Origin: Candidatus Zambryskiibacteriota bacterium
Lineage (GTDB): Bacteria; Patescibacteriota; Minisyncoccia; Phycocordibacterales; WO2-35-19
DNA: 64,000 nucleotides
Direction of reading: 5' to 3'
Assembly (NCBI GenBank): GCA_003233455.1
Contig: QILQ01000043.1
Span: 442 to 64,441, forward strand
How positions within the stretch are numbered: position 1 is the first letter of the stretch; each line of letters begins with the position of its first letter. Below, piece by piece: positions 1 through 64,000 of this stretch. The position numbers and the translations under genes were made by a program. The notes below the pieces were generated by a model that was not told the DNA's origin, searched no databases, and worked only from the letters and a program-made list of their open reading frames with translations.

Positions 1-769
1 GATCAAATATAAAACAGAAGAAGAAATAGATATTATGCGAGAGGGGGGTAAAATCCACGCACAGATTTTGAGGGAAGTGGCTAAAAAAATTAAAGCGGGG
101 ATAAAAACAGACGCTCTTAATGATTATGCGGAGAAGCTTATAGATGAGGCTGGATGTGTAGCTTCTTTTTTAGGTTATCAACCTTATGACGCTAAAAAAC
201 CTTATCCGGCATCTCTTTGTGTTTCTATCAACGAAGAAATAGTGCATGGTATTCCGAATGATGGTGGGGGTAAAATTTTATTTGAAGGAGATATTGTGTC
301 TTTAGATCTGGGTCTTACTTATAAAGGTCTTATAACAGATGCAGCTATTACGGTTCCTGTTGGTAAAATAAATAAAGAAACTGAAGACTTGGTGCGAGCG
401 ACTAAAGAGGCGTTGGATAGGGGTATTGTTGCTATGCGACTTGGCGGACATGTTGGAGATATAGGCGATGCTATTATGCAGACAGCGATGAAATATGATT
501 TCGGTATTATTGAAGGATTATCAGGTCATGGGGTGGGATACGATGTGCATGAAGAACCATTTGTGCCAAACAGAGCCAATAGGGGCGAAGGCCCGGAATT
601 AAAAGAAGGATTGGTAATAGCTATTGAACCGATGTTTTCTCTTGGTAGCAGAGATATAAAAAAATTAAGTGATGGTTATACTTTTGTTACTCGCGATAAA
701 TCTCTCTCGGCTCATTTTGAGCATACGGTAGCGATGACCAAAAATGGTGTTGAAATTTTGACAAAATAA
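1..769 (+). CDS. map: Type I methionine aminopeptidase, 5' end truncated by window edge (frame open to position 2)
   Basis: Translation matches MetAP-I family pattern (VHGIP, metal-ligand D/H/E blocks); ORF open upstream of listed ATG. Confidence 0.85.
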   Translation, partial: IKYKTEEEIDIMREGGKIHAQILREVAKKIKAGIKTDALNDYAEKLIDEAGCVASFLGYQPYDAKKPYPASLCVSINEEIVHGIPNDGGGKILFEGDIVSLDLGLTYKGLITDAAITVPVGKINKETEDLVRATKEALDRGIVAMRLGGHVGDIGDAIMQTAMKYDFGIIEGLSGHGVGYDVHEEPFVPNRANRGEGPELKEGLVIAIEPMFSLGSRDIKKLSDGYTFVTRDKSLSAHFEHTVAMTKNGVEILTK

Positions 770-815
770 TATATTTTATTGCTTTTTAACGGGATTTTGA
801 TAATATATATGATAT

Positions 816-1019
816 ATGAAAGGTGTAGTTATGAATTTAAAAAAGAATAAGGATAGAAAAAATGAAAATATTTTGAATGATATTTTTAAGGAGATTCGTT
901 TATTGAGGAAAGAGGTATCTTTGTTTATACCAACAGAAGATATTGAAAGTTATTCTAATTCTAAAAGAATCAAAAATTCTTATAAAAAAGCTTTAAAACA
1001 ATATCCTATTTCTGTTTAA
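816..1019 (+). CDS. Small basic protein, putative antitoxin partner of downstream RelE/ParE-like toxin
   Basis: 67-aa ORF overlapping the toxin start by 1 nt (ATGA), typical TA arrangement; no recognisable motif. Confidence 0.3.
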   Translation: MKGVVMNLKKNKDRKNENILNDIFKEIRLLRKEVSLFIPTEDIESYSNSKRIKNSYKKALKQYPISV

Positions 1020-1273
1020 TGATTATAAAAACTTCTGATTTTAATAAAGCTTATAAAAATTTGCAAGCAAGCATTCGGAAATTATATCTTGTTCAGGAAA
1101 AAAGACTTGAAATTAATCTTAGAGATTCAAGATTGCACATAAAAAAATTAAAGAATTTTGATGGAGTGTTTTCATTTAGAATTACTAGAAGATACAGAGT
1201 TTTATTTTATTTTCAAAATTTAAACACTGTAATATTTTTTGATATAGATCATCGTAAAGATATTTATAAATAA
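1019..1273 (+). CDS. RelE/ParE-family type II toxin (mRNA interferase)
   Basis: C-terminal FSFRITRRYRVLFYF...IDHRKDIY matches RelE/ParE signature (YRIIY...HRKDIY). Confidence 0.6.
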   Translation: MIIKTSDFNKAYKNLQASIRKLYLVQEKRLEINLRDSRLHIKKLKNFDGVFSFRITRRYRVLFYFQNLNTVIFFDIDHRKDIYK

Positions 1274-1286
1274 TTTAAAATATAGA

Positions 1287-1892
1287 ATGAGTCATCCAAA
1301 AAAAGAAAGAACTTTAGTAGTGATAAAACCTGATGGAGTGCAGAGAACTCTTATTGGTGAAATAATAGGCAGATTTGAAAAAATAGGTTTAAAACTTGTG
1401 GGAATAAAAATGGTTGTTCTCACTGAAGATTTTATTGAAAAACATTATACTCTTAATCCTGAGTGGAGAAGAATTACCGGAGAAAAACGCGTAAAGGCAG
1501 CGAGAGAAAAAGGAGAAAAACTTCCAACAGAAGATCCGTTTGAAATAACAGCAGTTATTCTTGAAAAATTAAAAAAATATATGACCAGTGGACCGGTTTT
1601 GGCAATGGTTTGGCAGGGAGCTCATTCGGTGGAACTTGTTAGAAAAATTACTGGCGGGACTGAACCAAGAAGTTCTGATGTGGGCACTATTCGCGGGGAT
1701 TATGTTATTGATTCTTATAAAATGGCCGATGACGATGGTAGGGCAGTTAGAAATCTAATTCACGCTTCCGGCACGGTTGATGAAGCGGAAAAAGAAATAA
1801 AACATTGGTTTAAGGAAAATGAGCTTATAAATTATCGTTTAATTGCTGAACAAATTTTGTATGATGTAAATTTGGACGGGTTGTTGGAATAG
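1287..1892 (+). CDS. ndk: Nucleoside diphosphate kinase with ~40-aa internal insertion
   Basis: VIKPDGVQR, HASGTVDEAEKEI blocks of NDK family. Confidence 0.85.
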   Translation: MSHPKKERTLVVIKPDGVQRTLIGEIIGRFEKIGLKLVGIKMVVLTEDFIEKHYTLNPEWRRITGEKRVKAAREKGEKLPTEDPFEITAVILEKLKKYMTSGPVLAMVWQGAHSVELVRKITGGTEPRSSDVGTIRGDYVIDSYKMADDDGRAVRNLIHASGTVDEAEKEIKHWFKENELINYRLIAEQILYDVNLDGLLE

Positions 1893-1907
1893 TGATATAA
1901 TACAAGT
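1851..1907. repeat. Direct repeat copy 1 (ndk 3' end + downstream promoter-like TATAAT); copy 2 at 2794-2850
   Basis: ~57 bp, ~90% identical to 2794-2850, flanking the inserted 1908-2788 two-gene cassette. Confidence 0.7.
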
Positions 1908-2132
1908 ATGATATTTAGACAATCTTTGTTTTGGGATACGGATATTAAAAAAATAGATACTCAAAAGAATGCTCAATATATAATTGAGAGAATTTTTGAG
2001 TTTGGTCGAGATGATGAAGTTAGATGGCTTTGGAGTTTTTATAGTAAATCACTTTTAAAAGAGGTTGTTATTAAATCGAGATCTTTACGGTCTAGAACGA
2101 AAACATTATGGAATTTAATACTCCAAAATTAA
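1908..2132 (+). CDS. Small conserved protein (LFWDTD...IIERIFEFG family) that I recall being commonly paired with AbiEii-like nucleotidyltransferases; putative cognate antitoxin
   Basis: Sequence family recognisable from memory; 25-nt overlap with downstream NTase gene. Confidence 0.4.
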   Translation: MIFRQSLFWDTDIKKIDTQKNAQYIIERIFEFGRDDEVRWLWSFYSKSLLKEVVIKSRSLRSRTKTLWNLILQN

Positions 2133-2788
2133 ATGATGTAAATTTTTCTTGTTTATCTCATTCCACCAAAAAAGCTCTGGATTATTTATCAACTCAAAAT
2201 TGGTTGGATAATTCAAATTGGTATCTTGCCGGAGGTACTGCCCTAGCTTTACAGGTAGGAAATCGTAAATCTGTTGACTTGGATTTTTTTACTACCGACC
2301 AAAATTTTACATCAGAAAAAATATTAATAAATTTTTTAAATAATAAGAATTGGAAGACTGATTTTGACGAGCCAAATACTATTTATGGCGAGTTGTTTGA
2401 GTCTAAGATTAGTTTTATAGCATATCCATTCTTTATACCAAAACAAGAATTCATCAGATATGGTTTTGTAAAGATACTGAATAAAACAGATGTTGCTGTA
2501 ATGAAGGTGATAGCTATTTCTCAAAGAGGAAAAAAAAGAGATTTTTTTGATTTATATTGGTGCGTCAAAAATATTGAGTCACTAGAAAATATAATAAAGC
2601 GACTTCCTATACAATATCCATCAGTTGCTCATGATTATCATCATTTATTTAAAGCTTTGGTTTATTTTGATGATGCTGAGAATGATCCAGATCCAGTTAT
2701 CTTTTTTGATACCAACTGGAATAAGGTGAAAAGTTTTTTTCAGAAAGAAATTCCAATACTTACAAAAAAATTGATAAAATTAAACTAA
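2108..2788 (+). CDS. Nucleotidyltransferase AbiEii/AbiGii-family toxin (type IV TA)
   Basis: N-terminal LAGGTALALQVGNRKSVDLDFFT matches DUF1814/AbiEii hallmark GGTALALxLGHRxSxDLDxF. Confidence 0.65.
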   Translation: MEFNTPKLNDVNFSCLSHSTKKALDYLSTQNWLDNSNWYLAGGTALALQVGNRKSVDLDFFTTDQNFTSEKILINFLNNKNWKTDFDEPNTIYGELFESKISFIAYPFFIPKQEFIRYGFVKILNKTDVAVMKVIAISQRGKKRDFFDLYWCVKNIESLENIIKRLPIQYPSVAHDYHHLFKALVYFDDAENDPDPVIFFDTNWNKVKSFFQKEIPILTKKLIKLN

Positions 2789-2793
2789 TAAAA

Positions 2794-2850
2794 CAAATTT
2801 TATATGATGTAAATTTGGACGGGTTGTTGGAATAGGAGTATAATAGTAGT
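2794..2850. repeat. Direct repeat copy 2 of ndk 3' end/promoter segment
   Basis: See copy 1 at 1851-1907. Confidence 0.7.
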
Positions 2851-2854
2851 GGGA

Positions 2855-3045
2855 TTGTTTGGATATTTTCTAAGTTGCACATATTCAGGGAGGTCAATAT
2901 CTCTATAATATGATGAGCGCTCAGGTGTTCTGATTTTTATAGTTGAGACCACCCACCTAATATTTTTCAATTAGGGAATTATTTCAAGCAATCCCAACAA
3001 AACTCATCAATAGGTGAGTTTTGTTGGGGTATGTGGCTTTAGTAA
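2855..3045 (+). ncRNA. Candidate structured RNA/strong hairpin region (long-range GGGATTG/CAATCCC pairing plus 15-bp perfect stem CCAACAAAACTCA/TGAGTTTTGTTGG)
   Basis: Non-coding 250-bp gap with nested complementary segments; identity unknown. Confidence 0.2.
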
Positions 3046-3101
3046 AGAGGGAGTGTTAAAATAATTTTATAAGAAACTATAAAATTATCACAAATAAATA
3101 T

Positions 3102-3503
3102 ATGTTTAAAAAACCGCTCTTTTTAGAGATGTTTATTTTGTTGACCATAGTGGGAATACTTAATTATATTGCTACCATTTATCATCTTTATTGGTCTATT
3201 TATGAATTTGATAGTGTGGTTCATTTTTTTGGTGGCGCCACTTTATCAGCATTTTTCTTGTGGATTTATTTTTTTTCCGGTTTTTTTAATCCCCAAAATA
3301 GAAGTCTTAAACAATTTTTAATAATATCTATTATCGGAGCAATATTTATAGGTGTTTCTTGGGAAATTTTTGAGCTTTTTCTCGGGGAAGCGGTATTGCA
3401 AAAAGCTGACTATCCGTATGACACTATGATGGATTTAATAATGGATTTTTTAGGTGCTTTGGCTATATGTTTTTACGCTTTTATTAGAGAAATTAAAAAT
3501 TAA
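3102..3503 (+). CDS. Hypothetical polytopic membrane protein
   Basis: 133 aa, four hydrophobic segments, no recognised motif. Confidence 0.45.
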   Translation: MFKKPLFLEMFILLTIVGILNYIATIYHLYWSIYEFDSVVHFFGGATLSAFFLWIYFFSGFFNPQNRSLKQFLIISIIGAIFIGVSWEIFELFLGEAVLQKADYPYDTMMDLIMDFLGALAICFYAFIREIKN

Positions 3504-3519
3504 AAATTAAAAATTAAAA

Positions 3520-4980
3520 ATGAAAAATATAAAAATCATATTTTACGGCGGAGTTGGCAGTACTACTGGAGCGAATATAATGCTTGAATTTAATCAAAGG
3601 AAAATTTTGGTTGATTGCGGTATTTTGCAAGGTATGAAAGAAGATAAAAATTTTGAAGATTTTAAATATAATCCGGCAAGTATCGCTTTTCTTTTAATCA
3701 CTCATGCTCATATGGATCATATAGGTAAAATACCAAAATTAGTGAGAGAGGGTTTTAAAGGTAAAATAATTTCTACTGAAGAAACTATGGAATTGGCTCG
3801 CCCATTATTGGCAGACGCTTTAAAAGTATTAAAAATAAAACATCCAAATAAAATTCTTTTTGAAGAAGCCGATATAGAAAAAACTTTCTCTCTCTGGCAA
3901 GGTCAAAAATATGGTGAAAAAATTGAGCTTTTTGAAGATTGTTTTTTAGAAATGCAAAATGCCGGACATATTTTAGGTTCAGCTATTTTAAATGTTTCTT
4001 GCAAGGAGAATAATAAAATTATAAAAATAGCTTTTACCGGAGATTTGGGAAACTCGCCATCACCGCTTTTGCCGGACACGGAATTTCCTCAAAAAGTAGA
4101 TTATCTAGTAATGGAAAGCGTTTATGGAGATAGAAATCACGAAAATAAAAAAGAAAGAAGAGAAAAATTAAAACAAGCTATTTTGGAAGGTATAAAAAAA
4201 GATGGCACTATAATAATACCGGCTTTTTCTGTGGAGAGAACTCAAGTTTTGCTTTATGAGATAAATAATATGATTGAGGACAAAGAAATTCCAGAAGTGC
4301 CGGTATTTTTAGATTCTCCTTTAGCTATAAAAGTAACAGATATTTATAAAAAACACACTAAAGATTTTAAGGAATTAGTTAAAGAAGAAATAAAAGGAGG
4401 AGATGATATTTTTGATTTTCCAAATTTTCATATTGTCAGAACTGCAGAAGAATCAAAAGAGATAGAAAAAATAAAAGGAGCAAAAATAATTTTAGCTGGC
4501 TCAGGGATGTCAGAAGGAGGCAGGGTGGTTAACCATGAAGCTCATTATTTACCGGATCCTAAAGCGACTATTATAATGGTTGGTTATCAAGCGGTTGGTT
4601 CTTTGGGTAGGGTTATCCAAGATGGTAAAAAAGAAGTTGAAATAACTTCCCCAATCCCTTCTTACATTAAGAGGGAGCAGAAAAACATGCATATTGGTAG
4701 GCAGAAAATAAAAGTTAGAGCTACTATAAAAAATATTACCGGTTACTCATCTCATAAAGATTCGGACCATCTTTTAGAATTTGTTGAGAGGATAAATACT
4801 CCACTTTTCACTTCGCGTAGCCCTCTCCTAGATGCAGGAGAGGGAAAGAAAAAACTAAAACAAGTTTTTGTTATTATGGGAGAAGCGAAATCTTCCCTTT
4901 TTCTCACTCAACGCATTCGCGATTATCTTGATATTAATGCAGTATATCCAGAAGAGGAAAAAGAGTATAAATTAGATTAA
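3520..4980 (+). CDS. MBL-fold / beta-CASP family ribonuclease (RNA-metabolising metallo-beta-lactamase)
   Basis: HAHMDHIG (HxHxDH), downstream D/H motifs, C-terminal GYSSHKD and VIMGE (beta-CASP motifs); adjacent to rny. Confidence 0.6.
   Translation: MKNIKIIFYGGVGSTTGANIMLEFNQRKILVDCGILQGMKEDKNFEDFKYNPASIAFLLITHAHMDHIGKIPKLVREGFKGKIISTEETMELARPLLADALKVLKIKHPNKILFEEADIEKTFSLWQGQKYGEKIELFEDCFLEMQNAGHILGSAILNVSCKENNKIIKIAFTGDLGNSPSPLLPDTEFPQKVDYLVMESVYGDRNHENKKERREKLKQAILEGIKKDGTIIIPAFSVERTQVLLYEINNMIEDKEIPEVPVFLDSPLAIKVTDIYKKHTKDFKELVKEEIKGGDDIFDFPNFHIVRTAEESKEIEKIKGAKIILAGSGMSEGGRVVNHEAHYLPDPKATIIMVGYQAVGSLGRVIQDGKKEVEITSPIPSYIKREQKNMHIGRQKIKVRATIKNITGYSSHKDSDHLLEFVERINTPLFTSRSPLLDAGEGKKKLKQVFVIMGEAKSSLFLTQRIRDYLDINAVYPEEEKEYKLD
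4806..4846 (+). repeat. In-frame palindromic repeat (CGCGTAGCCCTCTCCTAGATGCAGGAGAGGGAAAG) inside the MBL RNase CDS, encoding SRSPLLDAGEGKK
   Basis: Same family and flanks (cttcgcgta...ggagaggg-aaagaaaaa) as intergenic copies at 22800 and 23745. Confidence 0.5.
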
Positions 4981-5101
4981 AATGTGTTATTATAATGCTT
5001 ATGAAAAGAGAATTTACAGCTATATTATTATTTAATTTATCTGGCAAACTCAACGATACGGGATTCTCTGATTAACACCACTTTAATTTCACCAGGATAT
5101 T

Positions 5102-6562
5102 TTAGTTCATAATACGAACGACTATATTGCGAGCCATTTCTTTAGCTTCCAAATCATTTACTTCTCTGGGGGTAACAAAAATTCTAATTTCTCTGCCAGC
5201 TTGCAAAGCATAAGCTTTTTCAACTCCATTAAACGAAGTAGCGACCGCTTCAAGCTCGGCAAGTCTTTTTAAATAATTTTCAACACTGTCTCTTCTGGCT
5301 CCCGGTCTGGCACCGGAAATAGCGTCAGCTGATTGAACAATATATGACTCTAAAGTGGAATAAGGATATTCGCCATGGTGGGATTCCATAGCTCTGATTA
5401 TTTTTTCATCCGCTCCGAATTTTTGCAAAATACGTCGCCCTATTTCCACATGGGTCCCTGTGATTTCATGGTCTACCGCTTTGCCTATGTCGTGAAGCAA
5501 AGCTCCGGCTTTAGCCACAGCCACATCGGCGCCTATTTCTTCGGCTAACATACCGGCAATATGAGACATTTCTATTGAATGTTGCAACACATTTTGACCG
5601 TAAGAAGTTCTGAAGTGCAATCTGCCGAGTATACTCACAATCCTCGGGTCAAGATTAAAAACTCCGCATTCATATGTGGCCGCTTCGCCTTTTTCTTTAA
5701 TTATTTTATTTATATCTTGTTTGGCTTTTTCCACCATTTCTTCTATTTTTGCTGGTTGAATTCTGCCATCTTGAATTAAGTTTTCAAGAGCCACTCTTGC
5801 CACTTGTCGGCGGACGGAATCGTAGGAGGAAATAGTGATAAGTCCAGGGGTATCATCTACAATAACTTCCACTCCGGAAACTCTTTCAAAGGCTTTTATA
5901 TTTCTACCTTCTTTGCCTATAATTTTACCTTTTATTTCATCGGAAGGAATGGTGACAGTGGTGGAAAATATTTCAGAAGAGACTGAATTAGCCAGTCTTT
6001 GAATTGAAGAAGTTAATATTTCTTTTGCTCTCGCTTCAATTTTTTCACCGCCAGCATTTTCTAATTTTTGCATTCTAATTAAAATATCTTCCTTATGTTT
6101 TTCTTCTATTTCTTTAAGCAAAACACTTTTAGCCTCTTCTTCTGTTAAATTAGAGACTTTCTGCAATTCTTCAAATTTTTGTTTTTCTAGCGTTTCTGAT
6201 TTCTCTTTGATGGTTTTTACTTCAGAAACTTTTTTCTTGACTTGTTCAATTTCTTTATCTATATCAACCTGCCGTTTATCTAAAAATTCCTCTTTTTTTA
6301 TAAGGTGATCTTCGGTTTTTTTAATTTTTTCTTCTTTTTCTTTAAATTCCAATCTCGTTTCTTTCAAAGTTTCCTCTGCTTTTTTTTGAGCTTCTTCTGT
6401 GATTTTTTTAGCTTCTTCTCTGGCATGAAGCTCCATTTGTTTAATGCGAAGTTCCACCGAACCGCGTTGACCTAAAGCTATAATCCATCTTAAAAAATAA
6501 CCGAAAGCTACACCAACAAGAGAGGTCAGACCCGCCAGGAGCATTACTAATTTTAATGACAT
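5102..6562 (-). CDS. rny: Ribonuclease Y
   Basis: N-terminal TM, long coiled coil, KH domain (IGKEGRNIKAFE), HD domain (LLHDIGK). Confidence 0.85.
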   Translation of the reverse strand: MSLKLVMLLAGLTSLVGVAFGYFLRWIIALGQRGSVELRIKQMELHAREEAKKITEEAQKKAEETLKETRLEFKEKEEKIKKTEDHLIKKEEFLDKRQVDIDKEIEQVKKKVSEVKTIKEKSETLEKQKFEELQKVSNLTEEEAKSVLLKEIEEKHKEDILIRMQKLENAGGEKIEARAKEILTSSIQRLANSVSSEIFSTTVTIPSDEIKGKIIGKEGRNIKAFERVSGVEVIVDDTPGLITISSYDSVRRQVARVALENLIQDGRIQPAKIEEMVEKAKQDINKIIKEKGEAATYECGVFNLDPRIVSILGRLHFRTSYGQNVLQHSIEMSHIAGMLAEEIGADVAVAKAGALLHDIGKAVDHEITGTHVEIGRRILQKFGADEKIIRAMESHHGEYPYSTLESYIVQSADAISGARPGARRDSVENYLKRLAELEAVATSFNGVEKAYALQAGREIRIFVTPREVNDLEAKEMARNIVVRIMN

Positions 6563-6752
6563 ATATTTTGCTGTAATTTCGCTCTATTTTAGACGAGTTG
6601 TAACTTTTTTCTCTTTATTTTTGGCTTTTTTAGGGAAATTAAGTTCATTTTAGTTAAAAATTCGGTATTTTTTACGAAATTACTTGATTTAATACTAATG
6701 TAAGTAATATACACCAATATATGTTTTTAAGCAAATTATTTTTTAGTAAAAG

Positions 6753-7358
6753 TTAGAGGATTTTGTCAACAATCCCGTATTTTTTAGCTTCGATAGAAGA
6801 CATAAAAAAATCACGGTCTACATCATTTTCTATTTTTTTGATTGGTTGTCCAGTATTTTCAGCCAACATTTTATTAAGATTTTCTTTAGTTTTTAAAATA
6901 TGTTTGGCAGTGATGGCAATATCCGTTGCTTGTCCTTCGGCACCACCTACAGGTTGGTGAATCATCACTTCCGCATTTTGAAGAATAAATCTTTTACCTT
7001 TAGCACCGGAAGACAAAACCATTGCAGCACCAGAAGCAGCAATACCAACACAATATGTAGAAACATCCGGTTTAATGAATTTCATGGTATCCACAATAGC
7101 GAGAGTGGAAGTGACTGAGCCACCAGGGGAATTTATGTAAAGAGAAATTTCTTTTTTAGAGTCTTCATTCTGTAAAAATAAAAGTTGGGCGATAATAAGA
7201 TTTGCCATATCATCCTCAATCTGGCCACTTAAAAATATAATCCTATCTTTTAAAAGTCTGGAATAGATATCATAAGCTCTCTCACCATTGTGAGATTTTT
7301 CAATAACAGTTGGAATTAATATTGAATTTTTAGTTGTATTTTTGTTTATATTTTTCAT
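6753..7358 (-). CDS. clpP: ATP-dependent Clp protease proteolytic subunit
   Basis: [10 protein letters not shown]...[11 protein letters not shown]...MIHQP catalytic triad blocks. Confidence 0.9.
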
Positions 7359-7438
7359 AATGAATAGTATAACAGGTTTTTTGGATTAAATCCATCTCAC
7401 CCCATCTAGATTTTAGTATAATTATAAATGTTCTCCGG

Positions 7439-7476
7439 TCCCTCTCCTTAGTAAGGAGAGGGGAAGGGGTGAGGTT
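7439..7476. repeat. Palindromic repeat CCCTCTCCTTAGTAAGGAGAGGGG + GGGTGAGGTT
   Basis: Member of window-wide GGGTGAGG palindromic family; between clpP and tig. Confidence 0.6.
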
Positions 7477-7477
7477 A

Positions 7478-8551
7478 TTAACTCTCCAAGAGTTTCAAAA
7501 CTGCAGAATTAAGAAGAATAGTAGCTACATAAATACGAGCGTTTACTTCAGAAGCTTCTGGATAATGCTTCATAACTTCTTTAACTTCATTTTCTAGGAT
7601 ATATTTATCTGGAGATAATTTTTCAACTTCGGCAATTTTATTAAAAATAAGTTGAATTTTTGCTTTTTTCTCTGAGCTTTCTTTAAAATCTTTTTTTAAT
7701 TCTTCCTCGGTTTTTTTAGCTTGAGCTAGATAATCATCGTATTTATGACCCGCTTTTTTTATATCATCTTTCATTTGAGCTAACGATTTTTCAGTCTCGC
7801 TCATAACTAAAATATCCGGCAAATCTATTTTTGTATTTTTAAGAAGCTCTCCCATTATACCGGCTCTTTTTTTCTCTATGTTTTTGGCTTTTTTTTCTTC
7901 TATTATGTTTTGTTTAATTTTTTCTTTAAGGTCATTTAAATTTTTAAAATTGCCGGCGGCTTTTGCCAATTCATCATCAAGTTTTGGTAAATTCTCTTCT
8001 TTTTCCAAATCCAATTCAGGGTGGTTGTGAGTATTTTGATTTTTGTTTTTTTGATGCCAATCAAAATGAGCTTTATTTTTCCTTATTTGTAGAAGCACTT
8101 CAGCTACTTCTTTATCGGTAACTTCTAAATCTTCAGCACTTATTTTTACTGAGGATATAGCTTTAGTGGCTATTTTTTTATAATCGGGTAATTCAAATAA
8201 AGGTGCAATAGCAAAAATCGCTTTAAATTCAACCGGATTTCCCAAAGCTAATTTAGTAATGGAGATTTGAGGCTGACCTATTATATCTAATTTTTCCTGT
8301 TCTACAATTTTAGAAAAATGCTCTTTTAAAAGTATATCAGTTGCTTCTTCAAGAATTTTACTTTCGCCAATTTTTTCCACTACGATATTTTCCGGTATAT
8401 GACCTTTTCTAAATCCAGAAACTTCTAAAGAGGAGGCAAACATCTCTACCGCTTTTTTACGGGCGGTCAACAAAAAATCGGCAGGCAGAAATACTTCCAA
8501 TTCCATTTCCGATTTTGGCAATTTTTTTATTTTGATTTGATATTCCACCAA
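7478..8551 (-). CDS. tig: Trigger factor (short form, no obvious PPIase domain)
   Basis: N-terminal ribosome-binding domain with GFRKGHIP motif; upstream of clpP on same strand (tig-clpP synteny). Confidence 0.7.
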   Translation of the reverse strand: MVEYQIKIKKLPKSEMELEVFLPADFLLTARKKAVEMFASSLEVSGFRKGHIPENIVVEKIGESKILEEATDILLKEHFSKIVEQEKLDIIGQPQISITKLALGNPVEFKAIFAIAPLFELPDYKKIATKAISSVKISAEDLEVTDKEVAEVLLQIRKNKAHFDWHQKNKNQNTHNHPELDLEKEENLPKLDDELAKAAGNFKNLNDLKEKIKQNIIEEKKAKNIEKKRAGIMGELLKNTKIDLPDILVMSETEKSLAQMKDDIKKAGHKYDDYLAQAKKTEEELKKDFKESSEKKAKIQLIFNKIAEVEKLSPDKYILENEVKEVMKHYPEASEVNARIYVATILLNSAVLKLLES

Positions 8552-8589
8552 GCTAGTTTAGCTTAAAACTCTTTTTGAAGCAAACCTCA

Positions 8590-8745
8590 CCCCTAATTTT
8601 TATCTTCTATAATAACTTCACCTAGCCCCTCTCCTACTTACCACCATCTCTATTATTTACCACCTCACCTCTCTCCTACCTACTATTTTACCACCTCACC
8701 CCTAGCCCCTCTCCTTAGTAAGGAGAGGGGAAGCGAGAAACTCAA
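8590..8745. repeat. Cluster of degenerate CACCTCACC / CCCCTCTCC repeats ending in a perfect palindrome CCCCTCTCCTTAGTAAGGAGAGGGG
   Basis: Four to five tandem degenerate units visible directly. Confidence 0.55.
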
Positions 8746-8765
8746 ACTTTGTAATAAATTTATAT

Positions 8766-9074
8766 TTATTGCAACTCTGCCTTTATGGCGGCAGCTCCTT
8801 GGTCAAGATTGTCCAAGTTGGTAGCGTTTAAATCTTTTTCTATTGAATTCAAATTATCAGAACTGCTTTGCTGGTTTAAAGATTTGGTAACGGTATCAGT
8901 TTGTTCTGTTGGCGCGACATACGATTTTTGAGATGATCTCGCCCTCAAGAAATACAACCCGCCGATTATAATAAGAGCTAATATAATAATAACCGCAATT
9001 AACGGTCCAACCGATTTTTTTTCCACTTGCTCCGATATTGGAGGCATTTGATTTGGATTATTAAAAGTATCCAT
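8766..9074 (-). CDS. Hypothetical small membrane-anchored protein
   Basis: One TM segment, Ser/Asn-rich tail. Confidence 0.35.
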   Translation of the reverse strand: MDTFNNPNQMPPISEQVEKKSVGPLIAVIIILALIIIGGLYFLRARSSQKSYVAPTEQTDTVTKSLNQQSSSDNLNSIEKDLNATNLDNLDQGAAAIKAELQ

Positions 9075-9099
9075 TTTAATTTAAGTTAGTTTATAAATT

Positions 9100-9882
9100 T
9101 TATTTTTGATTAGAAGAATTTCTTAATTTACTGTAACTCAATTTTAAACTTTTCACAACATCAACTAAAGCCGAGCGGACTGCTTTCAGGTCATTTTTAG
9201 CTTGTTTTATTTGCTTTCTGGTTGTCTCAAAATTTCCTCTTATAAGACTGGCGGTGGTTGAAGCTGTGCTTGAAGCTGTATTTTCCGAAAAGGTAATAAG
9301 GGAAATACTTGTTCTAGCCACTTTAATCTTATTTTTAGCGACCACTATAAGGCTTTTAGCTTCTGATACATCAATACCTTTATTTTCCATTTTGGTAATT
9401 CTTGATTCTATTCTTTCGGTTAAAATATCCAAACGATTGGTTGCGGCGTTAAATCTTTCAGTTATTCTTTGAATAAATTGATTAACGCGTTTTGTCATTC
9501 TACCGGCGATTTCCCGTCTTCTTTTTTGAACCGAGTCTTTTATTCTCTCTTTTTTCTGTTCCAATTCTCGCTTTAAGGTTTCTTTTTCGTTTTCTATTTT
9601 GTCTTTTATAGTTTCTTTTTTATCTTTTACTCTTTCTCTAACCCCTTCTCTTCTATCTTTTACTCTTTCTCTAACTTTTTCTCTCCTATTTTCCAATCTA
9701 TCTTTTACGGTTTCTCTCTTGTTATTCTCCACTTCATTTCCGATAGTTTCTTTTTCTACTTTTACGCTATTATTGTCGGAAACTTCTAGATTGGAGTCTG
9801 TATTGGTTTCCGAATGAGCATAAGTTAAACTTGGCAAAACTATCAAAGAAATTACAATTAAAATCAATAATTTATTTTTCAT
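9100..9882 (-). CDS. Secreted coiled-coil protein with RERVKDRREGV-type internal repeats
   Basis: Signal peptide MKNKLLILIVISLIVLPSLTYA; four or more tandem 11-aa charged repeats; DNA repeats at 9600-9720. Confidence 0.45.
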   Translation of the reverse strand: MKNKLLILIVISLIVLPSLTYAHSETNTDSNLEVSDNNSVKVEKETIGNEVENNKRETVKDRLENRREKVRERVKDRREGVRERVKDKKETIKDKIENEKETLKRELEQKKERIKDSVQKRRREIAGRMTKRVNQFIQRITERFNAATNRLDILTERIESRITKMENKGIDVSEAKSLIVVAKNKIKVARTSISLITFSENTASSTASTTASLIRGNFETTRKQIKQAKNDLKAVRSALVDVVKSLKLSYSKLRNSSNQK

Positions 9883-10002
9883 AATACTAAAATTTATTTA
9901 TAAATAATTTCTACCTAAACATTTTCTATTGTATCACAAAAATAAAATCAAGAGGAACTTCTATTTGAATAACAATTCCCAAAAGAACTCGCTTGGAAAT
10001 TG

Positions 10003-11139
10003 TTATTCGTCTACTTCCAATTTTTCTCCTTCAACTGATTTAATGTCTATTCTCCAGCCGGTAAGTTTAGCTGCTAACCTGACATTTTGACCGCCTTTAC
10101 CTATTGCTAGAGATTGCTGGTCCTCGGAAACCGTTACACTCGCTTCTCTATTTTCCTCATTTATTTCAATGGAAACTATTTTAGCGGGGGAAAGAGCGTC
10201 TTCTATAAATTCAGCCGGATTTTCAGACCATTCTATAATATCTATTTTTTCTCCGCCAAGTTCGGAAGTAACGGTGGCCACCCTTATACCTCTTTGACCG
10301 ACCAAAGACCCTACCGGGTCAATATAATTATCATTTGAAACGACCGCTATTTTGGAACGCGAACCGGCTTCTCTGGCTATTGATTTTATTTCTATAGTTC
10401 CATTCGCTAATTCCGGAGCTTCATTTTCAAAAAGTTTGATAAGAAAACGCGGATGAGAACGAGAAAGACGAAGAGCCACTCCTTTAGGACTATCTTCAAC
10501 TTTATATAAATAAGCTCTTACTCTTTCACCTTGATTAAATCTTTCACCGGGTATTTGTTCTTCATAAGGCAAGATACCCACCGCTCTGCCGACATCTATA
10601 AATATATTACCTCTCTCAATTCTTTGGACGGTGCCGGAAATAATATCTCCTTCTCTTTCTCCAAATTCTTTCAACACCGAAGACCTTTCAGCTTCTCTGA
10701 TTTTTTGCATAATGACTTGTTTGGCGGTTTGGGAAGCTATGCGACCGTAATCTCCTTTTGATTCAAGAGGAAATATCAATTCATCTCCCACTACCGCGTC
10801 CTTTTTTATTTTTTGAGCGTTGGGAAGTAAAATATGATGTTCCGGATTGAAAAGCACTCTATCATCATCCTTTTCTTCCGCCGTTTCCACCGCTTCTTCT
10901 AAAGATTTTTTATCCATAAACACTTTAGTATCATCAACCACAATTTTTACTTGATTCATATTTACCGCTCCGGTTTGCAAATCAAAAATGGCACGGATTA
11001 TTTGTCCGCGTTTGCCATATTCTTTTTTATAAGCGGTAGCCAAAGCCATTTCAATGGCTTCAATCACTTTATTTTTGGGAATACCTCTTTCTTCTTCTAA
11101 TTGGTCAAGAACAGAATTTATAACTTTTAAATCAAACAT
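10003..11139 (-). CDS. nusA: Transcription termination/antitermination factor NusA
   Basis: NusA N-domain, S1 and two KH domains (GxxG motifs). Confidence 0.9.
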   Translation of the reverse strand: MFDLKVINSVLDQLEEERGIPKNKVIEAIEMALATAYKKEYGKRGQIIRAIFDLQTGAVNMNQVKIVVDDTKVFMDKKSLEEAVETAEEKDDDRVLFNPEHHILLPNAQKIKKDAVVGDELIFPLESKGDYGRIASQTAKQVIMQKIREAERSSVLKEFGEREGDIISGTVQRIERGNIFIDVGRAVGILPYEEQIPGERFNQGERVRAYLYKVEDSPKGVALRLSRSHPRFLIKLFENEAPELANGTIEIKSIAREAGSRSKIAVVSNDNYIDPVGSLVGQRGIRVATVTSELGGEKIDIIEWSENPAEFIEDALSPAKIVSIEINEENREASVTVSEDQQSLAIGKGGQNVRLAAKLTGWRIDIKSVEGEKLEVDE

Positions 11140-11164
11140 AAAATTAAATTAACCGATAAAATAC

Positions 11165-11205
11165 CCCCAGCCCCTCTCCTAAATGCAGGAGAGGGGAGAA
11201 ATAAA
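11165..11205. repeat. Palindromic repeat CCCCTCTCCTAAATGCAGGAGAGGGG
   Basis: Family member; in nusA/cyt b divergent intergenic region. Confidence 0.6.
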
Positions 11206-11321
11206 AAATCCGCTTTCAAGCGGAGTATCTTTCTTTCAGTATTGCGTCCATTGTATACTTAAGATAATAAATAGTCAAGAAATTCGCTTGTAATAAAGTT
11301 TTTTTATTAAAATGTATTATA

Positions 11322-12887
11322 ATGAATATTATGAGTAATTTACCCTCTTCAGAGAAAAATATTTCCGCAAAGAAATATAATATATGGGAATTTTTATATA
11401 ACCGACTCGGTTTGCATTCTATCTCTTACTTTGTGCCGGAACACGCACAGTCATTGCCTTATTTATTGGGAGGATTATCGCTTGTGGCATTTGCTATATT
11501 GTTTGCCACCGGTATTTATTTAGCCCAATTTTATAATCCAAATCAAATTATTTCTAACGAAAGTGTTTCTTTCATAATAGCGAGTGTTCCGTTTGGAAAT
11601 TTCGTGCGGAGTATTCATTTTTGGACAGCAAATATTATTTTCGGACTAATTTTATTACATATGGTGCGTGTTTTCATCACCGGAAGTTATAAACGCCCTC
11701 GCGAATTTAGTTGGTTGGCCGGCTTAGGATTGCTTGGAGTTACAATGGGATTTCTTTTTACTGGGACTATGTTAAGTATGGGACAAGAAGGAATAGAGGC
11801 ACTTCAACATACCAGCGAGATAGGAACACTTTTGGGAAGTTGGGGACTATGGTTTACCGGCGGTTTTAGTGCGATTTTACCGTTTATTGGGAGAATATAT
11901 GTGGCACATATTTCTATTTTAGTTATATTATTTGTATTATTTATTTTTGCTCATTTATATTTAATAAAAACGCATGGTATTTCTCCAAAAGCGGAAATAA
12001 ACGCCACCACTGATGGTATAAATAATGAAAAAACTAACAAATTTACCGAACATTTAAAAAAATTGGCAGGTTGGTCATTTATTTTTTTGGCGATTGTGTC
12101 TATCCTCGCACTAATTTTTCCGGAATCTTTGAGCGGTTTCGGGCTTGCTGGTGTTGAAATGACAAAACCGCCGTGGATGTTTTTATGGATATATGGAATG
12201 GAAGATGTTTTTGGTATGACATCTTTAATATGGGGACCCGCTCTACTATTTATTCTTCTTGGTATAATTCCCTTTATTGATCGTTCTCCTTTTTTATCTC
12301 CGCGTCGCAGACCGTGGATTATGGTTTTTGGCACGGCTATTTTTTTGGCACTTTTGGCTTTAAGTATAAACGCTAAGCTTGCTCCGATTGGAGGCAAAAC
12401 TGAAGAAAATCATAAGTCAAATATTGTTACGCAGTTATTCTCTATACCTATTGCTTACGCTCATAATATGCCTTTTCTGTCATTTACACCTTCAGTGGTT
12501 ACTCCCAGTCAAGTGATAAAGATTAACGGAGACGGATTAAAGACAGATGGTGTATATGATATTTATTTAAAAAGTTTTAAAACTATAATAAAACTTGGAA
12601 CAGCGGAAGTTGAGCAAGGAGAAGATAGTTTTGATATTGAATTAAAAATCCCCCCAAATTTACCCGGAGATATGTATTCCGTCAAGATACAAAGTATTCG
12701 TAATAAACAGTTTAGTTTTTCTGCTCCGCTTCAACTTGCCGTTCAGCCGGTTACTGTAATACTCGCGTCAAAAACATTGGTATATACAAAATATCCCATT
12801 CCGAAAAAGGAAATTCCTTGGATTATCGGTATAATTATTATTTCTCTCGGTCTCGGAACATTTTTACTCACTAAGAAAAAATATTAA
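11322..12887 (+). CDS. Cytochrome b (b6/bc-type, fused N- and C-terminal domains) with ~150-aa C-terminal soluble extension
   Basis: VPEHAQSLPYLLGG, FVRSIHFWTAN, HMVRVFITGSYKRPREFSW, four His heme ligands, PEWY-like KPPWMF motif. Confidence 0.75.
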   Translation: MNIMSNLPSSEKNISAKKYNIWEFLYNRLGLHSISYFVPEHAQSLPYLLGGLSLVAFAILFATGIYLAQFYNPNQIISNESVSFIIASVPFGNFVRSIHFWTANIIFGLILLHMVRVFITGSYKRPREFSWLAGLGLLGVTMGFLFTGTMLSMGQEGIEALQHTSEIGTLLGSWGLWFTGGFSAILPFIGRIYVAHISILVILFVLFIFAHLYLIKTHGISPKAEINATTDGINNEKTNKFTEHLKKLAGWSFIFLAIVSILALIFPESLSGFGLAGVEMTKPPWMFLWIYGMEDVFGMTSLIWGPALLFILLGIIPFIDRSPFLSPRRRPWIMVFGTAIFLALLALSINAKLAPIGGKTEENHKSNIVTQLFSIPIAYAHNMPFLSFTPSVVTPSQVIKINGDGLKTDGVYDIYLKSFKTIIKLGTAEVEQGEDSFDIELKIPPNLPGDMYSVKIQSIRNKQFSFSAPLQLAVQPVTVILASKTLVYTKYPIPKKEIPWIIGIIIISLGLGTFLLTKKKY

Positions 12888-12912
12888 TACATTTTTCTGT
12901 TTACAACGCATT

Positions 12913-14583
12913 TTAAATGTTATGTTTGTTATCTTTCTTGATGAATTTTGAGGAATACTGAAGATTGGCGTCTGTTTTTTTATGCGGATTGAAAATATTT
13001 TTTGGGTCAAAAATATTTTTTACTTCTTTGAATAAATCAAATATTTTTTTACCATACATTTTTTCCAAATAAGGTCCGCGAATCAGACCGTCATTATGCT
13101 CACCACTCATAGAACCGCCATATTGAAAAACTAAATCATAAACTTTTTCCGCCAGTTTCGGAATGATGGCACGCTGATTGGCGTCAGTCATATCCATTAA
13201 AGGAATAATATGAAAATTGCCGTTACCAACATGTCCAGCTATGGTGTAAGTTAGTTGGGAATATTGAGCCAAAATAGCGTTAAGTTCTAATAGAAATTCA
13301 GGCATTTTTTTTGGTTGCACAATAATATCATCAATAAAAGGGACAGTTTGCTTGCCTTTTATTTTTTTGCGTAATAAATTAAAACTTTGGCGTCTAATTA
13401 TCCAATATTTTTGTTCTTCAATACTATTTTTAGGGATATGTGTAAAAAGATTAAATTTCTTCAGTAACGCTTTATTGAGTTCATTGATATTTTTATCAAT
13501 TTCAATCATATTATCGCTGTTAAATTCCGCCATCAATACCAGTTTTGGCAAACTTCTCATTTTTAACATTATTTTAAAATCTGGCAATAACAAAAAAGCG
13601 AATTTAAAAATATTAGTCTCTTTGCTGATGAGATGTGCTATTTGTGGTGCAAATTTAAGGGCTAATTTTAGTGTTTTATCATCGTAAGATTCAAAATCAG
13701 TCGGTTTATATTGCAAAACCAGATTGACTATATTCGCTAATTGAGCGGTATCATTTAAATATATCACCAACATTTTGGAATATTTTTCCGTTTTAACGAG
13801 ATGAAATTTTATTTCGGTAATTATTCCAAGAGTTCCTTGGGAACCCACAAAAATTTTACTTAAATCAAAAGTATTCGCTTTTTTGTCAAATACTTTCCAA
13901 AGTAGATAACCGGTTGAATTTTTAGAAACTTTTGGTTTAGCGGCTTGAATAATATCATAATTTTGGGATATCAATTCATACATTTGACGATAAATATTTC
14001 CCTCAAAAGTTTTAAGCGCCAATTTTTCGTGCATTTGCGTTTCGTTTATTTTTTTAAATTCATATTCTTGACCATCGCTTAAAATTACTTTAAGTGAATT
14101 TATATAATCTTCAGTTTTTCCATAACGGAGAGACATTTCTCCACCGGCATTATTGGCTACAATACCTCCTACGGAAGCGATTGACTTGGAAGCCGGATAA
14201 CTGGGGAATATTAAATTTCGTTTTAAGGTTTCTTTTTCCAAGTTGCGATAAAAAAGTCCCGGTTCGCAACTTACCCAATCCGTGCCGAAATCTTTAATTT
14301 CGCGCAAATGGTGATTCAAGTCCATTATAATTGATTCATTCAGCGTGCCACCACCCATATCGGTTCCGGCCGATCTTGGTGTTATGGATAAATTTTTATT
14401 GTCGGATTTATATTTATTTACATAATTGACTAATGTTTTGATGTCCGCGGTATTTTTTGGGAAAACCACTATTTTTGGTTTAATTCGAAAAATGCTCGCA
14501 TCTACGCTATAAAAATCAAGAGTATATGAATCGTCTTTTACTTCGCCTTTAATTAAATTTAATAAATCTTTTTTTAAATCCAT
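12913..14583 (-). CDS. FAD-binding oxidoreductase (GlcD / D-lactate dehydrogenase family)
   Basis: PCMH-type FAD-binding domain, SVGGIVANNAGG block; C-terminal FAD-linked oxidase domain. Confidence 0.7.
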   Translation of the reverse strand: MDLKKDLLNLIKGEVKDDSYTLDFYSVDASIFRIKPKIVVFPKNTADIKTLVNYVNKYKSDNKNLSITPRSAGTDMGGGTLNESIIMDLNHHLREIKDFGTDWVSCEPGLFYRNLEKETLKRNLIFPSYPASKSIASVGGIVANNAGGEMSLRYGKTEDYINSLKVILSDGQEYEFKKINETQMHEKLALKTFEGNIYRQMYELISQNYDIIQAAKPKVSKNSTGYLLWKVFDKKANTFDLSKIFVGSQGTLGIITEIKFHLVKTEKYSKMLVIYLNDTAQLANIVNLVLQYKPTDFESYDDKTLKLALKFAPQIAHLISKETNIFKFAFLLLPDFKIMLKMRSLPKLVLMAEFNSDNMIEIDKNINELNKALLKKFNLFTHIPKNSIEEQKYWIIRRQSFNLLRKKIKGKQTVPFIDDIIVQPKKMPEFLLELNAILAQYSQLTYTIAGHVGNGNFHIIPLMDMTDANQRAIIPKLAEKVYDLVFQYGGSMSGEHNDGLIRGPYLEKMYGKKIFDLFKEVKNIFDPKNIFNPHKKTDANLQYSSKFIKKDNKHNI

Positions 14584-14667
14584 ATATTTTTCATTATACC
14601 CTTTATTTTGAGAATGTGTTAAATAATGCTTTGTATTTTTAATACTCTTACAGTATAATTATAATAT

Positions 14668-16047
14668 ATGGAAGAGCAAATTCCACAAAACAAAAAAAAA
14701 GAATTTCCAGTCGGGAAAGAATTTCCAGTCGGGTTTGCAAATTTACCGTTAGACCAAAAAAGAAAATTTATGAATGAGAAACCACCTGATTCAGAAGGCG
14801 TTTCAGAGGGTGTTGCGACTCCCGAAAATGCAAAATTAATTCTTGTAGGAAAAAGTAATAAGTGGTATAGAAAACAAGGACAATCTGTAAAAAATAATAT
14901 TACCGCGGCAATAATAAGTTTAAATCCTGCTTCTGACCAAAACCAACTGCCTCCAAGAAAAGGTTTTGAACCCGCACCTGGTGATAATATTATTTCAACC
15001 GAAGTTAAACCAATTGAATTTACTGCTCCGGAAGAAATATTTTCTGATTCGTCTATTATAATGCGACACGAAGTAATCGCCGAAGATTCGGTATGGAAAA
15101 TTTTAGAGGAAACACTTGAGACTGGTGAACAATTTAAAAATATGACCAAAGCTCAAAAGATTTATATTTTAGATGTTTTAACAAGTAAAATGTTTCAAGA
15201 CTCTCATCAATATGGATTGGGTGATAATGGGGTTATTAGTGTTGGAGATGAAATAGATTTTACAAAACTGTTTGAAGATAGAGAAGAGATAGTATCTATT
15301 TTTAAGAAAGCCAAAGAAACAATTATTGAAGGCAGTCCTCAAGAGAAATCTATTCTTGCCAATAATAAAAAAATTACCGAACAGATAGAAAAAAATCCAG
15401 ATGTAGAACTCACTAATGATAAAGTGACTGAAATTTTAAAACCAAAACCAAAACCAAAACCAATAACTCCGATTGAATCTGAAATAAACGATTTAGTTGA
15501 AGGAACTGGAAAACCAAAAGCTCCAGAAATAATAGAAAATAATTCTGCAAAAGAACAAATACATAATAATATTGCCGATATTGCCGATATTACTGATATT
15601 GCCGAAGCTAAAGCCAGCCCAGTAAGATCTCTGGCTTCTGATTCTAGATCTGTCCTTGCTAACGTTGCTAACGCTAAATTTGAAGGAGGAATTGAAGAAG
15701 CTTTTCAAGAAGAAATTAATGGTATATACGGAAAAGGTGGTCTTTTGGGGCTTGGTAAAAGGATGGGAATAAATACTCAAGAATGGAAAAAAATGGCAAA
15801 ACTTCCGGCAACTAAAGTGATAGAATATTACACGGGCGATTCAGTTAAATCAGGTTTAGCTCCCAATATTATTGATAAATTATCCAAATCAAAAAAACAC
15901 ATCGCTTTAATGAAGCAAATGGTCGGTTTAATAGAAAAAACAAATGAGGCAGTCAAGCCGTTTGAAAATGAAACAGTGGAACAATTTATAAAAAGATTGG
16001 GAAATTTTGTAATGAAAAATACTCCCTCGTTAGCAAAAGTAGCATAA
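14668..16047 (+). CDS. Hypothetical repeat-rich, low-complexity protein (KEFPVG x2, KPKPKPKP, IADIADITDIA)
   Basis: 459-aa ORF; several in-frame tandem DNA repeats; antisense ORF 14619-15149 judged spurious. Confidence 0.45.
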   Translation: MEEQIPQNKKKEFPVGKEFPVGFANLPLDQKRKFMNEKPPDSEGVSEGVATPENAKLILVGKSNKWYRKQGQSVKNNITAAIISLNPASDQNQLPPRKGFEPAPGDNIISTEVKPIEFTAPEEIFSDSSIIMRHEVIAEDSVWKILEETLETGEQFKNMTKAQKIYILDVLTSKMFQDSHQYGLGDNGVISVGDEIDFTKLFEDREEIVSIFKKAKETIIEGSPQEKSILANNKKITEQIEKNPDVELTNDKVTEILKPKPKPKPITPIESEINDLVEGTGKPKAPEIIENNSAKEQIHNNIADIADITDIAEAKASPVRSLASDSRSVLANVANAKFEGGIEEAFQEEINGIYGKGGLLGLGKRMGINTQEWKKMAKLPATKVIEYYTGDSVKSGLAPNIIDKLSKSKKHIALMKQMVGLIEKTNEAVKPFENETVEQFIKRLGNFVMKNTPSLAKVA

Positions 16048-16049
16048 AA

Positions 16050-16352
16050 TTGATGAATGAAGATTTTAACAAAAAAATAATAAAAGATTTCGGGCTGGAA
16101 AATATGGATTCTGGCGAACAGCAACGAATGATAGAAAAAATAGGCAACCTGCTTTTTGAATCAGTAGTGGAAAAAGCGGTGGAGGTAATGGATGATAATG
16201 TTATGAATGATTTTGAAAATACGGTGGTTAATGCTGGTAGCGATTATCAAAAAGTTATTTCATTTCTCAAATCTCGGGTATTTGGGTTTGATAAAATAGT
16301 GGCTGATGAAATGTCTCGCCTCAAACGAGCCACTTCCGGCATATTCGCTTAA
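16050..16352 (+). CDS. Hypothetical protein
   Basis: 100-aa ORF tightly packed after upstream gene. Confidence 0.35.
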   Translation: MMNEDFNKKIIKDFGLENMDSGEQQRMIEKIGNLLFESVVEKAVEVMDDNVMNDFENTVVNAGSDYQKVISFLKSRVFGFDKIVADEMSRLKRATSGIFA

Positions 16353-16357
16353 ATAAT

Positions 16358-16648
16358 ATGAAAAATATAGACGAAAAAGAAATACAAAAAACACTTGATG
16401 AAATCAGTAAAAGGACAGAAGAATTTCAATCTGGTGAAAATTATTCTCCAGATAATAAATCTTCTCCTAATCATTTGATGGTAATACTTGCTACTATAGG
16501 AATAATTGTAGTGTTGATTATCGCAACATTTTTTTATAGTAAGGGTAGTGGGTCAAATTCAAAAATAAAAGCTCCAGCTGGATATGAAGTTGTTTATCCA
16601 AAAAATGCCCCTCCTCGTTTACAAAAAAATAATTATGAAAACATCTAA
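16358..16648 (+). CDS. Hypothetical single-pass membrane protein
   Basis: 96 aa with one TM helix. Confidence 0.35.
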   Translation: MKNIDEKEIQKTLDEISKRTEEFQSGENYSPDNKSSPNHLMVILATIGIIVVLIIATFFYSKGSGSNSKIKAPAGYEVVYPKNAPPRLQKNNYENI

Positions 16649-17111
16649 AGGATTTACTTTGATAGAGCTTCTCGTTGTTATCGCTATTATTGGGATACTT
16701 TCATCTATTATTCTTGGGAGTCTTAATAATGCCAGAGCTAGTGCTAGAGATTCAAAAAGAAAGCAAGAAATGATATCTATGCAAACAGCTCTTGAATTGT
16801 ATTATTTTGATAATGGTGTGTATCCTTCAACTAATGGTTCTTGGCGAGGGGCTGTTACATTTGGTAATTATGGAACAGGTGCAACAGGATATATTCCCGG
16901 GTTAGTTCCCAATTATATACCTGTTTTACCGTTAGATCCAAGTGGTACTAATGATGGATATCTCTATCGTTCTAATGGTACTAACTATAAATTGCTTTCA
17001 CATAAAAGTCCGGAGAGTTATCCTGCCCCTGGGACCAAATTTTATGATTCTGCCAGACCCACTTGGGCATGGAAGCTATGTAGTGGAGAACCTGCTTGTA
17101 GTAGTTGGTAA
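16635..17111 (+). CDS. Type IV pilin (prepilin, class III signal peptide)
   Basis: MKTSKGFTLIELLVVIAIIGIL N-terminus; paralog of 50175-50627. Confidence 0.75.
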   Translation: MKTSKGFTLIELLVVIAIIGILSSIILGSLNNARASARDSKRKQEMISMQTALELYYFDNGVYPSTNGSWRGAVTFGNYGTGATGYIPGLVPNYIPVLPLDPSGTNDGYLYRSNGTNYKLLSHKSPESYPAPGTKFYDSARPTWAWKLCSGEPACSSW

Positions 17112-17140
17112 AATTTATGTTGACTTCTTTTTGGAGTTTG
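17110..17140 (+). promoter_or_regulatory. Near-consensus sigma70-type promoter (TTGACT-16-TAATAT), copy 1 of a 31-bp direct repeat (copy 2 at 17526-17556 upstream of tuf)
   Basis: Identical 31-mer ttgacttctttttggagtttgttaatatata at both sites. Confidence 0.5.
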
Positions 17141-17179
17141 TTAATATATATATATATATTGATTTACACTAGAAATATT

Positions 17180-17392
17180 ATGATTAAAACAAAAACAAAA
17201 CTAAATATCACCTTAAAAGAAGCGAGCAGACTTTTTAAAGTTGCTAATAATTTTGCTGATATTTTTGAAGATTTTTTAGAGTCAAAAAAAATGTTTAGTT
17301 CTGAATTTACAAAAGGTTTGCAGACTTCTGTAGAACAAGCAAAATCAGGTCGCCTAAAGAAAATTTCTTCACTCTCAATATTAAAAAATTAA
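17180..17392 (+). CDS. Putative antitoxin-like small protein upstream of degraded RelE/ParE toxin
   Basis: 70-aa ORF; position relative to toxin remnant. Confidence 0.3.
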   Translation: MIKTKTKLNITLKEASRLFKVANNFADIFEDFLESKKMFSSEFTKGLQTSVEQAKSGRLKKISSLSILKN

Positions 17393-17395
17393 AAG

Positions 17396-17509
17396 GATTT
17401 AACCCACCTATATGGAGAGTAAGAATAGGAATTTATAGAATAATTTATTCTTTTGATAAAGATTTTATTATTTGTCTTAGGTTTAGACACAGAAAAGATA
17501 TATACAGAA
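17396..17509 (+). pseudogene. RelE/ParE toxin remnant (C-terminal half only: PIWRVRIGIYRIIYSFDKDFIICLRFRHRKDIYRNL)
   Basis: Clear RelE/ParE C-terminal signature in frame lacking any start; upstream frame blocked by TGA. Confidence 0.45.
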
Positions 17510-17525
17510 ATTTATGAATTTTTAT

Positions 17526-17556
17526 TTGACTTCTTTTTGGAGTTTGTTAATATATA
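17526..17556 (+). promoter_or_regulatory. tuf promoter (TTGACT-16-TAATAT), copy 2 of the 31-bp repeat
   Basis: See 17110-17140. Confidence 0.5.
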
Positions 17557-17641
17557 GACCATTGATAAATAAGCGAGCGGCTTTTATTTTGTCGCGATTT
17601 TAGAAGCTTTAAAAATTAATAATAAATTTAATCAAAATATT

Positions 17642-18844
17642 ATGGCAGAAGAATTTGATCGTTCAAAACCACATGTAAATGTTGGAACAGTCGGCCATGT
17701 TGACCATGGCAAAACCACTTTAACAGCCGCGTTGCTCAAGATTATTGATATGAATAAGGCGGATGGTTATGGGGCTCGTTTGGAAGAAATTGATAGTATT
17801 GATAATGCACCCGAAGAAAAATCTCGCGGTATTACTATTGCTTTGCATCACAGCGAATATTGGACACCGGAAAGACATTACGCTCACATTGACGCTCCGG
17901 GACACGCCGACTATATTAAAAATATGATTACCGGCGCCGCTCAAATGGATGGTGCGATTTTGGTAGTTGCCGCTACGGATGGAGTGATGCCTCAAACCAG
18001 AGAACATATTTTGCTTGCTAAGCAGGTTGGAGTTCCAAAAATAATTGTGTTTCTTAATAAATGCGATATGGTGGCGGACCAAGATTTAATTGATTTGGTG
18101 GAAGAGGAAATTCGCGAGCTTTTGACTAAAAATCAATATGATGGCGCGGCTACCCCCATTATCAGAGGTTCCGCCCTTAAAGCTTTGGAAGCTAATGATA
18201 TGAATGATGAATGGGCTAAAAAAGTTTTTGAACTTGTGAAAACTCTTGATTCTTATATTCCGTTGCCTGTTCGCGAGCTTGATAAACCATTCCTTATGCC
18301 GATTGAAGATATTTTCTCCATTGAAGGCAGGGGAACCGTGGTTACCGGAAAAATTGAAAGAGGAGAAGTAAAAGTGGGTGAAGAAGTGGAAATAATCGGT
18401 CTTAAAGATGCTCAAAAAACAACCGTTACCGGTATTGAAATGTTTAACAAACAACTTAAGGAAGGCAGAGCTGGAGATAATGCCGGTATTTTACTTCGCG
18501 GTCTCAAAAAAGAAGATGTTCATAGAGGTCAAGTAATCGCTAAACCGGGAACTGTTACTCCCCATACCGATTTTGAAGCGGAAGTTTATATCTTGAAAAA
18601 AGAAGAAGGGGGACGACATACACCGTTTTTCACTGGTTACAAACCGCAATTTTACATCAGAACCACTGATGTTACCGGCGAAGTAACTTTGGCTGAAGGA
18701 GTAGAAATGGTAATGCCTGGAGATACCATTACTTTCAAAGTAAAATTAACAGCACCGGTAGCTCTGGAAGAAAAGCAAAAATTTGCTATTCGCGAAGGCG
18801 GTAAAACTGTTGGTGCTGGAGTGGTAACAAAAATAGTAGCTTAA
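17642..18844 (+). CDS. tuf: Elongation factor Tu
   Basis: [23 protein letters not shown]-domain motifs. Confidence 0.95.
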
Positions 18845-18858
18845 AGATATGGAAAATT

Positions 18859-19242
18859 TTGAAAGAAAACCAATTAAAAAAAGAAAAAAAGACGACTAAA
18901 ACAACAAAGACTAAGGCAAAGAAAAAAGAAGAGCCTATTTCTAAATTGCGTATTAGAGTAATGGCTTATGAATATAAAGTGCTTGACCTTTCGGTTAAGC
19001 AAATTATAGATACGGCTATGCGTTATGATGCCAAAGTGGTTGGACCGGTGCCTTTGCCTACGGAAATTAAAAAGTATACGGTCAATCGTTCTCCTTTCGT
19101 TTATAAAGATGCTCGGGAGCAATTTGAGATGCGAGTGCATCGCAGATTGATAGATATTATCAATCCTTCTCCAAAAATAATGGATTCTTTAACCAATCTT
19201 TCACTTCCATCTGGAGTGAATATTGAGGTCAAGATAGTATAG
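18859..19242 (+). CDS. rpsJ: 30S ribosomal protein S10 with Lys-rich N-terminal extension
   Basis: IRVMAYEYKVLD...PLPTE S10 core. Confidence 0.9.
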   Translation: MKENQLKKEKKTTKTTKTKAKKKEEPISKLRIRVMAYEYKVLDLSVKQIIDTAMRYDAKVVGPVPLPTEIKKYTVNRSPFVYKDAREQFEMRVHRRLIDIINPSPKIMDSLTNLSLPSGVNIEVKIV

Positions 19243-19253
19243 TTACAAAAAAC

Positions 19254-19568
19254 TTGACAAGATATATACAACATATATACTTCTTATATATGGATACTGT
19301 GATATTTAAAATAGATAAAAAACTTAAACAAGCTGCCCAAAAACAAGCTAAAAAGGGAGGTTTTTCTTTATCTGACTATTATAGATCAGTTACTATTCCT
19401 TTGGCGGAAGGGAAAAGTAGGATTGGTTTAATTCGGGAGGAACAGTTAAATGCAAAAACTGTTCGTGAACTTTTAAAGATTTCAAAAGATATTAAAGAAG
19501 GTAAAAATCTATCTCCTGTTTTTGATAATGTAGAAGATGCTATAAATTATTTAAAATGTGCTAAATGA
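19254..19568 (+). CDS. RelB/DinJ-family antitoxin
   Basis: Paralogous to 34590-34853 and 63330-63635 (shared KDIKEGKN...F.NVEDAINYL C-terminus). Confidence 0.55.
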   Translation: MTRYIQHIYFLYMDTVIFKIDKKLKQAAQKQAKKGGFSLSDYYRSVTIPLAEGKSRIGLIREEQLNAKTVRELLKISKDIKEGKNLSPVFDNVEDAINYLKCAK

Positions 19569-19621
19569 GAATAGATTATCACAGAAGATTTGTTAAAAAT
19601 TTTATTAAATTATTTATATAA
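19565..19621 (+). pseudogene. Truncated YafQ/RelE-type toxin remnant (MRIDYHRRFVKNFIKLFI*)
   Basis: Resembles N-terminus of 63640-63900 toxin; stops after 18 codons. Confidence 0.3.
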
Positions 19622-19684
19622 TAATTTAATAATTCAATAACAAAAAATAATCACATCATCCATAATAATTTTATTTTTTAAGAT

Positions 19685-19735
19685 ACTATACAAATGGGAC
19701 GATCGTCCCGTTTGTATAGTCTGTTTTTTATTTTG
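19685..19735 (+). terminator. Perfect 36-bp palindrome ACTATACAAATGGGACGATCGTCCCGTTTGTATAGT followed by T-tract; second copy at 41672-41706
   Basis: GC core stem + U-run; both copies adjacent to TA cassettes in r-protein operons. Confidence 0.5.
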
Positions 19736-19828
19736 AAAATATTGACAAAAAATTTGCAAAAAATTGATAATTCTGTTAATCTATCAAAAGCCAAACGGCG
19801 TTTTTTATTGAGGATATGAATTAAAGAT

Positions 19829-20461
19829 ATGAAATTTACATTAGCTAAAAAAGTAAATATGACCCAGATTTTTGGGGAAGATGGTAAAGTGACGGCAGTG
19901 ACTGTTTTGAATGTGGAGCCTATAGTGGTTTCTCAAATTAAAACTAAAGAAAAAGATGGTTATAGTGCGGTACAGGTAGGCACTGGTTCTCGCAGAGAAA
20001 AAAACACTCCAAAACCTGTTTTAGGACATTTGAAGGATGTTCCTATGCCTGAAGGAAAGAAGGGAAGTTTCGCTGTTCTTAAAGAATTTAGATTAGAGGA
20101 TACTTCTTCTTTAAACAAAGGGGATAATATGGAGGTAGATACTTTTACTATTGGCGATAAAATTGCTGTTTCTGCTATATCAAAAGGTAAAGGTTTTCAA
20201 GGAGTGGTTAAAAGACATGGCTTCCATGGTGGTCCTCGTTCTCATGGACAAAAACATTCTGAAAGAGAGCCGGGTTCTATTGGTGCCACCGGACCTCAGA
20301 GAGTTTTTAAAGGAGTAAAAATGGCTGGTCGGATGGGAAGCGATAAGGTAACGGTGAAAAATTTAAAAGTGGTTGCCATAGATAAAGAAAACAATATAAT
20401 GATGGTCTCCGGTGCGGTGCCGGGCAGAAGAGGAACACTGGTTGAAATTCGCTCAGTTTGA
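19829..20461 (+). CDS. rplC: 50S ribosomal protein L3
   Basis: L3 family blocks (KGKGFQGVVKRHGF). Confidence 0.9.
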   Translation: MKFTLAKKVNMTQIFGEDGKVTAVTVLNVEPIVVSQIKTKEKDGYSAVQVGTGSRREKNTPKPVLGHLKDVPMPEGKKGSFAVLKEFRLEDTSSLNKGDNMEVDTFTIGDKIAVSAISKGKGFQGVVKRHGFHGGPRSHGQKHSEREPGSIGATGPQRVFKGVKMAGRMGSDKVTVKNLKVVAIDKENNIMMVSGAVPGRRGTLVEIRSV

Positions 20462-20516
20462 AAATTTTAAAATTGATACATTTAATGAAAATTCTAAATT
20501 GAAAATTTAAATCATC

Positions 20517-21176
20517 ATGGAAGCGACAATATATAATCAAACAGGTAAAGAAGAAGGAAAAATAAAACTTCCGGAAAAAGTTTTCGGTTTATCTTGGAAT
20601 ACAGATTTGGTGCATCAAGTAGCCACTTCTATGATGGCAAACAAAAGAATTCCTATCGCTCATACAAAAAACAGAGGTGAAGTTTCTGGTGGTGGCAAAA
20701 AACCATGGAGACAAAAAGGCACCGGCAGAGCTAGACATGGTTCAAGAAGAAGTCCTATTTGGGTTGGTGGTGGAGTTACTCATGGACCCAGAAATGACAA
20801 AGACTATTCAAAAAAAATCAATAAAAAAATGAAAGTCAAAGCTCTTTTTACGGTGCTTTCTCGCAAATTCAAGGAGGGAGAAGTGATTTTTATTGATAAT
20901 ATTTCTTTGAAAGCTCCAAAAACAAAAGAAGCGAAAAATATAATAAATTCTTTATCAAAAATAAAAGAATTAAGTTCTATCACCAGAAGAAAAAATGCCG
21001 CCTTTATCGCTCTTCAACAAAAAAATGAAAATATTTTAAAAAGTTTTAGTAATTTTGGTAATTTAGAAATCGGTCAATTGAAGGATTTGAATGTTTTAGA
21101 CCTTTTGCAATACAGATATCTTGTTGTGACTGATCCGGAAAAATCAATAACAATTCTTTCTTCCAAGATAAAATAA
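20517..21176 (+). CDS. rplD: 50S ribosomal protein L4
   Basis: WRQKGTGRARHGS motif. Confidence 0.9.
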   Translation: MEATIYNQTGKEEGKIKLPEKVFGLSWNTDLVHQVATSMMANKRIPIAHTKNRGEVSGGGKKPWRQKGTGRARHGSRRSPIWVGGGVTHGPRNDKDYSKKINKKMKVKALFTVLSRKFKEGEVIFIDNISLKAPKTKEAKNIINSLSKIKELSSITRRKNAAFIALQQKNENILKSFSNFGNLEIGQLKDLNVLDLLQYRYLVVTDPEKSITILSSKIK

Positions 21177-21181
21177 AAATT

Positions 21182-21469
21182 ATGACAATAGATTTAAAAG
21201 CAAAATACGCGAATATTTTATTAAGACCCCGTATTACCGAGAAGGCTAATTCTATGGCAGATAAAAATATTCACACTTTTGAAATTGCGTCAAAGGCGAC
21301 CAAAAAACAGGTTATTGAAACAATTAAAGCTTTTTATAAAATTTCTCCCGTGAAAGTGAATATCGTTAAAAATCCCGCCAAGAAAGTTTTTATAAAAGGA
21401 AAGAAAGGTGTTAAAACAGGAGTGAAAAAAGCTTATGTCTATTTAAAAGAAGGAGATAAGATAGAATAG
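21182..21469 (+). CDS. rplW: 50S ribosomal protein L23
   Basis: LLRPRITEKA; synteny rplD-rplW-rplB. Confidence 0.9.
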   Translation: MTIDLKAKYANILLRPRITEKANSMADKNIHTFEIASKATKKQVIETIKAFYKISPVKVNIVKNPAKKVFIKGKKGVKTGVKKAYVYLKEGDKIE

Positions 21470-21483
21470 TTCAAAATAAAAAT

Positions 21484-22332
21484 ATGGCAATAAAAAATTA
21501 CAAACCAACATCAAAATCAAGGAGACATATGTCTATTGTCTCTTATAAATCTATTTTAACTAAAAACAAACCTCTAAAAGCTCTCACTTCCGGCGTGAAG
21601 AGATCTGTCGGACGAAATAATGCGGGCAGGATAACAACGCGTCATAAAGGTGGCGGTCATAAGAGATTATTTAGAGAGATTGATTTTAAATACAACAAAA
21701 TCAATATTCCTTATAAAATAACTTCTGTGGAATATGACCCAAATCGCACCGGGTTTATCGGTATTGCTGTTTATGAAGATGGCGAGAAAAGATATATTCT
21801 TTTGCCAAAAAATATTAAAGTTGGCGAAAAACTTTTAACAGGAGAAAAGGCGGAAATAAAACAAGGTAATAGATTACCGTTAAAGAGTATACCGACTGGC
21901 GCTTTTGTTTATAATGTGGAACTAAAACCTCTTGGGGGAGCGAGAATTGCTCGTTCAGCCGGCAATTTTGTTCAAGTATTGGCTAAGGATGCTGGTTATG
22001 TTGATTTAAAAATGCCATCTAGTGAAATACGCAAAGTGAAAGAAACTTGTTGGGCCAGTATTGGCACGGTTTCAAATGAAGAAAAAAGACTTGAAAATTA
22101 TGGAAAGGCCGGAAAAAGCAGGTGGAAAGGTATTCGTCCAACAGTACGAGGTACCGCAATGAATCCGGTTGACCATCCGCATGGTGGCGGTGAAGGTAGG
22201 CAAGGCAGAGGCAGGAAACGAGCGGTTTCTAAATGGGGTAAACCAACCGGTAAAGGTCAAAAATCGCGACGCACTAAAAAATATTCTGATAAATTTATTA
22301 TTAGCAGAAGAAAAGTAGGCAAGAAGAGATAA
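21484..22332 (+). CDS. rplB: 50S ribosomal protein L2
   Basis: GTAMNPVDHPHGGGEG motif. Confidence 0.95.
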   Translation: MAIKNYKPTSKSRRHMSIVSYKSILTKNKPLKALTSGVKRSVGRNNAGRITTRHKGGGHKRLFREIDFKYNKINIPYKITSVEYDPNRTGFIGIAVYEDGEKRYILLPKNIKVGEKLLTGEKAEIKQGNRLPLKSIPTGAFVYNVELKPLGGARIARSAGNFVQVLAKDAGYVDLKMPSSEIRKVKETCWASIGTVSNEEKRLENYGKAGKSRWKGIRPTVRGTAMNPVDHPHGGGEGRQGRGRKRAVSKWGKPTGKGQKSRRTKKYSDKFIISRRKVGKKR

Positions 22333-22334
22333 TT

Positions 22335-22742
22335 ATGAATAATATAAAAATTTCACTGATTGATATTGATAAAAGAAAAAAGCTGAATATAAGATCCGGA
22401 GATACAGCGCGTGTTACTCAAAAAATAATTGAAAAAGATAAAAAGACCGGCAAGCCAAAAACCAGATTGCAGGATTTTGAAGGATTATGTTTGGCAGTCA
22501 AGCACGGTAAAGAAGCCGGAGGCACTTTTACTTTGAGAAAAGTGGCGTCAGGGGTGGGAGTTGAAAGAATTTTTCCAATTTATTCTCCAATGATAGAAAA
22601 AATAAAAATAATTAAACGCTCCAAAGTTCGTCGCGCCAAACTTTATCATATTCGTGATAAAGCGGCTAAAGAAATTCGTCGTCAAATGAGAAATGTCAGA
22701 GCTTTACCTAAAGTGGAAGAAATTGAACTTGACACAAAATAA
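22335..22742 (+). CDS. rplS: 50S ribosomal protein L19 (unusual position directly after rplB)
   Basis: RSGDTARV...FEGLCLAVKHG...GVGVERIFPIYSP...VRRAKLYHIR matches L19. Confidence 0.8.
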   Translation: MNNIKISLIDIDKRKKLNIRSGDTARVTQKIIEKDKKTGKPKTRLQDFEGLCLAVKHGKEAGGTFTLRKVASGVGVERIFPIYSPMIEKIKIIKRSKVRRAKLYHIRDKAAKEIRRQMRNVRALPKVEEIELDTK

Positions 22743-22841
22743 CTCCTTCACTCATTCATTCACTCACTCTTCATTTTTGGTCTACTAATGGGAACACCTC
22801 ACCCCTCGCTTCGCGTAGGAGAGGGGAAAGAAAAACTTAAC
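22728..22841. repeat. 114-bp direct repeat copy 1 (rplS 3' end + GGGTGAGG palindromic element); copy 2 at 23668-23784
   Basis: Near-identical (3-bp indel) copies flank the HD-domain gene. Confidence 0.75.
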
Positions 22842-22893
22842 TAAATCACTTTAAGGCGTAGAAATTCAAACAAAGATTATGTAGCGGCACAAG

Positions 22894-23541
22894 TTAAAGC
22901 ACTTTTAGATTTTCTGCAATTTTTAACATTTCAGAAATACTCTTGTCTTCTAATGATTCTTTCACATTATTCCAAAGAGCAAGATTTGTTTTTGCCCAAT
23001 TCAAATATTTTGTTTTTGCTAAATCAGTATAAAAATAAATTCCTTCGTCCAGTAATTTATTTTGTTCAGAAGTAATTTTATTTGCTAGCTTTTGTATATC
23101 TATTTTATTTTGTTTGATATAATTATTTGTAAATAAAATTGGTGTAATTGGTAAAGACTTGAACAAAGTATCGGCATCACTTAATGATTTTCCTTCATTT
23201 GAAATATTTTGATTTCTAATTGCAGTATGAGCTTCCATAATTATATTTTCAATTTTGATGATTTCCTCATCAGAATATCCGCTTTTAATCAAAATATTAT
23301 TACGGTAACTATTCGCTTCTTCAGGTTCAGAATTAACTTTTACAATATAATTCAAATCATGAACAAGTGCCGCTGACTCAACAAAAAATAAATTGGCGTT
23401 GATTGATTTAGCAAAAACAATTGCTTTATTTTTTACAAAAACAATATGGTGCCATCCATGAAAAAGTAGTTTTTTACTTTTTTTTAAGTATACCTTTTCA
23501 AGGTTTAAAGTTAAATTATTTATCTTGCTTTTTTGTTTCAT
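22894..23541 (-). CDS. HD-domain phosphohydrolase-like protein
   Basis: HGWHH...VHD...SDAD matches H..H/HD/D motif set of the HD superfamily. Confidence 0.55.
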   Translation of the reverse strand: MKQKSKINNLTLNLEKVYLKKSKKLLFHGWHHIVFVKNKAIVFAKSINANLFFVESAALVHDLNYIVKVNSEPEEANSYRNNILIKSGYSDEEIIKIENIIMEAHTAIRNQNISNEGKSLSDADTLFKSLPITPILFTNNYIKQNKIDIQKLANKITSEQNKLLDEGIYFYTDLAKTKYLNWAKTNLALWNNVKESLEDKSISEMLKIAENLKVL

Positions 23542-23667
23542 AACCCAGGTGCACCAATCTTTTGTTATATATTATACAAACTCAATATATAATTATTACA
23601 TAAACTGTAAATAATCATACTATCAAGATTATTTTACTGATTTTTATAAAATTATGCAACAAAAATA

Positions 23668-23784
23668 CTTGACACAAAATAACTCCTTCACTCATTCATT
23701 CACTCACTCTTCATTTTTGGTCTACTAATGGGAACACCTCACCCCTCGCTTCGCGTATAAGGAGAGGGGAAAGAAAAACTTAAC
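23668..23784. repeat. Direct repeat copy 2 (see 22728-22841)
   Basis: Direct comparison. Confidence 0.75.
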
Positions 23785-23856
23785 ATTATACTAAAATCTA
23801 GATAGGGTGAGGTGTTTGAAAAAAGATGGAAAGTAGATATACTTTGTTTGTAATTA

Positions 23857-23941
23857 GCGCGAGTGGTGGAATTGGTAGACACGCTGGCATGAGGTGCCAG
23901 TGCCGTAAGGTGTGCAGGTTCAAGTCCTGTCTCGCGCACCA
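23857..23941 (+). tRNA. tRNA-Leu (anticodon GAG), long variable arm, CCA encoded
   Basis: Acceptor GCGCGAG/CTCGCGC, anticodon loop AT-GAG-GT, T-arm GGTTCAAGTCC. Confidence 0.8.
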
Positions 23942-23982
23942 AAATCGCTAACCGCTAGTAAAAATTTTCTTTATGGTATAAA

Positions 23983-24639
23983 GTGAGTATTATGCTTTAC
24001 ACTAAAAAAGGAGATGATGGAACAACCAAAACATTCGGATGCGATCAACGGATATCAAAAAGTTCGGCGGTTGCGGAAGCTTTAGGAAATCTTGACGAAA
24101 TAAACTCATTTTTAGGTCTTTGTAAGGTTCAAGCGACTTATCTTGGTTTTAAGTTGAAGGATACGAATTTGGCTGACTTTGTTCATAATATGCAAAAAAA
24201 TCTTTTTATTATTCAAGCGGAAATAGCTGGAGCTGATAAAGTAATTACTGAAGATAAAGTTAAAGAATTAGAAGAGATTGTGGATAATATTGAAAAGGAA
24301 TTACCGCCGATAAAATCTTTTTTCATCTCTGGAGGTACATCTGATATGACCAAGTGGCAATTGGGGGGAGCGGGGCTTGGAGCTATTTTTGATATTGCTC
24401 GCGTTATTGCCAGAAGAGCCGAGAGAAGGGTAATCGTTTTAGATGAAGAAATATCCCAACCTCAACTTCCAATTTCCAAATTAAAACAAGATAAAAATAA
24501 TCCGTCAGCTGACGGAATAAAAGAAATAAGTAAACAAACTAAAGCTTATTTAAATAGACTTTCAAGTGCTCTATATGCACTGGCTCGCTATTCAAATCAT
24601 AAAGTTGGCATAATAGAAGAAGCTCCTGATTATCGGTAA
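23983..24639 (+). CDS. PduO-type ATP:cob(I)alamin adenosyltransferase-like protein with C-terminal extension
   Basis: MLYTKKGDDGTT...EALGNLDEINSFLGL N-terminal signature. Confidence 0.6.
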   Translation: MSIMLYTKKGDDGTTKTFGCDQRISKSSAVAEALGNLDEINSFLGLCKVQATYLGFKLKDTNLADFVHNMQKNLFIIQAEIAGADKVITEDKVKELEEIVDNIEKELPPIKSFFISGGTSDMTKWQLGGAGLGAIFDIARVIARRAERRVIVLDEEISQPQLPISKLKQDKNNPSADGIKEISKQTKAYLNRLSSALYALARYSNHKVGIIEEAPDYR

Positions 24640-24710
24640 TTGAGGAAAATAAAAACTGGAGAAATTGCATATTTTATGCCAAAATATCTTTTGTCGGTGT
24701 TTTTTATATT

Positions 24711-24787
24711 GGTGGTAGTAGCTCAGCTAGTAGAGCGCCGCTCTGTGGAAGCGGAGGTCGTGGGGGCAGAACCCATCTACCACCCAT
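24711..24787 (+). tRNA. tRNA-His (anticodon GTG) with G-1:C73; atypical T-loop, no encoded CCA
   Basis: G-1 GTGGTAG acceptor pairs CTACCAC+C73; anticodon stem CCGCT/AGCGG, loop CT-GTG-GA. Confidence 0.55.
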
Positions 24788-24814
24788 TTTTATTTTGTAT
24801 AATATAATTATATT

Positions 24815-25198
24815 ATGAAAAGATTAATTTTTATTTTTATAATAGCTTTTGTTTTAAATTTTGTTTGGGAAAATTTACACGTAGTGTTTTACAATAATTA
24901 TTTAGGAGGAGAAATTACAAAATTTATTTTATTTCAAGCTTCTATTGTGGATGCTTTTATAATAACTTTGGTATCTCTTCCTTTTTTATATATAAAATAT
25001 TTTGAGAATAAAACATGGTTAATCATAATTTTTGGAATGATAATCTCTATATGTATTGAATGGTTCGCTTTATCTATAAATTGGTGGCAATACAGTCCAA
25101 ATATGCCGATAGTGCCTATATTGAAAATAGGTATCACTCCTATGATACAACTTGGTCTTTTGGGTTACATTTCGTATAAAATAGTGCAATCCACATAA
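24815..25198 (+). CDS. Hypothetical membrane protein
   Basis: Four hydrophobic segments. Confidence 0.4.
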   Translation: MKRLIFIFIIAFVLNFVWENLHVVFYNNYLGGEITKFILFQASIVDAFIITLVSLPFLYIKYFENKTWLIIIFGMIISICIEWFALSINWWQYSPNMPIVPILKIGITPMIQLGLLGYISYKIVQST

Positions 25199-25283
25199 AA
25201 AGGATGCAAGGTTTTTTATTTTGTTATAGAATATATAGTAGGAGAATTTATTTTTATTTAATTATTTAATTATTTAATTCAAT

Positions 25284-25550
25284 ATGGAATCAACAAATGA
25301 AGACTACAAACAAATGCTCACAGAAATAATCAAAAAACAGATTGTTATTTTAGGTCCTCAAATTGCGGTGCTTAAAGCTAGAGGGGTGGCTGGATTGAAA
25401 GTATCAGACGATGGAGTAGTTACTGATGTCGCCGGACCGGAACAAACTGTGTTACAACAATTGATAGATAAATATGTCGCTCTTTCAGGAGAAATTGTTA
25501 AAAATGCCGTTAATTCTATTTTTGAAAAATATCCTTCAATCAAACATTAA
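25284..25550 (+). CDS. Hypothetical protein
   Basis: 88-aa ORF. Confidence 0.3.
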   Translation: MESTNEDYKQMLTEIIKKQIVILGPQIAVLKARGVAGLKVSDDGVVTDVAGPEQTVLQQLIDKYVALSGEIVKNAVNSIFEKYPSIKH

Positions 25551-25568
25551 TTTAATATGATTTAATAT

Positions 25569-25967
25569 ATGAAAAAATTTTTATTATTGTTGGTCGTTAT
25601 CGGGATTACGCAACCGTTGGGGGTTTTTGCTCAAACATTAAATGGGTCAATTTCTAATGATGGTTTTGCTTACGCTTCGGTATTTACCGGAAATTTTTCT
25701 CTGTTACTTTCTATTGTTATAGGAATTATAGCTACTTTTTTTGTTTTTAGGGCGGCCAAAATATTAGGAGGCGGTTTATTTGGGTCAGTTCTTAATTATA
25801 TTGGAGTCGGTATGTTTCTTGTTGTTTTGGGAACTATAGCTACTATTGCTAACAGCTGGTTTATAGATTTTTGGTTTAATATTGCCAGCACTGTCTTTTT
25901 TGCTATAGGATATATTTTTATGGTTATTGGTGCCAACAAGCTCCTTAAAGGCATAATGGATAATTAA
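25569..25967 (+). CDS. Hypothetical secreted/membrane protein
   Basis: Signal peptide + three TM segments. Confidence 0.4.
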   Translation: MKKFLLLLVVIGITQPLGVFAQTLNGSISNDGFAYASVFTGNFSLLLSIVIGIIATFFVFRAAKILGGGLFGSVLNYIGVGMFLVVLGTIATIANSWFIDFWFNIASTVFFAIGYIFMVIGANKLLKGIMDN

Positions 25968-25968
25968 A

Positions 25969-27732
25969 ATGAATATTGCGCTTCATTCAGGCGCCGTGAT
26001 GTATCTGTTTTTAATCTCTGCATTTTTGCTGTTGATTGTTTTTTATTTTTTTATTAGAAGAAGAGAAAAAGAGATAATAAAAGAAAAAGAAGAATCAACT
26101 CGCCACCTCTATGAACTTACTATTCTTAAAGAATTAGGAGAAAGAGTGGGATATTCCTTGGATGTGGAAGAGATTCTTCAAATTATAACAGGTTCTTTAA
26201 GGCAGTTTATAGATTATACGGCTGTTGGTTATATTGTTATCACTCCTGAAAAAGTAAAAATAAATACTCATATAGAAAAATCAGTTAGCCATTTATTTTT
26301 GAAAGAAATGAAAGAAAAAATGATAGCTTCACTTTCCGCTCTTACCGACAAATCTTTTGATGATTCCAGATTGGATGAGGCGGTTTCCGGAGCTATTGTT
26401 ATTGATGAAATGGAGCAAAATATTGGTTCTCTTTTTAATATCCCCTTAGTCATCGGGGGTAAAGTAGTTGGAGTTTTAACCGTGGCTCATATAGACTCGG
26501 GTTTGTATAAAGAAGAAGATATGACTATCTTGTATAAAATAACCGGTCAAGCTTCGGGGGCGGTTTCTCGTTTACAGGAAGTGGTTAAAATTGAAAAAGG
26601 AAAATTAAACGCTATGGTGGAAAGTATGCAAGATGGAGTTTTAATGGTTGATACTGAATATAGAATAGTAGTCGCTAATCCCGCAATTAAAAAAATTATA
26701 AAATTTAATCCGTCACCTGATGAAAATAAGGAAGTGAATATTTTTAATTTTGTAGATGCACTCGGCGGTAAATTTGATATCCACGGTAGACTGGAAGAAG
26801 CCTTGGTTAATAAAAAAACTTTTGTTTCGGAGAGAATAAACATTGACGATTCTTTTTTTGAGATTGGAGTTTCTCCGGTTTTGCATTTAATGCCAAAAGG
26901 TGGTAGTCAAATGCATGGAGCGGTGGTGGTTTTTAATGATATTACTAGAGACATTGAACTTGAAAGAGTTAGAGAGGAATTTACCGGTATGATTGTGCAT
27001 GAACTTCGTTCACCACTTGATGGTATTAAAAAAATCACAGAGTCGGCTATTTCCGGCAACATTGATAGAAATTCGGACCAATTTAAAGAATATTTGAATA
27101 TGATTTATCAAAGCTCAGCGTCAATGCTTGGATTAGTTAATGATATTTTAGACCTTTCCAAACTTCAAGCCGGTAAATTTGAAGTAAATAAAGAAAAAGC
27201 TAATATTAAGGAGGTAATAAATAATAGAATTTTATTTTATAAAATTTCGGCTGATGTTAGAAAAATATCATTGGAAGCTTATTTGGATGATAGTTTACCG
27301 GATTTTTTTGAATTTGATCCTCGAGCCTTGAAACAAATTTTAAATAATTTTATTTCTAACGCTTTAAAATTTACTTCATCTAATGGCTCGGTTTTAGTTT
27401 CCGCTTTTCTTTATGACCCTAAAGAATATTTTCCCAAAGATTTTGACAGAACAAAAGCTCCGGTATTTCCTGAAGCAAAAGATATAAATGTTAAAAAGCC
27501 TTCTTTGTGTGTGGTTGTTTCCGATACCGGTATTGGTATACCCTCGGATAATATTAAAGACTTATTTCATACTTTTAAACAAGCGAGATTAAGTCCGATA
27601 GATAAGGAAAGTAAAGGTACCGGTTTGGGTTTAGTTATTGCCAAAGGTATTGTGGAAGCTCATAATGGCACTATTGGCGTTGTTTCAAAAGAAGGGGCAG
27701 GCACCAGTTTTTTCTTTACAATTCCTTTGTAG
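25969..27732 (+). CDS. Sensor histidine kinase (TM, GAF/PAS-like sensor, HisKA, HATPase_c)
   Basis: HELRSPL H-box; N, G1 (DTGIGI), G2 (GTGLGL) boxes. Confidence 0.8.
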   Translation: MNIALHSGAVMYLFLISAFLLLIVFYFFIRRREKEIIKEKEESTRHLYELTILKELGERVGYSLDVEEILQIITGSLRQFIDYTAVGYIVITPEKVKINTHIEKSVSHLFLKEMKEKMIASLSALTDKSFDDSRLDEAVSGAIVIDEMEQNIGSLFNIPLVIGGKVVGVLTVAHIDSGLYKEEDMTILYKITGQASGAVSRLQEVVKIEKGKLNAMVESMQDGVLMVDTEYRIVVANPAIKKIIKFNPSPDENKEVNIFNFVDALGGKFDIHGRLEEALVNKKTFVSERINIDDSFFEIGVSPVLHLMPKGGSQMHGAVVVFNDITRDIELERVREEFTGMIVHELRSPLDGIKKITESAISGNIDRNSDQFKEYLNMIYQSSASMLGLVNDILDLSKLQAGKFEVNKEKANIKEVINNRILFYKISADVRKISLEAYLDDSLPDFFEFDPRALKQILNNFISNALKFTSSNGSVLVSAFLYDPKEYFPKDFDRTKAPVFPEAKDINVKKPSLCVVVSDTGIGIPSDNIKDLFHTFKQARLSPIDKESKGTGLGLVIAKGIVEAHNGTIGVVSKEGAGTSFFFTIPL

Positions 27733-27842
27733 CGGTTATAATATTAATATACGAAAGCTATACGAAGATTAAGAAAGAATAATAAAAATAGCTTAAAAAT
27801 TTTCGCAGTTTTTCGTAATTATTCGCATAATTTTCGTATAAT

Positions 27843-28223
27843 ATGAAAAAAATACTTGTAATAGATGATGACCAATTTTTTCCAAAAACTTTAGAAGCCG
27901 CTTTGCCCAAAGCTAAATACAAATTGATTTCCGCTGAAGATGGAGAAGCTGGTTTAAAAAAACTTATATCCGAGAAACCGGATCTCATTATTCTTGATTT
28001 AATGATGCCTAAATTAGACGGCAGTGCTTTTTTAAAGAAACTTCAAGAATCAAAAGATTTGCCAAAGGTGCCAATTTTAGTTTCTTCCAATCTTTCCAGT
28101 ATTAAAAAAATAAGCGATGTAATGTCTATGGGGGTGGTGGGTTATGTGATTAAATCAGACGAGAGTATGCAGTCTATTGTTCAAGATATAGAACGAGTAT
28201 TGGGAGAAGAGGATAAAAAATAA
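27843..28223 (+). CDS. Stand-alone response-regulator receiver domain (CheY-like)
   Basis: VIDDD...LIILDLMMP...K motif set; no output domain. Confidence 0.75.
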   Translation: MKKILVIDDDQFFPKTLEAALPKAKYKLISAEDGEAGLKKLISEKPDLIILDLMMPKLDGSAFLKKLQESKDLPKVPILVSSNLSSIKKISDVMSMGVVGYVIKSDESMQSIVQDIERVLGEEDKK

Positions 28224-28246
28224 TTTTCGGTTAATAAAATTTAGGA

Positions 28247-28816
28247 TTATAATATTTCAGTGATAAAACTGCCAAAGTAAACAGTTAGGATGTTGCTGGG
28301 AATAAGACCCAAAAAAGTGCCGACAATATAGTCTCTCGTTTTTATTTTAGAGACGCCCATTAAAATATTAAGGATATTAATAGGCATTATTGGCACCATT
28401 CTTAAAATAATTATATCTCCTATCGCTCCGGATTCTAATCTTTTGTTGTATTTATTTAGATATTTCAGATACTTATTTTCTAAAATATTTGCTACTCGTT
28501 CTTGACCTAATTTTCTTGAAATAGTAAAAACTATAATGGAACTTGAAAAACCGCTAAAGATTGCATAAATAAAACCATATTTAAAACCAAATAAAATACC
28601 AGAAGCAATCATAAACGGAGTGGAAGGAATAAAAATAGCACCAAATATATAAAGCAAAATAAAAATAAGAGGTGCCCAAATACCGAAACTTTGTAGATAT
28701 ATTCTTATTTTCTCTAAATCAAGATCACCTCCATATATTTGATAAATTAAAAGTGAACCGAATGTTAAAACTAAAAACACAATAAAAAAAATTTTTTGCA
28801 ATCTTTGCCATTTCAT
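28247..28816 (-). CDS. DedA / TVP38-TMEM64 family membrane protein
   Basis: Polytopic with G-rich re-entrant motif typical of DedA family. Confidence 0.55.
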   Translation of the reverse strand: MKWQRLQKIFFIVFLVLTFGSLLIYQIYGGDLDLEKIRIYLQSFGIWAPLIFILLYIFGAIFIPSTPFMIASGILFGFKYGFIYAIFSGFSSSIIVFTISRKLGQERVANILENKYLKYLNKYNKRLESGAIGDIIILRMVPIMPINILNILMGVSKIKTRDYIVGTFLGLIPSNILTVYFGSFITEIL

Positions 28817-28912
28817 ATTATTATAATAACATTATTTATAAATAATTTTAAAAATATGAAGGATGATGATAGAGAACAATATATATTAAAAAGGAGGGGG
28901 TGAGGTTTGAAT

Positions 28913-28981
28913 TTGACAAGAATTTTACTTCGTGTATAATAAACATATAATTTAATAAAGAAGCCCCGCAAGGGGTTTTTT
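28913..28981 (+). promoter_or_regulatory. Consensus promoter TTGACA-16-TATAAT followed by GCCCCGCAAGGGG-T6 hairpin in the secE 5' leader
   Basis: Direct sequence reading. Confidence 0.4.
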
Positions 28982-28994
28982 AATAAAAAATATT

Positions 28995-29171
28995 ATGTCA
29001 TTAATTAGTTATATAAAAGAAACTAAAGGAGAATTATCTCATGTAAATTGGCCTACTAGAAGAGAAGGGATAATTTTTTCAGTAGTTGTTATTATTATTT
29101 CCATTTTAACTGCGTTATTTTTAGGTTTGTTTGATTTTGTTTTTTCTAGGATTTTAAATATATTTGTGTAA
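28995..29171 (+). CDS. secE: Preprotein translocase subunit SecE (58 aa; not in supplied ORF track)
   Basis: MSLISYIKETKGELSHVNWPTRREG + single TM; directly upstream of nusG as in the conserved secE-nusG-rplK cluster. Confidence 0.6.
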   Translation: MSLISYIKETKGELSHVNWPTRREGIIFSVVVIIISILTALFLGLFDFVFSRILNIFV

Positions 29172-29172
29172 T

Positions 29173-29708
29173 ATGAGTAAACAACAAATACAAGAAAGTA
29201 GAAATTGGTATGCCATCCATACTTATTCCGGTTATGAGAATGCGGTAACCAGAAACCTTATGAGTCTTTAGGTATGGAAGACAAAATTTTTGATGTTATT
29301 GTCCCAACTGAAAAAAAAATAAAAATAAAAGGTAATAAAAGAGTTGAAGAAAAAGAAAAAATTTATCCTGGTTATGTTTTGGTGAATATGATTGTTACCG
29401 ATGATTCATGGTATGTAGTCAGAAATACACCAAGAGTGACTGGTTTTGTTGGTGCTGGGGTTTTTCCGGTGCCTCTCGCTCAAAAAGAAGTAGATGAACT
29501 TTTTAAGAGAATGAATTCAGATAAAGTTAAACATAATATAGATTTATCTTTAGACGATGCTGTTAAAATTGTTGACGGACCGTTTAAAGATTTGGAAGGT
29601 AAAGTGGGGGAGGTGGATGAAGAAAGGGGTAAAGTCAAAATATTAGTGCCGATGTTTGGTAGAGAAACACCGGTAGAGTTGGATTTCTTGCAAGTGAAGA
29701 AGATTTAA
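29173..29708 (+). CDS. nusG: Transcription antiterminator NusG, interrupted by a frameshift near 29269-29274 (N-terminal 32 aa in one frame, rest in +2 frame)
   Basis: MSKQQ..WYAIHTYSGYEN (frame A) then SLGMEDKIFDVIVPTE...PGYVLVNM, KOW domain (frame B); TAG-gt-ATG junction. Confidence 0.7.
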
Positions 29709-29834
29709 TTGACTTAATTTTTTATTTAAGTTAATATCATGTTTCGTCGAAAGCGAATTTGCAAAAGTTCTCGGGTCGCTTCTTACAGAGCTCAACCAGA
29801 CTTTTAAAATTCATTTTCGGCTTCACATTCAATT

Positions 29835-30260
29835 ATGGCAAAGAAAATCACCAAAAAAATAAAATTAGTTATAGCGGCAGGTAAAGCAACACCTGCTCCT
29901 CCTGTCGGCACTGCTTTGGGTCCGGCTGGTATCAACATCGGTGAATTTGTTACTAAATTTAATGAGGCTACCAGAGAGATGACTGGTGCTTTAGTGCCAG
30001 CTGAAATTTCTGTTTATGAAGATAGGACTTTTGATTTTATATTAAAAACTTCGCCTGCTTCAAGTCTTATTATGAAGGCGATTAACATTAAAAAAGGTTC
30101 GGGCAAAACTCCAGTTCAGAAAGTTGGATCCATTACTCGCCAACAATTGGAAGAAATTGCTCAAACAAAAATGGTAGACCTAAACGCCACCAATTTGGAA
30201 GCAGCTGTTAAAATTATCGTCGGCACTTGTCAAAGTATGGGAGTGGAGGTGAAGGGATAA
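29835..30260 (+). CDS. rplK: 50S ribosomal protein L11
   Basis: PPVGTALGPAGINI motif. Confidence 0.9.
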   Translation: MAKKITKKIKLVIAAGKATPAPPVGTALGPAGINIGEFVTKFNEATREMTGALVPAEISVYEDRTFDFILKTSPASSLIMKAINIKKGSGKTPVQKVGSITRQQLEEIAQTKMVDLNATNLEAAVKIIVGTCQSMGVEVKG

Positions 30261-30325
30261 CCTCACCTCAACCCCTCTCCTTAATAAGGAGAGGGCACAC
30301 GAAGTGAGGGGTGAGGTGAAAGTGT
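30261..30325. repeat. Compound palindromic repeat CCTCACCTCAACCCCTCTCCTTAATAAGGAGAGGG...GGGGTGAGGTG
   Basis: Nested inverted repeats; between convergent rplK and dcd. Confidence 0.6.
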
Positions 30326-30335
30326 TTAAATAAAA

Positions 30336-31010
30336 TTATTTTTTCTTAATATCTTTATCATTATAAAGTTGAGGTAGCATGTTTTTAGGACTCCATTCTT
30401 TTATCATTTTTTTGATATTTTTTGTGGTTTGATATTTTCCTAATTTACTATAATCTTGGTCAAGAATTTCTCCAGTTTCAAAAAAAATAAGTTGAGCAAT
30501 ACGACGACCTACCACGAGAGGAATATAATAATGTTTGGAATTATTAGTAATCTCCATAGTCCAACGATTTATATAACCCACATCTCCCCAACCAGCACAT
30601 TTACAAACTTCAATAAAACTTCTTCCAAGAGAAGACCTTGCTTTCATCATAGTGGTAATATGATTTCGTCCACCTATAAATTCATTAGTATGAGCTAAAA
30701 TGGTTTCTCCCGGAGCAAGCATTATTACTTTATCTTTTGGAGATATATTTCCGAATTTAAATTTGTAATCTTTAAACACTTCATTGGCCTTTTTTGCTCG
30801 TAATGGAGTAGTTCCCCATACATAATCTACATGCTCTTTTTCGTATATATTGAAAATATTTTGGAAATGTTTTGGTGGTTGTTCAACAAAAAAATATTCA
30901 CCAAGAGTTAGGTCATAACTTGAGGTAGAAAGATTATTTTTTATGAATGGTTCAATAATTATATTGCCATTTTTTATTTCTTCAATTATTTTTTTATTAC
31001 TAAGTGCCAT
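30336..31010 (-). CDS. dcd: dCTP deaminase family protein (possibly bifunctional dCTP deaminase/dUTPase)
   Basis: N-terminal IIIEPF, C-terminal GWGDVGY..RWTMEI.N blocks. Confidence 0.65.
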   Translation of the reverse strand: MALSNKKIIEEIKNGNIIIEPFIKNNLSTSSYDLTLGEYFFVEQPPKHFQNIFNIYEKEHVDYVWGTTPLRAKKANEVFKDYKFKFGNISPKDKVIMLAPGETILAHTNEFIGGRNHITTMMKARSSLGRSFIEVCKCAGWGDVGYINRWTMEITNNSKHYYIPLVVGRRIAQLIFFETGEILDQDYSKLGKYQTTKNIKKMIKEWSPKNMLPQLYNDKDIKKK

Positions 31011-31036
31011 AATTTTAATATTCTATACAAACATTT

Positions 31037-32569
31037 TTATCTTTTTTTTGATTTATTTTTTATTGATTCAAATATAAGAGGTTTATCTTGAATATACGGA
31101 ATATTTGTAGAAATTGCAATTTCTGCCTTCTGGAGTTCTGCTCCTATATCAAGAAGATGTTCTGGTAAGTTTACAAGTTCTAACTGGGCAATTTTTTTAG
31201 AAACTTCAATTGCTGTTTTCCCTACTATAGTTAATAGGTCGTCTCCACTTGGAGTTTTAAAATGGGCACTTATTTTATTATCTTTAATACTTATAATAAA
31301 GAGACCTCTTGGATCACCACTCACACTTGGGTCAAAACCAAGATAAGGTTCTCTTTTCCATAAAGAACATTGCACTAATTTTTTTGCATCAACCCATTCT
31401 GCTTCATATATATGAGCTGATTGAGAAGTAATTTGTAAACTTCCAATTTTTAATCCCGCTTGAGTGGCAATTTCTTTTTGTAAAGCTCTTAAACCAAAAG
31501 CATTTGGTATTGCTGCTTTAAAAATATCATGACTCCTAACTGTAACCAGTAAATGCATTTTTTTGTTTGTTTGAAGAACTTGGATTTGAGTTATACACGG
31601 TGGCTCTTTAGAGTCTTTGTCTATCCAAGGAACAAGAGTAGTAGCTACTCCACGTCGCGTATCTATAGAATCTTTTAATTCTTTAATTATAATTTCTTTA
31701 ATTTGATTAACCTCACTTTTAGCTCCAGGATATCTCATTAGTCTGTTTCCATATGTATATTTTACACCTTTCGGAGTATCTGGAGATAAGAAAATAGATT
31801 TATAATGATTAATTGATTCTTTATTTAAACCAATAGTTTGTTTTAAACTTTTTGGTAAGTCCATATTTAGATTTGGATTATCTGGATCTTCTTCTTCAAC
31901 AACCCATGTTACACCAATTAACTCTCTTTGTTGTGTTCCGTATTGTGTTCCTTTGATTGTGCCATAACGTATAATACGATCAACTACTCTTATCCAAGCA
32001 TCAGTTATGGTTTTTCCTCTAACAATAAAACCAACTTTTTCGGAAGGAAAAACATCTATAACTTCTGGTATTGCATCTTTAAATCTAACAGATTTCATAT
32101 AGGGAGCTTCTTTACTTTCTAAAAGTTTTTTTGCTACTGTATGAATTTTTGGATCTGATAATTCTTTTAAACTAACATTTTTTATAATCTTATTTACTAT
32201 ATCTACATCTATTTCTTTTTCTATCTTGAAATCAATTCCCGGTATCTCTCTTTTTTTGTTTATTCCTTTTTTCCACAATTTAAGTAAAATTTCTTTACCA
32301 GAAACTCCAAAAGGACTGCAGGATAAAGCACCATTATTCCAAATGTATAAATTACGTATTTGAGGATTTAAAGCTAGATTTCTCAATATTATATTAACTC
32401 CTTGTCTACTATATAAAGTGCCTACAATTGCAGAACGTTTTAAAATATCAGGACATTCCTTTATAATTTTTTCTGGCTCATTCCAAAGAGTGCAAAAACC
32501 CGCACTTTTACCTTTACCTAATATTACTTTGTATTTATTAGATTGGTATAATTTTTCAGAAGTAATCAT
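31037..32569 (-). CDS. Thymidylate synthase (ThyA)-like enzyme with ~180-aa N-terminal and ~100-aa C-terminal extensions
   Basis: EPPC (catalytic Cys), RSHD, IPNAFG (Asn = dUMP specificity), AHIY blocks of ThyA/dNMP hydroxymethylase fold. Confidence 0.6.
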   Translation of the reverse strand: MITSEKLYQSNKYKVILGKGKSAGFCTLWNEPEKIIKECPDILKRSAIVGTLYSRQGVNIILRNLALNPQIRNLYIWNNGALSCSPFGVSGKEILLKLWKKGINKKREIPGIDFKIEKEIDVDIVNKIIKNVSLKELSDPKIHTVAKKLLESKEAPYMKSVRFKDAIPEVIDVFPSEKVGFIVRGKTITDAWIRVVDRIIRYGTIKGTQYGTQQRELIGVTWVVEEEDPDNPNLNMDLPKSLKQTIGLNKESINHYKSIFLSPDTPKGVKYTYGNRLMRYPGAKSEVNQIKEIIIKELKDSIDTRRGVATTLVPWIDKDSKEPPCITQIQVLQTNKKMHLLVTVRSHDIFKAAIPNAFGLRALQKEIATQAGLKIGSLQITSQSAHIYEAEWVDAKKLVQCSLWKREPYLGFDPSVSGDPRGLFIISIKDNKISAHFKTPSGDDLLTIVGKTAIEVSKKIAQLELVNLPEHLLDIGAELQKAEIAISTNIPYIQDKPLIFESIKNKSKKR

Positions 32570-32589
32570 TCTATGATAATATCATTATT

Positions 32590-33234
32590 ATGAAAAAAGG
32601 AAAATTTATTGTTTTTGATGGTAGTGATGGATCTGGTAAACAGACACAAGTTGCCCTGTTGAAATCTTACTTAAGAGAAAAAGGAGTTCTGGTTGAAACA
32701 ATTGATTTTCCTCAATACAAAAATAACTTTCATGGGAAAATTTTGAAAGCAGCTCTTCGGGGAGAGTTTGGGGATTTTATTTCTCTTAATCCTTATACTG
32801 CTTCACTTCTTTATACTGCTGATCGTTTTGAATCAGTAGGTAAAATCAAAGAGCTTCTTGAAAGAGGTTATACTGTGATTGCCGACAGATTTACAACTGC
32901 AAATATGATTCATCAAGGGGGTAAGTTTCCTGATACAAATGAGAGAGACAAGTATTTGAAATGGCTTTTAGGTTTGGAATTTGAGTATTTGAAATTTCCT
33001 AAACCAGATGCAGTTGTTTTTCTTAAGGTTCCGGTTGAAGTTTCTTTGAGACTTTTAGAAGATAAAAAAGGAAAAGATAAAGCAGAAGAAAGCACTTCTT
33101 ATCTTACTAATTCTCTTGTGTGTGCAGAAGCAATCGCGAAGAAGTATGGTTGGATTGTGGTGAATTGTGCACCTAATGGTGTAATGCGATCACGCGAATC
33201 AATTCATAAGGAAGTAGCGGGCTTATTTTTTTAA
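32590..33234 (+). CDS. tmk: Thymidylate kinase
   Basis: FIVFDGSDGSGKQTQ P-loop, DRF motif. Confidence 0.8.
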   Translation: MKKGKFIVFDGSDGSGKQTQVALLKSYLREKGVLVETIDFPQYKNNFHGKILKAALRGEFGDFISLNPYTASLLYTADRFESVGKIKELLERGYTVIADRFTTANMIHQGGKFPDTNERDKYLKWLLGLEFEYLKFPKPDAVVFLKVPVEVSLRLLEDKKGKDKAEESTSYLTNSLVCAEAIAKKYGWIVVNCAPNGVMRSRESIHKEVAGLFF

Positions 33235-33863
33235 TTCAAAATTTCTCCAGTTAAAGATTTTGGATTTTTTCCGTCCCAAGATATTTCGCCAGTTAAAACT
33301 TTTTCAGTGATGATGGGTTGCCAACGATGTTCAACTTCATTTACTCTTTTAGCTAAAGTTTCAATAGTGTCGGTTGGCAAAATTTTTACTTTTTGGCTGA
33401 AAAATAAAGGACCACGATCGTATTCTTCTGTTACAAAATGCATTGATACGGCCGAGTGAGATATATCTTCATTTTTATAGGCTTTTATCACTGCTTCATG
33501 AACATAATGTCCATACATTCCGGCACCACCAAATTTAGGTAAAGGTCCGGGATGAATATTGATAGTTTTTTGAGGGTCAAGACCAGTAACTAATTTGAGC
33601 CAACCAGACAAACAAACTAAATCTGTCCCTTTTGTTATTTCTTGATATTTTTCTGCTGTCCATGGTTTAGGGAAATGAATAAATTTGATACCAAGTCTGT
33701 CAGCTTTTTCTCTCACTCCACCATTTTTATGATTGGAAACTACCGCTGAAATTTCGGCGTTTAAAAGACCGCTTTGGCTGGCTTTGACCATATTTTCAAA
33801 ACCACTTCCACCTCCGTCTTTAGTGCCAGAAGCGAATATAATTATTTTTTTCATTTTTCCCAT
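33231..33863 (-). CDS. PurN-like folate-dependent formyltransferase (GAR transformylase family)
   Basis: IIIFASG...SGW...INIHPGPLP...HFVTEEYDRGP blocks. Confidence 0.65.
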   Translation of the reverse strand: MGKMKKIIIFASGTKDGGGSGFENMVKASQSGLLNAEISAVVSNHKNGGVREKADRLGIKFIHFPKPWTAEKYQEITKGTDLVCLSGWLKLVTGLDPQKTINIHPGPLPKFGGAGMYGHYVHEAVIKAYKNEDISHSAVSMHFVTEEYDRGPLFFSQKVKILPTDTIETLAKRVNEVEHRWQPIITEKVLTGEISWDGKNPKSLTGEILN

Positions 33864-33930
33864 ATGCAGACAAGTATAGCAAAAAAATAAGGATTGATAA
33901 ATTTTTGATAAATGGTAATATGTATAAAAT

Positions 33931-34188
33931 ATGAAAACTAAAAAGACAAAAAATAATAAAGTAATAAATTTACCTGTACTTATTGAGCAAGATGAAAACG
34001 GGATGTTTGTTGGATCTGTGCCATCTTTACGCTCTTGTTATACTCAAGGTAAAACTCTTGAAGAACTTTATAAAAACCTAGAAGAAGTGGTTGAGCTTTG
34101 TACTGAGGCAGATAAAGAATTTTTTGGAAATAAAATCTATAGCAATAAAATTATAGGATTTCAAAATCTTTCTTTTTCACTTCGTTAA
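33931..34188 (+). CDS. hicB: HicB-family antitoxin
   Basis: IEQDENGMFVGSVPSLRSCYTQGKTLEELYKNLEEVVE matches HicB (UPF0150). Confidence 0.6.
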   Translation: MKTKKTKNNKVINLPVLIEQDENGMFVGSVPSLRSCYTQGKTLEELYKNLEEVVELCTEADKEFFGNKIYSNKIIGFQNLSFSLR

Positions 34189-34415
34189 TGTCACATTTAT
34201 CACCAATTTCACCAAAAAAACTCATAAAACTTTTAAAAAATGAGGGCTTTGTTTGTGTTAAAATAAAAGGAAGTCATCATTTTTTCTTGAATAATATTGA
34301 TAAAAGAACTACTTCTGTACCACTGCACGGTAATAAAGATATTGGGGTGGGACTTTTGCATAAGATTATTAAAGATATAAAAATGTCTGTTGAAAATTTT
34401 AAAAAGAAATTATAA
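34188..34415 (+). CDS. hicA: HicA-family toxin (mRNA interferase)
   Basis: KLLKNEGF...KGSHHFF...TSVPLHGNKDIGVGLLHKIIKDI matches HicA. Confidence 0.6.
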   Translation: MSHLSPISPKKLIKLLKNEGFVCVKIKGSHHFFLNNIDKRTTSVPLHGNKDIGVGLLHKIIKDIKMSVENFKKKL

Positions 34416-34426
34416 AAGTGGAGTGT

Positions 34427-34456
34427 CCTAATTGGGGGGTGAATTTAGCCTAATTG
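34427..34456. repeat. Motif CCTAATTGGGGGGTGAATTTAGCCTAATTG; inverted near-identical copy at window end 63978-64000
   Basis: 22/23 identity to reverse complement of 63978-64000. Confidence 0.5.
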
Positions 34457-34589
34457 TAATTTTTTTGGAATACCACCTGAACCAGAACCACACAATGCTT
34501 TAAATGGTGCTATGACAGCTTATGAACTTTTTAAAAAATTAGAAAATAATGTTTGACATAAATTAACCGTTGTATATACTTTAGATAAT

Positions 34590-34853
34590 ATGAAAACTGT
34601 ATTAAATGTAAAAATGCTAAAAAAGGAAGCACAAAAAATTGCCAAAGAGGCTGGTATTCCTCTGAGTCTTGTGGTAGATAATGGATTGAGAAAATTTGTA
34701 GCTCGCAGAGCAATTACCGTTGAAGCGCCACTTATTCCAAATGCAAAAACTGCCAAGATTTTGGATAGAGTTTTGAAAGATATCAAAGAGGGAAAAAATA
34801 TTGAAGGACCATTCTATTCTGTAGAGGAATTTATGAAAGGTCTTAAATCCTAG
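34590..34853 (+). CDS. RelB/DinJ-family antitoxin
   Basis: Paralog of 19254 and 63330 ORFs. Confidence 0.55.
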   Translation: MKTVLNVKMLKKEAQKIAKEAGIPLSLVVDNGLRKFVARRAITVEAPLIPNAKTAKILDRVLKDIKEGKNIEGPFYSVEEFMKGLKS

Positions 34854-34862
34854 CTTTGAATT

Positions 34863-35126
34863 ATGTTGCTCGTTTACAGGCACAAAAAATTTTCTAAGGA
34901 ATTTAAGAAGCTTCTTAGGGTTGTTCAAGAAAAATTTGAGCAAAAAATAGGAATTTTTGTCATAGATCAGTATTCGGTTGGATTTAATAACCATGGTCTA
35001 AAAAGGAAATATAACGGTTGTAGGAGTATTGATATTACTGGAGATTATAGGGCAATATATTACATAAATAACAGTATTGCAATTTTTATCCATATAGGCA
35101 CTCATCATCAGCTTTATGGAAAATAA
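34863..35126 (+). CDS. YafQ/RelE-family toxin
   Basis: C-terminal IHIGTHHQLY (GTHSDLF-like); paralog of 63640-63900. Confidence 0.6.
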   Translation: MLLVYRHKKFSKEFKKLLRVVQEKFEQKIGIFVIDQYSVGFNNHGLKRKYNGCRSIDITGDYRAIYYINNSIAIFIHIGTHHQLYGK

Positions 35127-36831
35127 TATGAAAATGAAAATTCAAGAAAAGATAAAAAATTGGATAGAAGAGACTTTAGAAATTAAAGGAAATTTTGCGC
35201 TTGCTCATCCAAAAAATATTAAAAATGGTGATTACTCATTTTTTTCTTCTGCTCAAAATCCAGAAAAGGATGTAAAAAAATTAAATGAAAATAAAATTCC
35301 AGAAATAGAAAAAATAGAAATAGTGGGGAAATTTGTAAACTTTTATTTATCAAAAAATTTTTTTGCTGGCTCTATTGAAGAAATAAATACAGAAAAAGAA
35401 AATTTTGGAAAAAATAACTTACTTGAGCACCAGAAAATAATGATTGAATATACTGATCCTAATGTATTTAAACCTTTTCATATTGGACATTTAATGAGTA
35501 ACGCGATTGGTGAATCTTTATCAAGAATTTATGATTTTTCTAAAAATGAAGTAAAACGCGTTAATTATTTTAGTGATATTGGTCTTGGAATCGCTAAAGC
35601 TGTTTGGGGAATGAAAGCTCTTTCAAGTGAAATTCCAAATGATGATGAAAATATTGTGACTAAGACTACTTTTTTAGGAAAAGCTTATGCTTATGGAGTT
35701 AGTCAATCAAAAGAAAACCCAAGAATTGAAACCGAAGCTCGTGAAATAAATAAAAAAATATATAACAAAAGTGACTCAGAAATAAATTCTTTATATCAAA
35801 AAGGTAGAGATTGGAGTATTGAACATTTTGAACATTTATATAAAAAACTTGGAAGCAATTTTGATTATTTTATCGCCGAAAGTGAAGTAGCTATTTCTGG
35901 GAAAAAGATTGTTAAGGAATGGTTTTCTAAAGGATTGTTTATAGAAAGTGAGGGAGCGATAGTTTTTCAAGGAGAAAAATATGATAAAAAACTTCACACT
36001 AGAGTTTTTATAACTAAAGATGGCTTGCCTACATATGAAGCGAAAGAAATAGCGTTAATCTTAAAGAAAGAAGAAATTTTTAACGCTGATAAATCTATAA
36101 TAATTACTGCCAATGAACAAAATGATTATTTTAAAGTTGTTTTAAGGGCGATCAAAGAAATATCGCCAGAGATTGAAGCAAAAACAAAACATCTTTCTCA
36201 TGGGATGATGAAATTACCAACAGGCAAGATGTCTTCGCGAACCGGAGAAATAATCACTGCCGAAGCCTTGATTGATAAAACAAAAGAAAAAGTTTTTGAA
36301 AAAATAAAAGATAGAGAATTTAATGACAAAGAAAAAGACGAAGTAGCTGAGATTATAGCCATAGGGGCTATCAAGTATTCAATATTAAGGCAGGCGATTG
36401 GAGGAGATATTATTTTTGATTTTGATAAATCAATTTCTTTTGAGGGAGATTCTGGACCATATCTTCAATATACTTATGTTCGAGCAAGTTCGGTTTTAAA
36501 GAAAGTTGAAAAGATAGACTTAAAAAAATTAGAACACACTTCAAAAAAGCCAAGGGGAACCCTTGACACTTGGAAGACGACAGAACTGGAAAAGTATTTG
36601 TATAGATTTCCAGAGATAGTAGAAAGGGCAGGAAAGGAATATACGCCACATCATATTGTTACTTATCTAACCGAATTAGCCAGCATTTTCAATAGTTTTT
36701 ATGCTAAAGAAAAAATAATTGATGAAAAAGACCCCAATTCTCCTTACAAAATTACTCTAACTGAAGCAGTGGCTCATATTCTTAAATCCGGCCTTTATAT
36801 TCTCGGTATCAAAGTGCCTGAGAGAATGTAG
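35116..36831 (+). CDS. argS: Arginine--tRNA ligase
   Basis: HIGH (HIGHLMS) and KMSK-like (GKMSSRTG) class I motifs; ArgRS domain order. Confidence 0.85.
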   Translation: MENNMKMKIQEKIKNWIEETLEIKGNFALAHPKNIKNGDYSFFSSAQNPEKDVKKLNENKIPEIEKIEIVGKFVNFYLSKNFFAGSIEEINTEKENFGKNNLLEHQKIMIEYTDPNVFKPFHIGHLMSNAIGESLSRIYDFSKNEVKRVNYFSDIGLGIAKAVWGMKALSSEIPNDDENIVTKTTFLGKAYAYGVSQSKENPRIETEAREINKKIYNKSDSEINSLYQKGRDWSIEHFEHLYKKLGSNFDYFIAESEVAISGKKIVKEWFSKGLFIESEGAIVFQGEKYDKKLHTRVFITKDGLPTYEAKEIALILKKEEIFNADKSIIITANEQNDYFKVVLRAIKEISPEIEAKTKHLSHGMMKLPTGKMSSRTGEIITAEALIDKTKEKVFEKIKDREFNDKEKDEVAEIIAIGAIKYSILRQAIGGDIIFDFDKSISFEGDSGPYLQYTYVRASSVLKKVEKIDLKKLEHTSKKPRGTLDTWKTTELEKYLYRFPEIVERAGKEYTPHHIVTYLTELASIFNSFYAKEKIIDEKDPNSPYKITLTEAVAHILKSGLYILGIKVPERM

Positions 36832-36947
36832 ATAAAATATACAATATTCCTTGTTTTAATTTTTTTAGATTGACAATATAGGGTTATTTGATAGTATTGT
36901 GAGCAAGCTCTAAGGAGCTTTTAATTTGCAAAAGAAATAAACAGATT

Positions 36948-37289
36948 ATGTCACGATCACTTAAAAAAGGCCCTTATGTTGATGAAAGGGTGCTCAAAAA
37001 AATAGAAGGCAAAAAACCTGCAGATACTGCGGTTATTAAGACTTGGTCTAGAGCTTGTGCTATTGCTCCTGAGATGATTGGTTTCACTTTTGGAGTGCAT
37101 AATGGCAGGGAACATATTGAAGTTTTTGTCACAGAAGATATGGTTGGTCATAAACTTGGAGAATTTTCTTTGACTCGCAAATTTATAAAACATGGAGGTA
37201 AGATGCAAAAAGAACTTGAAGCCAAGAAAAAAGAAGATGAAATAAAAGCGGCTAAATCCGCTAAAGCGACATCTGAATCAAAAAAATAA
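36948..37289 (+). CDS. rpsS: 30S ribosomal protein S19 with Lys-rich C-terminal tail
   Basis: SLKKGPYVD...[28 protein letters not shown]. Confidence 0.85.
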
Positions 37290-37405
37290 GTTAAACATAC
37301 AAATATGCAAATGATGCAAATAATACAAATGAATGCTAATCCATATCCAAATTATATTCGTAGTTATTCGTTGATTAGTATAATTAGTAGATTGGTATAT
37401 TAAAA
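37290..37405. repeat. ~115-bp intergenic element copy 1, starts at rpsS stop codon (copy 2 at 39752-39865)
   Basis: Near-identical (1 mismatch) to copy 2; contains conserved 32-codon [35 protein letters not shown]. Confidence 0.7.
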
Positions 37406-37443
37406 CGGCACAATTAAATAGCTATAGACAATCTCCCAGAAAA

Positions 37444-37797
37444 GTGAGATTAGTAGCCGATACCATTAGAGGTATATCTACCAAAGAAGCTAGAATTAAA
37501 TTGGATTTTATAACTAAACGAGCCGCTGGTCCGTTAGGTAAACTTCTAAACTCCGCTATTGCTAACGCGAAAAATTTAGGTGCTGATATGGATAATCTTT
37601 GGATTAAAACTATTACTGTTAATGGTGGCAGAATATTATACAGACGCAGACCAGTTTCTCACGGCTCGGCTCATCCTATTCGTAAACGCACTTCGCGTAT
37701 TACTGTTGTTTTGGCGGAAAAACAAAAAACCGCAACTCAAAAAACCAAATTAGAAGCTGAAAAATTCGCGCTTAATCAACCAACAAGTAAAAAATAA
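37444..37797 (+). CDS. rplV: 50S ribosomal protein L22 (true start probably ~35 nt upstream at a non-ATG codon)
   Basis: Upstream in-frame sequence encodes ...SYRQSPRKVRLVADTIRG, the conserved L22 N-terminus, with no ATG. Confidence 0.8.
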   Translation: MRLVADTIRGISTKEARIKLDFITKRAAGPLGKLLNSAIANAKNLGADMDNLWIKTITVNGGRILYRRRPVSHGSAHPIRKRTSRITVVLAEKQKTATQKTKLEAEKFALNQPTSKK

Positions 37798-37801
37798 AAT
37801 T

Positions 37802-38461
37802 ATGACTCACACAGTACACCCATATGCTCATAGATTAGGTATTATTCGCGATTGGAAATCGCGTTGGTTTGAGGTGAAATCCAAATATAAAGAAAATTTA
37901 AAAAAGGATGTCCTAATTTTTGAATATCTTAAAAAGCGTCTAAAAGGATTTTTTGTAAATTCTATTGAAATTGAAAGAAGTGTTAAAACTTTTAGAATTA
38001 TTATTGAAACCTCTCGTCCCGGACTTATTATTGGCAGAAGTGGCGAAGGTATGAATAAACTTAGAGAAGACATTATTCATTTTATAAAGAAACGCGATTT
38101 AAATTCTAGAGAAGAATTAAAAATAGATGTGAAAGAGGTAAAATCACCGGAATCAAATGCTATGATAGTAGCTCAAATGATAGCTGAAGGGCTTGAAAAA
38201 AGAATGCCTTTCAGAAGGGTAATGAAAACTATGATTGAAAAAGCTTTTGCTAATCGTGATGTAAAAGGGGTTAAAATTTCTCTTTCTGGTATGCTTGGTG
38301 GTTCAAAAATGGCTAGATTAGAGTCTAAAAAGATTGGTCGAATTCCTTTGCAAACATTACGTGCCGATATTGATTATGCAAAATATGAAGCTCTTCAACC
38401 ACTTGGAAAAATCGGCATAAAAGTTTGGATTTATAAAGGTGAGATTTTTGATAAAAAATAA
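37802..38461 (+). CDS. rpsC: 30S ribosomal protein S3
   Basis: KH domain RPGLIIGRSG. Confidence 0.9.
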   Translation: MTHTVHPYAHRLGIIRDWKSRWFEVKSKYKENLKKDVLIFEYLKKRLKGFFVNSIEIERSVKTFRIIIETSRPGLIIGRSGEGMNKLREDIIHFIKKRDLNSREELKIDVKEVKSPESNAMIVAQMIAEGLEKRMPFRRVMKTMIEKAFANRDVKGVKISLSGMLGGSKMARLESKKIGRIPLQTLRADIDYAKYEALQPLGKIGIKVWIYKGEIFDKK

Positions 38462-38473
38462 TTCTTAATTATT

Positions 38474-38893
38474 ATGTTATTTCCTAAAAAAATTAAACAT
38501 AGAAAGTGGCAAACTATGCGCAAGAATCCTAAAAAAGTCGGACCGGCAACTCGTGGCATCAAAGTATCTTTTGGGTCGTATGGTCTTAAAGCAATGACTC
38601 CTGGCAGAATTACTTCCAATCAGATTGAATCTGCCAGAAAAGCCATAACTAAATCTATAAGTAAAACTGGTAGAGTTTGGATACGCATTTTTCCTGATAT
38701 GCCTTTTACCAAAAAACCGGCGGAAGTGAAGATGGGTAAAGGTAAGGGAGATTTAGAGGGATATCACGCTAAAGTTTTATCTGGACAAATTATATTTGAA
38801 GTTGATGGAGCCTCAAATTCTTTATCTATTGAGTCTTTGCGTAAAGGTGGCACCAAGATGCCAATAAAAACTAGAATTGTGGCTCGCAATTAA
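38474..38893 (+). CDS. rplP: 50S ribosomal protein L16
   Basis: KHRKWQ...GRI family signature. Confidence 0.9.
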
Positions 38894-38906
38894 AATATTT
38901 AATTAA

Positions 38907-39089
38907 ATGAAAAAAGGATTATTAAAAAAGAATAAAGATGATTTAATGAAAGAATTAGACGAAAAACGTCTTTCTTTGCGCGATATTAGATTTGGTATTG
39001 CTGGAAGTAAAAGTAAAAATGTTAAAGAACAAAAAACAATAAAAAAAGATATTGCCAGAATAATGACTGAATTAAGAATTATGAATTAA
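38907..39089 (+). CDS. rpmC: 50S ribosomal protein L29
   Basis: Size, position, ELRxxxxxELxxxLxxLRF pattern. Confidence 0.8.
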   Translation: MKKGLLKKNKDDLMKELDEKRLSLRDIRFGIAGSKSKNVKEQKTIKKDIARIMTELRIMN

Positions 39090-39094
39090 GAATT

Positions 39095-39367
39095 ATGAAT
39101 GAAAAAAAAGAAAAAAAGAATATAAATAAGGAAAAGAAAACAAACGGTAAAATTTTAAGCGGAGTAGTAATATCGGCTAAAATGCGAGATACTTGTACTG
39201 TTTTGGTTAGCAGATTTATAAAGCATAAAAAATACAGAAAATATTATAAAGTAAGCAAAAAATATAAAGCGCATGATGCTGGCAATATTAAAAAAGTGAG
39301 AGATAAAGTTAAGATAATGGAATGTCGCCCCATTTCTAAAGATAAACATTTTATGATAATAAATTAA
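39095..39367 (+). CDS. rpsQ: 30S ribosomal protein S17
   Basis: GVVISAKMRDTCTVLV...KYKAHD pattern. Confidence 0.85.
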   Translation: MNEKKEKKNINKEKKTNGKILSGVVISAKMRDTCTVLVSRFIKHKKYRKYYKVSKKYKAHDAGNIKKVRDKVKIMECRPISKDKHFMIIN

Positions 39368-39373
39368 AAAATT

Positions 39374-39751
39374 ATGATTCAGCCCCAAACAATAATAAAA
39401 ATAGCGGATAATTCAGGTGCCAAATTGGGGCGAGTATTTAAGGTATTGGGTAGTTCTAAAAAAAGATACGCCAGAGTGGGAGAGTTGGTTATCTTTTCTG
39501 TTCAAAAGGCAGAGCCCCGCAAAGAAATTAAAAAGAAAGCGGTGCTTTTGGGTTTAATTGTTCGCCAAAAAGCTCCACTTAGAAGAAAAGACGGTTCTTA
39601 TATTCGTTTTGATGAAAATGCGGCTGTTGTGGTAGAGCGAAAAAAAGGCGAGATTATTCCCAAAGCCGGAAGAATATTTGGTCCGATACCGAGAGAAATC
39701 GCTGAAGCGGGATATCAAGCTATTGTTTCTTTGGCACCTGAAATAATTTAG
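39374..39751 (+). CDS. rplN: 50S ribosomal protein L14
   Basis: MIQPQTIIKIADNSGAK. Confidence 0.9.
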   Translation: MIQPQTIIKIADNSGAKLGRVFKVLGSSKKRYARVGELVIFSVQKAEPRKEIKKKAVLLGLIVRQKAPLRRKDGSYIRFDENAAVVVERKKGEIIPKAGRIFGPIPREIAEAGYQAIVSLAPEII

Positions 39752-39865
39752 TTAAACATACAAATATGCAAATGATGCAAATGATACAAATGAATGCTAA
39801 TCCATATCCAAATTATATTCGTAGTTATTCGTTGATTAGTATAATTAGTAGATTGGTATATTAAA
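39752..39865. repeat. ~115-bp element copy 2, starts at rplN stop codon
   Basis: See 37290-37405. Confidence 0.7.
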
Positions 39866-39868
39866 TTT

Positions 39869-40093
39869 ATGAAAATCAAAAAAGGAGACAAAGTAAAAAT
39901 AATAACAGGTAAAGACAAAGGTAAAACAGGTGTTGTTTTAAAAGCGTATCCTAAAGATTTTTTAGTATTGGTTGAAAATATAAACAAGAAAAAAATTCAT
40001 CAAAAACCGAGAAAACAAGGAGAAAAAGGTAAAATAATAGAACAATCAGCACCGATACATGTATCAAATGTTAAAAAGATTAAGGATAAGTAA
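39869..40093 (+). CDS. rplX: 50S ribosomal protein L24 (short form)
   Basis: [25 protein letters not shown] motif. Confidence 0.75.
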
Positions 40094-40096
40094 AAT

Positions 40097-40145
40097 AATA
40101 ACCCCACCTCAACCCCTTCCCAAAGAGGAGGGGCGAAAAGAGGAG
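40097..40145. repeat. Degenerate CCCCACCTCAACCCCTTCC...GAGGAGGGG palindromic repeat
   Basis: Family member between rplX and rplE. Confidence 0.45.
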
Positions 40146-40167
40146 AATAAAGATAACAAAAATCAAA

Positions 40168-40716
40168 ATGAAATTAATGAAAGAAAAAACAAAAGAAGCT
40201 TTTAAAGAACTCAAAAAACAATTGGGTTTAAAAAATATTATGCAATCTCCGAAAATTGTTAAAGTGGTTATCAATTCCGGAGTTGGTTCTCTTAGCGATA
40301 AAAAGAAAATAGATATGATAATAGACAGACTGGCTAAAATAACCGGTCAAAAAGCCATTAAAAGAGGAGCTAAGAAATCGGTTGCTTCTTTTAAATTAAG
40401 AGAAGGAGATATTGTTGGAGTTCAAATTACTTTACGAGGAGAAAAGATGTGGAGTTTTTTAGACCGTCTTTTTAGTATCGCTTTGCCTCGGACTAAAGAT
40501 TTTAGAGGTATTTCTCTTAAAGCAATAGATGAAATGGGTAATTATACTCTGGCTATCAGAGAACATACTGTATTTCCGGAAACTTCAGATGAAGATTTAA
40601 AGGATATTTTTAGTTTTGCCGTTACTATTGTCACAAATTTAAAAGGCAAAAATGAAGCTTTGGAATTTTTTAAGGCTCTTAGTTTTCCTTTTAAAAAAGC
40701 TACGACCAAAAAATAA
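40168..40716 (+). CDS. rplE: 50S ribosomal protein L5
   Basis: L5 family blocks. Confidence 0.9.
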   Translation: MKLMKEKTKEAFKELKKQLGLKNIMQSPKIVKVVINSGVGSLSDKKKIDMIIDRLAKITGQKAIKRGAKKSVASFKLREGDIVGVQITLRGEKMWSFLDRLFSIALPRTKDFRGISLKAIDEMGNYTLAIREHTVFPETSDEDLKDIFSFAVTIVTNLKGKNEALEFFKALSFPFKKATTKK

Positions 40717-40778
40717 ATAAACTTTAAAAAAGTCCTTACGTCCGTCCTTACGTCCGTAAGTACTTTTTTAGTATGTGA

Positions 40779-41243
40779 TTGAAATCTTTCCAAAGAGATG
40801 ATAAATTGTTAGTAATTATGGTTATAGATATAGAGCTTACTCTAAATAAATTTGGATTTGGGAAGATTGCTGAAAATAAATTTCAACTGTTTTGGTTGAG
40901 GTTTTCTAAATGGAAGATTCCCAACAAACATTCCATTGATTTAGGAAGAAAAAATGATTATAAGCTAAATTGGTGTGGGGATAAAAATGTGATATACTGT
41001 AAGTCTATGATTCAAAATTATATTGAAAATTACTTAAATAAAGCCCAATACGAAATGATAGATGGTGGAAAGAAATTTTATGCGGAAATAAAAAATTTGC
41101 GTGGTGTTTGGGCTACAGGAAAAACCCTTGAAGAATGTCGACGAAATTTAGCTAATACAATTGAAGGGTGGTTGATTTTAAGATTAAAGAAAAATCTCAC
41201 TATTCCAAACTTTAAAGTACCGAGTGTTCGTTTAAAAGTATAA
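40779..41243 (+). CDS. HicB-like antitoxin (extended N-terminus)
   Basis: C-terminal FYAEIKNLRGVWATGKTLEECRRNLANTIEGWL matches HicB core. Confidence 0.5.
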   Translation: MKSFQRDDKLLVIMVIDIELTLNKFGFGKIAENKFQLFWLRFSKWKIPNKHSIDLGRKNDYKLNWCGDKNVIYCKSMIQNYIENYLNKAQYEMIDGGKKFYAEIKNLRGVWATGKTLEECRRNLANTIEGWLILRLKKNLTIPNFKVPSVRLKV

Positions 41244-41249
41244 ATTTAT

Positions 41250-41471
41250 ATGTCTAAATTAGGTCCAATATCATGGATCAAGTTTGTAAGAAGAATGAGA
41301 GTTCTTAATTTTAGTGGACCATATCAAGAAGGCAAGCATCCATACATGATAAAAGGTAATCTTTCTATTACTATTCCAAATCCTCATGAGAGGGATATTG
41401 GTGTAGATTTATTAATTCGTATTTTAAGACAAGCGGGAATTTCTAGATTAGTTTGGATGAAATTTAAGTAA
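41250..41471 (+). CDS. hicA: HicA-family toxin
   Basis: ...KHPYMIKGNLSITIPNPHERDIGVDLLIRILRQAGIS matches HicA. Confidence 0.55.
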   Translation: MSKLGPISWIKFVRRMRVLNFSGPYQEGKHPYMIKGNLSITIPNPHERDIGVDLLIRILRQAGISRLVWMKFK

Positions 41472-41499
41472 TTTTATTTAAAATTATACATTAAAAATT

Positions 41500-41668
41500 G
41501 CAATTTTTTACGGTCGTGTTATAAACCAGATTGTTGAGGCAGGAATGACCGAGGTAAGGCTGTGTGAGTATCAGGATATACATATGGTAGCCGGACTTTT
41601 CAGAAAAGCTCTGCTCTAGCCTAAACGAGGTTGCAATCGAAAGACGCAACCCCTTCTTTTTTATTTTA
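41500..41668 (+). ncRNA. Candidate small RNA / structured 3' region ending in a rho-independent terminator (GGTTGC..GCAACC + U-tract)
   Basis: 170-nt non-coding segment with internal complementarity; identity not established. Confidence 0.2.
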
Positions 41669-41671
41669 AAT

Positions 41672-41706
41672 ACTATACAAACGGGACGATCGTCCCAAGT
41701 GTGTAG
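41672..41706. terminator. Second copy of TATACAAACGGGACGATCGTCCC palindrome (bidirectional terminator candidate, comFC / hicBA)
   Basis: Matches 19685-19720 palindrome. Confidence 0.45.
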
Positions 41707-41723
41707 TGTTAAATATTTGAATT

Positions 41724-42386
41724 TTAATGAGCGATGAATAAACCAACTACTCTTTTAGCACCAGCAGAAACCAAAGCACGACGAGCTTCAAGTAAAGAAG
41801 CTCCGGTAGTGTAAACATCATCTAAAATTATTATTGTTCTATTTTTTAAATTTTTATCTGAATGCATTGATTTTTTTAGGTTCTTCATTCTTTCTTCTCT
41901 GTTCAATTTAGTTTGTCTTTTTGTTTCTCTTACTTTTTTTAAAGTATTATAAGAAACTTCCATATTATCGCCACTTAATTTTTTTATTTCTCCGCAAAGT
42001 TCTTCGCATTGATTAAATCCTCTTTTTCTTTTTTCTTTTCTACTCATTGGCATAGGAACTAAAAGAGGTAGGGTTCCTTCAAAAAGAGCAATTTCAGAAG
42101 AGATATCCATTAATTCTTCGTTTAGATAAACAGCCACTCTTTTTCTTAAAGCGGCATTATTTTTATATTTTATAAATTTTATTATTAACTTAACTATTTT
42201 GTTATTATAATCAAACAAAACAAAAATATCTTTTGAATAAACAGGCGATTTAGCTAAAAGATTTCGCATTGTTTCTGTGGGGAGTTCTAAAAGTTTTTTG
42301 ATTTTTATATCTTCTGGTGCCAGAGCATTTACTATGATTTCTAAAATTTTTTTTATCCAGTTTATAACTGACTTTAACATAAACAT
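41724..42386 (-). CDS. comFC: ComF-family protein (phosphoribosyltransferase domain)
   Basis: IILDDVYTTGASL PRTase motif. Confidence 0.7.
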   Translation of the reverse strand: MFMLKSVINWIKKILEIIVNALAPEDIKIKKLLELPTETMRNLLAKSPVYSKDIFVLFDYNNKIVKLIIKFIKYKNNAALRKRVAVYLNEELMDISSEIALFEGTLPLLVPMPMSRKEKRKRGFNQCEELCGEIKKLSGDNMEVSYNTLKKVRETKRQTKLNREERMKNLKKSMHSDKNLKNRTIIILDDVYTTGASLLEARRALVSAGAKRVVGLFIAH

Positions 42387-42437
42387 TATGATACAATTAT
42401 AGTCTAATTAGAGAAAACTTTGTAACTATTATATGAT

Positions 42438-43547
42438 ATGAGTTTTATTTCCGATATTTTTAAAAAGAAAAAAGTAAGTGCTTTAGGTATTGATATAGGT
42501 TCCTCTTCTATAAAGATAGTTCAACTTCAAAAAAAAGGAAGTAAAGCGATATTGGAAACATATGGGGAACTTTCTTTAGGTCCTTATAGCGGAGTTTCAG
42601 TTGGTCAATCCACTAATTTGCCTGTTGAAAAAATAATACAAGCAATGAATGATTTACTTAATGAAAAAGAAGTCGCCATTACCACTAAATTTTGCGGTTT
42701 AGCTATTCCTTTCAAAGCAAGTTTACTCTCAATTATACAAATGCCAGATATAGGACAAAAAGAATTGACTTCTATGGTGCCGATAGAAGCTCGCAAATAT
42801 ATACCGGTGCCGATATCGGATGTTACCATTGATTGGTCTATTGTGCCTAAATCTGAAGTGGTAGAAGATTCTTCTAAAGAAAAAACAGATAAAAATAAAG
42901 TAAAAACCGTAGATATTTTATTGGTAGCTATTCATAATAATATTATCAATCAATATAAAGAAATTGTCTCTAAAACTCAACTTAACGCTAAATTTTTTGA
43001 GATAGAAGTCTTTAGTTCAATGAGAGCTATTCTTGAAGGCATCAAAGGTCCTATTATGATTTTTGATATGGGAGCTTCAACTACTAAATTGTATGTGGTG
43101 GATAGGGGTTTAGTTCAAAATTCACACACCATAAATCAAGGTTCTCAGGATATAACTTCAAATATTGCCAGAGTTTTAAATGTTTCAACAGAAGAAGCGG
43201 AAGTTATAAAAAGATCTGTTGGTATGGGTAAAACTGTGGATGGAGTAGATCTTTCAGAAATGGTATTAGTGATTGCTGGCAATATTTTTGCTGAAGCGAA
43301 TAGATTTCTTTTTGATTTTCAAAAGAAAAAAAATAAAAATATAAAATCAGTATTTTTGACTGGTGGCGGTTCAGCTCTTTTGGGTTTTAGAGATTTGGCT
43401 GCTCAAAATTTTAAAGTGGAAGTAATTTCCGCGGACCCTTTTGAAAAAGTGGAAACTCCCGCCTTTTTGGAAAATATACTTAAAGTAACAGGTCCTGAAT
43501 TTACCGTGGCTGTCGGCGCCGCTCTTCGTTGTTTGGAAGAGATTTAA
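42438..43547 (+). CDS. pilM: Type IV pilus assembly protein PilM (actin-like ATPase fold)
   Basis: ALGIDIGSSSIKIVQL N-terminus. Confidence 0.75.
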   Translation: MSFISDIFKKKKVSALGIDIGSSSIKIVQLQKKGSKAILETYGELSLGPYSGVSVGQSTNLPVEKIIQAMNDLLNEKEVAITTKFCGLAIPFKASLLSIIQMPDIGQKELTSMVPIEARKYIPVPISDVTIDWSIVPKSEVVEDSSKEKTDKNKVKTVDILLVAIHNNIINQYKEIVSKTQLNAKFFEIEVFSSMRAILEGIKGPIMIFDMGASTTKLYVVDRGLVQNSHTINQGSQDITSNIARVLNVSTEEAEVIKRSVGMGKTVDGVDLSEMVLVIAGNIFAEANRFLFDFQKKKNKNIKSVFLTGGGSALLGFRDLAAQNFKVEVISADPFEKVETPAFLENILKVTGPEFTVAVGAALRCLEEI

Positions 43548-43648
43548 TTATATTTATATTATTTTAGTATGAAGAATAAAAATGGGATGTAGGAATTATT
43601 AACATAATCTATTGACAGATTGGCTACTTTGGCTATAATAGCTATTAT

Positions 43649-43903
43649 ATGAATCAAATAACATTTACAGCAAAAGAAGCAAAAAATAATTTTGGTAGGC
43701 TTTTAGATGAAGCTCGTCGTTCTCCTGTGGCTATAAACAAAAACGGCAGAAAAGTTGCTTTTGTGGTTTCTTATGAAGATTTTTCTCAATTTGAAGGAAT
43801 GGTAGATTCTTATTGGGGCAAAAAAGCTAAAACGGCAATAAAAAAAGGATATCTGACTGTTGCTGAAAGTAAAAAATTTGTAGATTCTATTTTAAATGCT
43901 TAA
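43649..43903 (+). CDS. Phd/YefM-family antitoxin
   Basis: N-terminal ITFTAKEAKNNFGRLLDEARRSPVAINKNGRKVAFVVSYEDF typical of Phd/YefM. Confidence 0.55.
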   Translation: MNQITFTAKEAKNNFGRLLDEARRSPVAINKNGRKVAFVVSYEDFSQFEGMVDSYWGKKAKTAIKKGYLTVAESKKFVDSILNA

Positions 43904-44168
43904 TATTAGATTTTCAAAATTATCAAAGAAATTTGTAGAAAGAGTTCCAATAAAACACAGAAGACAAATTGTTGAAAAATCTGTAAGTCTAAAAAATAAT
44001 CCTCTACCTTCGGATAGTAGGGCTATGAAGGGATTTCCGGGTTATTTTCGTGTTGATATTGGGGAATATAGGATTATTTATACAATTTCAGAATCTAAAA
44101 TAAATATTGAACTAATTGGTAAAAGAAACGACGACGAAGTTTATCGTAAATTTAAAAGACTTATGTGA
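43896..44168 (+). CDS. RelE/ParE-family toxin
   Basis: GYFRVDIGEYRIIYTI...IELIGKRNDDEVY; 8-nt overlap with antitoxin. Confidence 0.65.
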   Translation: MLNIRFSKLSKKFVERVPIKHRRQIVEKSVSLKNNPLPSDSRAMKGFPGYFRVDIGEYRIIYTISESKINIELIGKRNDDEVYRKFKRLM

Positions 44169-44239
44169 TTAGTAACTGAAGTAATCAACAATATTTGTTT
44201 ACACTTGTGCGGGTTTATGAAGTATAATTAAAATAAATT

Positions 44240-44812
44240 ATGGCACCAAACTTTCAATCATCATTCATACCCAAAGGACCGGTTACTCAAGAGGTTTTTA
44301 AAAAGAAAAAAACCAGTTTGTTTGGTATTTTAGTAATTTTTTTGTTTATCGCCTCAATAATCATTTCTATCGGTCTGTTTGTTTACAAAGGTATTGTTAA
44401 AAATGATATTAAAAATCTTCAATCTCAACTAACTGTGGCAGAAACAAAAATAGATAGAAAAGAAATCAATGAGATGTCTCAATTTAGCAAAAAATTAGGT
44501 TTTACCAAGTTAATTATTTCCAAACATCAAGTAGTTTCAAATTTTATGGACACTTTAGCTTCTTCTACTGTTAGCTCGGTTTATTTTGATGATTTTAATT
44601 ATGATAATTTGAAAAAAGGCAATAATTTGACTGTTGTTTTGCATGGCAAGGCTACTGATTATGCGAGTGTCGCTTTACAAGAAAATGTATTTTCTCAAAA
44701 TAAATATTTTAAATCGGTAACATTTTCCAATCTGACTTTAACAGACAAAGGTCTTGTTTCTTTTGATTTAACCATTTCTGTTGACCCACGAATTTCTGTT
44801 TATTCTCCGTAA
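44240..44812 (+). CDS. PilN-like bitopic pilus assembly protein
   Basis: Single N-terminal TM + coiled coil; position after pilM. Confidence 0.4.
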   Translation: MAPNFQSSFIPKGPVTQEVFKKKKTSLFGILVIFLFIASIIISIGLFVYKGIVKNDIKNLQSQLTVAETKIDRKEINEMSQFSKKLGFTKLIISKHQVVSNFMDTLASSTVSSVYFDDFNYDNLKKGNNLTVVLHGKATDYASVALQENVFSQNKYFKSVTFSNLTLTDKGLVSFDLTISVDPRISVYSP

Positions 44813-44834
44813 TTTATAATATTAAAATTAAAAT

Positions 44835-45383
44835 ATGAGTAATACTTCAATAATCGCATATCTGATATTAACTCTCTCAATAGGGTATGCTTTTATTTAT
44901 CCCGCAACGGGGAATTTGTCTGTTCTTATGAAGGAAAAACAAAAATATAATGACTCTTTGGAAACAGTTAGCAATATTAAGAATAAAAAAAGTGAATTAT
45001 TAACCAAATTTAATAATATATCTGTTGCTGATAAAAAAAATATAAATATTATCTTGCCAAACTCTTTGAATTTTGTGAAGTTAATCTCTCAAATTGACGC
45101 GGTGGCAGCGAATTATAACATATCAATAGATAAAGTTACTTCAAAAAAAACAGCTCCCGCTAGCGGAAAATCAATAGGAGAGAAACAACCCCCTAAAACA
45201 TATGATTCGGCGATTATCGGATTTTCATTTATCGCTCCTTACAACAAATTTAGTAATTTTATGGATGATTTAGAGAAGAGTCTGCGTATTTTAGATATAA
45301 GGTCTGTAAAATTAAAGACTCAAGAAAATGGAAATTACTCATATAATGTTGAATTTGAAACTTATTGGCTTAAACCATCATGA
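44835..45383 (+). CDS. PilO-like pilus assembly protein
   Basis: N-terminal TM, position. Confidence 0.4.
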   Translation: MSNTSIIAYLILTLSIGYAFIYPATGNLSVLMKEKQKYNDSLETVSNIKNKKSELLTKFNNISVADKKNINIILPNSLNFVKLISQIDAVAANYNISIDKVTSKKTAPASGKSIGEKQPPKTYDSAIIGFSFIAPYNKFSNFMDDLEKSLRILDIRSVKLKTQENGNYSYNVEFETYWLKPS

Positions 45384-45703
45384 AAAATAAAAACTCAAAA
45401 AATAAACACACCTCTATTTTAATTATAATCCTTTTAGGACTCTTAATTATAGCTTATAAAATTATGTTTATTTCACCTAATGAAAATTTAATTACTGATG
45501 AAAATACTGTCGCTAGTGTGAGAGCGACAGCTATCCTGCAAGAAATTAAAGATATGAATTTTGATACAAATGTGGTAAATAATCCTAAATTCAAATCTCT
45601 AAAAAGTATTGAAGCTCCATTATTTTCTCTACCTATTGGAAGAAAAAATCCGTTTGCCAGCAATTCCATTTCTAATTCCATTTCTAATTCCATTTCTAAT
45701 TAA
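45380..45703 (+). CDS. Hypothetical membrane-anchored protein with C-terminal NSIS x3 repeat (12-bp tandem DNA repeat 45661-45700)
   Basis: TM segment; tandem repeat visible. Confidence 0.3.
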   Translation: MKNKNSKNKHTSILIIILLGLLIIAYKIMFISPNENLITDENTVASVRATAILQEIKDMNFDTNVVNNPKFKSLKSIEAPLFSLPIGRKNPFASNSISNSISNSISN

Positions 45704-45712
45704 CATTTCATT

Positions 45713-47482
45713 ATGAGTATTTTAGATATTCTTGTAAAACAGGGTGTAATTGAAACTAAAGACCTTTCTTCTATAAAAGGAAAAACAAACTCTTCCAGAA
45801 AAGACATAGAAGAAAGTTTAGTGTCTTTGGGAATTAGCGAAGAAGATATTTTAAGAGCCAAAGCTGAATATTATTCTATGCCCATTAAAAAAGTTGATAT
45901 ATCGCTTATAACCAGCAAAGCACTTGATTATATTCCGGAAGAAGCCGCGGTTTATTATCAATTTGTGCCTATGGGGGTAAACGATGGCGTTTTGGAAGTT
46001 GGAGTGGTGGATCCGGATAATATTTCAGCTCGTGACGCTTTAAATTTTATATCATCTAAAGTAAATTTACCGTTTAAAACTTTTATTATTTCTCAAGATA
46101 ATTTTGATGAAATTATAAAATTATATAAAGGTTTGTCCGGCGAGGTAACTAAAGCTCTATCCGAACTTGAAACTGAATTCGTAAATGATTCTAAAGAAAA
46201 TAATAAAAAATCAAAAGAAAGTAAAAAAGTGAGTTTAACGGCAACTTCTGGCGATAATGAAAATGATTTAAGTGCTTCCGAAAACAAAGGCACTAAAATT
46301 ATTGAAAATGCTCCAGTTACCAAAATAGTAGCCACTATTTTAAGATACGCTATTGACGGTAGGGCATCCGATATTCACATAGAACCGACTGCTTCAAATG
46401 TAAAAGTTCGGTTTAGAGTGGATGGTATTATGAATACCAGTATTGTTCTTCCTTTAAGAGTTCATAGTGCTATTGTGGCCAGAATTAAAATTATGTCTAA
46501 TATGAGGCTTGACGAGAAAAGAAAACCTCAAGATGGTAGATTTAGTGCGAAATTAAATGAAAGAAAAGTGGATTTTAGAGTGTCTACTTTCCCAACTTAT
46601 TTTGGTGAAAAAGTGGTTATACGTATTTTGGACCAAGAAAAAGGAATTCGTAAATTAAGTGAACTTGGCTTAAGTAAAAGAAATCTGGAACTGATTATGG
46701 ATGCCATAAAACTGCCTTATGGTCTTATTCTTATATCCGGTCCAACCGGTTCGGGAAAATCTACTACTTTATATTCTATGATGAACGAAGTTGATAGAGA
46801 CCATAAAAATGTGCTTTCTCTTGAAGACCCGATTGAATATAATATGGAAGGTATGAGTCAATCGCAAGTTATGCCGGAAATAGGTTATACTTTTGCTTCC
46901 GGTCTTCGGACTACTCTTCGTCAGGATCCGGATATTATAATGGTGGGTGAGATAAGAGATAAAGAAACAGCTCAACTTGCGATTCAAGCGGCACTTACTG
47001 GACATTTGGTTTTTTCCACTATTCATACCAATACCGCTATAGGAGTAATACCTCGTCTTATTGATATGGGTATAGATCCTTATCTTATCGCTCCCACTTT
47101 GGTATTGGCTATTGCTCAACGATTGGTCAGATCATTTTGCCCAGGAGCGGGCAAGCCGATTAAAGTTGATGCTAGTATTGAAATAATGATATCTAAACAA
47201 CTTGAAGATTTACCTGAAGAATATAAAAAAGAAATTCCAATTGGAAAAGAAGTTTATGAAATTTCTCCGGCTCCCAATTGTCCAAGCGGAGTTAAAGGTA
47301 GAGTGGCGGTAATGGAAGTGCTTAAAGTTGATAAAAAAATGGAACAAATCATTCTTAAAAATCCGACTGAACAAGAAATTTGGAAATATGCCAGAGCTAA
47401 AGGTATGCTTACAATGAAAGATGACGCCTTAATAAAAGTTTTCAATAAAATTATTCCTTTTGAAGAATATAATAGTTTATAG
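45713..47482 (+). CDS. pilB: Type IV pilus assembly ATPase PilB (GspE family)
   Basis: N-terminal T2SSE_N domain, Walker A GPTGSGKSTT, Asp/His boxes. Confidence 0.9.
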   Translation: MSILDILVKQGVIETKDLSSIKGKTNSSRKDIEESLVSLGISEEDILRAKAEYYSMPIKKVDISLITSKALDYIPEEAAVYYQFVPMGVNDGVLEVGVVDPDNISARDALNFISSKVNLPFKTFIISQDNFDEIIKLYKGLSGEVTKALSELETEFVNDSKENNKKSKESKKVSLTATSGDNENDLSASENKGTKIIENAPVTKIVATILRYAIDGRASDIHIEPTASNVKVRFRVDGIMNTSIVLPLRVHSAIVARIKIMSNMRLDEKRKPQDGRFSAKLNERKVDFRVSTFPTYFGEKVVIRILDQEKGIRKLSELGLSKRNLELIMDAIKLPYGLILISGPTGSGKSTTLYSMMNEVDRDHKNVLSLEDPIEYNMEGMSQSQVMPEIGYTFASGLRTTLRQDPDIIMVGEIRDKETAQLAIQAALTGHLVFSTIHTNTAIGVIPRLIDMGIDPYLIAPTLVLAIAQRLVRSFCPGAGKPIKVDASIEIMISKQLEDLPEEYKKEIPIGKEVYEISPAPNCPSGVKGRVAVMEVLKVDKKMEQIILKNPTEQEIWKYARAKGMLTMKDDALIKVFNKIIPFEEYNSL

Positions 47483-47504
47483 GATGGCGATATAAACTAT
47501 ATCA

Positions 47505-47921
47505 ATGTATAATAATATTATGTCTGAAGAAGCAGAAAAAAAATATAAAATAATAATGGTTGATGATGATGATTTTTTAGTCAATATGTATACCGCTAAA
47601 TTTAATCGCAATAATGTTTTGGTAGATGGTTGCGTTTCGGGAGAATCTTTGCTAGAAAAATTGAGGGACGGGATAAAAGCGGATCTTATACTTCTGGATA
47701 TTATAATGCCAAATATGAGTGGTATAGAAACTTTGGCAAAAATGCGTCAAGCGGAATTAGCGAAAGAGATTCCGGTGGTAATGTTAACAAATCAAAATAA
47801 TGAAAAAAATATAGAAGAGGCTAAAAAACTTGGTGTCGCCGGTTATATAATTAAATCAGCAATTACGCCATCTGAAGTGATAAAAAAAGTTATAGCTATT
47901 ATAAAAAATTCACAAACCTAA
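47505..47921 (+). CDS. CheY-like receiver domain protein (PilH/PilG-like) within pilus locus
   Basis: MVDDDD...LLDIIMP...K receiver motifs. Confidence 0.7.
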   Translation: MYNNIMSEEAEKKYKIIMVDDDDFLVNMYTAKFNRNNVLVDGCVSGESLLEKLRDGIKADLILLDIIMPNMSGIETLAKMRQAELAKEIPVVMLTNQNNEKNIEEAKKLGVAGYIIKSAITPSEVIKKVIAIIKNSQT

Positions 47922-47931
47922 TTTTATTTTT

Positions 47932-48959
47932 ATGGATGATTTAAATAAACTTATAGAACTTATGATTAAAGAAGGAGCTTCAGATTTGCATATTTCTGAA
48001 GGTAGAAATCCTTATATTAGGGTCTCCGGTCAATTAACACCTCTTTTAAAATATCAAAAATTTACTAAAATTTTGATAGAAAATATTGCCAACAAAATTA
48101 TCCCCGAATCTAAAAAAATCATTTTCAAATCTTCTCAAAGTGCTGATTTTGCTTATAGCCATAATGGCAACAGATTTAGGGTTCATGTTTTTTTGGACCA
48201 GCAAAGAATTTGTATGACTTTTCGTTATATTCCCAAAAAAATACCGTCGCTTACCGAATTAAATTTGCCAAATGATTTGGAAAATTTTGCCAGATTAAAA
48301 TCGGGTTTCTTTTTAGTGGTAGGTCCGACCGGACATGGTAAATCAACCACTCTCGCTTCTTTAATAGAGACTATATAATTACCATAGAGGATCCAATAGA
48401 ATATTTGTTTACTGCCAAGAAATCTATTATTCATCAAAGAGAAATTGGGTTGGATACACCAAATTTCGCTTCCGCTTTGCATGATTCTTTTAGAGCTGAC
48501 GCGAATGTTATTATGGTTGGCGAAATGAGAGATATTGATACTATAGCTACCGCGGTTTCTGCCGCGGAAACTGGTCATCTAGTGCTTTCTACTCTGCATA
48601 CTAATAATGCTGCTCAAACAGTTGATCGTATTATAGATTCATTTTCTGCCAGTCAACAAAACCAAGTCCGTATTCAATTAGCTGCTTCTTTATCTGGCAT
48701 CTTTTCTCAAAGACTTATTCCCAAAATATCAGGTGGTCTCATTCCGGCTTATGAGCTTTTAGTGAATAATGTGGCTGTTTCAAATCTTATTAGGGACAAG
48801 AGAACTCACGAATTAAATACTATAATTGAAACTGGGTCGCAAGAAGGTATGATTGATTTCAATAGATGTTTGGTGGAAAAAGTAAATAAAGGCGAAATCA
48901 GTATTGAAAATGCTTATCTTTATTCCACTAATCCGCGTTCTCTGGAAAAAATGTTATAA
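47932..48959 (+). pseudogene. pilT: Twitching-motility ATPase PilT split into two ORFs (47932-48378 and 48405-48959) by an apparent 2-bp insertion near 48366-48372
   Basis: Walker A VGPTGHGKSTT in ORF1; ITIEDPIEY...REIGLDT...HLVLSTLHTN in shifted frame; removing 2 nt gives LIDYIITIEDPIE. Confidence 0.7.
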
Positions 48960-48963
48960 CTTT

Positions 48964-50175
48964 ATGCTTTTTTTATACCAAACAATCAATAAAAACGGAG
49001 AAAGAAAAAAGGGCAGTATAGAAGCTTTTAGTATGGATGCGGCTATAACTTCCTTGCAAAGAAAGGGTCTAGCTGTTTCTTCTATTAAACCAAAAGAGGA
49101 TGATGATGGGGATATTCTTAAAAAAATTCCTTTTTTTAATAGAGTTTCCAATAAGGAAGTAGTTATACTATCAAGACAACTCTCAACTCTTTTTGAAGCT
49201 CAGGTTTCCGCTTTAAGAGTTTTTAAACTTATTGGGACTGAATCCGAAAATCCAACTTTAAGAAAGCATCTTCTTGAAATTGTTGATGATTTACAGGGCG
49301 GATCTTCCATATCGTCCGCTCTCTCCAAACATCCGGATGTATTTTCAGATTTTTATGTGAATATGATTAAATCCGGGGAAGAATCCGGTCATATAGACCA
49401 AACTTTTTCATATTTAGCTGATTATATGGATCGTACTTATGAAGTTTTATCTAAAGCCAAAAACGCACTTATTTATCCGGCTTTTGTTATATTTACTTTT
49501 ATCGCTGTTATGGTCTTAATGTTTACAGTTATTGTGCCTAAAATCTCTCTTATTATAAAAGATTCTTCTCAAGAAATACCCCTTTACACAAAAGTTGTTT
49601 TTTGGATAAGCGATTTTTTCACTAAAAATTGGATACTAATGCTCTTAGCTCTTATTGTAGGTATAATAGGTCTTATTTGGTATGGTAGAACCAAAGAAGG
49701 TAGGAGACAAATTTCAAATGTCAGACTTTATATTCCTTATGTCGGAGATCTTTATCGTAAATTGTATCTTTCCAGATTTTCTGATAATATGAGCACCATG
49801 ATTCTTTCTGGTATTCCAATGCTTAAAGCTATTGAAGTAACTTCTTCTATTATAGATAATGAAATATACAGAGAAATTTTAGTTGAGGCTGCCACTAAAG
49901 TCAAAGCGGGTCAAGCACTTTCGGCGGCTCTCGGCGATAGAGAGGAAATTCCAAGCATTTTAACCCAAATGGTGAGAGTGGGAGAAGAAACCGGAGAACT
50001 TGGTAATATTTTAAAAACAATGTCAAAATTTTATCAGAGAGAAGTTATGAATGCGGTAGATACTTTGGTTGGTATGATTGAGCCTATTATGATAGTAGCT
50101 TTAGGAGTTGGGGTTGGTATTTTATTAGCGTCTGTTCTTATGCCTATATATAATATAGCCGCAATGGCATCATAA
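48964..50175 (+). CDS. pilC: Type IV pilus platform protein PilC (GspF family)
   Basis: Two T2SSF repeats; start at internal Met MLFLYQTINKNGERKKG favoured. Confidence 0.8.
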   Translation: MLFLYQTINKNGERKKGSIEAFSMDAAITSLQRKGLAVSSIKPKEDDDGDILKKIPFFNRVSNKEVVILSRQLSTLFEAQVSALRVFKLIGTESENPTLRKHLLEIVDDLQGGSSISSALSKHPDVFSDFYVNMIKSGEESGHIDQTFSYLADYMDRTYEVLSKAKNALIYPAFVIFTFIAVMVLMFTVIVPKISLIIKDSSQEIPLYTKVVFWISDFFTKNWILMLLALIVGIIGLIWYGRTKEGRRQISNVRLYIPYVGDLYRKLYLSRFSDNMSTMILSGIPMLKAIEVTSSIIDNEIYREILVEAATKVKAGQALSAALGDREEIPSILTQMVRVGEETGELGNILKTMSKFYQREVMNAVDTLVGMIEPIMIVALGVGVGILLASVLMPIYNIAAMAS

Positions 50176-50627
50176 TGAATAAATTTAAAAATAAAAAAGG
50201 TTTTACACTTATTGAACTTCTGGTGGTTATTACCATAATAGGAGTTTTATCCACTATTATTTTAGGCAGTATTTCAAATTCAAGAAATAAGGCTTATAAT
50301 TCAAAAATAGAGCAACAACTTAGCGGTTTTCGCACTGCTGCGGAGATATATTTTACCAATCAAACTCCAAATGGCTATGGTCCAGCCAGCAGTATTTGTA
50401 GTGCGGGTATTTTTAATAATGTTGACCCCATAAATGGCAGTCCCGGTTTATATATAGCGGCAGGCAATCTTCCAGATTTTAGTCAAGTAGTTTGTGGTTC
50501 TACTGATTCATCTTACGCTGTCAAAGCTACTCTGTATTCCGGAAATAAATATTGGTGTGTGGATAATAAAGGATCTTCAAGATTAATATCTGGTGCTATT
50601 GGTAATACGGTTACTTTTTGTCCATAA
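50175..50627 (+). CDS. Type IV pilin (major-pilin paralog)
   Basis: KGFTLIELLVVITIIGVL; C-terminal Cys pair. Confidence 0.75.
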   Translation: MNKFKNKKGFTLIELLVVITIIGVLSTIILGSISNSRNKAYNSKIEQQLSGFRTAAEIYFTNQTPNGYGPASSICSAGIFNNVDPINGSPGLYIAAGNLPDFSQVVCGSTDSSYAVKATLYSGNKYWCVDNKGSSRLISGAIGNTVTFCP

Positions 50628-50709
50628 TGTTTTAATATATACGATGTTTTGCGGAGTGAGAGTGCAACGTGCCTTTAGCCTATTTTTGAAAAAATTTATT
50701 CTTATTATT

Positions 50710-53700
50710 TTAAAGATCAATATTAGTTTCAAAAATTTTATCAAGTTCAAGATTAATCGCTTTTTTTATACTTTCAATTTTTTTATATTTTTCTGCAATT
50801 TCTTTTTGTGCTTGTAAATCAAAATTTTCCTGATTATCAATAGGGATTTGAACTTTAATGTTTTCAATTTGATTTGTACCAAGTTTTTTGTTCCCATAAC
50901 CTTTTGCTTTATCAAAGAATAATGGTTGAATTATGAATTTAATATATTCAAGACAAAGATCATCTTTTCTAGGAATTAAAATGCCACAATGATTGTTTAT
51001 AGTGAAAAAATATTCTTCTTTCTTTTCTTGCAACAAATTCTCTGAATTGCGAACAAATAATTTGCCTGCATAACCATCTACAGACCACGTCAAACAATAT
51101 TGATAATATAAATCATTTTTATTTATTTTATCCAAATCCATTTTCATTAATAATCCTTCATTTTTTGTATTTGATGAATAAACTGGGATGTTACCTTTCC
51201 ATCCATTACCAATTACTCTTTTTTTTGTATAAAATGCGTTACCTTGCTTAATGTTAAAAAGATCATCAATTTTTATCAATTTTGTTTTTTGATCATTTAT
51301 TTTTATCTCAACCATTAAATCCTTGATTTGTTTTTTATATTCTTCAACTTTTTGTTTAACTTCTTTTATTATTTGATATTTATCTAAGATATTTTTTTGA
51401 AAATCTAAATCAAAATCACCATTTGAATCGATTGGTATTTGAACTACAACATCTTTCATGTTTTTCAATGACGATCTTAATCCTCTATCAAATCCATATT
51501 TATGTTTAACTTTCGAAAGTTGTAACATTAAATATTCTGGTAGAATATTATCTGTTAATATTCTAATAACACCACAGTGATCCGTCGTCATAAATGGAGT
51601 GTTTTTTTTGATAAAATTGAATTCAAAATCACCATCAATCCCCCAAATAACAAAATCATTTTCAAAATTTTCTATATTACTTTTAAAATGATAACCAACT
51701 GGATTAAAAACATTAGCACTATAAATTGGAATATTACCACTAATTTTTACTAAATCTTTTTTTACCAACCTTTTACCTATAAATAAATCAAAATATTTCT
51801 TGTCTGATAAAAATATTTCTTTAAAAGAATTTTTTAACTTTTTTTTTTCGCCAAACTCTTTTACAAGCTGACTAAATTCATTAAGAGATTCGGAAATATC
51901 ACCTATCAATTCTCCAAATTCTTGTACTCCAACTATTTTATCTTCTTCTAAAATGCCAAGTTCTATTTTTTCCTCTTTACTCCACCACCTATCAACTGAC
52001 CAATGTTGTTCTGGATTAAATTTATCTATTGATTGAATTTTACATCTTTTATCAGAATTATTTTCAATAAAATATTCTGGACTTCCTTTAAATCCTTTAA
52101 ATAATTTTACAGCTTCTTGTAAATCGTTTTGTTCAATATCAAAACGATAAATATCCCTTGACTCTCCAATCTCACTTACCAAATAAGTAAATACTGGTTT
52201 TTTTTGAATATCTTTTTTGTTTGTTTTCTTTGTAATTGCTAAAATATAAGTTTTCTTTGGAGTAGTGAAAAATGTTTTTATCGGTAGTGAAATAATTCCG
52301 TCAATATAACATTCATCTAAAATAAACTTTCTTAAATTTTTATCATTTTGACGATTTAAAATTCCGTCAGGAATTACTACAAATGCTTTTCCACCTGGTT
52401 TTAATGCTTTCACAATCCACTCCATAAAAAGTCCTTCAACCCCCATAGCATTGATTTTGTAATAATTTTCAAGTTCTCCGTCTTTTTTTATTTCGTCTTT
52501 TAAATTTCCGCTACCACTAGTTACATACGGAGGATTGGTTAAAATTAAATTATATTCATTTTCAACGGGTTCTGAAAGTGTTCCAAGAATAGAATTTGTT
52601 TTAAGAGTAAAGCTATCATTAAATAATTTTGCAAATTCTTGTGTTAGATTTGGATTGTCTTTTATTAAATCAGAAAAATAAATCAGCATATTGGCTTTTG
52701 CCAAAATAATTGTTTTCTGTTCATCTTTATCAAAACCTTTATCAAAGCCATGAATAGCTATCTTTGAAACAATTTTATCTTTTTTAATATTATAAAAATC
52801 TTCAAGTCTTGTCGTTAATGGCTCTAAAAGGAATTTACCAACTCCGCAAGCAGGATCACAAATACTTACTCCTTCCTTTATATCGTCTTTTGCCATTTCG
52901 ACAATAGAACGAACAACTTTTAATGGGGTGAAAAACTGTCCCCAGTTTTTCTTACTAATACTTTCCTTCAAAAAACTCTCAAAAATCTGACTTTTGAAGT
53001 CATAATCAATATTTTCTAATTTTCCATATTTCAGAAATTTATCTAAAACAGTTTTAAAAGTCGTACTATATCCTTTAACAGCTTTTTGATCTTTATTTAC
53101 AAAAATTGTTCCATTGATAATAGTAGTTTTATCTTCTGTGTCTTGTGGAAATAATTGTTTAATTTTTGGACGAATTGTTGTTGCGTAGTGTTCTAATACT
53201 TCGTTTTCTGTATTACCACCATCATACATTTTAATGAGAGTATAAAAATTATGGACTCCTTTTAAAACATCTAAGTCACTAAGATATTTGAAAATGAAAA
53301 GTTCAACAAAAGTATAAAGACAATTTTCAGGAGTTGCTCCACTTACAGACCAAATATCTTGCCAAATGCTTTTTGCCAAATTTGTTGGATTTACAAATTC
53401 TTTTGGTTTTATATTATCAGTTTGCTCATTTATAGAATCATAAACTTTTTTTAATAATTCTGGTAGTTTTTCAGCTCTTGAATCAAATAAAACTTTAATT
53501 TCTTTTCCATTTTCATCTTTAATCCTATTCCCAGTTAAAGCATTTATCCAAATAGCTTCTTTTGTGTCTGTAGCAATAAAAATTTTAGCTCCCAATTTTT
53601 TAGCAACTTCAATTTCCTGTTCAATAGCTTTACTATGATCTTTTGCTGTCTTAAATTTTTTAGGAATTTTATATTCAATAACTGCAATAACATTTTTATT

Positions 53701-53874
53701 CTGTACCATGAGAGCATCAACTTTTTTTCTTTCAAAAGCTCCATAATTAACATTACGAATAATATTTGATTCTTTTAGAGCTTTTACTGTTGTTGCTCCA
53801 ATATTATAAAAATCCCATTTCCCAATTTTCTCTGGGTTTTTTATTAAATCCCTTTGTAGAAGTTCTTCACTCAT
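50710..53874 (-). CDS. Single-chain restriction-modification enzyme: N-terminal PD-(D/E)xK nuclease, gamma-class N6-adenine MTase, two HsdS-like target-recognition domains (Type IIB/IIG-like)
   Basis: D...VIEYK (PD-ExK), FFTP, DPACGVGKFL (motif I), NPPY (motif IV), two TRD-terminal QIPID..FDL..QK.I..KY conserved blocks. Confidence 0.65.
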   Translation of the reverse strand: MSEELLQRDLIKNPEKIGKWDFYNIGATTVKALKESNIIRNVNYGAFERKKVDALMVQNKNVIAVIEYKIPKKFKTAKDHSKAIEQEIEVAKKLGAKIFIATDTKEAIWINALTGNRIKDENGKEIKVLFDSRAEKLPELLKKVYDSINEQTDNIKPKEFVNPTNLAKSIWQDIWSVSGATPENCLYTFVELFIFKYLSDLDVLKGVHNFYTLIKMYDGGNTENEVLEHYATTIRPKIKQLFPQDTEDKTTIINGTIFVNKDQKAVKGYSTTFKTVLDKFLKYGKLENIDYDFKSQIFESFLKESISKKNWGQFFTPLKVVRSIVEMAKDDIKEGVSICDPACGVGKFLLEPLTTRLEDFYNIKKDKIVSKIAIHGFDKGFDKDEQKTIILAKANMLIYFSDLIKDNPNLTQEFAKLFNDSFTLKTNSILGTLSEPVENEYNLILTNPPYVTSGSGNLKDEIKKDGELENYYKINAMGVEGLFMEWIVKALKPGGKAFVVIPDGILNRQNDKNLRKFILDECYIDGIISLPIKTFFTTPKKTYILAITKKTNKKDIQKKPVFTYLVSEIGESRDIYRFDIEQNDLQEAVKLFKGFKGSPEYFIENNSDKRCKIQSIDKFNPEQHWSVDRWWSKEEKIELGILEEDKIVGVQEFGELIGDISESLNEFSQLVKEFGEKKKLKNSFKEIFLSDKKYFDLFIGKRLVKKDLVKISGNIPIYSANVFNPVGYHFKSNIENFENDFVIWGIDGDFEFNFIKKNTPFMTTDHCGVIRILTDNILPEYLMLQLSKVKHKYGFDRGLRSSLKNMKDVVVQIPIDSNGDFDLDFQKNILDKYQIIKEVKQKVEEYKKQIKDLMVEIKINDQKTKLIKIDDLFNIKQGNAFYTKKRVIGNGWKGNIPVYSSNTKNEGLLMKMDLDKINKNDLYYQYCLTWSVDGYAGKLFVRNSENLLQEKKEEYFFTINNHCGILIPRKDDLCLEYIKFIIQPLFFDKAKGYGNKKLGTNQIENIKVQIPIDNQENFDLQAQKEIAEKYKKIESIKKAINLELDKIFETNIDL

Positions 53875-54209
53875 AATTTAAGTTTATTGAAGTAAATATA
53901 TAAATCTACTAATTTTAGTATACAATTATTTTAACTTTTTTACTATACATTGTATTTTTATGTGCCCATTTATTTAATGAATGCAATATGTATGTGAACT
54001 TGGTCAATTAAAAATCTTTAAATTCAAATTTTTTCAAAAATATGTCATATAATAAATACTTTCGCTTGCGAGGAGGACTGGTTATCCACATATTAGCTAC
54101 AAAAAAATTAACGTTTGTTTATAATATATTAAGGCTTGAAAGTGAAAATAAGGTCGATGTTGTCAAGCTTCTCTCTCGAGAGAGCATTAATTAATTTTAT
54201 TTTAAAATT

Positions 54210-54658
54210 ATGTTTAAATTAAGAAATAAAGGTTTTACACTTATTGAACTTCTAGTGGTTATCGCTATTATTGGTATTCTTTCTTCCGTTGTTTTAGCGT
54301 CTCTAAACACCGCTCGTGGTAGAGGTAATGATGCTAAAGTTAAAGCTCAGCTTTCCGGTCTTCGGGTCTTCGTGCCGCTGCTGAACTCTATTATGATGAT
54401 AATCCAACTCAGGGTTATGGTCCCGCATCTTCCAGTTGTACAACTGGTATGTTTGCTAATGCGACTGTTCAAGCTTATATCGCTCCCGCTAATCTTCCAG
54501 CTAACGCTACCCCGGCATGTTTCTCTTCTACCGGTAGTTATGCGGTTACAACCAAACTTCCTGGCGCAGGTGGTGCTAACAAATGGTGTGTTGATTCACT
54601 TGGTGTTTCTAAGCAAGTTATCGGTATCGCTACTTCGGCTGGTTGTCCCGCTTCCTAA
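54210..54658 (+). pseudogene. Type IV pilin paralog inactivated by 8-bp tandem duplication (GGTCTTCG x2 at 54357-54372)
   Basis: N-terminus KGFTLIELLVVIAIIGIL in frame 1; C-terminal pilin homology (KWCVDSLG...) in +2 frame; duplication visible. Confidence 0.65.
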
Positions 54659-54727
54659 ATACCTGACTTATTTTGTTGCCGAACAAAAGCCTCATTTGGA
54701 GGCTTTTGTGTTATTATATGGAAGTAA

Positions 54728-55585
54728 ATGCAATATTTATTTTTAATCATTATTTTTTTATTCGGAACGGCTTTAGGAAGTTTTGTTACTGTGATTGCCA
54801 ATAGGTTCAATACCGGTTTACCTTTTTTTAGAGGTAGGTCATTTTGTTTCTCTTGCAACACCAAACTTCAAAAAAAAGATTTAGTTCCATTATTTTCTTT
54901 TTTATTTTTAAAAGGCAGATGCAGATATTGTAAAAGCAAGATACCCAGAGAAACTTTAATAATTGAGATTTTAATGGGTATTTTATCGGTATTATCCGCT
55001 CTGAAATCCGGTTTTTCAGTTTTTGATTTTTCCTTATTGTCTATTATTAACTATTTGCTACTAACTTTTATTTTTGCCACTATTCTTCTGATTGCTGTCT
55101 ATGATATAAAACATTTTATTATTCCCGATTCTTTTCTTTTTACTCTTTTTCTTTTTTCTTTGTTTTATATTTCTTTATCCAACTTTATCATTCAAACTAA
55201 TATAATAAATAATATATATTCTCTTATTCCTTTTTTCATTTCTTCTATAATTCTAACACTGCCATTCTTGTTAATTTTTGTTATTTCAAAAGGTCGGTGG
55301 CTTGGTTTTGGGGATATTAAATATATTTTAGTTTTGGGTTTTCTGCTTGGGTTTAGTCAAGGGTTGTCGGCTGTAATTTTAGCCTTTTGGATAGGAGCGG
55401 CTTTTTCTTTGATAATTTTATCTTTAAAATATTTTAGGTTACATATAAATTTGCCTTTACTCCGTAATAATTTTACAATTAAATCTGAGATTCCTTTTGG
55501 ACCATTTTTATCAATTGGGATAATAATAAGTCTTTATTTAAATGCTGATTTATTTCAAATACATTCTCTCTTTAATATCTTCTAA
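54728..55585 (+). CDS. pilD: Prepilin peptidase (A24 family) with N-terminal Cys4 zinc finger
   Basis: CxxC...CxxC, catalytic Asp-containing polytopic fold. Confidence 0.85.
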   Translation: MQYLFLIIIFLFGTALGSFVTVIANRFNTGLPFFRGRSFCFSCNTKLQKKDLVPLFSFLFLKGRCRYCKSKIPRETLIIEILMGILSVLSALKSGFSVFDFSLLSIINYLLLTFIFATILLIAVYDIKHFIIPDSFLFTLFLFSLFYISLSNFIIQTNIINNIYSLIPFFISSIILTLPFLLIFVISKGRWLGFGDIKYILVLGFLLGFSQGLSAVILAFWIGAAFSLIILSLKYFRLHINLPLLRNNFTIKSEIPFGPFLSIGIIISLYLNADLFQIHSLFNIF

Positions 55586-56156
55586 AAACAAAGGATTTAC
55601 TTTAACCGAGTTGATAGTGGTTATAGCTATAGCTACTGTAATAATGACTTCTTTAATTATTCAACAAAGTCAATGGAATGATCAATTAGTTGTAAATAAT
55701 CAAACTTATGAAATGGTTTTAACAATTCGTCAAGCTAAAGTTTATAGTTTGGGGGTAAGGGAAGATTTGGGTGGTAGTGGTGATAAATTTAACATAGGTT
55801 ATGGAGTATATTTAAATAAAAATAATGTTAATCAATACATATTTTTCGCGGATAGAAATGGAAATAAAAGATATAATATTGGGGAAGCGATAAAAACCAA
55901 AGTTTTTACCAGAGGGGTAAAAATAAATAATGTTTGTGGCAATACCAGATGTTTTTTTTCCCGTGGCGGTCCTTTGGACCAAGTGAGCATTTCATTTTTT
56001 AGACCGGAAACTAAACCAAATATAAATATAAGTCTTTTAAATCGTGGTAATCGGCCGGTTGATACTCCTCCAATTACTATTATTTTAAAATCGCCAAAAG
56101 GTAAAACTTCTTCAATAAAAATAGAAGCTAACGGTCAAATTTCGGTTAGTCAGTAA
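55542..56156 (+). CDS. Minor pilin/pseudopilin (class III signal peptide)
   Basis: KGFTLTELIVVIAIATV. Confidence 0.55.
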   Translation: MLIYFKYILSLISSKNKGFTLTELIVVIAIATVIMTSLIIQQSQWNDQLVVNNQTYEMVLTIRQAKVYSLGVREDLGGSGDKFNIGYGVYLNKNNVNQYIFFADRNGNKRYNIGEAIKTKVFTRGVKINNVCGNTRCFFSRGGPLDQVSISFFRPETKPNINISLLNRGNRPVDTPPITIILKSPKGKTSSIKIEANGQISVSQ

Positions 56157-56174
56157 TTATATTTTATATAATAT

Positions 56175-56720
56175 ATGAAAATTTTTAATTTTAAATCTTC
56201 AAATGGTTTTACTCTCGTTGAATTGATTATAGCGATAGCTCTTTTTACTTTAATTGCTTCTTTTTCTATTGGAGCGGTTTTGAGTATTTTTAGTGCTAAC
56301 AGAAAAGCCAGATCTTCTAAAACTGTGGTAGATAATCTAAATTTTGCTATTGAAAATATGGTTAGAGTAGCGCGTTTTGGAAACAATTATCATTGTGGCG
56401 ATATTGCTCCTCTTTCTGTTTCAAGGGATTGTCCAGCAGGAGATAATTTTTTAGCTTTAAATTTTGAAGGCAATACTTTAGTTTATCGTCTAAATGGTGT
56501 TGCTATTCAAAGATCTGATAACGGCGGATCAACTTACACGGATATTACTCCTTCGGAAACAGTTATAGAAAATTTGAAATTTTATGTTCTTAATTCTTCT
56601 TCTAATAATAAGCAACCTTATATTATTGTTGTTATAAAAGGTTATTCTGGTAATAGACCAACTAACCAGTCAAAATTTTCTATTCAAACTTTAATATCTC
56701 AAAGAGTGCTTAATATATGA
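56175..56720 (+). CDS. Minor pilin
   Basis: NGFTLVELIIAIALFTL. Confidence 0.55.
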   Translation: MKIFNFKSSNGFTLVELIIAIALFTLIASFSIGAVLSIFSANRKARSSKTVVDNLNFAIENMVRVARFGNNYHCGDIAPLSVSRDCPAGDNFLALNFEGNTLVYRLNGVAIQRSDNGGSTYTDITPSETVIENLKFYVLNSSSNNKQPYIIVVIKGYSGNRPTNQSKFSIQTLISQRVLNI

Positions 56721-57304
56721 TTAAAAAAATTAAAATTAAAATTAAAAATTATGAATTAAAAATCTCCGCAAAACGAGCGGGATTTACCATACTTGAAGCT
56801 ATTGTTGCTATTGCTATTTTATCTCTTTCCATCTCTGGATCTTTTTCCGCAGTCCAAAAAAGTCTTTCTGAATCTATAATTGCCAAAGATGAAATAAAAG
56901 CCTTTTATTTGGCTCAAGAAGCGGTAGAGATAATCAGAAATAAAAGAGATGTCAATCAACTGAATAAAATAAATAACGGTAGTGGCAATTGGCTTGCCGG
57001 TATATCGGAAAATGTTGTGGATCCTTGTTATTTCGGCAAAATATGTCAAGTTGATGTTATTCCCATCCCACCTTCTTTGACTTATTGTGGCTCATCTTCT
57101 TGGGGTAGTTGTCCTGTTTTAAATCAAGACCCAGCAACCTCGTTATATAGTTACGGAGCTTATCCAGCGACTGATTTTAAAAGGGAAGTAAAAATTGAAT
57201 CAATAAATGCTTATGAAATAGCCGTTATTGTGCGAGTTTCTTGGACTAAAGGCTTGATAAGCAGAGAGTTTAAAGTAAAAACATTTTTATTTAACTGGAT
57301 ATAA
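56717..57304 (+). CDS. Minor pilin
   Basis: AGFTILEAIVAIAILSL. Confidence 0.55.
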   Translation: MIKKIKIKIKNYELKISAKRAGFTILEAIVAIAILSLSISGSFSAVQKSLSESIIAKDEIKAFYLAQEAVEIIRNKRDVNQLNKINNGSGNWLAGISENVVDPCYFGKICQVDVIPIPPSLTYCGSSSWGSCPVLNQDPATSLYSYGAYPATDFKREVKIESINAYEIAVIVRVSWTKGLISREFKVKTFLFNWI

Positions 57305-57308
57305 TAAT

Positions 57309-57839
57309 ATGAGATTGAAAATTGAAAATTTTAAATTGAAAATTCCTGCTAAGCAGGCAGGTATAACTCTGTTTATAGTAATCGTCATTATGAGCATCTT
57401 GCTTCTTATAAGTTTCGCGATAGTCAATATTACTTTGAAAGCTACTCTCTTTTCTTCTTCTGGCAGAGATTCTCAATACGCTTTTTATGCGGCAGATAGC
57501 GGTATAGAATGTGCTATTTATTGGGATTCCAGGTTTAATCCAAGCAAATTTGCCACTTCCACTTCAGGCTCTCCTATAAGTTGTAATAATATAGCTATTT
57601 CAAATGGTCAAACTATTCCCGGCACTACCACTTTAACTCTAATCGGCGGAGGCGGTAATGCTAATCCAACCAGTATTTTTTACTTTAATATGAATCAAGG
57701 TTCGGACCCAGAACCTTATTGCGCTATTGTGACGGTAACTAAAAATACGGACGGTAGCACTTATATTAAATCTCGCGGTTATAATACTTGTGACCCTTCT
57801 AATCCAAGGAGAGTAGAGAGAGGTATTGAATTGTATTAA
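57309..57839 (+). CDS. Minor pilin (PilX-like)
   Basis: QAGITLFIVIVIMSILLL. Confidence 0.5.
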   Translation: MRLKIENFKLKIPAKQAGITLFIVIVIMSILLLISFAIVNITLKATLFSSSGRDSQYAFYAADSGIECAIYWDSRFNPSKFATSTSGSPISCNNIAISNGQTIPGTTTLTLIGGGGNANPTSIFYFNMNQGSDPEPYCAIVTVTKNTDGSTYIKSRGYNTCDPSNPRRVERGIELY

Positions 57840-57902
57840 AATAAACTCATCTTGTCCCTCTTTTGTTGTAAAAAAGGAACCGAGCAAAGCGAGAGGGGGT
57901 GA

Positions 57903-59990
<2,088 letters not shown>

Positions 59991-60019
59991 TATATTCTTT
60001 TTTGTGCTATATTTTTTAT

Positions 60020-60328
60020 ATGATTTCTAAAGAAGAAATTAAAAAATTAGCTGATTTGGTTAGAATAAATATTGCGGATGAAGAAGCGGAAAATTTGCGA
60101 GGTGAAATAAGCGATATTTTAGATTATGTTGGACAAGTTAAATCTATAACTGAAAATAATAAAGAGAGACAAAATCCTCTTCTTGTTGTAAAAAGGGGGC
60201 AGGGGGATGTTATAAATGTAATGAGAGAAGATGAAAATCTAATTGAATCAGATACTCACAGCAAAAATTTAATTGCTGAATTTCCAAACAAAGAGAGAGA
60301 TTATTTAAAAGTAAAGAAAATATTATAA
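60020..60328 (+). CDS. gatC: Asp/Glu-tRNA(Asn/Gln) amidotransferase subunit C
   Basis: ISKEEIKKLADLVRINIADEEAENLRGEISDILDYV; upstream of gatA. Confidence 0.8.
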   Translation: MISKEEIKKLADLVRINIADEEAENLRGEISDILDYVGQVKSITENNKERQNPLLVVKRGQGDVINVMREDENLIESDTHSKNLIAEFPNKERDYLKVKKIL

Positions 60329-60372
60329 TTTCCCCTCTCCTGCATTTAGGAGAGGGGCTAGGGGTGAGGTTA
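60329..60372. repeat. Palindromic repeat CCCCTCTCCTGCATTTAGGAGAGGGG + GGGGTGAGGTT
   Basis: Family member between gatC and gatA. Confidence 0.6.
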
Positions 60373-60377
60373 ATAAA

Positions 60378-61817
60378 ATGGATATTTCAAAACTTACAAT
60401 CAAAGAAGCCAGAAAGTTACTTGATACTAAAAAAATTTCTGTAAAAGAACTTGTTGAAGAATATCTAAAAAATATTGAAGATAAAAATAAAGAATTAAAT
60501 GTATTTCTGGAAGTTTATGATGATGTTTTAAAACAAGCGGAAGAAGCTCAAAAAATTATAGATGAAGGTGGAGCTTTAGAGTTGACAGGTATTCCTCTGG
60601 CTGTGAAAGATAATATTTTAATAAAAGGCAGAAAAGCGAGCGCCGCTTCAAAAATGCTTCAAAATTATCAAGCTACTTATACTGCTACCGCTGTTCAAAA
60701 ATTGATTGACCAAAAAGCGGTATTTATGGGCAGGACAAATATGGATGAATTTGCTATGGGTAGCTCAACCGAAAATTCTAGTTTTGGGGTAACTAAAAAT
60801 CCTTATGATATTTCTCGAGTGGCGGGTGGTTCTTCTGGTGGCTCGGCGACAGCAGTAGCCTCAAATATGGCTTTGGGGGCTCTGGGTTCTGATACTGGAG
60901 GTTCAATTAGAGAGCCAGCCAGTTTTTGTGGAGTGGTTGGATTGAAACCAACATATGGTAGCGTTTCTCGTTATGGTCTGATGGCGATGGGTTCTTCTTT
61001 GGATGTTATCGGTCCTATCAGTAAGACAGTAACTGATAATGAAATAATTTTTAACGCTATTAAAGGCAGAGATAAAATGGACAGCACTTCTATACCTCAC
61101 TCGGACTTCGTCTCGACCTCTCCTAATTTAGGAGAGGTAAAAAAAATCAAGATTGGAGTTCCTTATCATATTTTGAATCAGGAAGGAATATCAAATGAAG
61201 TTAAGAAAAATTTTGATACTTCTGTTGAAAGAATGAAAAAATTAGGGTTTGAAATCAAAGATATTAAATTGCCGAATATGGATAAATCTTTGGCTGTTTA
61301 TTATATAATTATGCCAGCCGAAGTTTCTTCCAATATGGCAAGGTATGATGGTATTAAATATGGTTTATCTTTGGAGGCCGAAAATTTATTGGATGTCTAT
61401 AAGAAAACTAGAGGTGAAGGTTTTGGTAGAGAGGTCAGGAGAAGGATTATTTTAGGTGCTTATATTCTTTCTTCCGGTTATTATGACGCCTATTACAGCA
61501 AAGCGATGATGGTTAGAAAAATAATACAAGATGAATTTAAAGAAGCTTTTAAAGGAGTGGATGTAATATTTACCCCAACTACTCCCTCTCCCGCTTGGAA
61601 AATAGGCGAAAAAACAAGTCCTTTAGAAAACTATTTGGCTGATATTTTTACGGTAACTGCGAATATTGCGGGAATTCCGGCTATCTCTTTACCATCCGGA
61701 TATGTTAAAATTAGTGATAATGAATCGGAACTGCCTCTCGGCGTTCAACTTATGTCCTCGCATAAAAATGAAGATGTGTTATTTAAAATTGGCAAAAAGT
61801 TTTTAAATGAAAATTGA
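60378..61817 (+). CDS. gatA: Asp/Glu-tRNA amidotransferase subunit A (amidase)
   Basis: Amidase signature GGSSGGSA, Ser-cisSer-Lys triad region. Confidence 0.9.
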   Translation: MDISKLTIKEARKLLDTKKISVKELVEEYLKNIEDKNKELNVFLEVYDDVLKQAEEAQKIIDEGGALELTGIPLAVKDNILIKGRKASAASKMLQNYQATYTATAVQKLIDQKAVFMGRTNMDEFAMGSSTENSSFGVTKNPYDISRVAGGSSGGSATAVASNMALGALGSDTGGSIREPASFCGVVGLKPTYGSVSRYGLMAMGSSLDVIGPISKTVTDNEIIFNAIKGRDKMDSTSIPHSDFVSTSPNLGEVKKIKIGVPYHILNQEGISNEVKKNFDTSVERMKKLGFEIKDIKLPNMDKSLAVYYIIMPAEVSSNMARYDGIKYGLSLEAENLLDVYKKTRGEGFGREVRRRIILGAYILSSGYYDAYYSKAMMVRKIIQDEFKEAFKGVDVIFTPTTPSPAWKIGEKTSPLENYLADIFTVTANIAGIPAISLPSGYVKISDNESELPLGVQLMSSHKNEDVLFKIGKKFLNEN

Positions 61818-61842
61818 TAATTATAAATTGAAAATTTAGTTT

Positions 61843-62505
61843 ATGGCAGAAGATAAAAAAGAAAAACCGGCGGGTTGGAATTTTGATATCGTAGAAAGTA
61901 TAGTAGTTCTGCTTTTTTTGTTGAGTATTATTGGTTCTATTTTTCCTCTTATCAATTATTTCACTTCCGGAGAACTTTCTTTTTACGGTTTTAAATTTGT
62001 CGGCATTTTTAACTTTTTTAAGTCAAATGTTCAATTTTTCAAAATTATGGGTTTTGTTATAGCGGCCGGAGCGGCTGTTGGCACTTTTGTGTTTAATAAA
62101 AAAGCTGACCATATTTTATTAGCCGAAAAAACAAAACTTTATCCAGCGGAGATGCCTATAACCGCGGAAGAAACTCCGATTGAAAATTATCATCTAGGGA
62201 AATGGCAAAAAATTGTTAAACTTTCTCAATCTGAAAATACTTCCGATTGGCGTCTGGCTGTTATAGAAGCGGATATTATGCTTGATGAACTTTTGGAAAA
62301 ACTTAAATTACCGGGTGATACAATGGGAGAGAAATTAAAAGCGGTGGAAAAAAGCGATTTTCTAACCATAGAATCTGCTTGGGAAGCTCATAAAATTCGC
62401 AATATGATAGCTCATCAAGGGAATGATTTTCTGATCAGTCAACGAGAAATTCGCCGTATTATTTCTCTATACGAAGCGGTTTTTAAAGAATTCCGTTTAA
62501 TATAA
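61843..62505 (+). CDS. Membrane-anchored protein with C-terminal HEPN-like (DUF4145-type) domain
   Basis: Two N-terminal TM helices; C-terminal AVIEADIMLDELLEKL...HKIRNMIAHQG (R-x4-H HEPN motif). Confidence 0.45.
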   Translation: MAEDKKEKPAGWNFDIVESIVVLLFLLSIIGSIFPLINYFTSGELSFYGFKFVGIFNFFKSNVQFFKIMGFVIAAGAAVGTFVFNKKADHILLAEKTKLYPAEMPITAEETPIENYHLGKWQKIVKLSQSENTSDWRLAVIEADIMLDELLEKLKLPGDTMGEKLKAVEKSDFLTIESAWEAHKIRNMIAHQGNDFLISQREIRRIISLYEAVFKEFRLI

Positions 62506-62532
62506 ACAAATTATACCACATTTTTTAAAAGG

Positions 62533-62565
62533 AAGAGGGGAACCCTCTTCCTAAAAATTTTTGTG
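62533..62565 (+). terminator. Hairpin GGAAGAGGGGAACCCTCTTCC + T-run
   Basis: Perfect 9-bp stem followed by T-rich tract. Confidence 0.5.
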
Positions 62566-62715
62566 TCATAATTTTATTCATGTTGCGGAGTTTGGATTTG
62601 CACCAAAATTTCAAGGTTATGAGCCTCGCGAGTTACTATTACTCTACCCCGCAATGCTTATACTGTATATCTTTTTTTGTTTTTATGCAATAAATATGAT
62701 AAAGTTTTGGTTATT

Positions 62716-62789
62716 GTCGGGGTAGCTCAGTTGGTTAGAGCGCAGCACTCATAAAGCTGAGGTCGTGGGTTCAATTCCCACCCTCGACA
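62716..62789 (+). tRNA. tRNA with CAT anticodon (elongator Met or Ile2/lysidine type; G1-C72 argues against initiator)
   Basis: Cloverleaf: acceptor GTCGGGG/CCTCGAC, anticodon loop CT-CAT-AA, T-arm GTGGGTTCAATTCCCAC. Confidence 0.75.
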
Positions 62790-62834
62790 CTATATAAAAT
62801 TCTTTATCAGCTGGCGTTATTATAAAAAAGTTTC

Positions 62835-63041
62835 TTAAACTCCTAAAGTTTGGAAGGCACCTGTGTAATTGCTAATAAAAGAAGGAATTACAAACATAAG
62901 ACCTATCAAAGGAAGAACAAATAAAGCCAAACTTATAACCATAGTCCAAAAAAAGTATCTTCTGGTTTTTTCTACGGATACATAAATCTTGTCTATTTTT
63001 TCTTTTAATTCAGTAATTTGTTTTTGGGTATCATTTTCCAT
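62835..63041 (-). CDS. Hypothetical small membrane protein
   Basis: 68 aa, one TM. Confidence 0.3.
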   Translation of the reverse strand: MENDTQKQITELKEKIDKIYVSVEKTRRYFFWTMVISLALFVLPLIGLMFVIPSFISNYTGAFQTLGV

Positions 63042-63112
63042 AATCTAATTTTAACATAATTATTAATTTTAGTGGAAATTTTTCATAAAATCTGTTAAAT
63101 TTCTTCTGTATG

Positions 63113-63185
63113 CGATCGTAGCTCAACTGGTTAGAGCACCCGCCTGTCACGCGGGAGGTTGTGGGTTCAAGTCCCGTCGGTCGCG
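63113..63185 (+). tRNA. tRNA-Asp (GTC)
   Basis: Acceptor GCGATCG/CGGTCGC, anticodon loop CT-GTC-AC, T-arm GTGGGTTCAAGTCCCGT. Confidence 0.85.
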
Positions 63186-63329
63186 CAATATTTCGATAGG
63201 GTCACATAAAATCGGTAAGAATGCTTTGCATATTGTATGAAATAAAGTAATATAAAAAATATCCAAATATTAAAATACATTTTAATATATACTTTGATAT
63301 TTATATAGTATTTTAGTGTACAAAGATAT

Positions 63330-63635
63330 TTGACAATACCTACCATATGTATATACTTGTGGTATATGAAAATACAAGTCAATTTAAAAATAGATAATAG
63401 TGTTAAAAAACAAGCTCAAAAAAGAGCTAAAAACATAGGTCTCTCTCTTAGCTCTATTGTTAATGCTACTTTAAAACAGTTTGCTAAAACTGGAGAACTT
63501 GAATTATCTTCTGCTCCTAAAATGACTCCTTATCTTGAAAAATTAGTTTTTGAAGCTAGAAAAGAATATTTAAAAGGTAAGACTTATGGTCCGTTTGATA
63601 ATGTTAAGGATTTAATGAAGCATTTAAATTCTTGA
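63330..63635 (+). CDS. RelB/DinJ-family antitoxin
   Basis: KIQVNLKIDNSVKKQAQKRAKNIGLSLSSIVNATLKQF matches DinJ; paralog of 19254 and 34590. Confidence 0.55.
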   Translation: MTIPTICIYLWYMKIQVNLKIDNSVKKQAQKRAKNIGLSLSSIVNATLKQFAKTGELELSSAPKMTPYLEKLVFEARKEYLKGKTYGPFDNVKDLMKHLNS

Positions 63636-63639
63636 TTAT

Positions 63640-63900
63640 ATGAGGATTATTACTACCACAAAGTTTGATAAACAATTTAGAAAACAACCTTTAAAAATTA
63701 AAATAGAATTTGAAAATAGAGTTGAGATATTCATAGAAAATGTAAACGCTCCAATTCTTAACACTCATAAATTGTCTGGAAAATTGAAAGATTTATGGAG
63801 TTTCAATATAAGTGGAAATATTAGAGTTGTTTTTGATAAAAACCAAGAAAGTATAATTATATTTATTGCCATTGGTTCTCATTCGCAACTCTATAATTAG
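63640..63900 (+). CDS. YafQ/RelE-family toxin
   Basis: C-terminal IFIAIGSHSQLY. Confidence 0.6.
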   Translation: MRIITTTKFDKQFRKQPLKIKIEFENRVEIFIENVNAPILNTHKLSGKLKDLWSFNISGNIRVVFDKNQESIIIFIAIGSHSQLYN

Positions 63901-63977
63901 TCACTTAAAAAAATACGTATTAAAATACGTATTTAATTATTTAACTAAAATGTGTTAATATATTTAATATGATAGAA

Positions 63978-64000
63978 GCTAAATTCACCCCTCAATTAGG
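63978..64000. repeat. Inverted copy of CCTAATTG(A/G)GGGGTGAATTTAGC motif at window edge
   Basis: Reverse complement matches 34427-34449 with 1 mismatch. Confidence 0.5.

What the first reader, a model, noticed from the sequence alone, without database searches (positions are those of the whole stretch)
19254..19735. DinJ antitoxin with a toxin remnant inserted between rpsJ and rplC inside the S10 operon, followed by a perfect 36-bp palindrome
A DinJ-like antitoxin plus an 18-codon stub of a YafQ-like toxin sits between S10 and L3. It is followed by the palindrome ACTATACAAATGGGACGATCGTCCCGTTTGTATAGT with a T-tract, and then by a fresh TTGACA-17-GATAAT promoter for rplC. The cassette thus splits a normally polycistronic operon. 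The same palindrome recurs after the hicBA cassette that follows rplE at 41672.
Basis: seen in the sequence. Interest (0 to 1): 0.55.

Follow-up and report, generated by a model that had tools for sequence, protein, structure and literature searches.

The report
Decayed toxin-antitoxin cassette inside ribosomal operon
Between ribosomal genes S10 and L3 this ultra-small (Patescibacteria) bacterium carries an old, vertically inherited RelB/DinJ–RelE/YafQ toxin-antitoxin cassette that has lost its toxin, kept its antitoxin and ends in a strong terminator-like hairpin. This is an ordinary kind of module in an unusual, clade-conserved place.

Summary
The sequence features are real, with small corrections. 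The 36-bp palindrome (19685-19720) has one T·G position. The second copy (41672-41707) has a degenerate arm.

The 92-aa ORF (19290-19568) is a RelB/DinJ-like ribbon-helix-helix antitoxin. The 18-codon ORF that overlaps its stop (19565-19621) is the 5' remnant of a RelE/YafQ/ParE-superfamily toxin.

New here: the cassette is not a recent insertion. Orthologues (64-87% aa identity) lie between rpsJ and rplC in at least six other Patescibacteria lineages, mostly with an intact 85-87-aa toxin. Their divergence tracks that of L3. The toxin was deleted independently in this genome (5' stub kept) and in a second lineage (3' end kept).

The cassette promoter, with three phased TATATAY repeats, is conserved across lineages.

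The hairpin plus U-run is a textbook intrinsic terminator (-24.4 kcal/mol). It belongs to a small dispersed palindrome family also found at non-TA sites, including inside mnmA coding sequence, so a TA-specific role is not supported. Termination itself is untested. Moderate interest.

The parts
18859..19242 (+). rpsJ (ribosomal protein S10), upstream neighbour; tuf lies at 17642-18844
   Evidence: Pfam Ribosomal_S10, E 4.6e-32. ORF list.
19254..19281 (+). Cassette promoter P1: TTGACA (19254-19259), 16-nt spacer, TATACT (19276-19281). It starts 11 nt after the rpsJ stop. The ATG lies 8 nt after the -10 box, so the transcript is probably leaderless (inferred).
   Evidence: 11/12 consensus match. 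Nearly invariant across W, L019, L024, L003, L002 and L025, although synonymous sites are saturated.
19263..19291 (+). Three direct repeats TATATAY at 11-bp phasing (19263-69, 19274-80, 19285-91). They overlap the -10 box and the start codon. Candidate operator for the ribbon-helix-helix antitoxin (inferred).
   Evidence: Read from the sequence. Conserved in orthologous loci.
19290..19568 (+). RelB/DinJ-like antitoxin gene, intact, 92 aa
   Evidence: 87 homologues, several named by JGI as the antitoxin of RelBE/YafQ-DinJ. NCBIfam RelB/DinJ hits are below cut-off. The AF2 model has an RHH plus two C-terminal helices. Foldseek top hits are DinJ 4ML0/4Q2U/9LEW and RelB 4FXE, probability 0.93-0.97. 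dN/dS is 0.15-0.21 against orthologues.
19565..19621 (+). Toxin pseudogene stub: 18 codons, of which the first 16 (19565-19612) are homologous to the RelE/YafQ-like toxin N-terminus
   Evidence: Translation. Alignment to the intact L019 toxin. Orthologous toxins pass Pfam PF05016; two of the four reach the NCBIfam RelE_StbE cut-off (27.9 bits) and two fall just below it.
19622..19684 (+). AT-rich filler where the toxin body used to be; no detectable homology remains
   Evidence: Over 19613-19684, the local alignment score against the L019 toxin is no better than shuffles (405 of 500 shuffles score at least as high).
19685..19720 (+). 36-bp near-perfect palindrome; in RNA a 16-bp stem with a 4-nt loop
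   Evidence: RNA fold gives -24.4 kcal/mol, z -7.8 on the + strand and -20.6 on the - strand.
19721..19735 (+). U-rich tail CTGTTTTTTATTTT, which completes an intrinsic-terminator-like site
   Evidence: Terminator scan.
19742..19771 (+). The TTGACA is shared only with L022.
19754..19782 (+). Conserved rplC promoter P2: TTGCAA (19754-59), 17-nt spacer with TG at 19774-75, TAATCT (19777-82)
   Evidence: TTGC, TG, TA, T and T are invariant in six lineages (alignment A3).
19786..19806 (+). Conserved leader motif AAAAGCCAAACGGCGTTTTTT just downstream of P2; function unknown
   Evidence: Alignment A3. No Rfam match at E<=1.
19829..20461 (+). rplC (L3), first gene of the rplC-rplD-rplW-rplB-rplS block
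   Evidence: Pfam Ribosomal_L3. Gene order.
41672..41707 (+). Second, degenerate copy of the palindrome. It lies between hicBA plus an unknown 170-nt segment and the 3' end of a convergent ComF-like gene.
   Evidence: Fold gives -21.3 kcal/mol (+) against -14.2 (-), with no U-run.

Best explanation
This is an ancestral, vertically inherited type II toxin-antitoxin module: a RelB/DinJ-like ribbon-helix-helix antitoxin with a RelE/YafQ/ParE-superfamily toxin. It has resided between rpsJ and rplC since the common ancestor of a group of Patescibacteria (Paceibacteria/Zambryskibacteria-like genomes).

In this genome the toxin gene has been destroyed by deletion. Only its first 16 homologous codons remain. 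The antitoxin gene, its promoter and its operator-like repeats are intact. Losing the toxin first is the only order of decay that an addiction module tolerates, so an orphan antitoxin is the expected intermediate.

Most likely mode of operation (inferred):
1. Transcripts arriving from tuf-rpsJ, together with probably leaderless transcripts from P1, cover the antitoxin.
2. The antitoxin dimer represses P1 through the three phased TATATAY repeats.
3. Transcription ends at the 16-bp hairpin plus U-run at 19685-19735.
4. The rplC-rplD-rplW-rplB-rplS block is driven by its own clade-conserved promoter P2 at 19754-19782.

The hairpin is one copy of a small dispersed palindrome family (core GGGACGATCGTCCC with ACAAAY/RTTTGT or ACATTT/AAATGT arms). 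It is not a TA-specific signal.
For: Shown:
- Family assignment of the antitoxin by homologues, sub-threshold RelB/DinJ HMM hits and fold search.
- Homology of the stub to intact toxins. Those toxins pass Pfam ParE_toxin; two of four reach the NCBIfam RelE_StbE cut-off.
- The order rpsJ-antitoxin-(toxin)-rplC is seen in W/L001, L019-21, L022-24, L003-5, L002, L025-27 and the P0045 contig.
- Antitoxin identity to the window (87/80/64/68/65%) parallels L3 identity (89/76/75/72/75%).
- More distant homologues (<=53% identity) are ordinary TA pairs elsewhere in genomes.
- Toxin loss was independent. The window keeps the 5' end. L025 keeps only the 3' end, 'IGTHSELYK*'. The nearest relatives of each (L019; P0036 and P0045) have intact toxins.
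- The antitoxin has dN/dS 0.15-0.21 against orthologues. There are 5 derived amino-acid changes on the window branch against 4 on the toxin-bearing L019 branch.
- P1, its repeats and P2 are conserved through saturated synonymous divergence.
- The hairpin folds at -24.4 kcal/mol, z -7.8, with a U-run. Both copies are more stable as + strand RNA.
Against: - There are no transcript data, so termination, P1/P2 activity and leaderless initiation are all inferred.
- The antitoxin scores below the curated cut-offs of every RelB/DinJ model (best 20.2 bits against 96; 13.5 against 45.65). The Foldseek E-values are only 0.03-0.06.
- The short window branch cannot separate ongoing selection on the orphan antitoxin from recent toxin loss.
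- The 14-bp core is identical in copies from different loci and organisms, and related copies lie inside coding sequence. This hints at a constraint beyond hairpin formation.
- The second window copy has no U-run.
- Orthology of the hairpin with the weaker L019 hairpin is plausible but not proven.
Confidence: 0.75

Rival explanations
1. Recent mobile insertion: a TA cassette carried or targeted by the palindrome recently landed in the S10 operon and split it. On this view the palindrome is a TA-associated recombination or boundary signal.
For: Both copies in the window lie 3' of TA cassettes. The rpsJ|rplC junction does take up other insertions in relatives: hicBA plus a glyoxalase in L002, and about 1 kb in L022.
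Against: The cassette sits at the same junction in seven lineages whose divergence tracks L3. Relatives with intact cassettes lack the palindrome. Three other TA pairs in the window lack it. Copies outside the window are next to a PaaX-like gene or inside mnmA. No sequence beyond about 32 nt is shared between copies.
Confidence: 0.07
2. Domesticated orphan antitoxin: after the toxin was lost, selection keeps the RHH protein. It would act as a transcription factor, for example for P1 and read-through into rplC, or as immunity against related incoming toxins. This adds to the main explanation rather than excluding it.
For: Two independent lineages lost the toxin and kept an intact antitoxin, promoter and repeats. 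Evolution is not faster on the window branch. The toxin body has decayed past recognition while the antitoxin has no lesion.
Against: Each toxin-less lineage has a close toxin-bearing relative (86-87% antitoxin identity), so both losses may be too recent for decay to show. The only other RelB-like antitoxin in the window is 31% identical, which makes cross-neutralisation doubtful. No target other than P1 is evident.
Confidence: 0.25
3. The palindrome is mainly something other than a terminator. It could be a REP/RPE-like self-propagating element, or the binding site of a dimeric DNA-binding protein (the core has the GGGAC-N4-GTCCC architecture). Its terminator-like look at 19685 would then be incidental or secondary.
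For: - Dispersed copies share the same idiosyncratic asymmetry: an ACAAAC left arm with an AAATGT right arm, giving a 3x3 internal loop, in W2, L007 and L009b.
- The 14-bp core is identical in all copies.
- Copies sit in the hypervariable MnmA linker of two organisms, with different but complementary arms.
- W2 has no U-run.
- GGGACnnnnGTCCC is the DevR/OsdR-type box in actinobacteria (PMC5069765).
Against: - There are only 2 copies in 64 kb, and very few in the large collections.
- No transposase was noticed among the window ORFs that were examined, but the window was not screened for one and many ORFs were never scanned.
- W1 has every feature of an intrinsic terminator, and both copies are better RNA hairpins on the transcribed strand.
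- The collection search required an exact core, so core conservation outside the window is partly ascertainment.
- The miaA hit (L010) is probably a coding-sequence coincidence, because homologues carry the motif TNxTIVQIV there.
Confidence: 0.3

Closest known systems
E. coli / V. cholerae DinJ-YafQ (PDB 4ML0, 4Q2U, 9LEW)
   Same: Same architecture: a roughly 90-aa antitoxin with an N-terminal ribbon-helix-helix and C-terminal toxin-wrapping helices, encoded just upstream of a roughly 86-aa RelE-fold toxin with a 4-nt overlap. These are the best structural matches. The orthologous toxins hit YafQ and RelE models.
   Different: Only 21-23% identity, and below all curated HMM cut-offs. In this genome the toxin is a stub. 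The chromosomal position, inside the S10 ribosomal operon, is fixed in a clade. DinJ's operator is a palindrome with a LexA box (general knowledge); here the candidate operator is three direct TATATAY repeats.
E. coli RelBE (PDB 4FXE)
   Same: RHH antitoxin with a ribosome-dependent mRNA-interferase-type toxin. Autoregulated promoter with repeated operator half-sites (general knowledge). Second-best fold match.
   Different: Low sequence identity. No evidence here for conditional cooperativity or Lon-dependent turnover.
Orphan (solo) antitoxins and decayed chromosomal TA loci
   Same: Toxin inactivated first, antitoxin left intact; this was seen twice independently.
   Different: The two decay events can be dated against intact orthologues at the same conserved locus, which is rarely possible.
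REP elements, Rickettsia palindromic elements and paired uptake-sequence terminators (Neisseria, Haemophilus)
   Same: A short imperfect palindrome occurs at several unrelated loci, at 3' ends of genes and occasionally in frame within coding sequence. It can double as a terminator hairpin.
   Different: Copy number is very low (2 per 64 kb). No RAYT or other transposase was noticed, though the window was not screened for one. The element is only about 32-36 nt. In mnmA it does not appear as a clean insertion (+2 to +4 aa in a hypervariable linker).
E. coli S10 operon with its L4-controlled leader
   Same: Same core genes, rpsJ-rplC-rplD-rplW-rplB.
   Different: Here, and in the whole clade, rplC has its own promoter and leader motif, and the TA cassette lies between rpsJ and rplC. 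rplB is followed by rplS (L19) instead of rpsS. No S10-leader-like RNA was detected.

Membership tests
RelB/DinJ family antitoxin | N-terminal ribbon-helix-helix DNA-binding fold followed by C-terminal toxin-binding helices | tested here: met
   AF2 model (mean pLDDT 79.8): extended N-terminus, helices 10-23 and 27-39, then 55-69 and 81-91. The top nine Foldseek PDB hits are all DinJ or RelB chains (top five probability 0.93-0.97, E 0.03-0.07), mostly aligned over 82-92 columns.
RelB/DinJ family antitoxin | Score above the curated cut-off of a family HMM (Pfam PF04221, TIGR02384, NF008412) | tested here: not met
   Window protein: no Pfam RelB hit; NF008412 20.2 bits (cut-off 96); TIGR02384 13.5 bits (cut-off 45.65). 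The L025 orthologue gives TIGR02384 23 bits over its full length. One homologue, P0079, carries a precomputed PF04221 hit. It should therefore be filed as RelB/DinJ-like, a divergent subfamily, and not as a member of the curated models.
RelB/DinJ family antitoxin | Encoded immediately upstream of, and co-oriented with, a RelE/YafQ/ParE-fold toxin gene | tested here: met
   Orthologues and distant homologues have an 85-87-aa toxin ORF abutting or overlapping the antitoxin stop. In the window only the 18-codon stub with the ATGA overlap remains.
RelB/DinJ family antitoxin | Neutralises its toxin and represses its own promoter | not testable with these tools
   Needs co-expression and DNA-binding experiments.
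RelE/YafQ/ParE-superfamily toxin (for the stub) | Complete toxin domain of about 85-95 aa | tested here: not met
   The window has 18 codons and then a stop, and no homology remains in 19613-19684. Intact orthologues pass PF05016 (24.6-30.6 bits against 23). Two of the four reach TIGR02385 (29.4 and 28.7 bits against 27.9); the other two score 26.0 and 26.6. The window element is a pseudogene.
Intrinsic (Rho-independent) terminator | Stable stem-loop with G+C pairs, directly followed by a U-run on the transcribed strand and downstream of a gene | tested here: met
   16 pairs, 6 of them G-C, 4-nt loop, tail CUGUUUUUUAUUUU. Fold -24.4 kcal/mol, z -7.8. The second copy at 41672 lacks the U-run, so it does not meet this feature.
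Intrinsic (Rho-independent) terminator | Transcripts actually end there | not testable with these tools
   No RNA data are available for this uncultured organism.
REP / RPE-type dispersed palindromic element | Many copies per genome | tested here: inconclusive
   2 copies in 64 kb. The exact 20-mer was found in only 3 low-GC metagenome contigs (4 sites), with none in CPR genomes of the species-representative set and none in viral contigs. The rest of this genome is not available.
REP / RPE-type dispersed palindromic element | Homologous copies at unrelated loci, with flanks unrelated | tested here: met
   Alignment A2: only about 32 nt are shared. W2, L007 and L009b share the same arm asymmetry.
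REP / RPE-type dispersed palindromic element | Associated transposase (RAYT) or a demonstrated insertion polymorphism | not tested
   No transposase was noticed among the window ORFs scanned, but many ORFs were not scanned. In mnmA the element is not a clean indel.

The most novel reading that the evidence does not exclude
The cassette may be a long-fixed functional part of the translation-gene cluster in this Patescibacteria clade rather than a passenger. A ribosome-dependent RelE/YafQ-type toxin and its labile antitoxin would be transcribed together with tuf-rpsJ. Toxin activity would then be coupled to the output of the ribosomal operon, and the RHH protein would double as a regulator at the rpsJ|rplC boundary, which would explain why it outlives the toxin. 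Separately, the hairpin may belong to a new family of short palindromic elements in these genomes that can also live inside coding sequence.
Probability: 0.15. Interest if true: 0.6.

Novelty: new member of a known kind. Interest (0 to 1): 0.4.

Why it matters
TA modules are usually mobile and patchily distributed. Here one has stayed at the same junction of the most conserved operon in bacteria through saturating synonymous divergence, and its decay (toxin first, twice independently) can be read step by step against intact orthologues.

The locus also shows that in this clade the S10 operon is organised differently. rplC has its own conserved promoter, and rplB is followed by L19. Binning and annotation pipelines that assume a canonical ribosomal block should take this into account.

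It is a useful case study rather than a new mechanism.

Tried and rejected
- Rfam at the gathering threshold on the whole window, and at E<=1 on 19230-19850 and 41400-41760: only tRNAs, nothing at either palindrome or in the rplC leader.
- Exact 20-mer scans. The metagenome collection gave 10 loci, of which 7 come from contigs of 50-70% GC, are unrelated, and are probably chance or DevR-box-like sites. The genome collection gave 3 non-CPR hits. The viral collection gave 0. The source genome is in none of these collections, so a genome-wide count was impossible.
- The miaA hit (L010) was first read as a palindrome inside a coding sequence. Homologues show the conserved peptide TNxTIVQIV at that spot, so most of the match is forced by coding. 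It is treated as a probable coincidence.
- Residual toxin homology in 19613-19684: none above shuffles.
- The GC-rich insert in L022 looked tmRNA-like by eye. ARAGORN and Rfam find nothing, so that idea was dropped.
- The segment 41476-41662 as a structured RNA: fold z-score +0.7, so not supported.
- Antitoxin relatives on viral contigs: none.
- A PDB sequence-profile search gave only weak DinJ hits (E about 0.35) below designed repeat proteins; the fold search was more informative.
- Literature searches found no report of a TA module in the S10 operon of Patescibacteria, and none of this palindrome outside an actinobacterial DevR/OsdR paper.

Full report
**What is in the sequence**

The window has 32% G+C. 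Its best protein matches are all Patescibacteria (CPR) metagenome contigs, and the identical locus is on JGI contig Ga0212224_1000125.
- tuf (17642-18844) and rpsJ (18859-19242) are followed after 11 nt by TTGACA-16-TATACT (19254-19281).
- Next comes an ORF whose true start is ATG 19290, since all homologues begin MDT(V/I)IFK. It ends at 19568 and encodes 92 aa.
- An 18-codon ORF (19565-19621, MRIDYHRRFVKNFIKLFI*) overlaps its stop by ATGA.
- After 63 nt of AT-rich sequence comes the 36-bp palindrome at 19685-19720. One position is not complementary: T19695 opposes G19710, which is G·U in + strand RNA.
- The palindrome is followed by CTGTTTTTTATTTT. It does not occur in shuffled sequence (0 of 100) and is the best hairpin in the window.
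- rplC starts at 19829.

**What the two ORFs are**

The antitoxin:
- Pfam gives nothing above cut-off for the 92-aa protein. NCBIfam gives only sub-threshold RelB/DinJ hits.
- It has 87 homologues, all about 90 aa and from CPR-type metagenomes. Several are labelled by JGI as the antitoxin of RelBE/YafQ-DinJ.
- A model built from 40 homologues shows a ribbon-helix-helix followed by two helices.
- Its best structural matches are DinJ (4ML0, 4Q2U, 9LEW) and RelB (4FXE), with probability 0.93-0.97.
- I therefore call it RelB/DinJ-like. It does not reach the curated family cut-offs.

The stub:
- In the closest relative, L019 (87% antitoxin identity), the antitoxin is followed by an intact 86-aa ORF starting MKIEYHKKFIKKFVKL. 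The window stub MRIDYHRRFVKNFIKL aligns with it codon for codon.
- The intact orthologous toxins pass Pfam ParE_toxin. Two of the four reach the NCBIfam RelE_StbE cut-off and two fall just short. All four give weaker YafQ hits.
- Beyond codon 16 the window retains no detectable toxin homology.

**The cassette is ancestral at this junction**

Looking up the contigs that encode homologues showed the order rpsJ-antitoxin-(toxin)-rplC-rplD-rplW-rplB-rplS in six further lineages:
- L019-21;
- L022-24;
- L003-5;
- L002, a Candidatus Zambryskibacteria MAG;
- L025-27;
- the P0045 contig.

In L002 and L003 the gene callers missed the toxin, but the ORFs are intact.

Antitoxin identity to the window (87, 80, 64, 68, 65%) follows L3 identity (89, 76, 75, 72, 75%), and EF-Tu is 88-90% identical. 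Synonymous sites are saturated for the deeper pairs. This is the signature of vertical inheritance.

Homologues at 53% identity or less are ordinary TA pairs in unrelated contexts. None was found on viral contigs.

**Two independent toxin losses**

The window keeps the toxin's 5' end. L025-27 keeps only about 45 nt of its 3' end, encoding IGTHSELYK*. The nearest relatives of each have intact toxins: L019 for the window, and P0036 (86%) and P0045 (79%) for L025.

The antitoxin shows dN/dS of 0.15-0.21 against its orthologues. With L022 as outgroup, the window branch carries 5 derived amino-acid changes and the toxin-bearing L019 branch carries 4.

Toxin-first decay is what addiction logic predicts. 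Whether the orphan antitoxin is now kept by selection cannot be settled on such short branches.

**Regulatory signals**

- From TTGACA to the start codon, the P1 region is nearly invariant across lineages.
- P1 contains three TATATAY repeats spaced 11 bp apart. They overlap the -10 box and the ATG.
- This arrangement suits a repressor of the RHH type, and the spacing implies a leaderless or near-leaderless transcript. Both points are inferences.
- Upstream of rplC, six lineages share TTGC(A/G)N-N14-TG-N-TA(A/G/T)T(C/T)T. In the window this is 19754-19782.
- That promoter is followed by the conserved motif AAGCCnAAnGGCGTTTTT.
- This, rather than the TTGACA/GATAAT pair 12 nt upstream, is the phylogenetically supported rplC promoter.
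- Relatives with intact toxins have no hairpin between the toxin stop and this promoter. The cassette as such therefore does not interrupt the operon.

**The palindrome**

As + strand RNA it forms a 16-bp stem at -24.4 kcal/mol (z -7.8) followed by a U-run, which is a canonical intrinsic terminator. Both window copies are more stable on the + strand than on the - strand.

The second copy (41672-41707) shares the central 26 nt. It has a 3x3 internal loop and no U-run, and it lies in a convergent intergenic region after hicBA and an unexplained 170-nt segment.

Distribution outside the window:
- Exact-match scans of the large collections found the 20-mer core in only three low-GC contigs.
- Two sites flank a PaaX-like wHTH/Cas2-like gene in L009.
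- One lies inside the hypervariable linker of mnmA in L007.
- One lies inside miaA in L010. That one is probably forced by the conserved peptide TNxTIVQIV.
- A 62%-identical MnmA from another sample carries a variant palindrome, AACATTTTGGACGATCGTCCAAAATGTT, at the same codon position.

Only about 32 nt are shared between copies. W2, L007 and L009b share the same arm asymmetry, which argues for copying from a common source.

L019 has a weaker hairpin with the same outer arms and an ACGGTCGT centre at the same place after its intact toxin. The hairpin therefore probably predates the toxin loss, but an alternative alignment exists.

The palindrome is thus a rare dispersed element and not a TA-specific signal. 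The other three TA pairs in the window lack it. The GGGAC-N4-GTCCC core resembles actinobacterial DevR/OsdR boxes (PMC5069765), which probably accounts for some of the high-GC hits.

**Verdict**

'Inserted', 'perfect', '17' and 'TA-associated palindrome' need correction.

The module is a new, divergent member of a well-known kind. The notable points are:
- its clade-wide fixation inside the S10 operon;
- two datable toxin-first decays;
- a conserved separate rplC promoter;
- a small palindrome family of unknown spread mechanism.

Termination and regulation remain inferences that need RNA data.

Noticed in passing
window 21484-22742 and 36948-37289; L002, L003, L025: rplB is followed directly by rplS (L19, Pfam PF01245), not rpsS. 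rpsS lies 14.6 kb downstream, and secE-nusG-rplK and many other genes lie in between. The order rplB-rplS-tRNA-cobalamin adenosyltransferase recurs in relatives, so the S10 operon is rearranged across the clade.
   Followed up: partly
window 37280-37404 and 39741-39865: A 125-nt repeat (97% identical) sits after rpsS and after rplN, inside the ribosomal cluster. The first copy abuts rplV, whose only canonical start (GTG 37444) would remove the conserved N-terminus; an in-frame ATT at 37399 may be used instead.
   Followed up: partly
window 22727-22817 and 23667-23757: Perfect 91-nt direct repeats bracket a minus-strand 215-aa ORF (22894-23541, weak HD-domain hit). The ORF is inserted between rplS and tRNA-Leu (23857), and this looks like a recent insertion with a long target duplication.
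   Followed up: no
window 4821, 7440, 8707, 11172, 30273 (and L025 3790-3815): A second recurring hairpin family, CCCTCTCC-loop-GGAGAGGG, occurs in intergenic regions. In L025 a copy follows rpsJ.
   Followed up: no
window 41500-41662: A 43-46% GC island in a 32% GC genome lies between hicA and the second palindrome. It is preceded by TTGCAA-N16-TATAAA and ends in a hairpin plus T-run. It has no Rfam hit and no significant fold.
   Followed up: partly
window 33931-34415, 43649-44168, 63366-63900: The same 64 kb holds three further TA pairs: hicBA, phd/parE-relE-like, and an intact relB/yafQ-like pair whose antitoxin is 31% identical to the one studied. None has the palindrome.
   Followed up: partly
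L007 2516-2550 and L034 855-890: Palindromes with the GGACGATCGTCC core lie at the same position in the hypervariable linker of MnmA in two organisms (about 62% aa identity). Their arms differ but stay self-complementary. Homologues P0213 and P0214 carry the encoded peptide GRSS(K/Q)M or GRPSQM.
   Followed up: partly
L002 3919-4003: An insert of about 80 bp with 13-nt terminal inverted repeats (CCCGTTAGAAATA) and an ATGGAT duplication sits exactly at the antitoxin start codon of the Zambryskibacteria orthologue.
   Followed up: no
L002 2931-3781; L022 723-1831: The rpsJ|rplC junction takes up other insertions in relatives: hicBA plus a glyoxalase gene before the cassette in L002, and about 1.1 kb of GC-richer sequence with unknown ORFs after it in L022, with the rplC promoter region apparently duplicated at its edges.
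   Followed up: partly
window 16584-17111, 42438-50627, 54210-57839: The window is dense in type IV pilus / pseudopilin genes (N_methyl prepilins and PilM by Pfam; PilB/PilT/PilC-like ORFs judged by eye only). A ComF-like phosphoribosyltransferase gene (41724-42386) lies next to the second palindrome copy.
   Followed up: no

What the first reader, a model, noticed from the sequence alone, without database searches (positions are those of the whole stretch)
22728..23784. HD-domain gene inserted between rplS and tRNA-Leu, flanked by 114-bp direct repeats
Near-identical 114/117-bp copies flank the minus-strand HD-superfamily gene (22894-23541). Each copy comprises the last 12 nt of rplS, a CA-rich spacer and a GGGTGAGG palindromic element. 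Together with the ndk and tuf cases this is a third cargo insertion accompanied by an unusually long target duplication, which suggests one shared integration mechanism. No integrase, transposase or short terminal inverted repeats are visible.
Basis: partly seen in the sequence, partly recalled or inferred. Interest (0 to 1): 0.65.

Follow-up and report, generated by a model that had tools for sequence, protein, structure and literature searches.

The report
HD gene insertion with duplicated spacer
A small nucleotide-hydrolase gene was recently inserted between two conserved housekeeping genes of an uncultured Patescibacteria bacterium, with about 115 bases of native sequence duplicated on both sides; this is real, but it looks like a scar of recombination rather than a new kind of mobile element.

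Summary
Two copies of a 115/118-nt unit (97.5% identical) bracket a minus-strand 215-aa gene. A second public assembly of the same strain shows 121-nt copies at 98.3%. The gene belongs to the HD superfamily by profile evidence (YpgQ/YedJ-like) and has its own predicted promoter.

In 72 of 80 relatives rplS is followed by tRNA-Leu(GAG). The gap is usually 50-430 nt and none contains an HD gene. In 23 relatives the gap holds other genes, 15 of them a LAGLIDADG endonuclease. So the HD gene is an insertion in a hot spot, and the repeat is the duplicated native rplS 3' end plus spacer.

The idea of one special integration mechanism is only weakly supported. Repeat lengths in comparable cases range from 37 to 1,056 nt. 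The inserts share no end motifs, inverted repeats or recombinase. One repeat pair in this window brackets six essential ribosomal-protein genes, and two pairs are duplicated promoters.

Recombination- or replication-based duplication-insertion fits best. Caveat: the two assemblies differ by indels concentrated in these repeats, so the exact repeat edges are uncertain. Interest is moderate.

The parts
22335..22742 (+). rplS (ribosomal protein L19), 135 aa in this record. Its last 16 nt are the start of repeat copy 1.
   Evidence: PF01245 E=4e-29. In the JGI assembly an 11-nt difference makes the ORF run through the repeat, giving 174 aa.
22727..22841 (.). Direct repeat copy 1 (115 nt): rplS 3' end, CA-rich spacer, left outer arm AACACCTCACCC (22793-22804) and the inner GC-rich hairpin remnant.
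   Evidence: It is contiguous with native rplS on its left side.
22842..23666 (-). Inserted segment (825 nt): 52-nt 3' tail, the HD gene, and a 125-nt 5' region with its own promoter. GC is 25.3% against 32.1% for the window.
   Evidence: No terminal inverted repeats. The non-coding ends have no similarity to the flanks of HD homologues.
22894..23541 (-). HD-superfamily phosphohydrolase gene (215 aa, YpgQ/YedJ-like).
   Evidence: More than 400 homologues. Conserved H28/H31/H32, H61-D62, H105 and D122/D124. Profile against PDB: 5dqv 1.6e-8, 3djb 1.8e-8. PF01966 in 19/24 members; the window protein alone scores only E=0.078.
23584..23611 (-). Predicted sigma-70-type promoter of the HD gene (TTTACA-16-TATATT, 10/12).
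   Evidence: This is a consensus match only.
23667..23784 (.). Direct repeat copy 2 (118 nt), contiguous on its right with the rest of the native spacer.
23733..23816 (+). Complete native nested palindromic element: outer arms AACACCTCACCC / GGGTGAGGTGTT around an inner hairpin. The insertion/duplication boundary (23784|23785) lies inside it.
   Evidence: Related copies lie at about 4805-4862, 7396-7480(-), 8690-8745, 11163-11200, 30258-30318 and 60330-60372. Self-BLAST gives 7396-7475 vs 23811-23736 at 79% over 81 nt.
23816..23843 (+). tRNA-Leu promoter (TTGAAA-16-TATACT), outside the repeat and conserved in relatives.
23857..23941 (+). tRNA-Leu(GAG), the conserved downstream neighbour of rplS.
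1849..2855 (+). Comparable case A. A 55-64-nt repeat (last 44 nt of ndk plus a TATAAT box) brackets a DUF6922 + AbiEii toxin-antitoxin cassette.
17100..17556 (+). Comparable case B. A 37-51-nt repeat, which is the native tuf promoter TTGACT-N17-TATATA, brackets a small antitoxin-like ORF plus a RelE-like remnant.
37280..39865 (+). Comparable case C. A 125-131-nt repeat sits at the rpsS|rplV and rplN|rplX junctions and brackets six essential ribosomal-protein genes.

Best explanation
An 825-bp, self-contained expression unit carrying a YpgQ/YedJ-type HD phosphohydrolase gene with its own promoter was acquired horizontally and recently. It inserted into the conserved spacer between rplS and tRNA-Leu(GAG), which is a recurrent insertion hot spot in Paceibacteria. 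The flanking 115-121-nt direct repeats are two copies of the native sequence: the rplS 3' end, a CA-rich spacer and the left two-thirds of a GC-rich nested palindromic element. The duplication was made in the same event as the insertion. The most likely route is a recombination- or replication-based process, not an enzyme that makes a fixed staggered cut. Candidate routes are: single-crossover (Campbell-type) integration of a circularised fragment that already carried the spacer; homology-facilitated or microhomology-mediated joining of a linear fragment across two sister chromosomes; or a template switch at the hairpin. The result is attL/attR-like. RecA-type recombination between the repeats could delete the gene or release it as a roughly 940-bp circle. 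Shown: the insertion, the native origin of the repeat, the lack of a recombinase, and the variable repeat length. Inferred: the mechanism of duplication, its recency, and the capacity to loop out.
For: Insertion and hot spot:
- rplS->tRNA-Leu(GAG) is conserved in 72/80 relatives.
- 49 have gaps of 50-430 nt. 23 have gaps of 520-2,620 nt holding other genes (LAGLIDADG HEG in 15, PNPOx-like, Trp-repressor-like and others). None has an HD gene.
- Removing the insert plus one copy leaves a 175-nt spacer with the same layout as relatives: GC-rich hairpins, then the conserved TTGAAAAA...TATACT tRNA promoter.

Foreign origin:
- Insert GC is 25% against 32%; GC3 is 18% against 23-30%.
- It has its own predicted promoter.
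- HD homologues sit in unrelated contexts, including a DPANN archaeon at 74% aa identity, and none has flanking repeats.
- The next-best homologue is only 80% identical.

Mechanistic rather than selected duplication:
- Each copy is contiguous with native sequence on one side only.
- An insertion at the right edge of the unit would have needed no duplication (sequence).

Not a transposase- or integrase-type fixed duplication:
- No recombinase in the 64 kb and no inverted ends.
- Repeat lengths of comparable cases run from 37 to 131 nt here.
- The closest homologue of the ndk-site cassette is bracketed by 1,056 nt at 98.9% identity (L174).
- The inserts share no end motifs.

Other:
- Weak microhomology exists at the right junction: insert end ACAAAAAT against ACAAAATA inside the unit.
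- The structure is present in two assemblies.
Against: - No empty-site allele, circular junction or close relative could be obtained. The next L19 is at most 88% identical, and the repeat is absent from the metagenome collection scanned. So recency and mechanism are inferred.
- The Campbell route needs a prior event that put the spacer on the incoming DNA.
- The microhomologies are short and could be chance.
- The two assemblies differ in a concerted way in both copies: +11/+14 nt ACTTGACAC at the left edges and -16/-13 nt of the hairpin arm. A simple one-off event followed by independent decay does not explain this. It points to assembly or curation error, or to exchange between the copies.
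- The repeat sits at the 3' end of a conserved gene, as do att sites of integrase-borne elements.
Confidence: 0.55

Rival explanations
1. The locus is a remnant, or a trans-mobilised derivative, of a site-specific integrative element (CIME-like). An integrase-borne element integrated into the 3' end of rplS and carried a replacement copy of that end, so attL and attR are the two repeats. The integrase was later deleted, or is encoded elsewhere and acts in trans.
For: The repeat begins inside the 3' end of a conserved gene, and the ndk repeat likewise covers the last 44 nt of ndk. That is the classic layout of integrase att sites. Relatives carry recombinase-less islets bracketed by tRNA 3' ends or whole tRNAs: L068 with 48 nt of tRNA-His at 100%, and L032 with 144 nt.
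Against: No integrase was found in the 64 kb. Three or four different target sequences within one window would need several integrases. The insert is only 825 nt with near-identical repeats, leaving little time for decay. The tuf and r-protein repeats are not gene 3' ends. The 1,056-nt repeat in L174 is far beyond any att core.
Confidence: 0.15
2. The structure arose in two steps. The HD gene first inserted at one edge of the spacer without duplication. Later a copy of the spacer was pasted on the other side by local duplication or gene conversion. This would be the same process that copied a promoter-bearing spacer to rplN|rplX and duplicated the tuf promoter.
For: Case C shows a 125-nt spacer copied to a junction that is gapless (-4 nt) in the closest relative, with no cargo involved. 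The tuf repeat core is exactly the native promoter, which is single-copy in relatives. L024 has the same TA module upstream of tuf without a repeat.
Against: It needs two precise events to produce a perfect target-duplication topology. The HD repeat contains no predicted promoter. Copy 2 has no obvious function, so selection would not favour the second step.
Confidence: 0.12
3. The arrangement is an assembly or population artefact. The HD segment with one repeat might belong to a separate molecule or subpopulation and have been threaded into the chromosome path, or the two copies might look more alike than they really are.
For: Over 26.4 kb the window and the JGI assembly have 0 mismatches but 9 indels, and 6 of them lie in long direct repeats. 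The window record lacks the conserved ATG start of rplV that relatives and the JGI assembly have. So this record carries local errors exactly at repeats.
Against: Both assemblies give the same order rplS-repeat-HD-repeat-tRNA. A 115-121-nt repeat is shorter than typical reads and the largest k-mers, so junctions are normally read through. A 940-bp circle has no replication functions.
Confidence: 0.07
4. A dedicated, so far unknown integration machinery in this lineage inserts small cassettes and generates long (50-130 nt) target duplications. It would be shared by the ndk, tuf and rplS events.
For: There are three cargo-bearing repeat pairs in 64 kb, about three-fold more than the 1 per 55 kb seen in relatives. 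The DUF6922-AbiEii cassette is repeat-bracketed in 2 of 3 contexts examined.
Against: Repeat length varies about 30-fold (37-1,056 nt). The inserts have no conserved termini and no candidate enzyme lies nearby. One pair brackets essential genes. HD homologues elsewhere lack repeats. The enrichment is weak: Poisson p is about 0.03-0.1.
Confidence: 0.06

Closest known systems
attL/attR-bracketed islets without recombination genes (cis-mobilisable elements, CIMEs, of streptococcal ICE/IME families; from my own knowledge, not checked in a paper here)
   Same: A small cargo lies between direct repeats that include the 3' end of a conserved housekeeping gene. There is no integrase inside. It could excise as a circle.
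   Different: No cognate integrase or parent element is known. The repeat is longer than usual att identity segments. Other repeat pairs in the same genome are promoters or spacers, not gene ends.
PeSL regulatory cassettes and mini-circles of T4-type phages (Arbiol et al. 2010, PMC2839356)
   Same: Short repeats containing a stem-loop, and in the ndk/tuf cases a promoter, flank single accessory genes. Recombination between neighbouring repeats would release a small circle able to re-insert by homology.
   Different: PeSLs are one dispersed family used throughout the hyperplastic regions of a phage genome. Here each repeat pair is locus-specific, and only the GC-rich hairpin part is dispersed. 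The host is a cellular CPR genome, and no circles have been shown.
Campbell-type single-crossover integration and homology-facilitated illegitimate recombination in naturally transformable bacteria (own knowledge)
   Same: Both give an insert flanked by a duplication of the homologous anchor, of arbitrary length, with no dedicated recombinase. The window encodes a full type IV pilus/competence-like apparatus.
   Different: Neither process has been demonstrated in CPR bacteria. The origin of a fragment carrying both the HD gene and the local spacer is unexplained.
Transposon target-site duplications
   Same: Direct repeats of target sequence lie on both sides of an insert.
   Different: Known transposase-made duplications are short and of fixed length (own knowledge). 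Here they are 37-1,056 nt, with no inverted ends and no transposase.
YpgQ / YedJ-type stand-alone HD hydrolases (PDB 5dqv, 3djb, 3dto, 3b57, 3gw7)
   Same: About 210-aa single-domain proteins with the H...HD...H...D metal-binding motifs. The profile match is E=1.6e-8. One homologue is embedded in a thyA-dCMP deaminase-dUTPase-DHFR-adk-tmk cluster, which suggests nucleotide metabolism.
   Different: Sequence similarity is limited to the N-terminal ~100 residues. The C-terminal half is family-specific. No biochemical data exist for this family.
REP/MITE-like palindromic repeat families
   Same: The GC-rich part of the repeat is a copy of a nested palindrome found at 7 or more other intergenic sites in the window and in the same spacer of relatives.
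   Different: This explains only about 50 of the 115 nt. The rplS end and CA-rich spacer occur only at these two places in the window.

Membership tests
HD-domain metal-dependent phosphohydrolase superfamily | Conserved H...HD...H...D metal-ligand motifs | tested here: met
   H28/H31/H32, H61-D62 and D122/D124 are invariant, and H105 is at least 90% conserved, in 24 family members.
HD-domain metal-dependent phosphohydrolase superfamily | Significant profile match to PF01966 or to solved HD structures | tested here: met
   The family profile hits 5dqv at 1.6e-8 and 3djb at 1.8e-8. PF01966 is hit by 19/24 members, best 8e-7. The window protein alone is sub-threshold: E=0.078 and TIGR00277 at 0.004.
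HD-domain metal-dependent phosphohydrolase superfamily | Hydrolase activity on nucleotides or phosphoesters | not testable with these tools
   The only hint is genomic context, from L089.
DDE/other transposon with target-site duplication | Transposase gene, or non-autonomous copy with terminal inverted repeats | tested here: not met
   No transposase in the window. No inverted repeats at 22842/23666.
DDE/other transposon with target-site duplication | Short duplication of fixed length for all copies | tested here: not met
   Lengths are 37-51, 55-64, 115-121, 125-131 and 1,056 nt.
Integrase-type integrative element / CIME | Direct repeats (attL/attR) at the 3' end of a tRNA or conserved gene | tested here: met
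   The repeat starts 16 nt before the rplS stop.
Integrase-type integrative element / CIME | Tyrosine or serine recombinase in the element or genome that recognises the site | tested here: not met
   None in the insert or in the 64-kb window. The rest of the genome was not available.
Integrase-type integrative element / CIME | Excision to a circle plus a restored empty site | not testable with these tools
   This needs the raw reads. A search for the repeat in the metagenome collection found nothing.
PeSL-like mobile regulatory cassette | Repeat contains a promoter plus a terminator stem-loop | tested here: inconclusive
   The HD repeat has a hairpin but no predicted promoter or canonical terminator. 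The tuf and ndk repeats do span promoter-like hexamers.
PeSL-like mobile regulatory cassette | One repeat family dispersed between many accessory ORFs | tested here: not met
   Each pair is locus-specific. Only the GC-rich hairpin sub-part is dispersed.
Dispersed palindromic (REP/MITE-like) element | Multiple dispersed copies with conserved inverted arms | tested here: met
   This holds for 22790-22841 / 23733-23816 only. Other copies lie at about 4805, 7396, 8690, 11163, 30258 and 60330.

The most novel reading that the evidence does not exclude
CPR/Patescibacteria may exchange small self-contained gene cassettes (toxin-antitoxin pairs, single metabolic genes such as this HD hydrolase) through a recombinase-independent route. 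In this route a cassette bracketed by a duplicated native spacer loops out as a mini-circle, is taken up through the type IV pilus/competence apparatus, and re-integrates by homology. That would be a cellular counterpart of phage PeSL mini-circles. Toxin-antitoxin cargo would stabilise the otherwise unstable duplications.
Probability: 0.12. Interest if true: 0.7.

Novelty: new variant of a known kind. Interest (0 to 1): 0.4.

Why it matters
How ultra-small, host-dependent CPR bacteria acquire genes is poorly understood. They have few recognisable mobile elements. This locus is a clean, young example of single-gene acquisition at a conserved hot spot, with a footprint (long, variable-length duplication of native sequence, no recombinase) that points to host recombination or replication rather than a mobile-element enzyme. 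If the footprint proves common, it would offer a simple sequence signature for dating and counting recent gene gains in metagenome-assembled genomes. It would also make the proposed mini-circle route testable with read data. As it stands it is a single, well-documented case with an unresolved mechanism, in a record that has local assembly problems at these very repeats.

Tried and rejected
- **Empty-site allele in a close strain.** The window's exact L19 protein was not on record for contig look-up. The best other L19 in 5.8 billion proteins is at most 88% identical. The unique part of the repeat gave no exact match in the metagenome collection. The test could not be done.
- **The HD gene travels with its own repeats.** Rejected. 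Seven contigs (L083-L089) representing four HD homologues (63-74% aa) were checked and have no flanking direct repeats (contexts). The short contigs of the 80% homologue (L088) and of P0008 (L090, L091) were not self-searched. Only the ORF is conserved at the DNA level across homologues.
- **The HD gene is of phage, plasmid or defence origin.** No hits in PHROGs, PADLOC, or the phage and plasmid collections.
- **The repeat is a known RNA.** No Rfam hit other than tRNAs. Folding of copy 2 plus its flank is only mildly better than shuffles (z=-2.0) and copy 1 is not.
- **A remnant of the LAGLIDADG gene lies at this site.** No trace anywhere in the window.
- **The repeat serves as promoter or terminator.** No canonical terminator and no good promoter inside it.
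- **The whole 115-nt unit is a dispersed element.** Only its GC-rich third is.
- **This genome is strongly enriched in repeat-bracketed segments.** The enrichment is only about three-fold over 1.1 Mb of relatives, which is weak.
Full report

Yes. Window 22727-22841 and 23667-23784 are direct repeats. They share 91 nt and 25 nt exact blocks separated by a 3-nt indel. Self-BLAST gives 97.5% identity over 118 columns, E=6e-51. Between them lies a 215-aa ORF on the minus strand, 22894-23541.

On the left is rplS (PF01245, E=4e-29), which ends at 22742. Each copy therefore starts with the last 16 nt of rplS. On the right is tRNA-Leu(GAG) at 23857-23941.
- 1849-1902 / 2792-2845 (ndk)
- 17114-17150 / 17521-17556 (tuf)
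- 37280-37404 / 39741-39865 (fourth pair)

**2. A second assembly of the same strain**

The HD protein is also encoded on JGI contig Ga0212224_1000125. Over 11.9 kb that contig has no mismatch to the window but four indels, all inside the two repeat copies.
- The window has an extra ACTTGACAC-containing 11 or 14 nt at the left edge of both copies.
- The window lacks 16 or 13 nt that form the left arm of a perfect hairpin, CCCTCTCCTT..AAGGAGAGGG.

In the JGI version the copies are 121 nt, 98.3% identical (two mismatches in the hairpin loop) and 942 nt apart. In that version rplS reads through copy 1, giving 174 aa.

Comparing two further stretches brings the total to 26.4 kb with 0 mismatches and 9 indels. 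Six of the nine lie in long direct repeats. One window-specific deletion removes the ATG start of rplV, which the JGI assembly and the closest relatives conserve. So the window record probably carries local errors at repeats. The architecture is robust, but the exact repeat edges are not. The concerted difference in both copies remains unexplained.

**3. What the gene is**

Pfam does not hit the window protein at E<=0.01. It nevertheless belongs to a tight family of about 215-aa proteins with more than 400 members, mostly Patescibacteria.
- The motifs FHGWHH, HD, H and SDAD are invariant or nearly so.
- A profile of 24 members matches solved HD hydrolases: 5dqv at 1.6e-8, 3djb at 1.8e-8, 3dto, 3b57 and E. 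coli YedJ 3gw7. I recall 5dqv as Bacillus YpgQ, a nucleotide pyrophosphohydrolase; the tool output does not name it.
- 19 of 24 members hit PF01966.
- In one Patescibacteria contig a 74%-identical homologue sits inside a thyA, dCMP deaminase, dCTP deaminase/dUTPase, HD, thyA-like, DHFR, adk, tmk cluster. The window has its own DCD, ThyA-like, Tmk cluster 7 kb away.

A role in nucleotide-pool metabolism is the best guess. It is inferred, not shown. There is no link to phages, plasmids or known defence systems.

**4. It is an insertion in a hot spot**

Among 80 species-level relatives (best L19 identity 85%, Zambryskibacteria and other Paceibacteria), 72 have tRNA-Leu(GAG) downstream of rplS.
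- In 49 the gap is 50-430 nt.
- In 23 it is 520-2,620 nt and holds other genes: a ~220-aa LAGLIDADG endonuclease in 15 (PF14528), found nowhere else in the 1.5 Mb examined; a PNPOx-like protein; a Trp-repressor-like protein; a 606-aa protein; and others.
- None has an HD gene.

Removing the insert and one repeat copy from the window leaves a 175-nt spacer. Its layout matches the relatives: GC-rich hairpins, then the conserved tRNA promoter TTGAAAAA...TATACT.

The insert (22842-23666) is AT-richer than its surroundings: 25% against 32% GC, and GC3 of 18% against 23-30%. It has its own predicted promoter. HD homologues lie in unrelated contexts, including a DPANN archaeon (74% aa, 75% nt, next to PolD and MCM). 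Those checked by self-BLAST (L083-L087) have no flanking repeats.

**5. What the repeat is**

Each copy is contiguous with native sequence on one side only: copy 1 with rplS, copy 2 with the rest of the spacer. That is the topology of a target duplication.

The right-hand ~50 nt of the unit belongs to a dispersed nested palindrome. Its outer arms are ACCTCACCCC / GGGGTGAGGT, around an inner CCCTCTCC...GGAGAGGG hairpin. At least seven other copies occur in the window, and related hairpins occur in the same spacer of relatives. The duplication boundary (23784|23785) lies inside this element, between the inner hairpin and the right outer arm. The rplS end and the CA-rich spacer occur only at these two places in the window.

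An insertion at the right edge of the unit would have left rplS and the tRNA promoter intact without any duplication. So the duplication is best seen as a by-product of the event, not something selection required.

**6. Is there one shared mechanism?**

*Case A (ndk).* A DUF6922 + AbiEii toxin-antitoxin pair lies between 55-64-nt repeats. These comprise the last 44 nt of ndk plus a TATAAT box, and together they look like a promoter, TTGGAC-N18-TATAAT.

*Case B (tuf).* The high-identity core of the repeat is exactly the native tuf promoter, which is single-copy in relatives. The bracketed DNA is a small antitoxin-like ORF plus a RelE-like remnant. Relative L024 has a fuller version of that module upstream of tuf without a repeat.

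*Case C (ribosomal proteins).* A 125-131-nt repeat sits between rpsS|rplV and rplN|rplX and brackets six essential ribosomal-protein genes. In the closest relative rplN and rplX overlap (-4 nt), and the repeat body has no homologue in relatives. Here the repeat is the novelty, not the DNA between.

*Outside this genome.* The closest homologue of the case A cassette (75% aa, L174) is bracketed by a 1,056-nt repeat at 98.9% identity, a duplicated diversity-generating-retroelement target gene. Another homologue has no repeat (L176). The conserved cassette runs from its -10 box to the AbiEii stop and has no conserved termini.

*Background rate.* Relatives carry other recombinase-less islets bracketed by tRNA 3' ends or promoter-like segments. 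The rate is about 1 per 55 kb, against 3-4 in this 64 kb. That is only a weak enrichment.

No integrase or transposase is present in the window.

**7. Mechanism**

The 30-fold range of repeat lengths, the locus-specific repeat sequences, and the absence of shared termini, inverted repeats and recombinases argue against a transposase-like or ruler-type integrase.

They fit processes that duplicate an arbitrary stretch of target:
- single-crossover integration of a circular fragment carrying the homologous stretch;
- joining of a linear fragment across sister chromosomes by homology on one side and microhomology on the other;
- a replication template switch, for which the hairpin next to the boundary is a plausible stall site.

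Short microhomology at the right junction (ACAAAAAT against ACAAAATA) is compatible but weak.

Such duplications are unstable, because recombination between the copies deletes the insert. That would explain why the older-looking cases carry toxin-antitoxin cargo or functional promoters, while the HD case has almost identical repeats and looks young. This last point is inference.

I give 0.55 to this explanation. The rivals are:
- decayed or trans-mobilised integrase-type islet: 0.15
- two-step insertion followed by spacer copy-paste: 0.12
- assembly or population artefact: 0.07
- dedicated new machinery: 0.06

**8. Comparison with known systems and verdict**

The locus works most like an attL/attR-bracketed islet without recombination genes (CIME-like), or like the PeSL cassette/mini-circle system of T4-type phages (PMC2839356). 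It fails defining features of both: no cognate recombinase, and no single dispersed repeat family. It is not a transposon.

I class it as a new variant of a known kind: a recombinase-less, repeat-bracketed gene gain in a CPR genome. The proposal of a special shared mechanism is not established. Read-level data would decide quickly. Interest: 0.4.

Noticed in passing
L004, L015, L025, L031, L033, L036, L040, L046, L051, L053, L054, L062, L067, L078, L079 (rplS-tRNA-Leu spacers): A ~220-aa LAGLIDADG endonuclease gene occupies the rplS-tRNA-Leu(GAG) spacer in 15 of 80 relatives and occurs nowhere else in 1.5 Mb examined. In most intact copies its stop lies about 0-13 nt before the tRNA. Its conserved leader (AAYTGGTAGACGCTAT..CCTTGAG..TATAAT) resembles the D-arm to anticodon loop of tRNA-Leu(GAG). 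This may be a free-standing homing element specific for this site.
   Followed up: partly
window 37403 (also 5110, 34615, 37317, 22726-22736, 22816, 23662-23675, 23757): The window record differs from the JGI assembly of the same strain by 9 indels and 0 mismatches in 26.4 kb. One indel removes the conserved ATG start of rplV (18 nt), which relatives retain. The record probably contains local deletion errors, concentrated at repeats.
   Followed up: partly
window 21484-22742 and 35116-40092: The S10/spc ribosomal-protein operon is split. rplB is followed directly by rplS (2-nt gap). rpsS-rplV-rpsC-rplP-rpmC-rpsQ-rplN-rplX lie 14.6 kb downstream, behind argS. The closest relatives share the argS-rpsS arrangement.
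   Followed up: partly
window 37280-37404 and 39741-39865: A 125-131-nt AT-rich repeat with promoter-like hexamers lies immediately upstream of rplV and of rplX. It has no counterpart in relatives, where rplN and rplX abut or overlap. It may be a tandem-duplication remnant or a copied regulatory spacer.
   Followed up: partly
L083/L084 (DPANN archaeon contigs) vs window 22894-23541: An HD homologue with 74% aa and 75% nt identity sits between archaeal PolD DP2 and eIF-2B/MCM genes. This suggests recent cross-domain transfer between a CPR bacterium and a DPANN archaeon lineage.
   Followed up: no
L174 1688-2743 and 3698-4753: A DUF6922-AbiEii cassette lies between two 98.9%-identical copies of a 329-aa gene. 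Both copies match a 108-nt template-like repeat next to a reverse transcriptase and bAvd gene. This looks like a duplicated diversity-generating-retroelement target with a toxin-antitoxin pair at the junction.
   Followed up: partly
window 24712-24784: Rfam finds a tRNA that ARAGORN missed. By synteny it is tRNA-His(GTG). The JGI contig ends just after it (24823). In relative L068 the 3' end of tRNA-His is duplicated around a 371-aa membrane-protein gene.
   Followed up: no
window 47932-48378 and 48405-48959: A PilT/T2SSE-type ATPase is split into two adjacent ORFs. This is either a pseudogene or another indel error in the record.
   Followed up: no
window 4805-4862, 7396-7480, 8690-8745, 11163-11200, 30258-30318, 60330-60372: A family of GC-rich nested palindromes (CCTCACCCC ... 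CCCTCTCC-loop-GGAGAGGG ... GGGGTGAGG) lies in intergenic regions of an otherwise 32% GC genome. They lack the T-run of canonical terminators. In relatives L023/L024, and in the JGI version of this strain, the rplS ORF reads through such an element.
   Followed up: partly
window 30336-33234: A dCTP deaminase, a 510-aa ThyA-like protein fused to a PterinBD-DUF4346 domain, and thymidylate kinase form a cluster. In L089 an HD homologue is embedded in the equivalent cluster, which links the HD family to thymidylate/dNTP metabolism.
   Followed up: no

What the first reader, a model, noticed from the sequence alone, without database searches (positions are those of the whole stretch)
30336..33863. 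Compact pyrimidine module with an extended ThyA-like enzyme and an orphan PurN-like formyltransferase
The locus runs dcd, a 510-aa ThyA-fold enzyme, tmk, then a convergent PurN-family formyltransferase. The ThyA-like protein keeps the catalytic PPC, RSHD and the Asn of the dUMP-specificity loop, but it carries unexplained extensions of about 180 aa at the N-terminus and about 100 aa at the C-terminus. A stand-alone GAR-transformylase-like protein is odd in an organism that probably lacks purine synthesis. Taken together the module could be plain dTTP synthesis, or it could be a dUMP hydroxymethylase / hypermodified-thymidine pathway of the kind seen in phages.
Basis: inference. Interest (0 to 1): 0.55.

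Follow-up and report, generated by a model that had tools for sequence, protein, structure and literature searches.

The report
Thymidylate synthase wrapped in corrinoid-protein domains
This is the cell's ordinary thymidine-nucleotide gene cluster, but its thymidylate synthase sits inside a two-part accessory module related to a vitamin-B12-binding protein, a pairing found across tiny bacteria and archaea and absent from every paper search run here.

Summary
The four genes are real: a dCTP deaminase of the dUMP-forming type, a 510-aa ThyA, a dTMP kinase and a PurN-like formyltransferase. The ThyA core keeps every nucleotide-binding and catalytic residue of thymidylate synthase. It lies in a nusG-rplK-tmk-dcd-thyA neighbourhood conserved across Patescibacteria. 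The locus is therefore housekeeping dTTP synthesis, not a phage-like base-modification pathway.

In uncultured archaea the same module keeps MtrA's cobalt-ligand motifs. There it is a separate gene followed by a stand-alone ThyA wherever enough downstream DNA is held, or it is fused to Dcd. Stand-alone DUF4346 genes lie in B12-riboswitch/BtuB operons and beside B12-radical-SAM genes. This points to a corrinoid-protein accessory of thymidylate synthesis that my literature searches did not find described. The window's protein has lost the cobalt-ligating His, so its ligand remains open.

The PurN-like gene belongs to a highly conserved Parcubacterial family. It is linked to thyA only in close relatives, and its substrate is unknown.

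The parts
30336..31010 (-). dCTP deaminase (Dcd), probably the dUMP-forming bifunctional type. It supplies dUMP.
   Evidence: PF22769 E 1e-31; TIGR02274 93.8 bits, cutoff 92.8. The best solved relative is the M. jannaschii bifunctional dCTP deaminase/dUTPase 1OGH, E 1.2e-16 over residues 1-199. It is 49% identical to the DCD next to ThyA-ext in L006.
31037..32569 (-). ThyA-ext: a 510-aa thymidylate synthase with an MtrA-like N-domain and a DUF4346 C-domain (whole gene).
32054..32569 (-). N-terminal MtrA-fold domain (residues 1-172), 'class II'. It keeps MtrA's nucleotide-tail pocket residues (Ser54 for Thr53, Gly57, Ile61, Asn64, Asn68-Pro69). It lacks the cobalt ligand His84, Glu54 and the GAIPFxEN motif.
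31358..32038 (-). Archaeal-type ThyA catalytic core (residues 178-404). Key residues with E. coli numbering in brackets: Glu216 (E58), Tyr273 (Y94), Arg305/306 (R126/127), Cys325 (C146), Arg345-Ser346-His347-Asp348 (R166, S167, D169), Asn356 (N177), His386/Tyr388 (H207/Y209).
   Evidence: TIGR03283 156.7 bits over 182-393. Alignments to solved ThyA. Residue conservation across 71 fused family members: Cys 71/71, Tyr273 69, Arg345 70, Asp348 68, Asn356 69.
31070..31327 (-). C-terminal PF14251 (PterinBD-DUF4346) domain (residues 415-500), with the family-invariant residues Asp419, Gly422, His471, Glu478, Lys481, Glu483, Tyr492, Gln494, Asp495.
   Evidence: PF14251 E 1.1e-13, 52.2 bits, cutoff 29.6. 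TIGR00284 C-terminal 80 positions, E 1.2e-9. Invariance over 328 domains from all contexts, His471 327/328. No solved relative by sequence.
32590..33234 (+). dTMP kinase (Tmk), divergent from ThyA-ext.
   Evidence: PF02223 E 6.8e-23; NF005923 112.9 bits. tmk neighbours ThyA-ext in L001, L002, L004, L005, L006, L092, L094 and L095.
33231..33863 (-). PurN-like formyltransferase of a conserved Parcubacterial family. It is a neighbour and probably not part of the module.
   Evidence: PF00551 E 3e-22; TIGR00639 95.3 bits, below the 150.1 cutoff. About 30% identical to solved GAR transformylases, with NIHP and Asp of the catalytic triad aligned and the GxGSN loop changed to GGGSG. The top 120 of the listed homologues are 60-82% identical. 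It is next to thyA only in the window and L012, and next to recG in L010 and L011.
29274..30260 (+). nusG and rplK, the conserved housekeeping anchor of the thymidylate cluster.
   Evidence: 70% and 55% identical to the NusG and L11 genes that flank tmk-dcd-thyA in L004 (Pfam on record).
23983..24639 (+). PduO-type ATP:cob(I)alamin adenosyltransferase (context: the organism handles cobalamin).
   Evidence: PF01923 E 6.5e-36. A homologue lies about 4 kb from ThyA-ext in L005. Another lies two genes downstream of a DUF4346 gene (separated by a B12-binding-domain protein) in L068.
1287..1892 (+). Nucleoside diphosphate kinase (context: the last step, dTDP to dTTP).
   Evidence: PF00334 E 1.2e-38.

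Best explanation
The locus is the organism's housekeeping route to dTTP. A dUMP-forming-type dCTP deaminase makes dUMP, the 510-aa ThyA methylates it to dTMP, Tmk makes dTDP, and Ndk elsewhere on the contig makes dTTP.

The ThyA belongs to a conserved family of about 500 aa found in Patescibacteria, DPANN archaea and one Chloroflexota MAG. In it, an archaeal-type ThyA core is inserted between the two halves of an accessory module: an MtrA-fold domain and DUF4346.

The module is older than the fusion. In uncultured archaea it is a separate gene whose MtrA domain keeps the cobalamin-ligating motifs, and it is locked to a stand-alone ThyA gene or fused to Dcd. I therefore read the extensions as a cofactor-holding partner of thymidylate synthase, derived from a corrinoid protein and held next to the active site. 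It would take part in C1 or electron delivery, or in cofactor retention.

What is shown: the domain identities, the intact catalytic residues, the synteny, the fusions and the B12 contexts. What is inferred: that the module acts in the ThyA reaction, and that its ligand is a corrinoid. In the window's own protein the cobalt-ligating His84/Glu54 pair is lost while the nucleotide-tail pocket is kept. If a corrinoid binds, it would have to bind His-off, or through the invariant His471 of DUF4346.

The PurN-like gene is a conserved neighbour, not a component.
For: Pathway genes and the ThyA core:
- Gene identities.
- Catalytic and dUMP-binding residues are intact and conserved family-wide.
- The core is closest to the archaeal thymidylate synthase model TIGR03283, 156.7 bits.
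- Synteny nusG-rplK-tmk-dcd-thyA holds in L004, L005 and L006. In L012 a dCMP deaminase replaces dcd.

Identity of the extensions:
- C-domain: PF14251, E 1e-13.
- The N-domain profile finds only 316 cluster representatives among 1.84 billion. The scored ones are overwhelmingly N-ThyA-C. A few are N-C proteins with no ThyA, for example P0171.
- NCBIfam NF002128 spans both domains of such N-C proteins.

Archaeal split systems:
- MtrA (PF04208, 152 bits) plus DUF4346 lies directly upstream of a stand-alone ThyA in L074, L076 and L085.
- The same holds in 21 of 34 metagenome loci, which is every locus that holds about 1 kb or more of DNA downstream of the module gene.
- Eight loci carry a Dcd-MtrA-DUF4346 triple fusion.
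- L085 has an MtrH homologue between the MtrA and DUF4346 genes (PDB 9qtp_o, E 4.6e-37).
- These MtrA domains keep the TEN, GH (His84) and GA[IM]Pxx[KE]N motifs (PMC4915002).

DUF4346 and B12:
- The gene order BtuB-DUF6580-DUF4346 occurs in 7 Pelagibacteraceae-type loci (L017-L030).
- Six of them (L019, L020, L021, L026, L027, L030) show an AdoCbl-II riboswitch of 44-75 bits directly upstream of the uptake genes (BtuB, or DUF6580-BtuB in L030).
- The metagenome locus L013 has the same gene order and a 40-bit riboswitch cut off by the contig end. L014 has the same order but is cut before the upstream region.
- DUF4346 lies adjacent to or near B12-binding radical SAM genes in L032, L038, L048 and L054. 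In L068 it is followed by a B12-binding-domain protein and then a PduO adenosyltransferase.
- The window itself encodes a PduO adenosyltransferase.
Against: - The window's N-domain, like those of all ThyA-fused members, lacks His84, Glu54 and the GAIPFxEN motif that MtrA uses to hold cobalamin. It may therefore bind no corrinoid at all.
- The ThyA core keeps Asp348 (D169, a pterin contact) and Glu216 (E58). The canonical methylene-pterin / hydride chemistry may run unaided, as it presumably does in stand-alone archaeal ThyA.
- Pfam labels PF14251 a pterin-binding domain, and it is also fused to DHPS-like pterin enzymes (L075, L080).
- MtrH accompanies the system in only one locus.
- No riboswitch lies in the window or in the ThyA-ext loci scanned (L004-L006, L012).
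- Contact between the N- and C-domains and the active site could not be measured.
- All functional links are genomic, and nothing is biochemical.
Confidence: 0.6

Rival explanations
1. Ordinary folate-dependent thymidylate synthase whose extensions bind the pterin cofactor. The MtrA-like/DUF4346 module would hold or channel scarce, scavenged folate. It might even re-reduce dihydrofolate in place, as a functional analogue of the DHFR half of bifunctional DHFR-TS.
For: - Pfam names PF14251 'PterinBD'.
- The domain ends DHPS-like pterin enzymes (TIGR00284; L075 and L080 have PF00809 plus PF14251).
- ThyA and DHPS both release 7,8-dihydropterin products (established biochemistry).
- The ThyA core keeps the pterin-contacting Asp.
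- folA was detected in only 54.8% of 4,581 CPR genomes (PMC11974145).
- 28 of 120 close homologues end in a CxxC tail, which could shuttle electrons.
- One relative has an FNR-like reductase gene just downstream (L006).
Against: - Stand-alone DUF4346 genes sit in B12-riboswitch/BtuB operons and beside B12-radical-SAM and PduO genes, not beside folate genes.
- The module's older form is a bona fide His-on MtrA corrinoid domain.
- The N-domain has no dinucleotide-binding motif.
- The downstream reductase is not conserved.
- The window's own protein lacks the CxxC tail.
Confidence: 0.22
2. The extensions have no part in chemistry. They would be a regulatory or scaffolding remnant of a corrinoid protein. 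Examples are a B12-status sensor that couples dTMP synthesis to a B12-dependent ribonucleotide reductase, or a docking platform that assembles Dcd, ThyA and Tmk.
For: - The module is fused either to ThyA or to Dcd, which fits a scaffold of a multi-enzyme complex.
- The cobalt ligand is lost in all fused forms.
- The organism has a PduO adenosyltransferase, implying AdoCbl-dependent enzymes.
Against: [quoted passage not shown]
- Eight polar residues of DUF4346 are invariant (>=318 of 328) or nearly so (Lys481 278, Tyr492 280) across all contexts. This is the pattern of a ligand site rather than of a docking surface.
Confidence: 0.12
3. The ThyA-fold enzyme is a dUMP hydroxymethylase or another base-modifying enzyme, and the locus makes a modified thymidine, as in some phages.
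For: - MilA is the best single-sequence PDB hit.
- No sequence rule known to me separates dUMP hydroxymethylases from synthases.
Against: - The family occupies the conserved housekeeping slot beside tmk, dcd or dCMP deaminase, nusG and rplK in many small genomes, where it is the annotated thymidylate synthase.
- The best family model is the archaeal thymidylate synthase, 156.7 bits against 36-41 bits for the bacterial ThyA models.
- With a family profile, true synthases outrank MilA.
- Phage records match only the core, at under 32% identity.
- No glycosyl-, amino- or kinase-type hypermodification genes are adjacent.
Confidence: 0.04
4. The PurN-like formyltransferase is a working partner of the thymidylate module, for example in balancing the 10-formyl and 5,10-methylene folate pools.
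For: - It lies beside the thymidylate cluster (separated from thyA by tmk) in the window, and directly beside thyA in L012, with the same argS-rpsS flank.
- The catalytic Asn-His-Asp are kept.
- The family is under strong constraint: the 120 top-ranked listed homologues are 60-82% identical.
Against: - In L010 and L011 the orthologue lies next to recG, with no thymidylate genes.
- ThyA-ext loci L001 and L003-L006 have no PurN-like neighbour.
- Between the window and L012 the PurN-like gene is 76% identical while the ThyA-ext is only 30% identical, so the two genes do not co-evolve.
Confidence: 0.08

Closest known systems
Archaeal (methanogen-type) thymidylate synthase ThyA, NCBIfam TIGR03283
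   Same: The catalytic core (residues 182-393) matches this model far better than the bacterial ThyA models (156.7 bits against 36-41 bits). Cys nucleophile, Tyr, Arg pair, RSxD and Asn are all kept.
   Different: The score is below the equivalog cutoff of 174.55. The model describes a stand-alone protein of about 200 aa. Here the core is embedded between a 175-aa MtrA-fold domain and a 105-aa DUF4346 domain. The C1 donor of archaeal ThyA is itself poorly characterised (PMC9931769, PMC9012536).
MtrA, the cobalamin-binding subunit of methyl-H4MPT:coenzyme M methyltransferase, and its cytoplasmic homologues (PDB 5LAA, 5L8X; Pfam PF04208)
   Different: His84 (cobalt ligand), Glu54 and the GAIPFxEN segment are absent. 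There is no membrane anchor. The domain is followed by ThyA and DUF4346 instead of belonging to an Mtr complex. The archaeal relatives encoded beside stand-alone ThyA do keep the MtrA ligand motifs.
Bifunctional DHFR-TS of protozoa and plants (e.g. PDB 8dae)
   Different: The fused domain here is not a DHFR fold, it flanks ThyA on both sides, and no reductase activity is shown.
ThyX (flavin-dependent thymidylate synthase)
   Same: Precedent for thymidylate synthesis in which a second cofactor takes over the reducing role and the folate stays reduced. It is common in reduced genomes (PMC9931769).
   Different: Unrelated fold. No flavin-binding signature was tested or seen here.
ThyA-fold pyrimidine-modifying enzymes: MilA CMP hydroxymethylase (5JNH), T4 dCMP hydroxymethylase (6L18), 9IQC (FAD/dCMP 'monooxygenase')
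   Different: The cytosine-specific enzymes carry Asp where this protein and 69 of 71 family members have Asn. The genomic context here is housekeeping, not a phage or an antibiotic cluster.
PurN, GAR transformylase (TIGR00639; PDB 4DS3, 3AV3, 1C2T)
   Same: The PurN-like protein has the same length and fold family. NIHP and the catalytic Asp are aligned. The closest solved proteins are all GAR transformylases.
   Different: The score is 95.3 bits against a cutoff of 150.1. The GxGSN phosphate loop reads GGGSG, with a 4-residue insertion before it. There are two insertions near the folate loop. No pur genes were seen within about 5 kb on each side in the four loci examined.

Membership tests
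Thymidylate synthase ThyA (PF00303) | Pfam/NCBIfam profile match above threshold and the ThyA fold | tested here: met
   [not shown]
Thymidylate synthase ThyA (PF00303) | Catalytic Cys in the P-C motif, plus the Arg pair, R-S-x-D, Tyr94 and Glu58 equivalents | tested here: met
   Cys325, Arg305/306, Arg345-Ser346-Asp348, Tyr273 and Glu216 are present and conserved in at least 57 of 71 fused members, and in at least 65 of 71 for all but Arg306.
Thymidylate synthase ThyA (PF00303) | Asn (uracil) rather than Asp (cytosine) at the E. coli N177 position | tested here: met
   Asn356; Asn in 69/71 family members. MilA has Asp at the aligned position (alignment).
Thymidylate synthase ThyA (PF00303) | Product is dTMP, with methylene-tetrahydropterin as both C1 donor and reductant | not testable with these tools
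   Needs an enzyme assay or complementation.
Archaeal thymidylate synthase equivalog TIGR03283 | Whole-protein score above the curated cutoff; stand-alone architecture of about 200 aa | tested here: not met
   156.7 bits against a cutoff of 174.55. The protein is 510 aa with two extra domains.
MtrA (PF04208), corrinoid-binding domain | MtrA Rossmann-type fold | tested here: met
   [not shown]
MtrA (PF04208), corrinoid-binding domain | Sequence profile match above the Pfam threshold | tested here: inconclusive
   The window's N-domain gives no PF04208 hit. 8 of 29 family members give weak hits, best E 8.8e-5. NF002128 E 8.6e-5/7.6e-3. Family profile against PDB MtrA E 3.6e-4.
MtrA (PF04208), corrinoid-binding domain | His84 cobalt ligand hydrogen-bonded to Glu54, and the GAIPF-x-EN segment (PMC4915002) | tested here: not met
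   The His84 column holds V/I/L/K or a gap in all ThyA-fused members. Glu54 is Arg55 here. The segment reads FKIEKEI. Only the archaeal split-gene forms (L074, L076, L085, L086) keep these features.
MtrA (PF04208), corrinoid-binding domain | Nucleotide-tail pocket residues (Thr53, Gly57, Val61, Asn64) | tested here: met
   Ser54, Gly57, Ile61 and Asn64. Gly57 and Asn64 are invariant and Ser54 is at least 90% conserved in the family (residues).
MtrA (PF04208), corrinoid-binding domain | Binds a cobamide | not testable with these tools
   Needs spectroscopy of purified protein.
PF14251 PterinBD-DUF4346 | Profile match above the gathering score, with the family-invariant residues | tested here: met
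   52.2 bits, cutoff 29.6. Asp419, Gly422, His471, Glu478, Lys481, Glu483, Tyr492, Gln494 and Asp495 are all present.
PF14251 PterinBD-DUF4346 | Binds a pterin, as the Pfam name implies | not testable with these tools
   No solved relative. No paper found for DUF4346 or PterinBD. Genomic contexts point to cobalamin instead.
Phage-type dUMP/dCMP hydroxymethylase pathway | Phage or mobile-element context with downstream hypermodification genes | tested here: not met
   The neighbourhood is housekeeping. Phage matches are limited to the core at under 32% identity.
PurN GAR transformylase (TIGR00639) | Score above the equivalog cutoff | tested here: not met
   95.3 bits against 150.1.
PurN GAR transformylase (TIGR00639) | Catalytic Asn-His-Asp triad | tested here: met
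   NIHP and D of 'EEYDRGP' align with NIHPSLLP and D of 'EGMDEGP' in 4DS3.
PurN GAR transformylase (TIGR00639) | GAR-phosphate loop GxGSN, and a pur-gene context | tested here: inconclusive
   The loop reads GGGSG, with Asn replaced by Gly. No pur genes are adjacent in the window, L010, L011 or L012. The rest of the genome was not available.
dCTP deaminase (TIGR02274), dUMP-forming subtype | Score above the cutoff; closest characterised relative is bifunctional | tested here: met
   93.8 bits against 92.8. The three top-ranked distinct PDB sequences (1OGH, 3GF0, 2HXD) are all the M. jannaschii dUMP-forming enzyme. Bifunctionality itself was not tested.

The most novel reading that the evidence does not exclude
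The MtrA-like/DUF4346 module is a protein-bound corrinoid station that takes a direct part in thymidylate synthesis. It would either pass a methyl group (Co-CH3) to the Cys-activated C5 of dUMP, or supply the reducing step. Either way the pterin is not oxidised and no dihydrofolate reductase is needed. This would be a third, B12-linked mode of thymidylate synthesis beside ThyA and ThyX. It would be ancestral in an archaeal lineage (split genes, His-on MtrA, once with MtrH) and streamlined into a single polypeptide in CPR and DPANN organisms.
Probability: 0.2. Interest if true: 0.9.

Novelty: new variant of a known kind. Interest (0 to 1): 0.7.

Why it matters
Thymidylate synthesis is one of the best-studied steps of DNA precursor metabolism, and only two enzyme solutions are known, ThyA and ThyX. 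Here a large share of the ultra-small bacteria and archaea (CPR, DPANN) carry a ThyA that is permanently joined to a module derived from a B12-binding protein. In related archaea the still B12-competent form of that module is genetically locked to ThyA and Dcd.

If the module works in catalysis, three things follow:
- It would link vitamin B12 to DNA synthesis in a new way.
- It would explain how archaeal-type ThyA, whose C1 donor has never been settled, is supplied.
- It would change how cofactor dependencies, and therefore host dependence, of these symbionts are inferred from genomes.

Even if the module only binds or retains the pterin, it gives a testable function to a widespread domain of unknown function (PF14251). 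It would also show that the Pfam label may be misleading.

Tried and rejected
- Conserved partner downstream of ThyA-ext: the 200-250-aa genes downstream in L001, L004, L005 and L006 are unrelated to each other (SecD fragment, FNR-like, unknowns). Rejected.
- Riboswitches near thyA: none in the window, L004-L008, L012 or L015. Only tRNAs were found.
- Fold search of the N-domain against AFDB: the library was not installed.
- Solved relatives of DUF4346 by profile: none.
- Solved relatives of DUF6580, to test a BtuM identity: none.
- Literature on DUF4346, PterinBD, MtrA + thymidylate synthase + pterin, and thymidylate synthase + MtrA + corrinoid: zero papers each.
- Nyce & White 1996 (PMC177745) is not held.
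- The paper behind PDB 9IQC was not found.
- MtrH as a regular partner: found only in L085 among about 60 loci, so it cannot be called part of the system.
- Word-indexed search with the DUF4346 profile returned mostly 128-aa marine proteins and no DHPS fusions in the listed top 120. DHPS fusions were found later through the genome scan.
- Genome-level presence of folA, glyA, folD, thyX, nrdJ and pur genes in this organism could not be checked. The window is essentially the whole contig (64,508 bp), and none of these genes is among the roughly 40 ORFs scanned.
- My first residue-conservation table was mis-registered by 2 positions. It was redone.

Full report
**1. What is in the window**

The region holds four ORFs exactly as described.

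- **dcd** (30336-31010, minus strand). It matches the dCTP deaminase family: PF22769 E 1e-31, and TIGR02274 93.8 bits against a cutoff of 92.8. Its closest solved relative is the bifunctional, dUMP-forming enzyme of M. jannaschii (1OGH, E 1.2e-16).
- **The 510-aa ThyA-like ORF** (31037-32569, minus strand). It matches thymidylate synthase, and best the archaeal model TIGR03283 (156.7 bits over residues 182-393). Bacterial ThyA models give 36-41 bits.
- **tmk** (32590-33234, plus strand). It is a dTMP kinase, divergent from thyA.
- **The PurN-like ORF** (33231-33863, minus strand). It is a PurN-like formyltransferase that scores below the PurN cutoff (95.3 against 150.1 bits).

Upstream lie nusG and rplK. 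The contig also carries ndk and a PduO-type cobalamin adenosyltransferase. Composition is about 32% GC. The names that sources give to homologues place the organism in Patescibacteria/Parcubacteria.

**2. The ThyA core is an intact, dUMP-specific enzyme in a housekeeping slot**

Alignment to solved synthases puts the following on the canonical positions:

- Cys325 on the nucleophile.
- Arg305/306 on the phosphate-binding Arg pair.
- Arg345-Ser346-Asp348 on R-S-x-D.
- Asn356 on the uracil-specifying Asn.
- His386/Tyr388 on the H-x-Y motif.

Across 71 full-length family representatives these are almost invariant: Cys 71/71, Asn 69/71, Asp348 68/71, Tyr273 69/71, Glu216 66/71.

The gene order nusG-rplK-tmk-dcd-thyA recurs in distant Patescibacteria (L004, L005, L006). 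In L012 the same slot has a dCMP deaminase instead of dcd. L012 shares the PurN-like, argS and rpsS flank with the window at 60-81% identity.

Phage genomes contain only weak matches to the core, under 32% identity, and nothing like the extensions.

The plain reading is therefore well supported: dCTP to dUMP, to dTMP, to dTDP, to dTTP. The phage-style hypermodification reading is not supported.

**3. The extensions are two recognisable domains**

- **C-terminus.** Residues about 415-500 are Pfam PF14251, 'PterinBD-DUF4346' (E 1.1e-13).

All 120 listed homologues are of similar length, 479-591 aa. A profile of the N-domain finds only 316 cluster representatives among 1.84 billion proteins. Of the 150 best that were scored locally:

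- 83 have the N-ThyA-C order, 13 of them with a large insertion in the core.
- Most of the rest are gene fragments.
- Seven are N-C hits with no detectable ThyA domain, of which some (e.g. P0171) are direct N-C fusions.

NCBIfam NF002128 covers both domains of such N-C proteins. So ThyA is best described as inserted into a pre-existing two-domain module.

**4. The module has an older, split form tied to ThyA and Dcd**

A scan of species-representative genomes with stand-alone DUF4346 sequences and a metagenome scan uncovered archaeal loci with a separate gene encoding a strong MtrA domain (PF04208, 152 bits) fused to DUF4346.

- That gene is followed directly by a stand-alone ThyA in L074, L076 and L085, and in 21 of 34 metagenome loci. 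Those 21 are every locus with about 1 kb or more of downstream DNA.
- In eight loci the gene is a Dcd-MtrA-DUF4346 triple fusion.
- dcd, tmk and rpl10e are frequent neighbours.
- In L085 an MtrH homologue lies between the MtrA and DUF4346 genes (E 4.6e-37 to solved MtrH). MtrH is the methyl-pterin:corrinoid methyltransferase.

These 'class I' MtrA domains keep the T-E-N, G-H and GA(I/M)Pxx(K/E)N motifs. In MtrA those motifs provide the cobalt ligand His84, its partner Glu54 and the conserved meander (PMC4915002).

'Class II' comprises all ThyA-fused proteins, including the window's, together with N-C proteins such as P0171 and P0235.

- Class II has lost His84 and Glu54.
- Class II keeps the residues that bind the nucleotide tail of cobalamin: Ser54 for Thr53, Gly57, Ile61 for Val61, Asn64.
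- P0235, from a Woesearchaeota-like contig, sits next to tmk.

**5. DUF4346 travels with cobalamin**

- In Pelagibacteraceae-type genomes the 129-aa stand-alone protein lies in the order BtuB-like receptor, DUF6580 membrane protein, DUF4346. This holds in seven loci of the genome scan and in two metagenome loci.
- An AdoCbl-II riboswitch lies directly upstream of the uptake genes (BtuB, or DUF6580-BtuB in L030). It scores 44-75 bits in six complete cases. A seventh, at 40 bits, is cut off by a contig end.
- In DPANN archaea and a Bacteroidetes MAG, DUF4346 is adjacent to or near B12-binding radical SAM genes (directly adjacent in L048).
- In L068 it is followed by a B12-binding-domain protein and a PduO adenosyltransferase.
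- It is also fused to DHPS-like pterin barrels in Archaeoglobi and Methanocellales (L075, L080).
- In one Aenigmatarchaeota protein (P0298) it is fused to an N-terminal Cys-rich segment that I read, from its motifs alone, as ferredoxin-like. No profile search was run on it.

Across 328 domains from all these contexts, Asp419, Gly422, His471 (327/328), Gln494 and Asp495 are invariant or nearly so (at least 318/328), Glu478, Glu483 about 90% conserved, and Lys481 and Tyr492 about 85%. That is the pattern of one shared ligand site.

No paper in the searchable library mentions the domain, or links MtrA or corrinoids to thymidylate synthase. Reviews state that the biochemistry of archaeal ThyA is barely known (PMC9931769; PMC9012536).

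**6. Interpretation**

*Shown:*
- The domain identities.
- The intact ThyA site.
- The conserved synteny.
- The fusions of the module to ThyA or to Dcd.
- The operon with stand-alone ThyA.
- The B12 contexts of DUF4346.

*Inferred:*
- The module works with ThyA.
- Its ancestral ligand is a corrinoid.

*Against a catalytic corrinoid role in the window's protein:*
- The cobalt ligand is lost.
- The pterin-contacting Asp and Glu58 equivalent are kept.
- MtrH accompanies the system only once.
- The DHPS fusions fit the pterin label.

I therefore put about 0.6 on 'dTTP module whose ThyA carries a corrinoid-protein-derived cofactor module that takes part in the reaction'. I put about 0.2 on a pterin-holding or pterin-reducing module, about 0.1 on a regulatory or scaffold remnant, and a few percent on hydroxymethylase chemistry.

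The most novel reading not excluded is a B12-linked mode of thymidylate synthesis that spares the pterin. There, the methyl group or the electrons would pass through the corrinoid.

**7. The PurN-like gene**

- It keeps the catalytic Asn-His-Asp. It is about 30% identical to true GAR transformylases, but with a changed phosphate loop and two insertions.
- It belongs to a family held at 60-82% identity among its top 120 listed homologues, several named as Patescibacteria.
- It is next to the thymidylate genes only in the window and in L012. Elsewhere it is beside recG.
- Between the window and L012 it is 76% identical, while the ThyA-ext is only 30% identical.
- It is thus a conserved neighbour rather than a component.
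- Folate-cycling genes are common in CPR: folA 54.8%, glyA 81.3%, folD 79.7% of 4,581 genomes (PMC11974145). Complete purine synthesis was reported in 32% of 399 CPR MAGs (PMC11608272). A formyl-folate-using enzyme is therefore not anomalous in itself.
- Its substrate remains unknown.

**8. Limits**

- The window is essentially the whole contig. Genome-wide presence of folA, thyX, nrdJ or pur genes could not be examined.
The spatial relation of the three domains is unknown, and pTM is 0.64.
- All functional links are comparative.

Noticed in passing
window 11322-12887 (+) and 12913-14583 (-): A 521-aa cytochrome b-like membrane protein (PF13631/PF00033) lies next to a 556-aa FAD-linked oxidase (PF01565/PF02913). 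Respiratory-type components are unusual in Patescibacteria.
   Followed up: no
window 23983-24639 (+), flanked by tRNA genes at 23857-23938 and 24712-24784: PduO-type cobalamin adenosyltransferase (PF01923, E 6.5e-36). It implies that this small genome uses adenosylcobalamin. Homologues lie near ThyA-ext in L005 and two genes downstream of a DUF4346 gene in L068.
   Followed up: partly
Family alignment A1, C-termini of P0002-P0041 (window protein ends at 31040): 28 of 120 close homologues end in a conserved ...N(V/I)C(I/N/T)(D/E)C tail, a C-terminal CxxC. The window's protein lacks it, and some distant members have longer Cys-rich tails. Such tails shuttle electrons in ribonucleotide reductases.
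   Followed up: partly
L013, L017, L019-L021, L026, L027, L030 (Pelagibacteraceae-type loci): A B12 uptake-type operon: AdoCbl-II riboswitch, BtuB-like receptor, DUF6580 membrane protein, 129-aa DUF4346 protein. It occurs in SAR11-type genomes, often beside a sugar-nucleotide/glycosyltransferase cluster with a B12-binding radical SAM gene.
   Followed up: yes
L007 4628-5992 and 6001-6810: Two paralogous modules lie side by side on an 831-kb contig. One is N-domain + DUF4346. The other is N-domain + a roughly 260-aa middle region that no longer scores as ThyA + DUF4346. Both sit in a glycan/lipid-modification cluster (LPG synthase, glycosyltransferases, DegT) and not with thymidylate genes.
   Followed up: partly
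L012 5701-7380 (-) against window 31037-32569: Two closely syntenic genomes (flanking genes 60-81% identical) carry ThyA-ext genes that are only 30% identical and of different subtypes. They also have dCMP deaminase against dCTP deaminase upstream. The thymidylate cassette has therefore been exchanged, which fits the reported transfer of thyA into Patescibacteria (PMC12455944).
   Followed up: partly
Stand-alone ThyA genes of L074 6554-7351, L076 3772-4551 and L085 6278-7141: The ThyA proteins paired with His-on MtrA modules have K-T-N-D instead of R-S-H-D. They also carry an insertion of about 30 aa with conserved Cys residues (HYPDC...GGKC), which may be a metal or redox site.
   Followed up: no
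[not shown]
   Followed up: partly
window 33931-34415 and 34590-35126 (+): Two small gene pairs lie between the PurN-like gene and argS. By their sequence motifs alone they look like toxin-antitoxin pairs (HicB/HicA-like and an antitoxin/RelE-like pair). No profile search was run.
   Followed up: no
window 50710-53874 (-): A 1054-aa protein with an N6 DNA methylase domain (PF02384) at residues 292-602, lying in the most AT-rich part of the window (GC 27-28%). It may be a fused restriction-modification enzyme on acquired DNA.
   Followed up: no
window 2108-2788 (+) and 1287-1892 (+): An AbiEii-type nucleotidyltransferase toxin (PF08843). The ndk gene's match to PF00334 is split into two stretches, which suggests an insertion.
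   Followed up: no
window 16584-17111, 42438-50175, 54210-57839: An extensive type IV pilus / type II secretion gene set: PilM, PilN, PilO, a T2SSE ATPase, T2SSF, a prepilin peptidase and at least six prepilin-like genes. This is typical of episymbiotic CPR.
   Followed up: no
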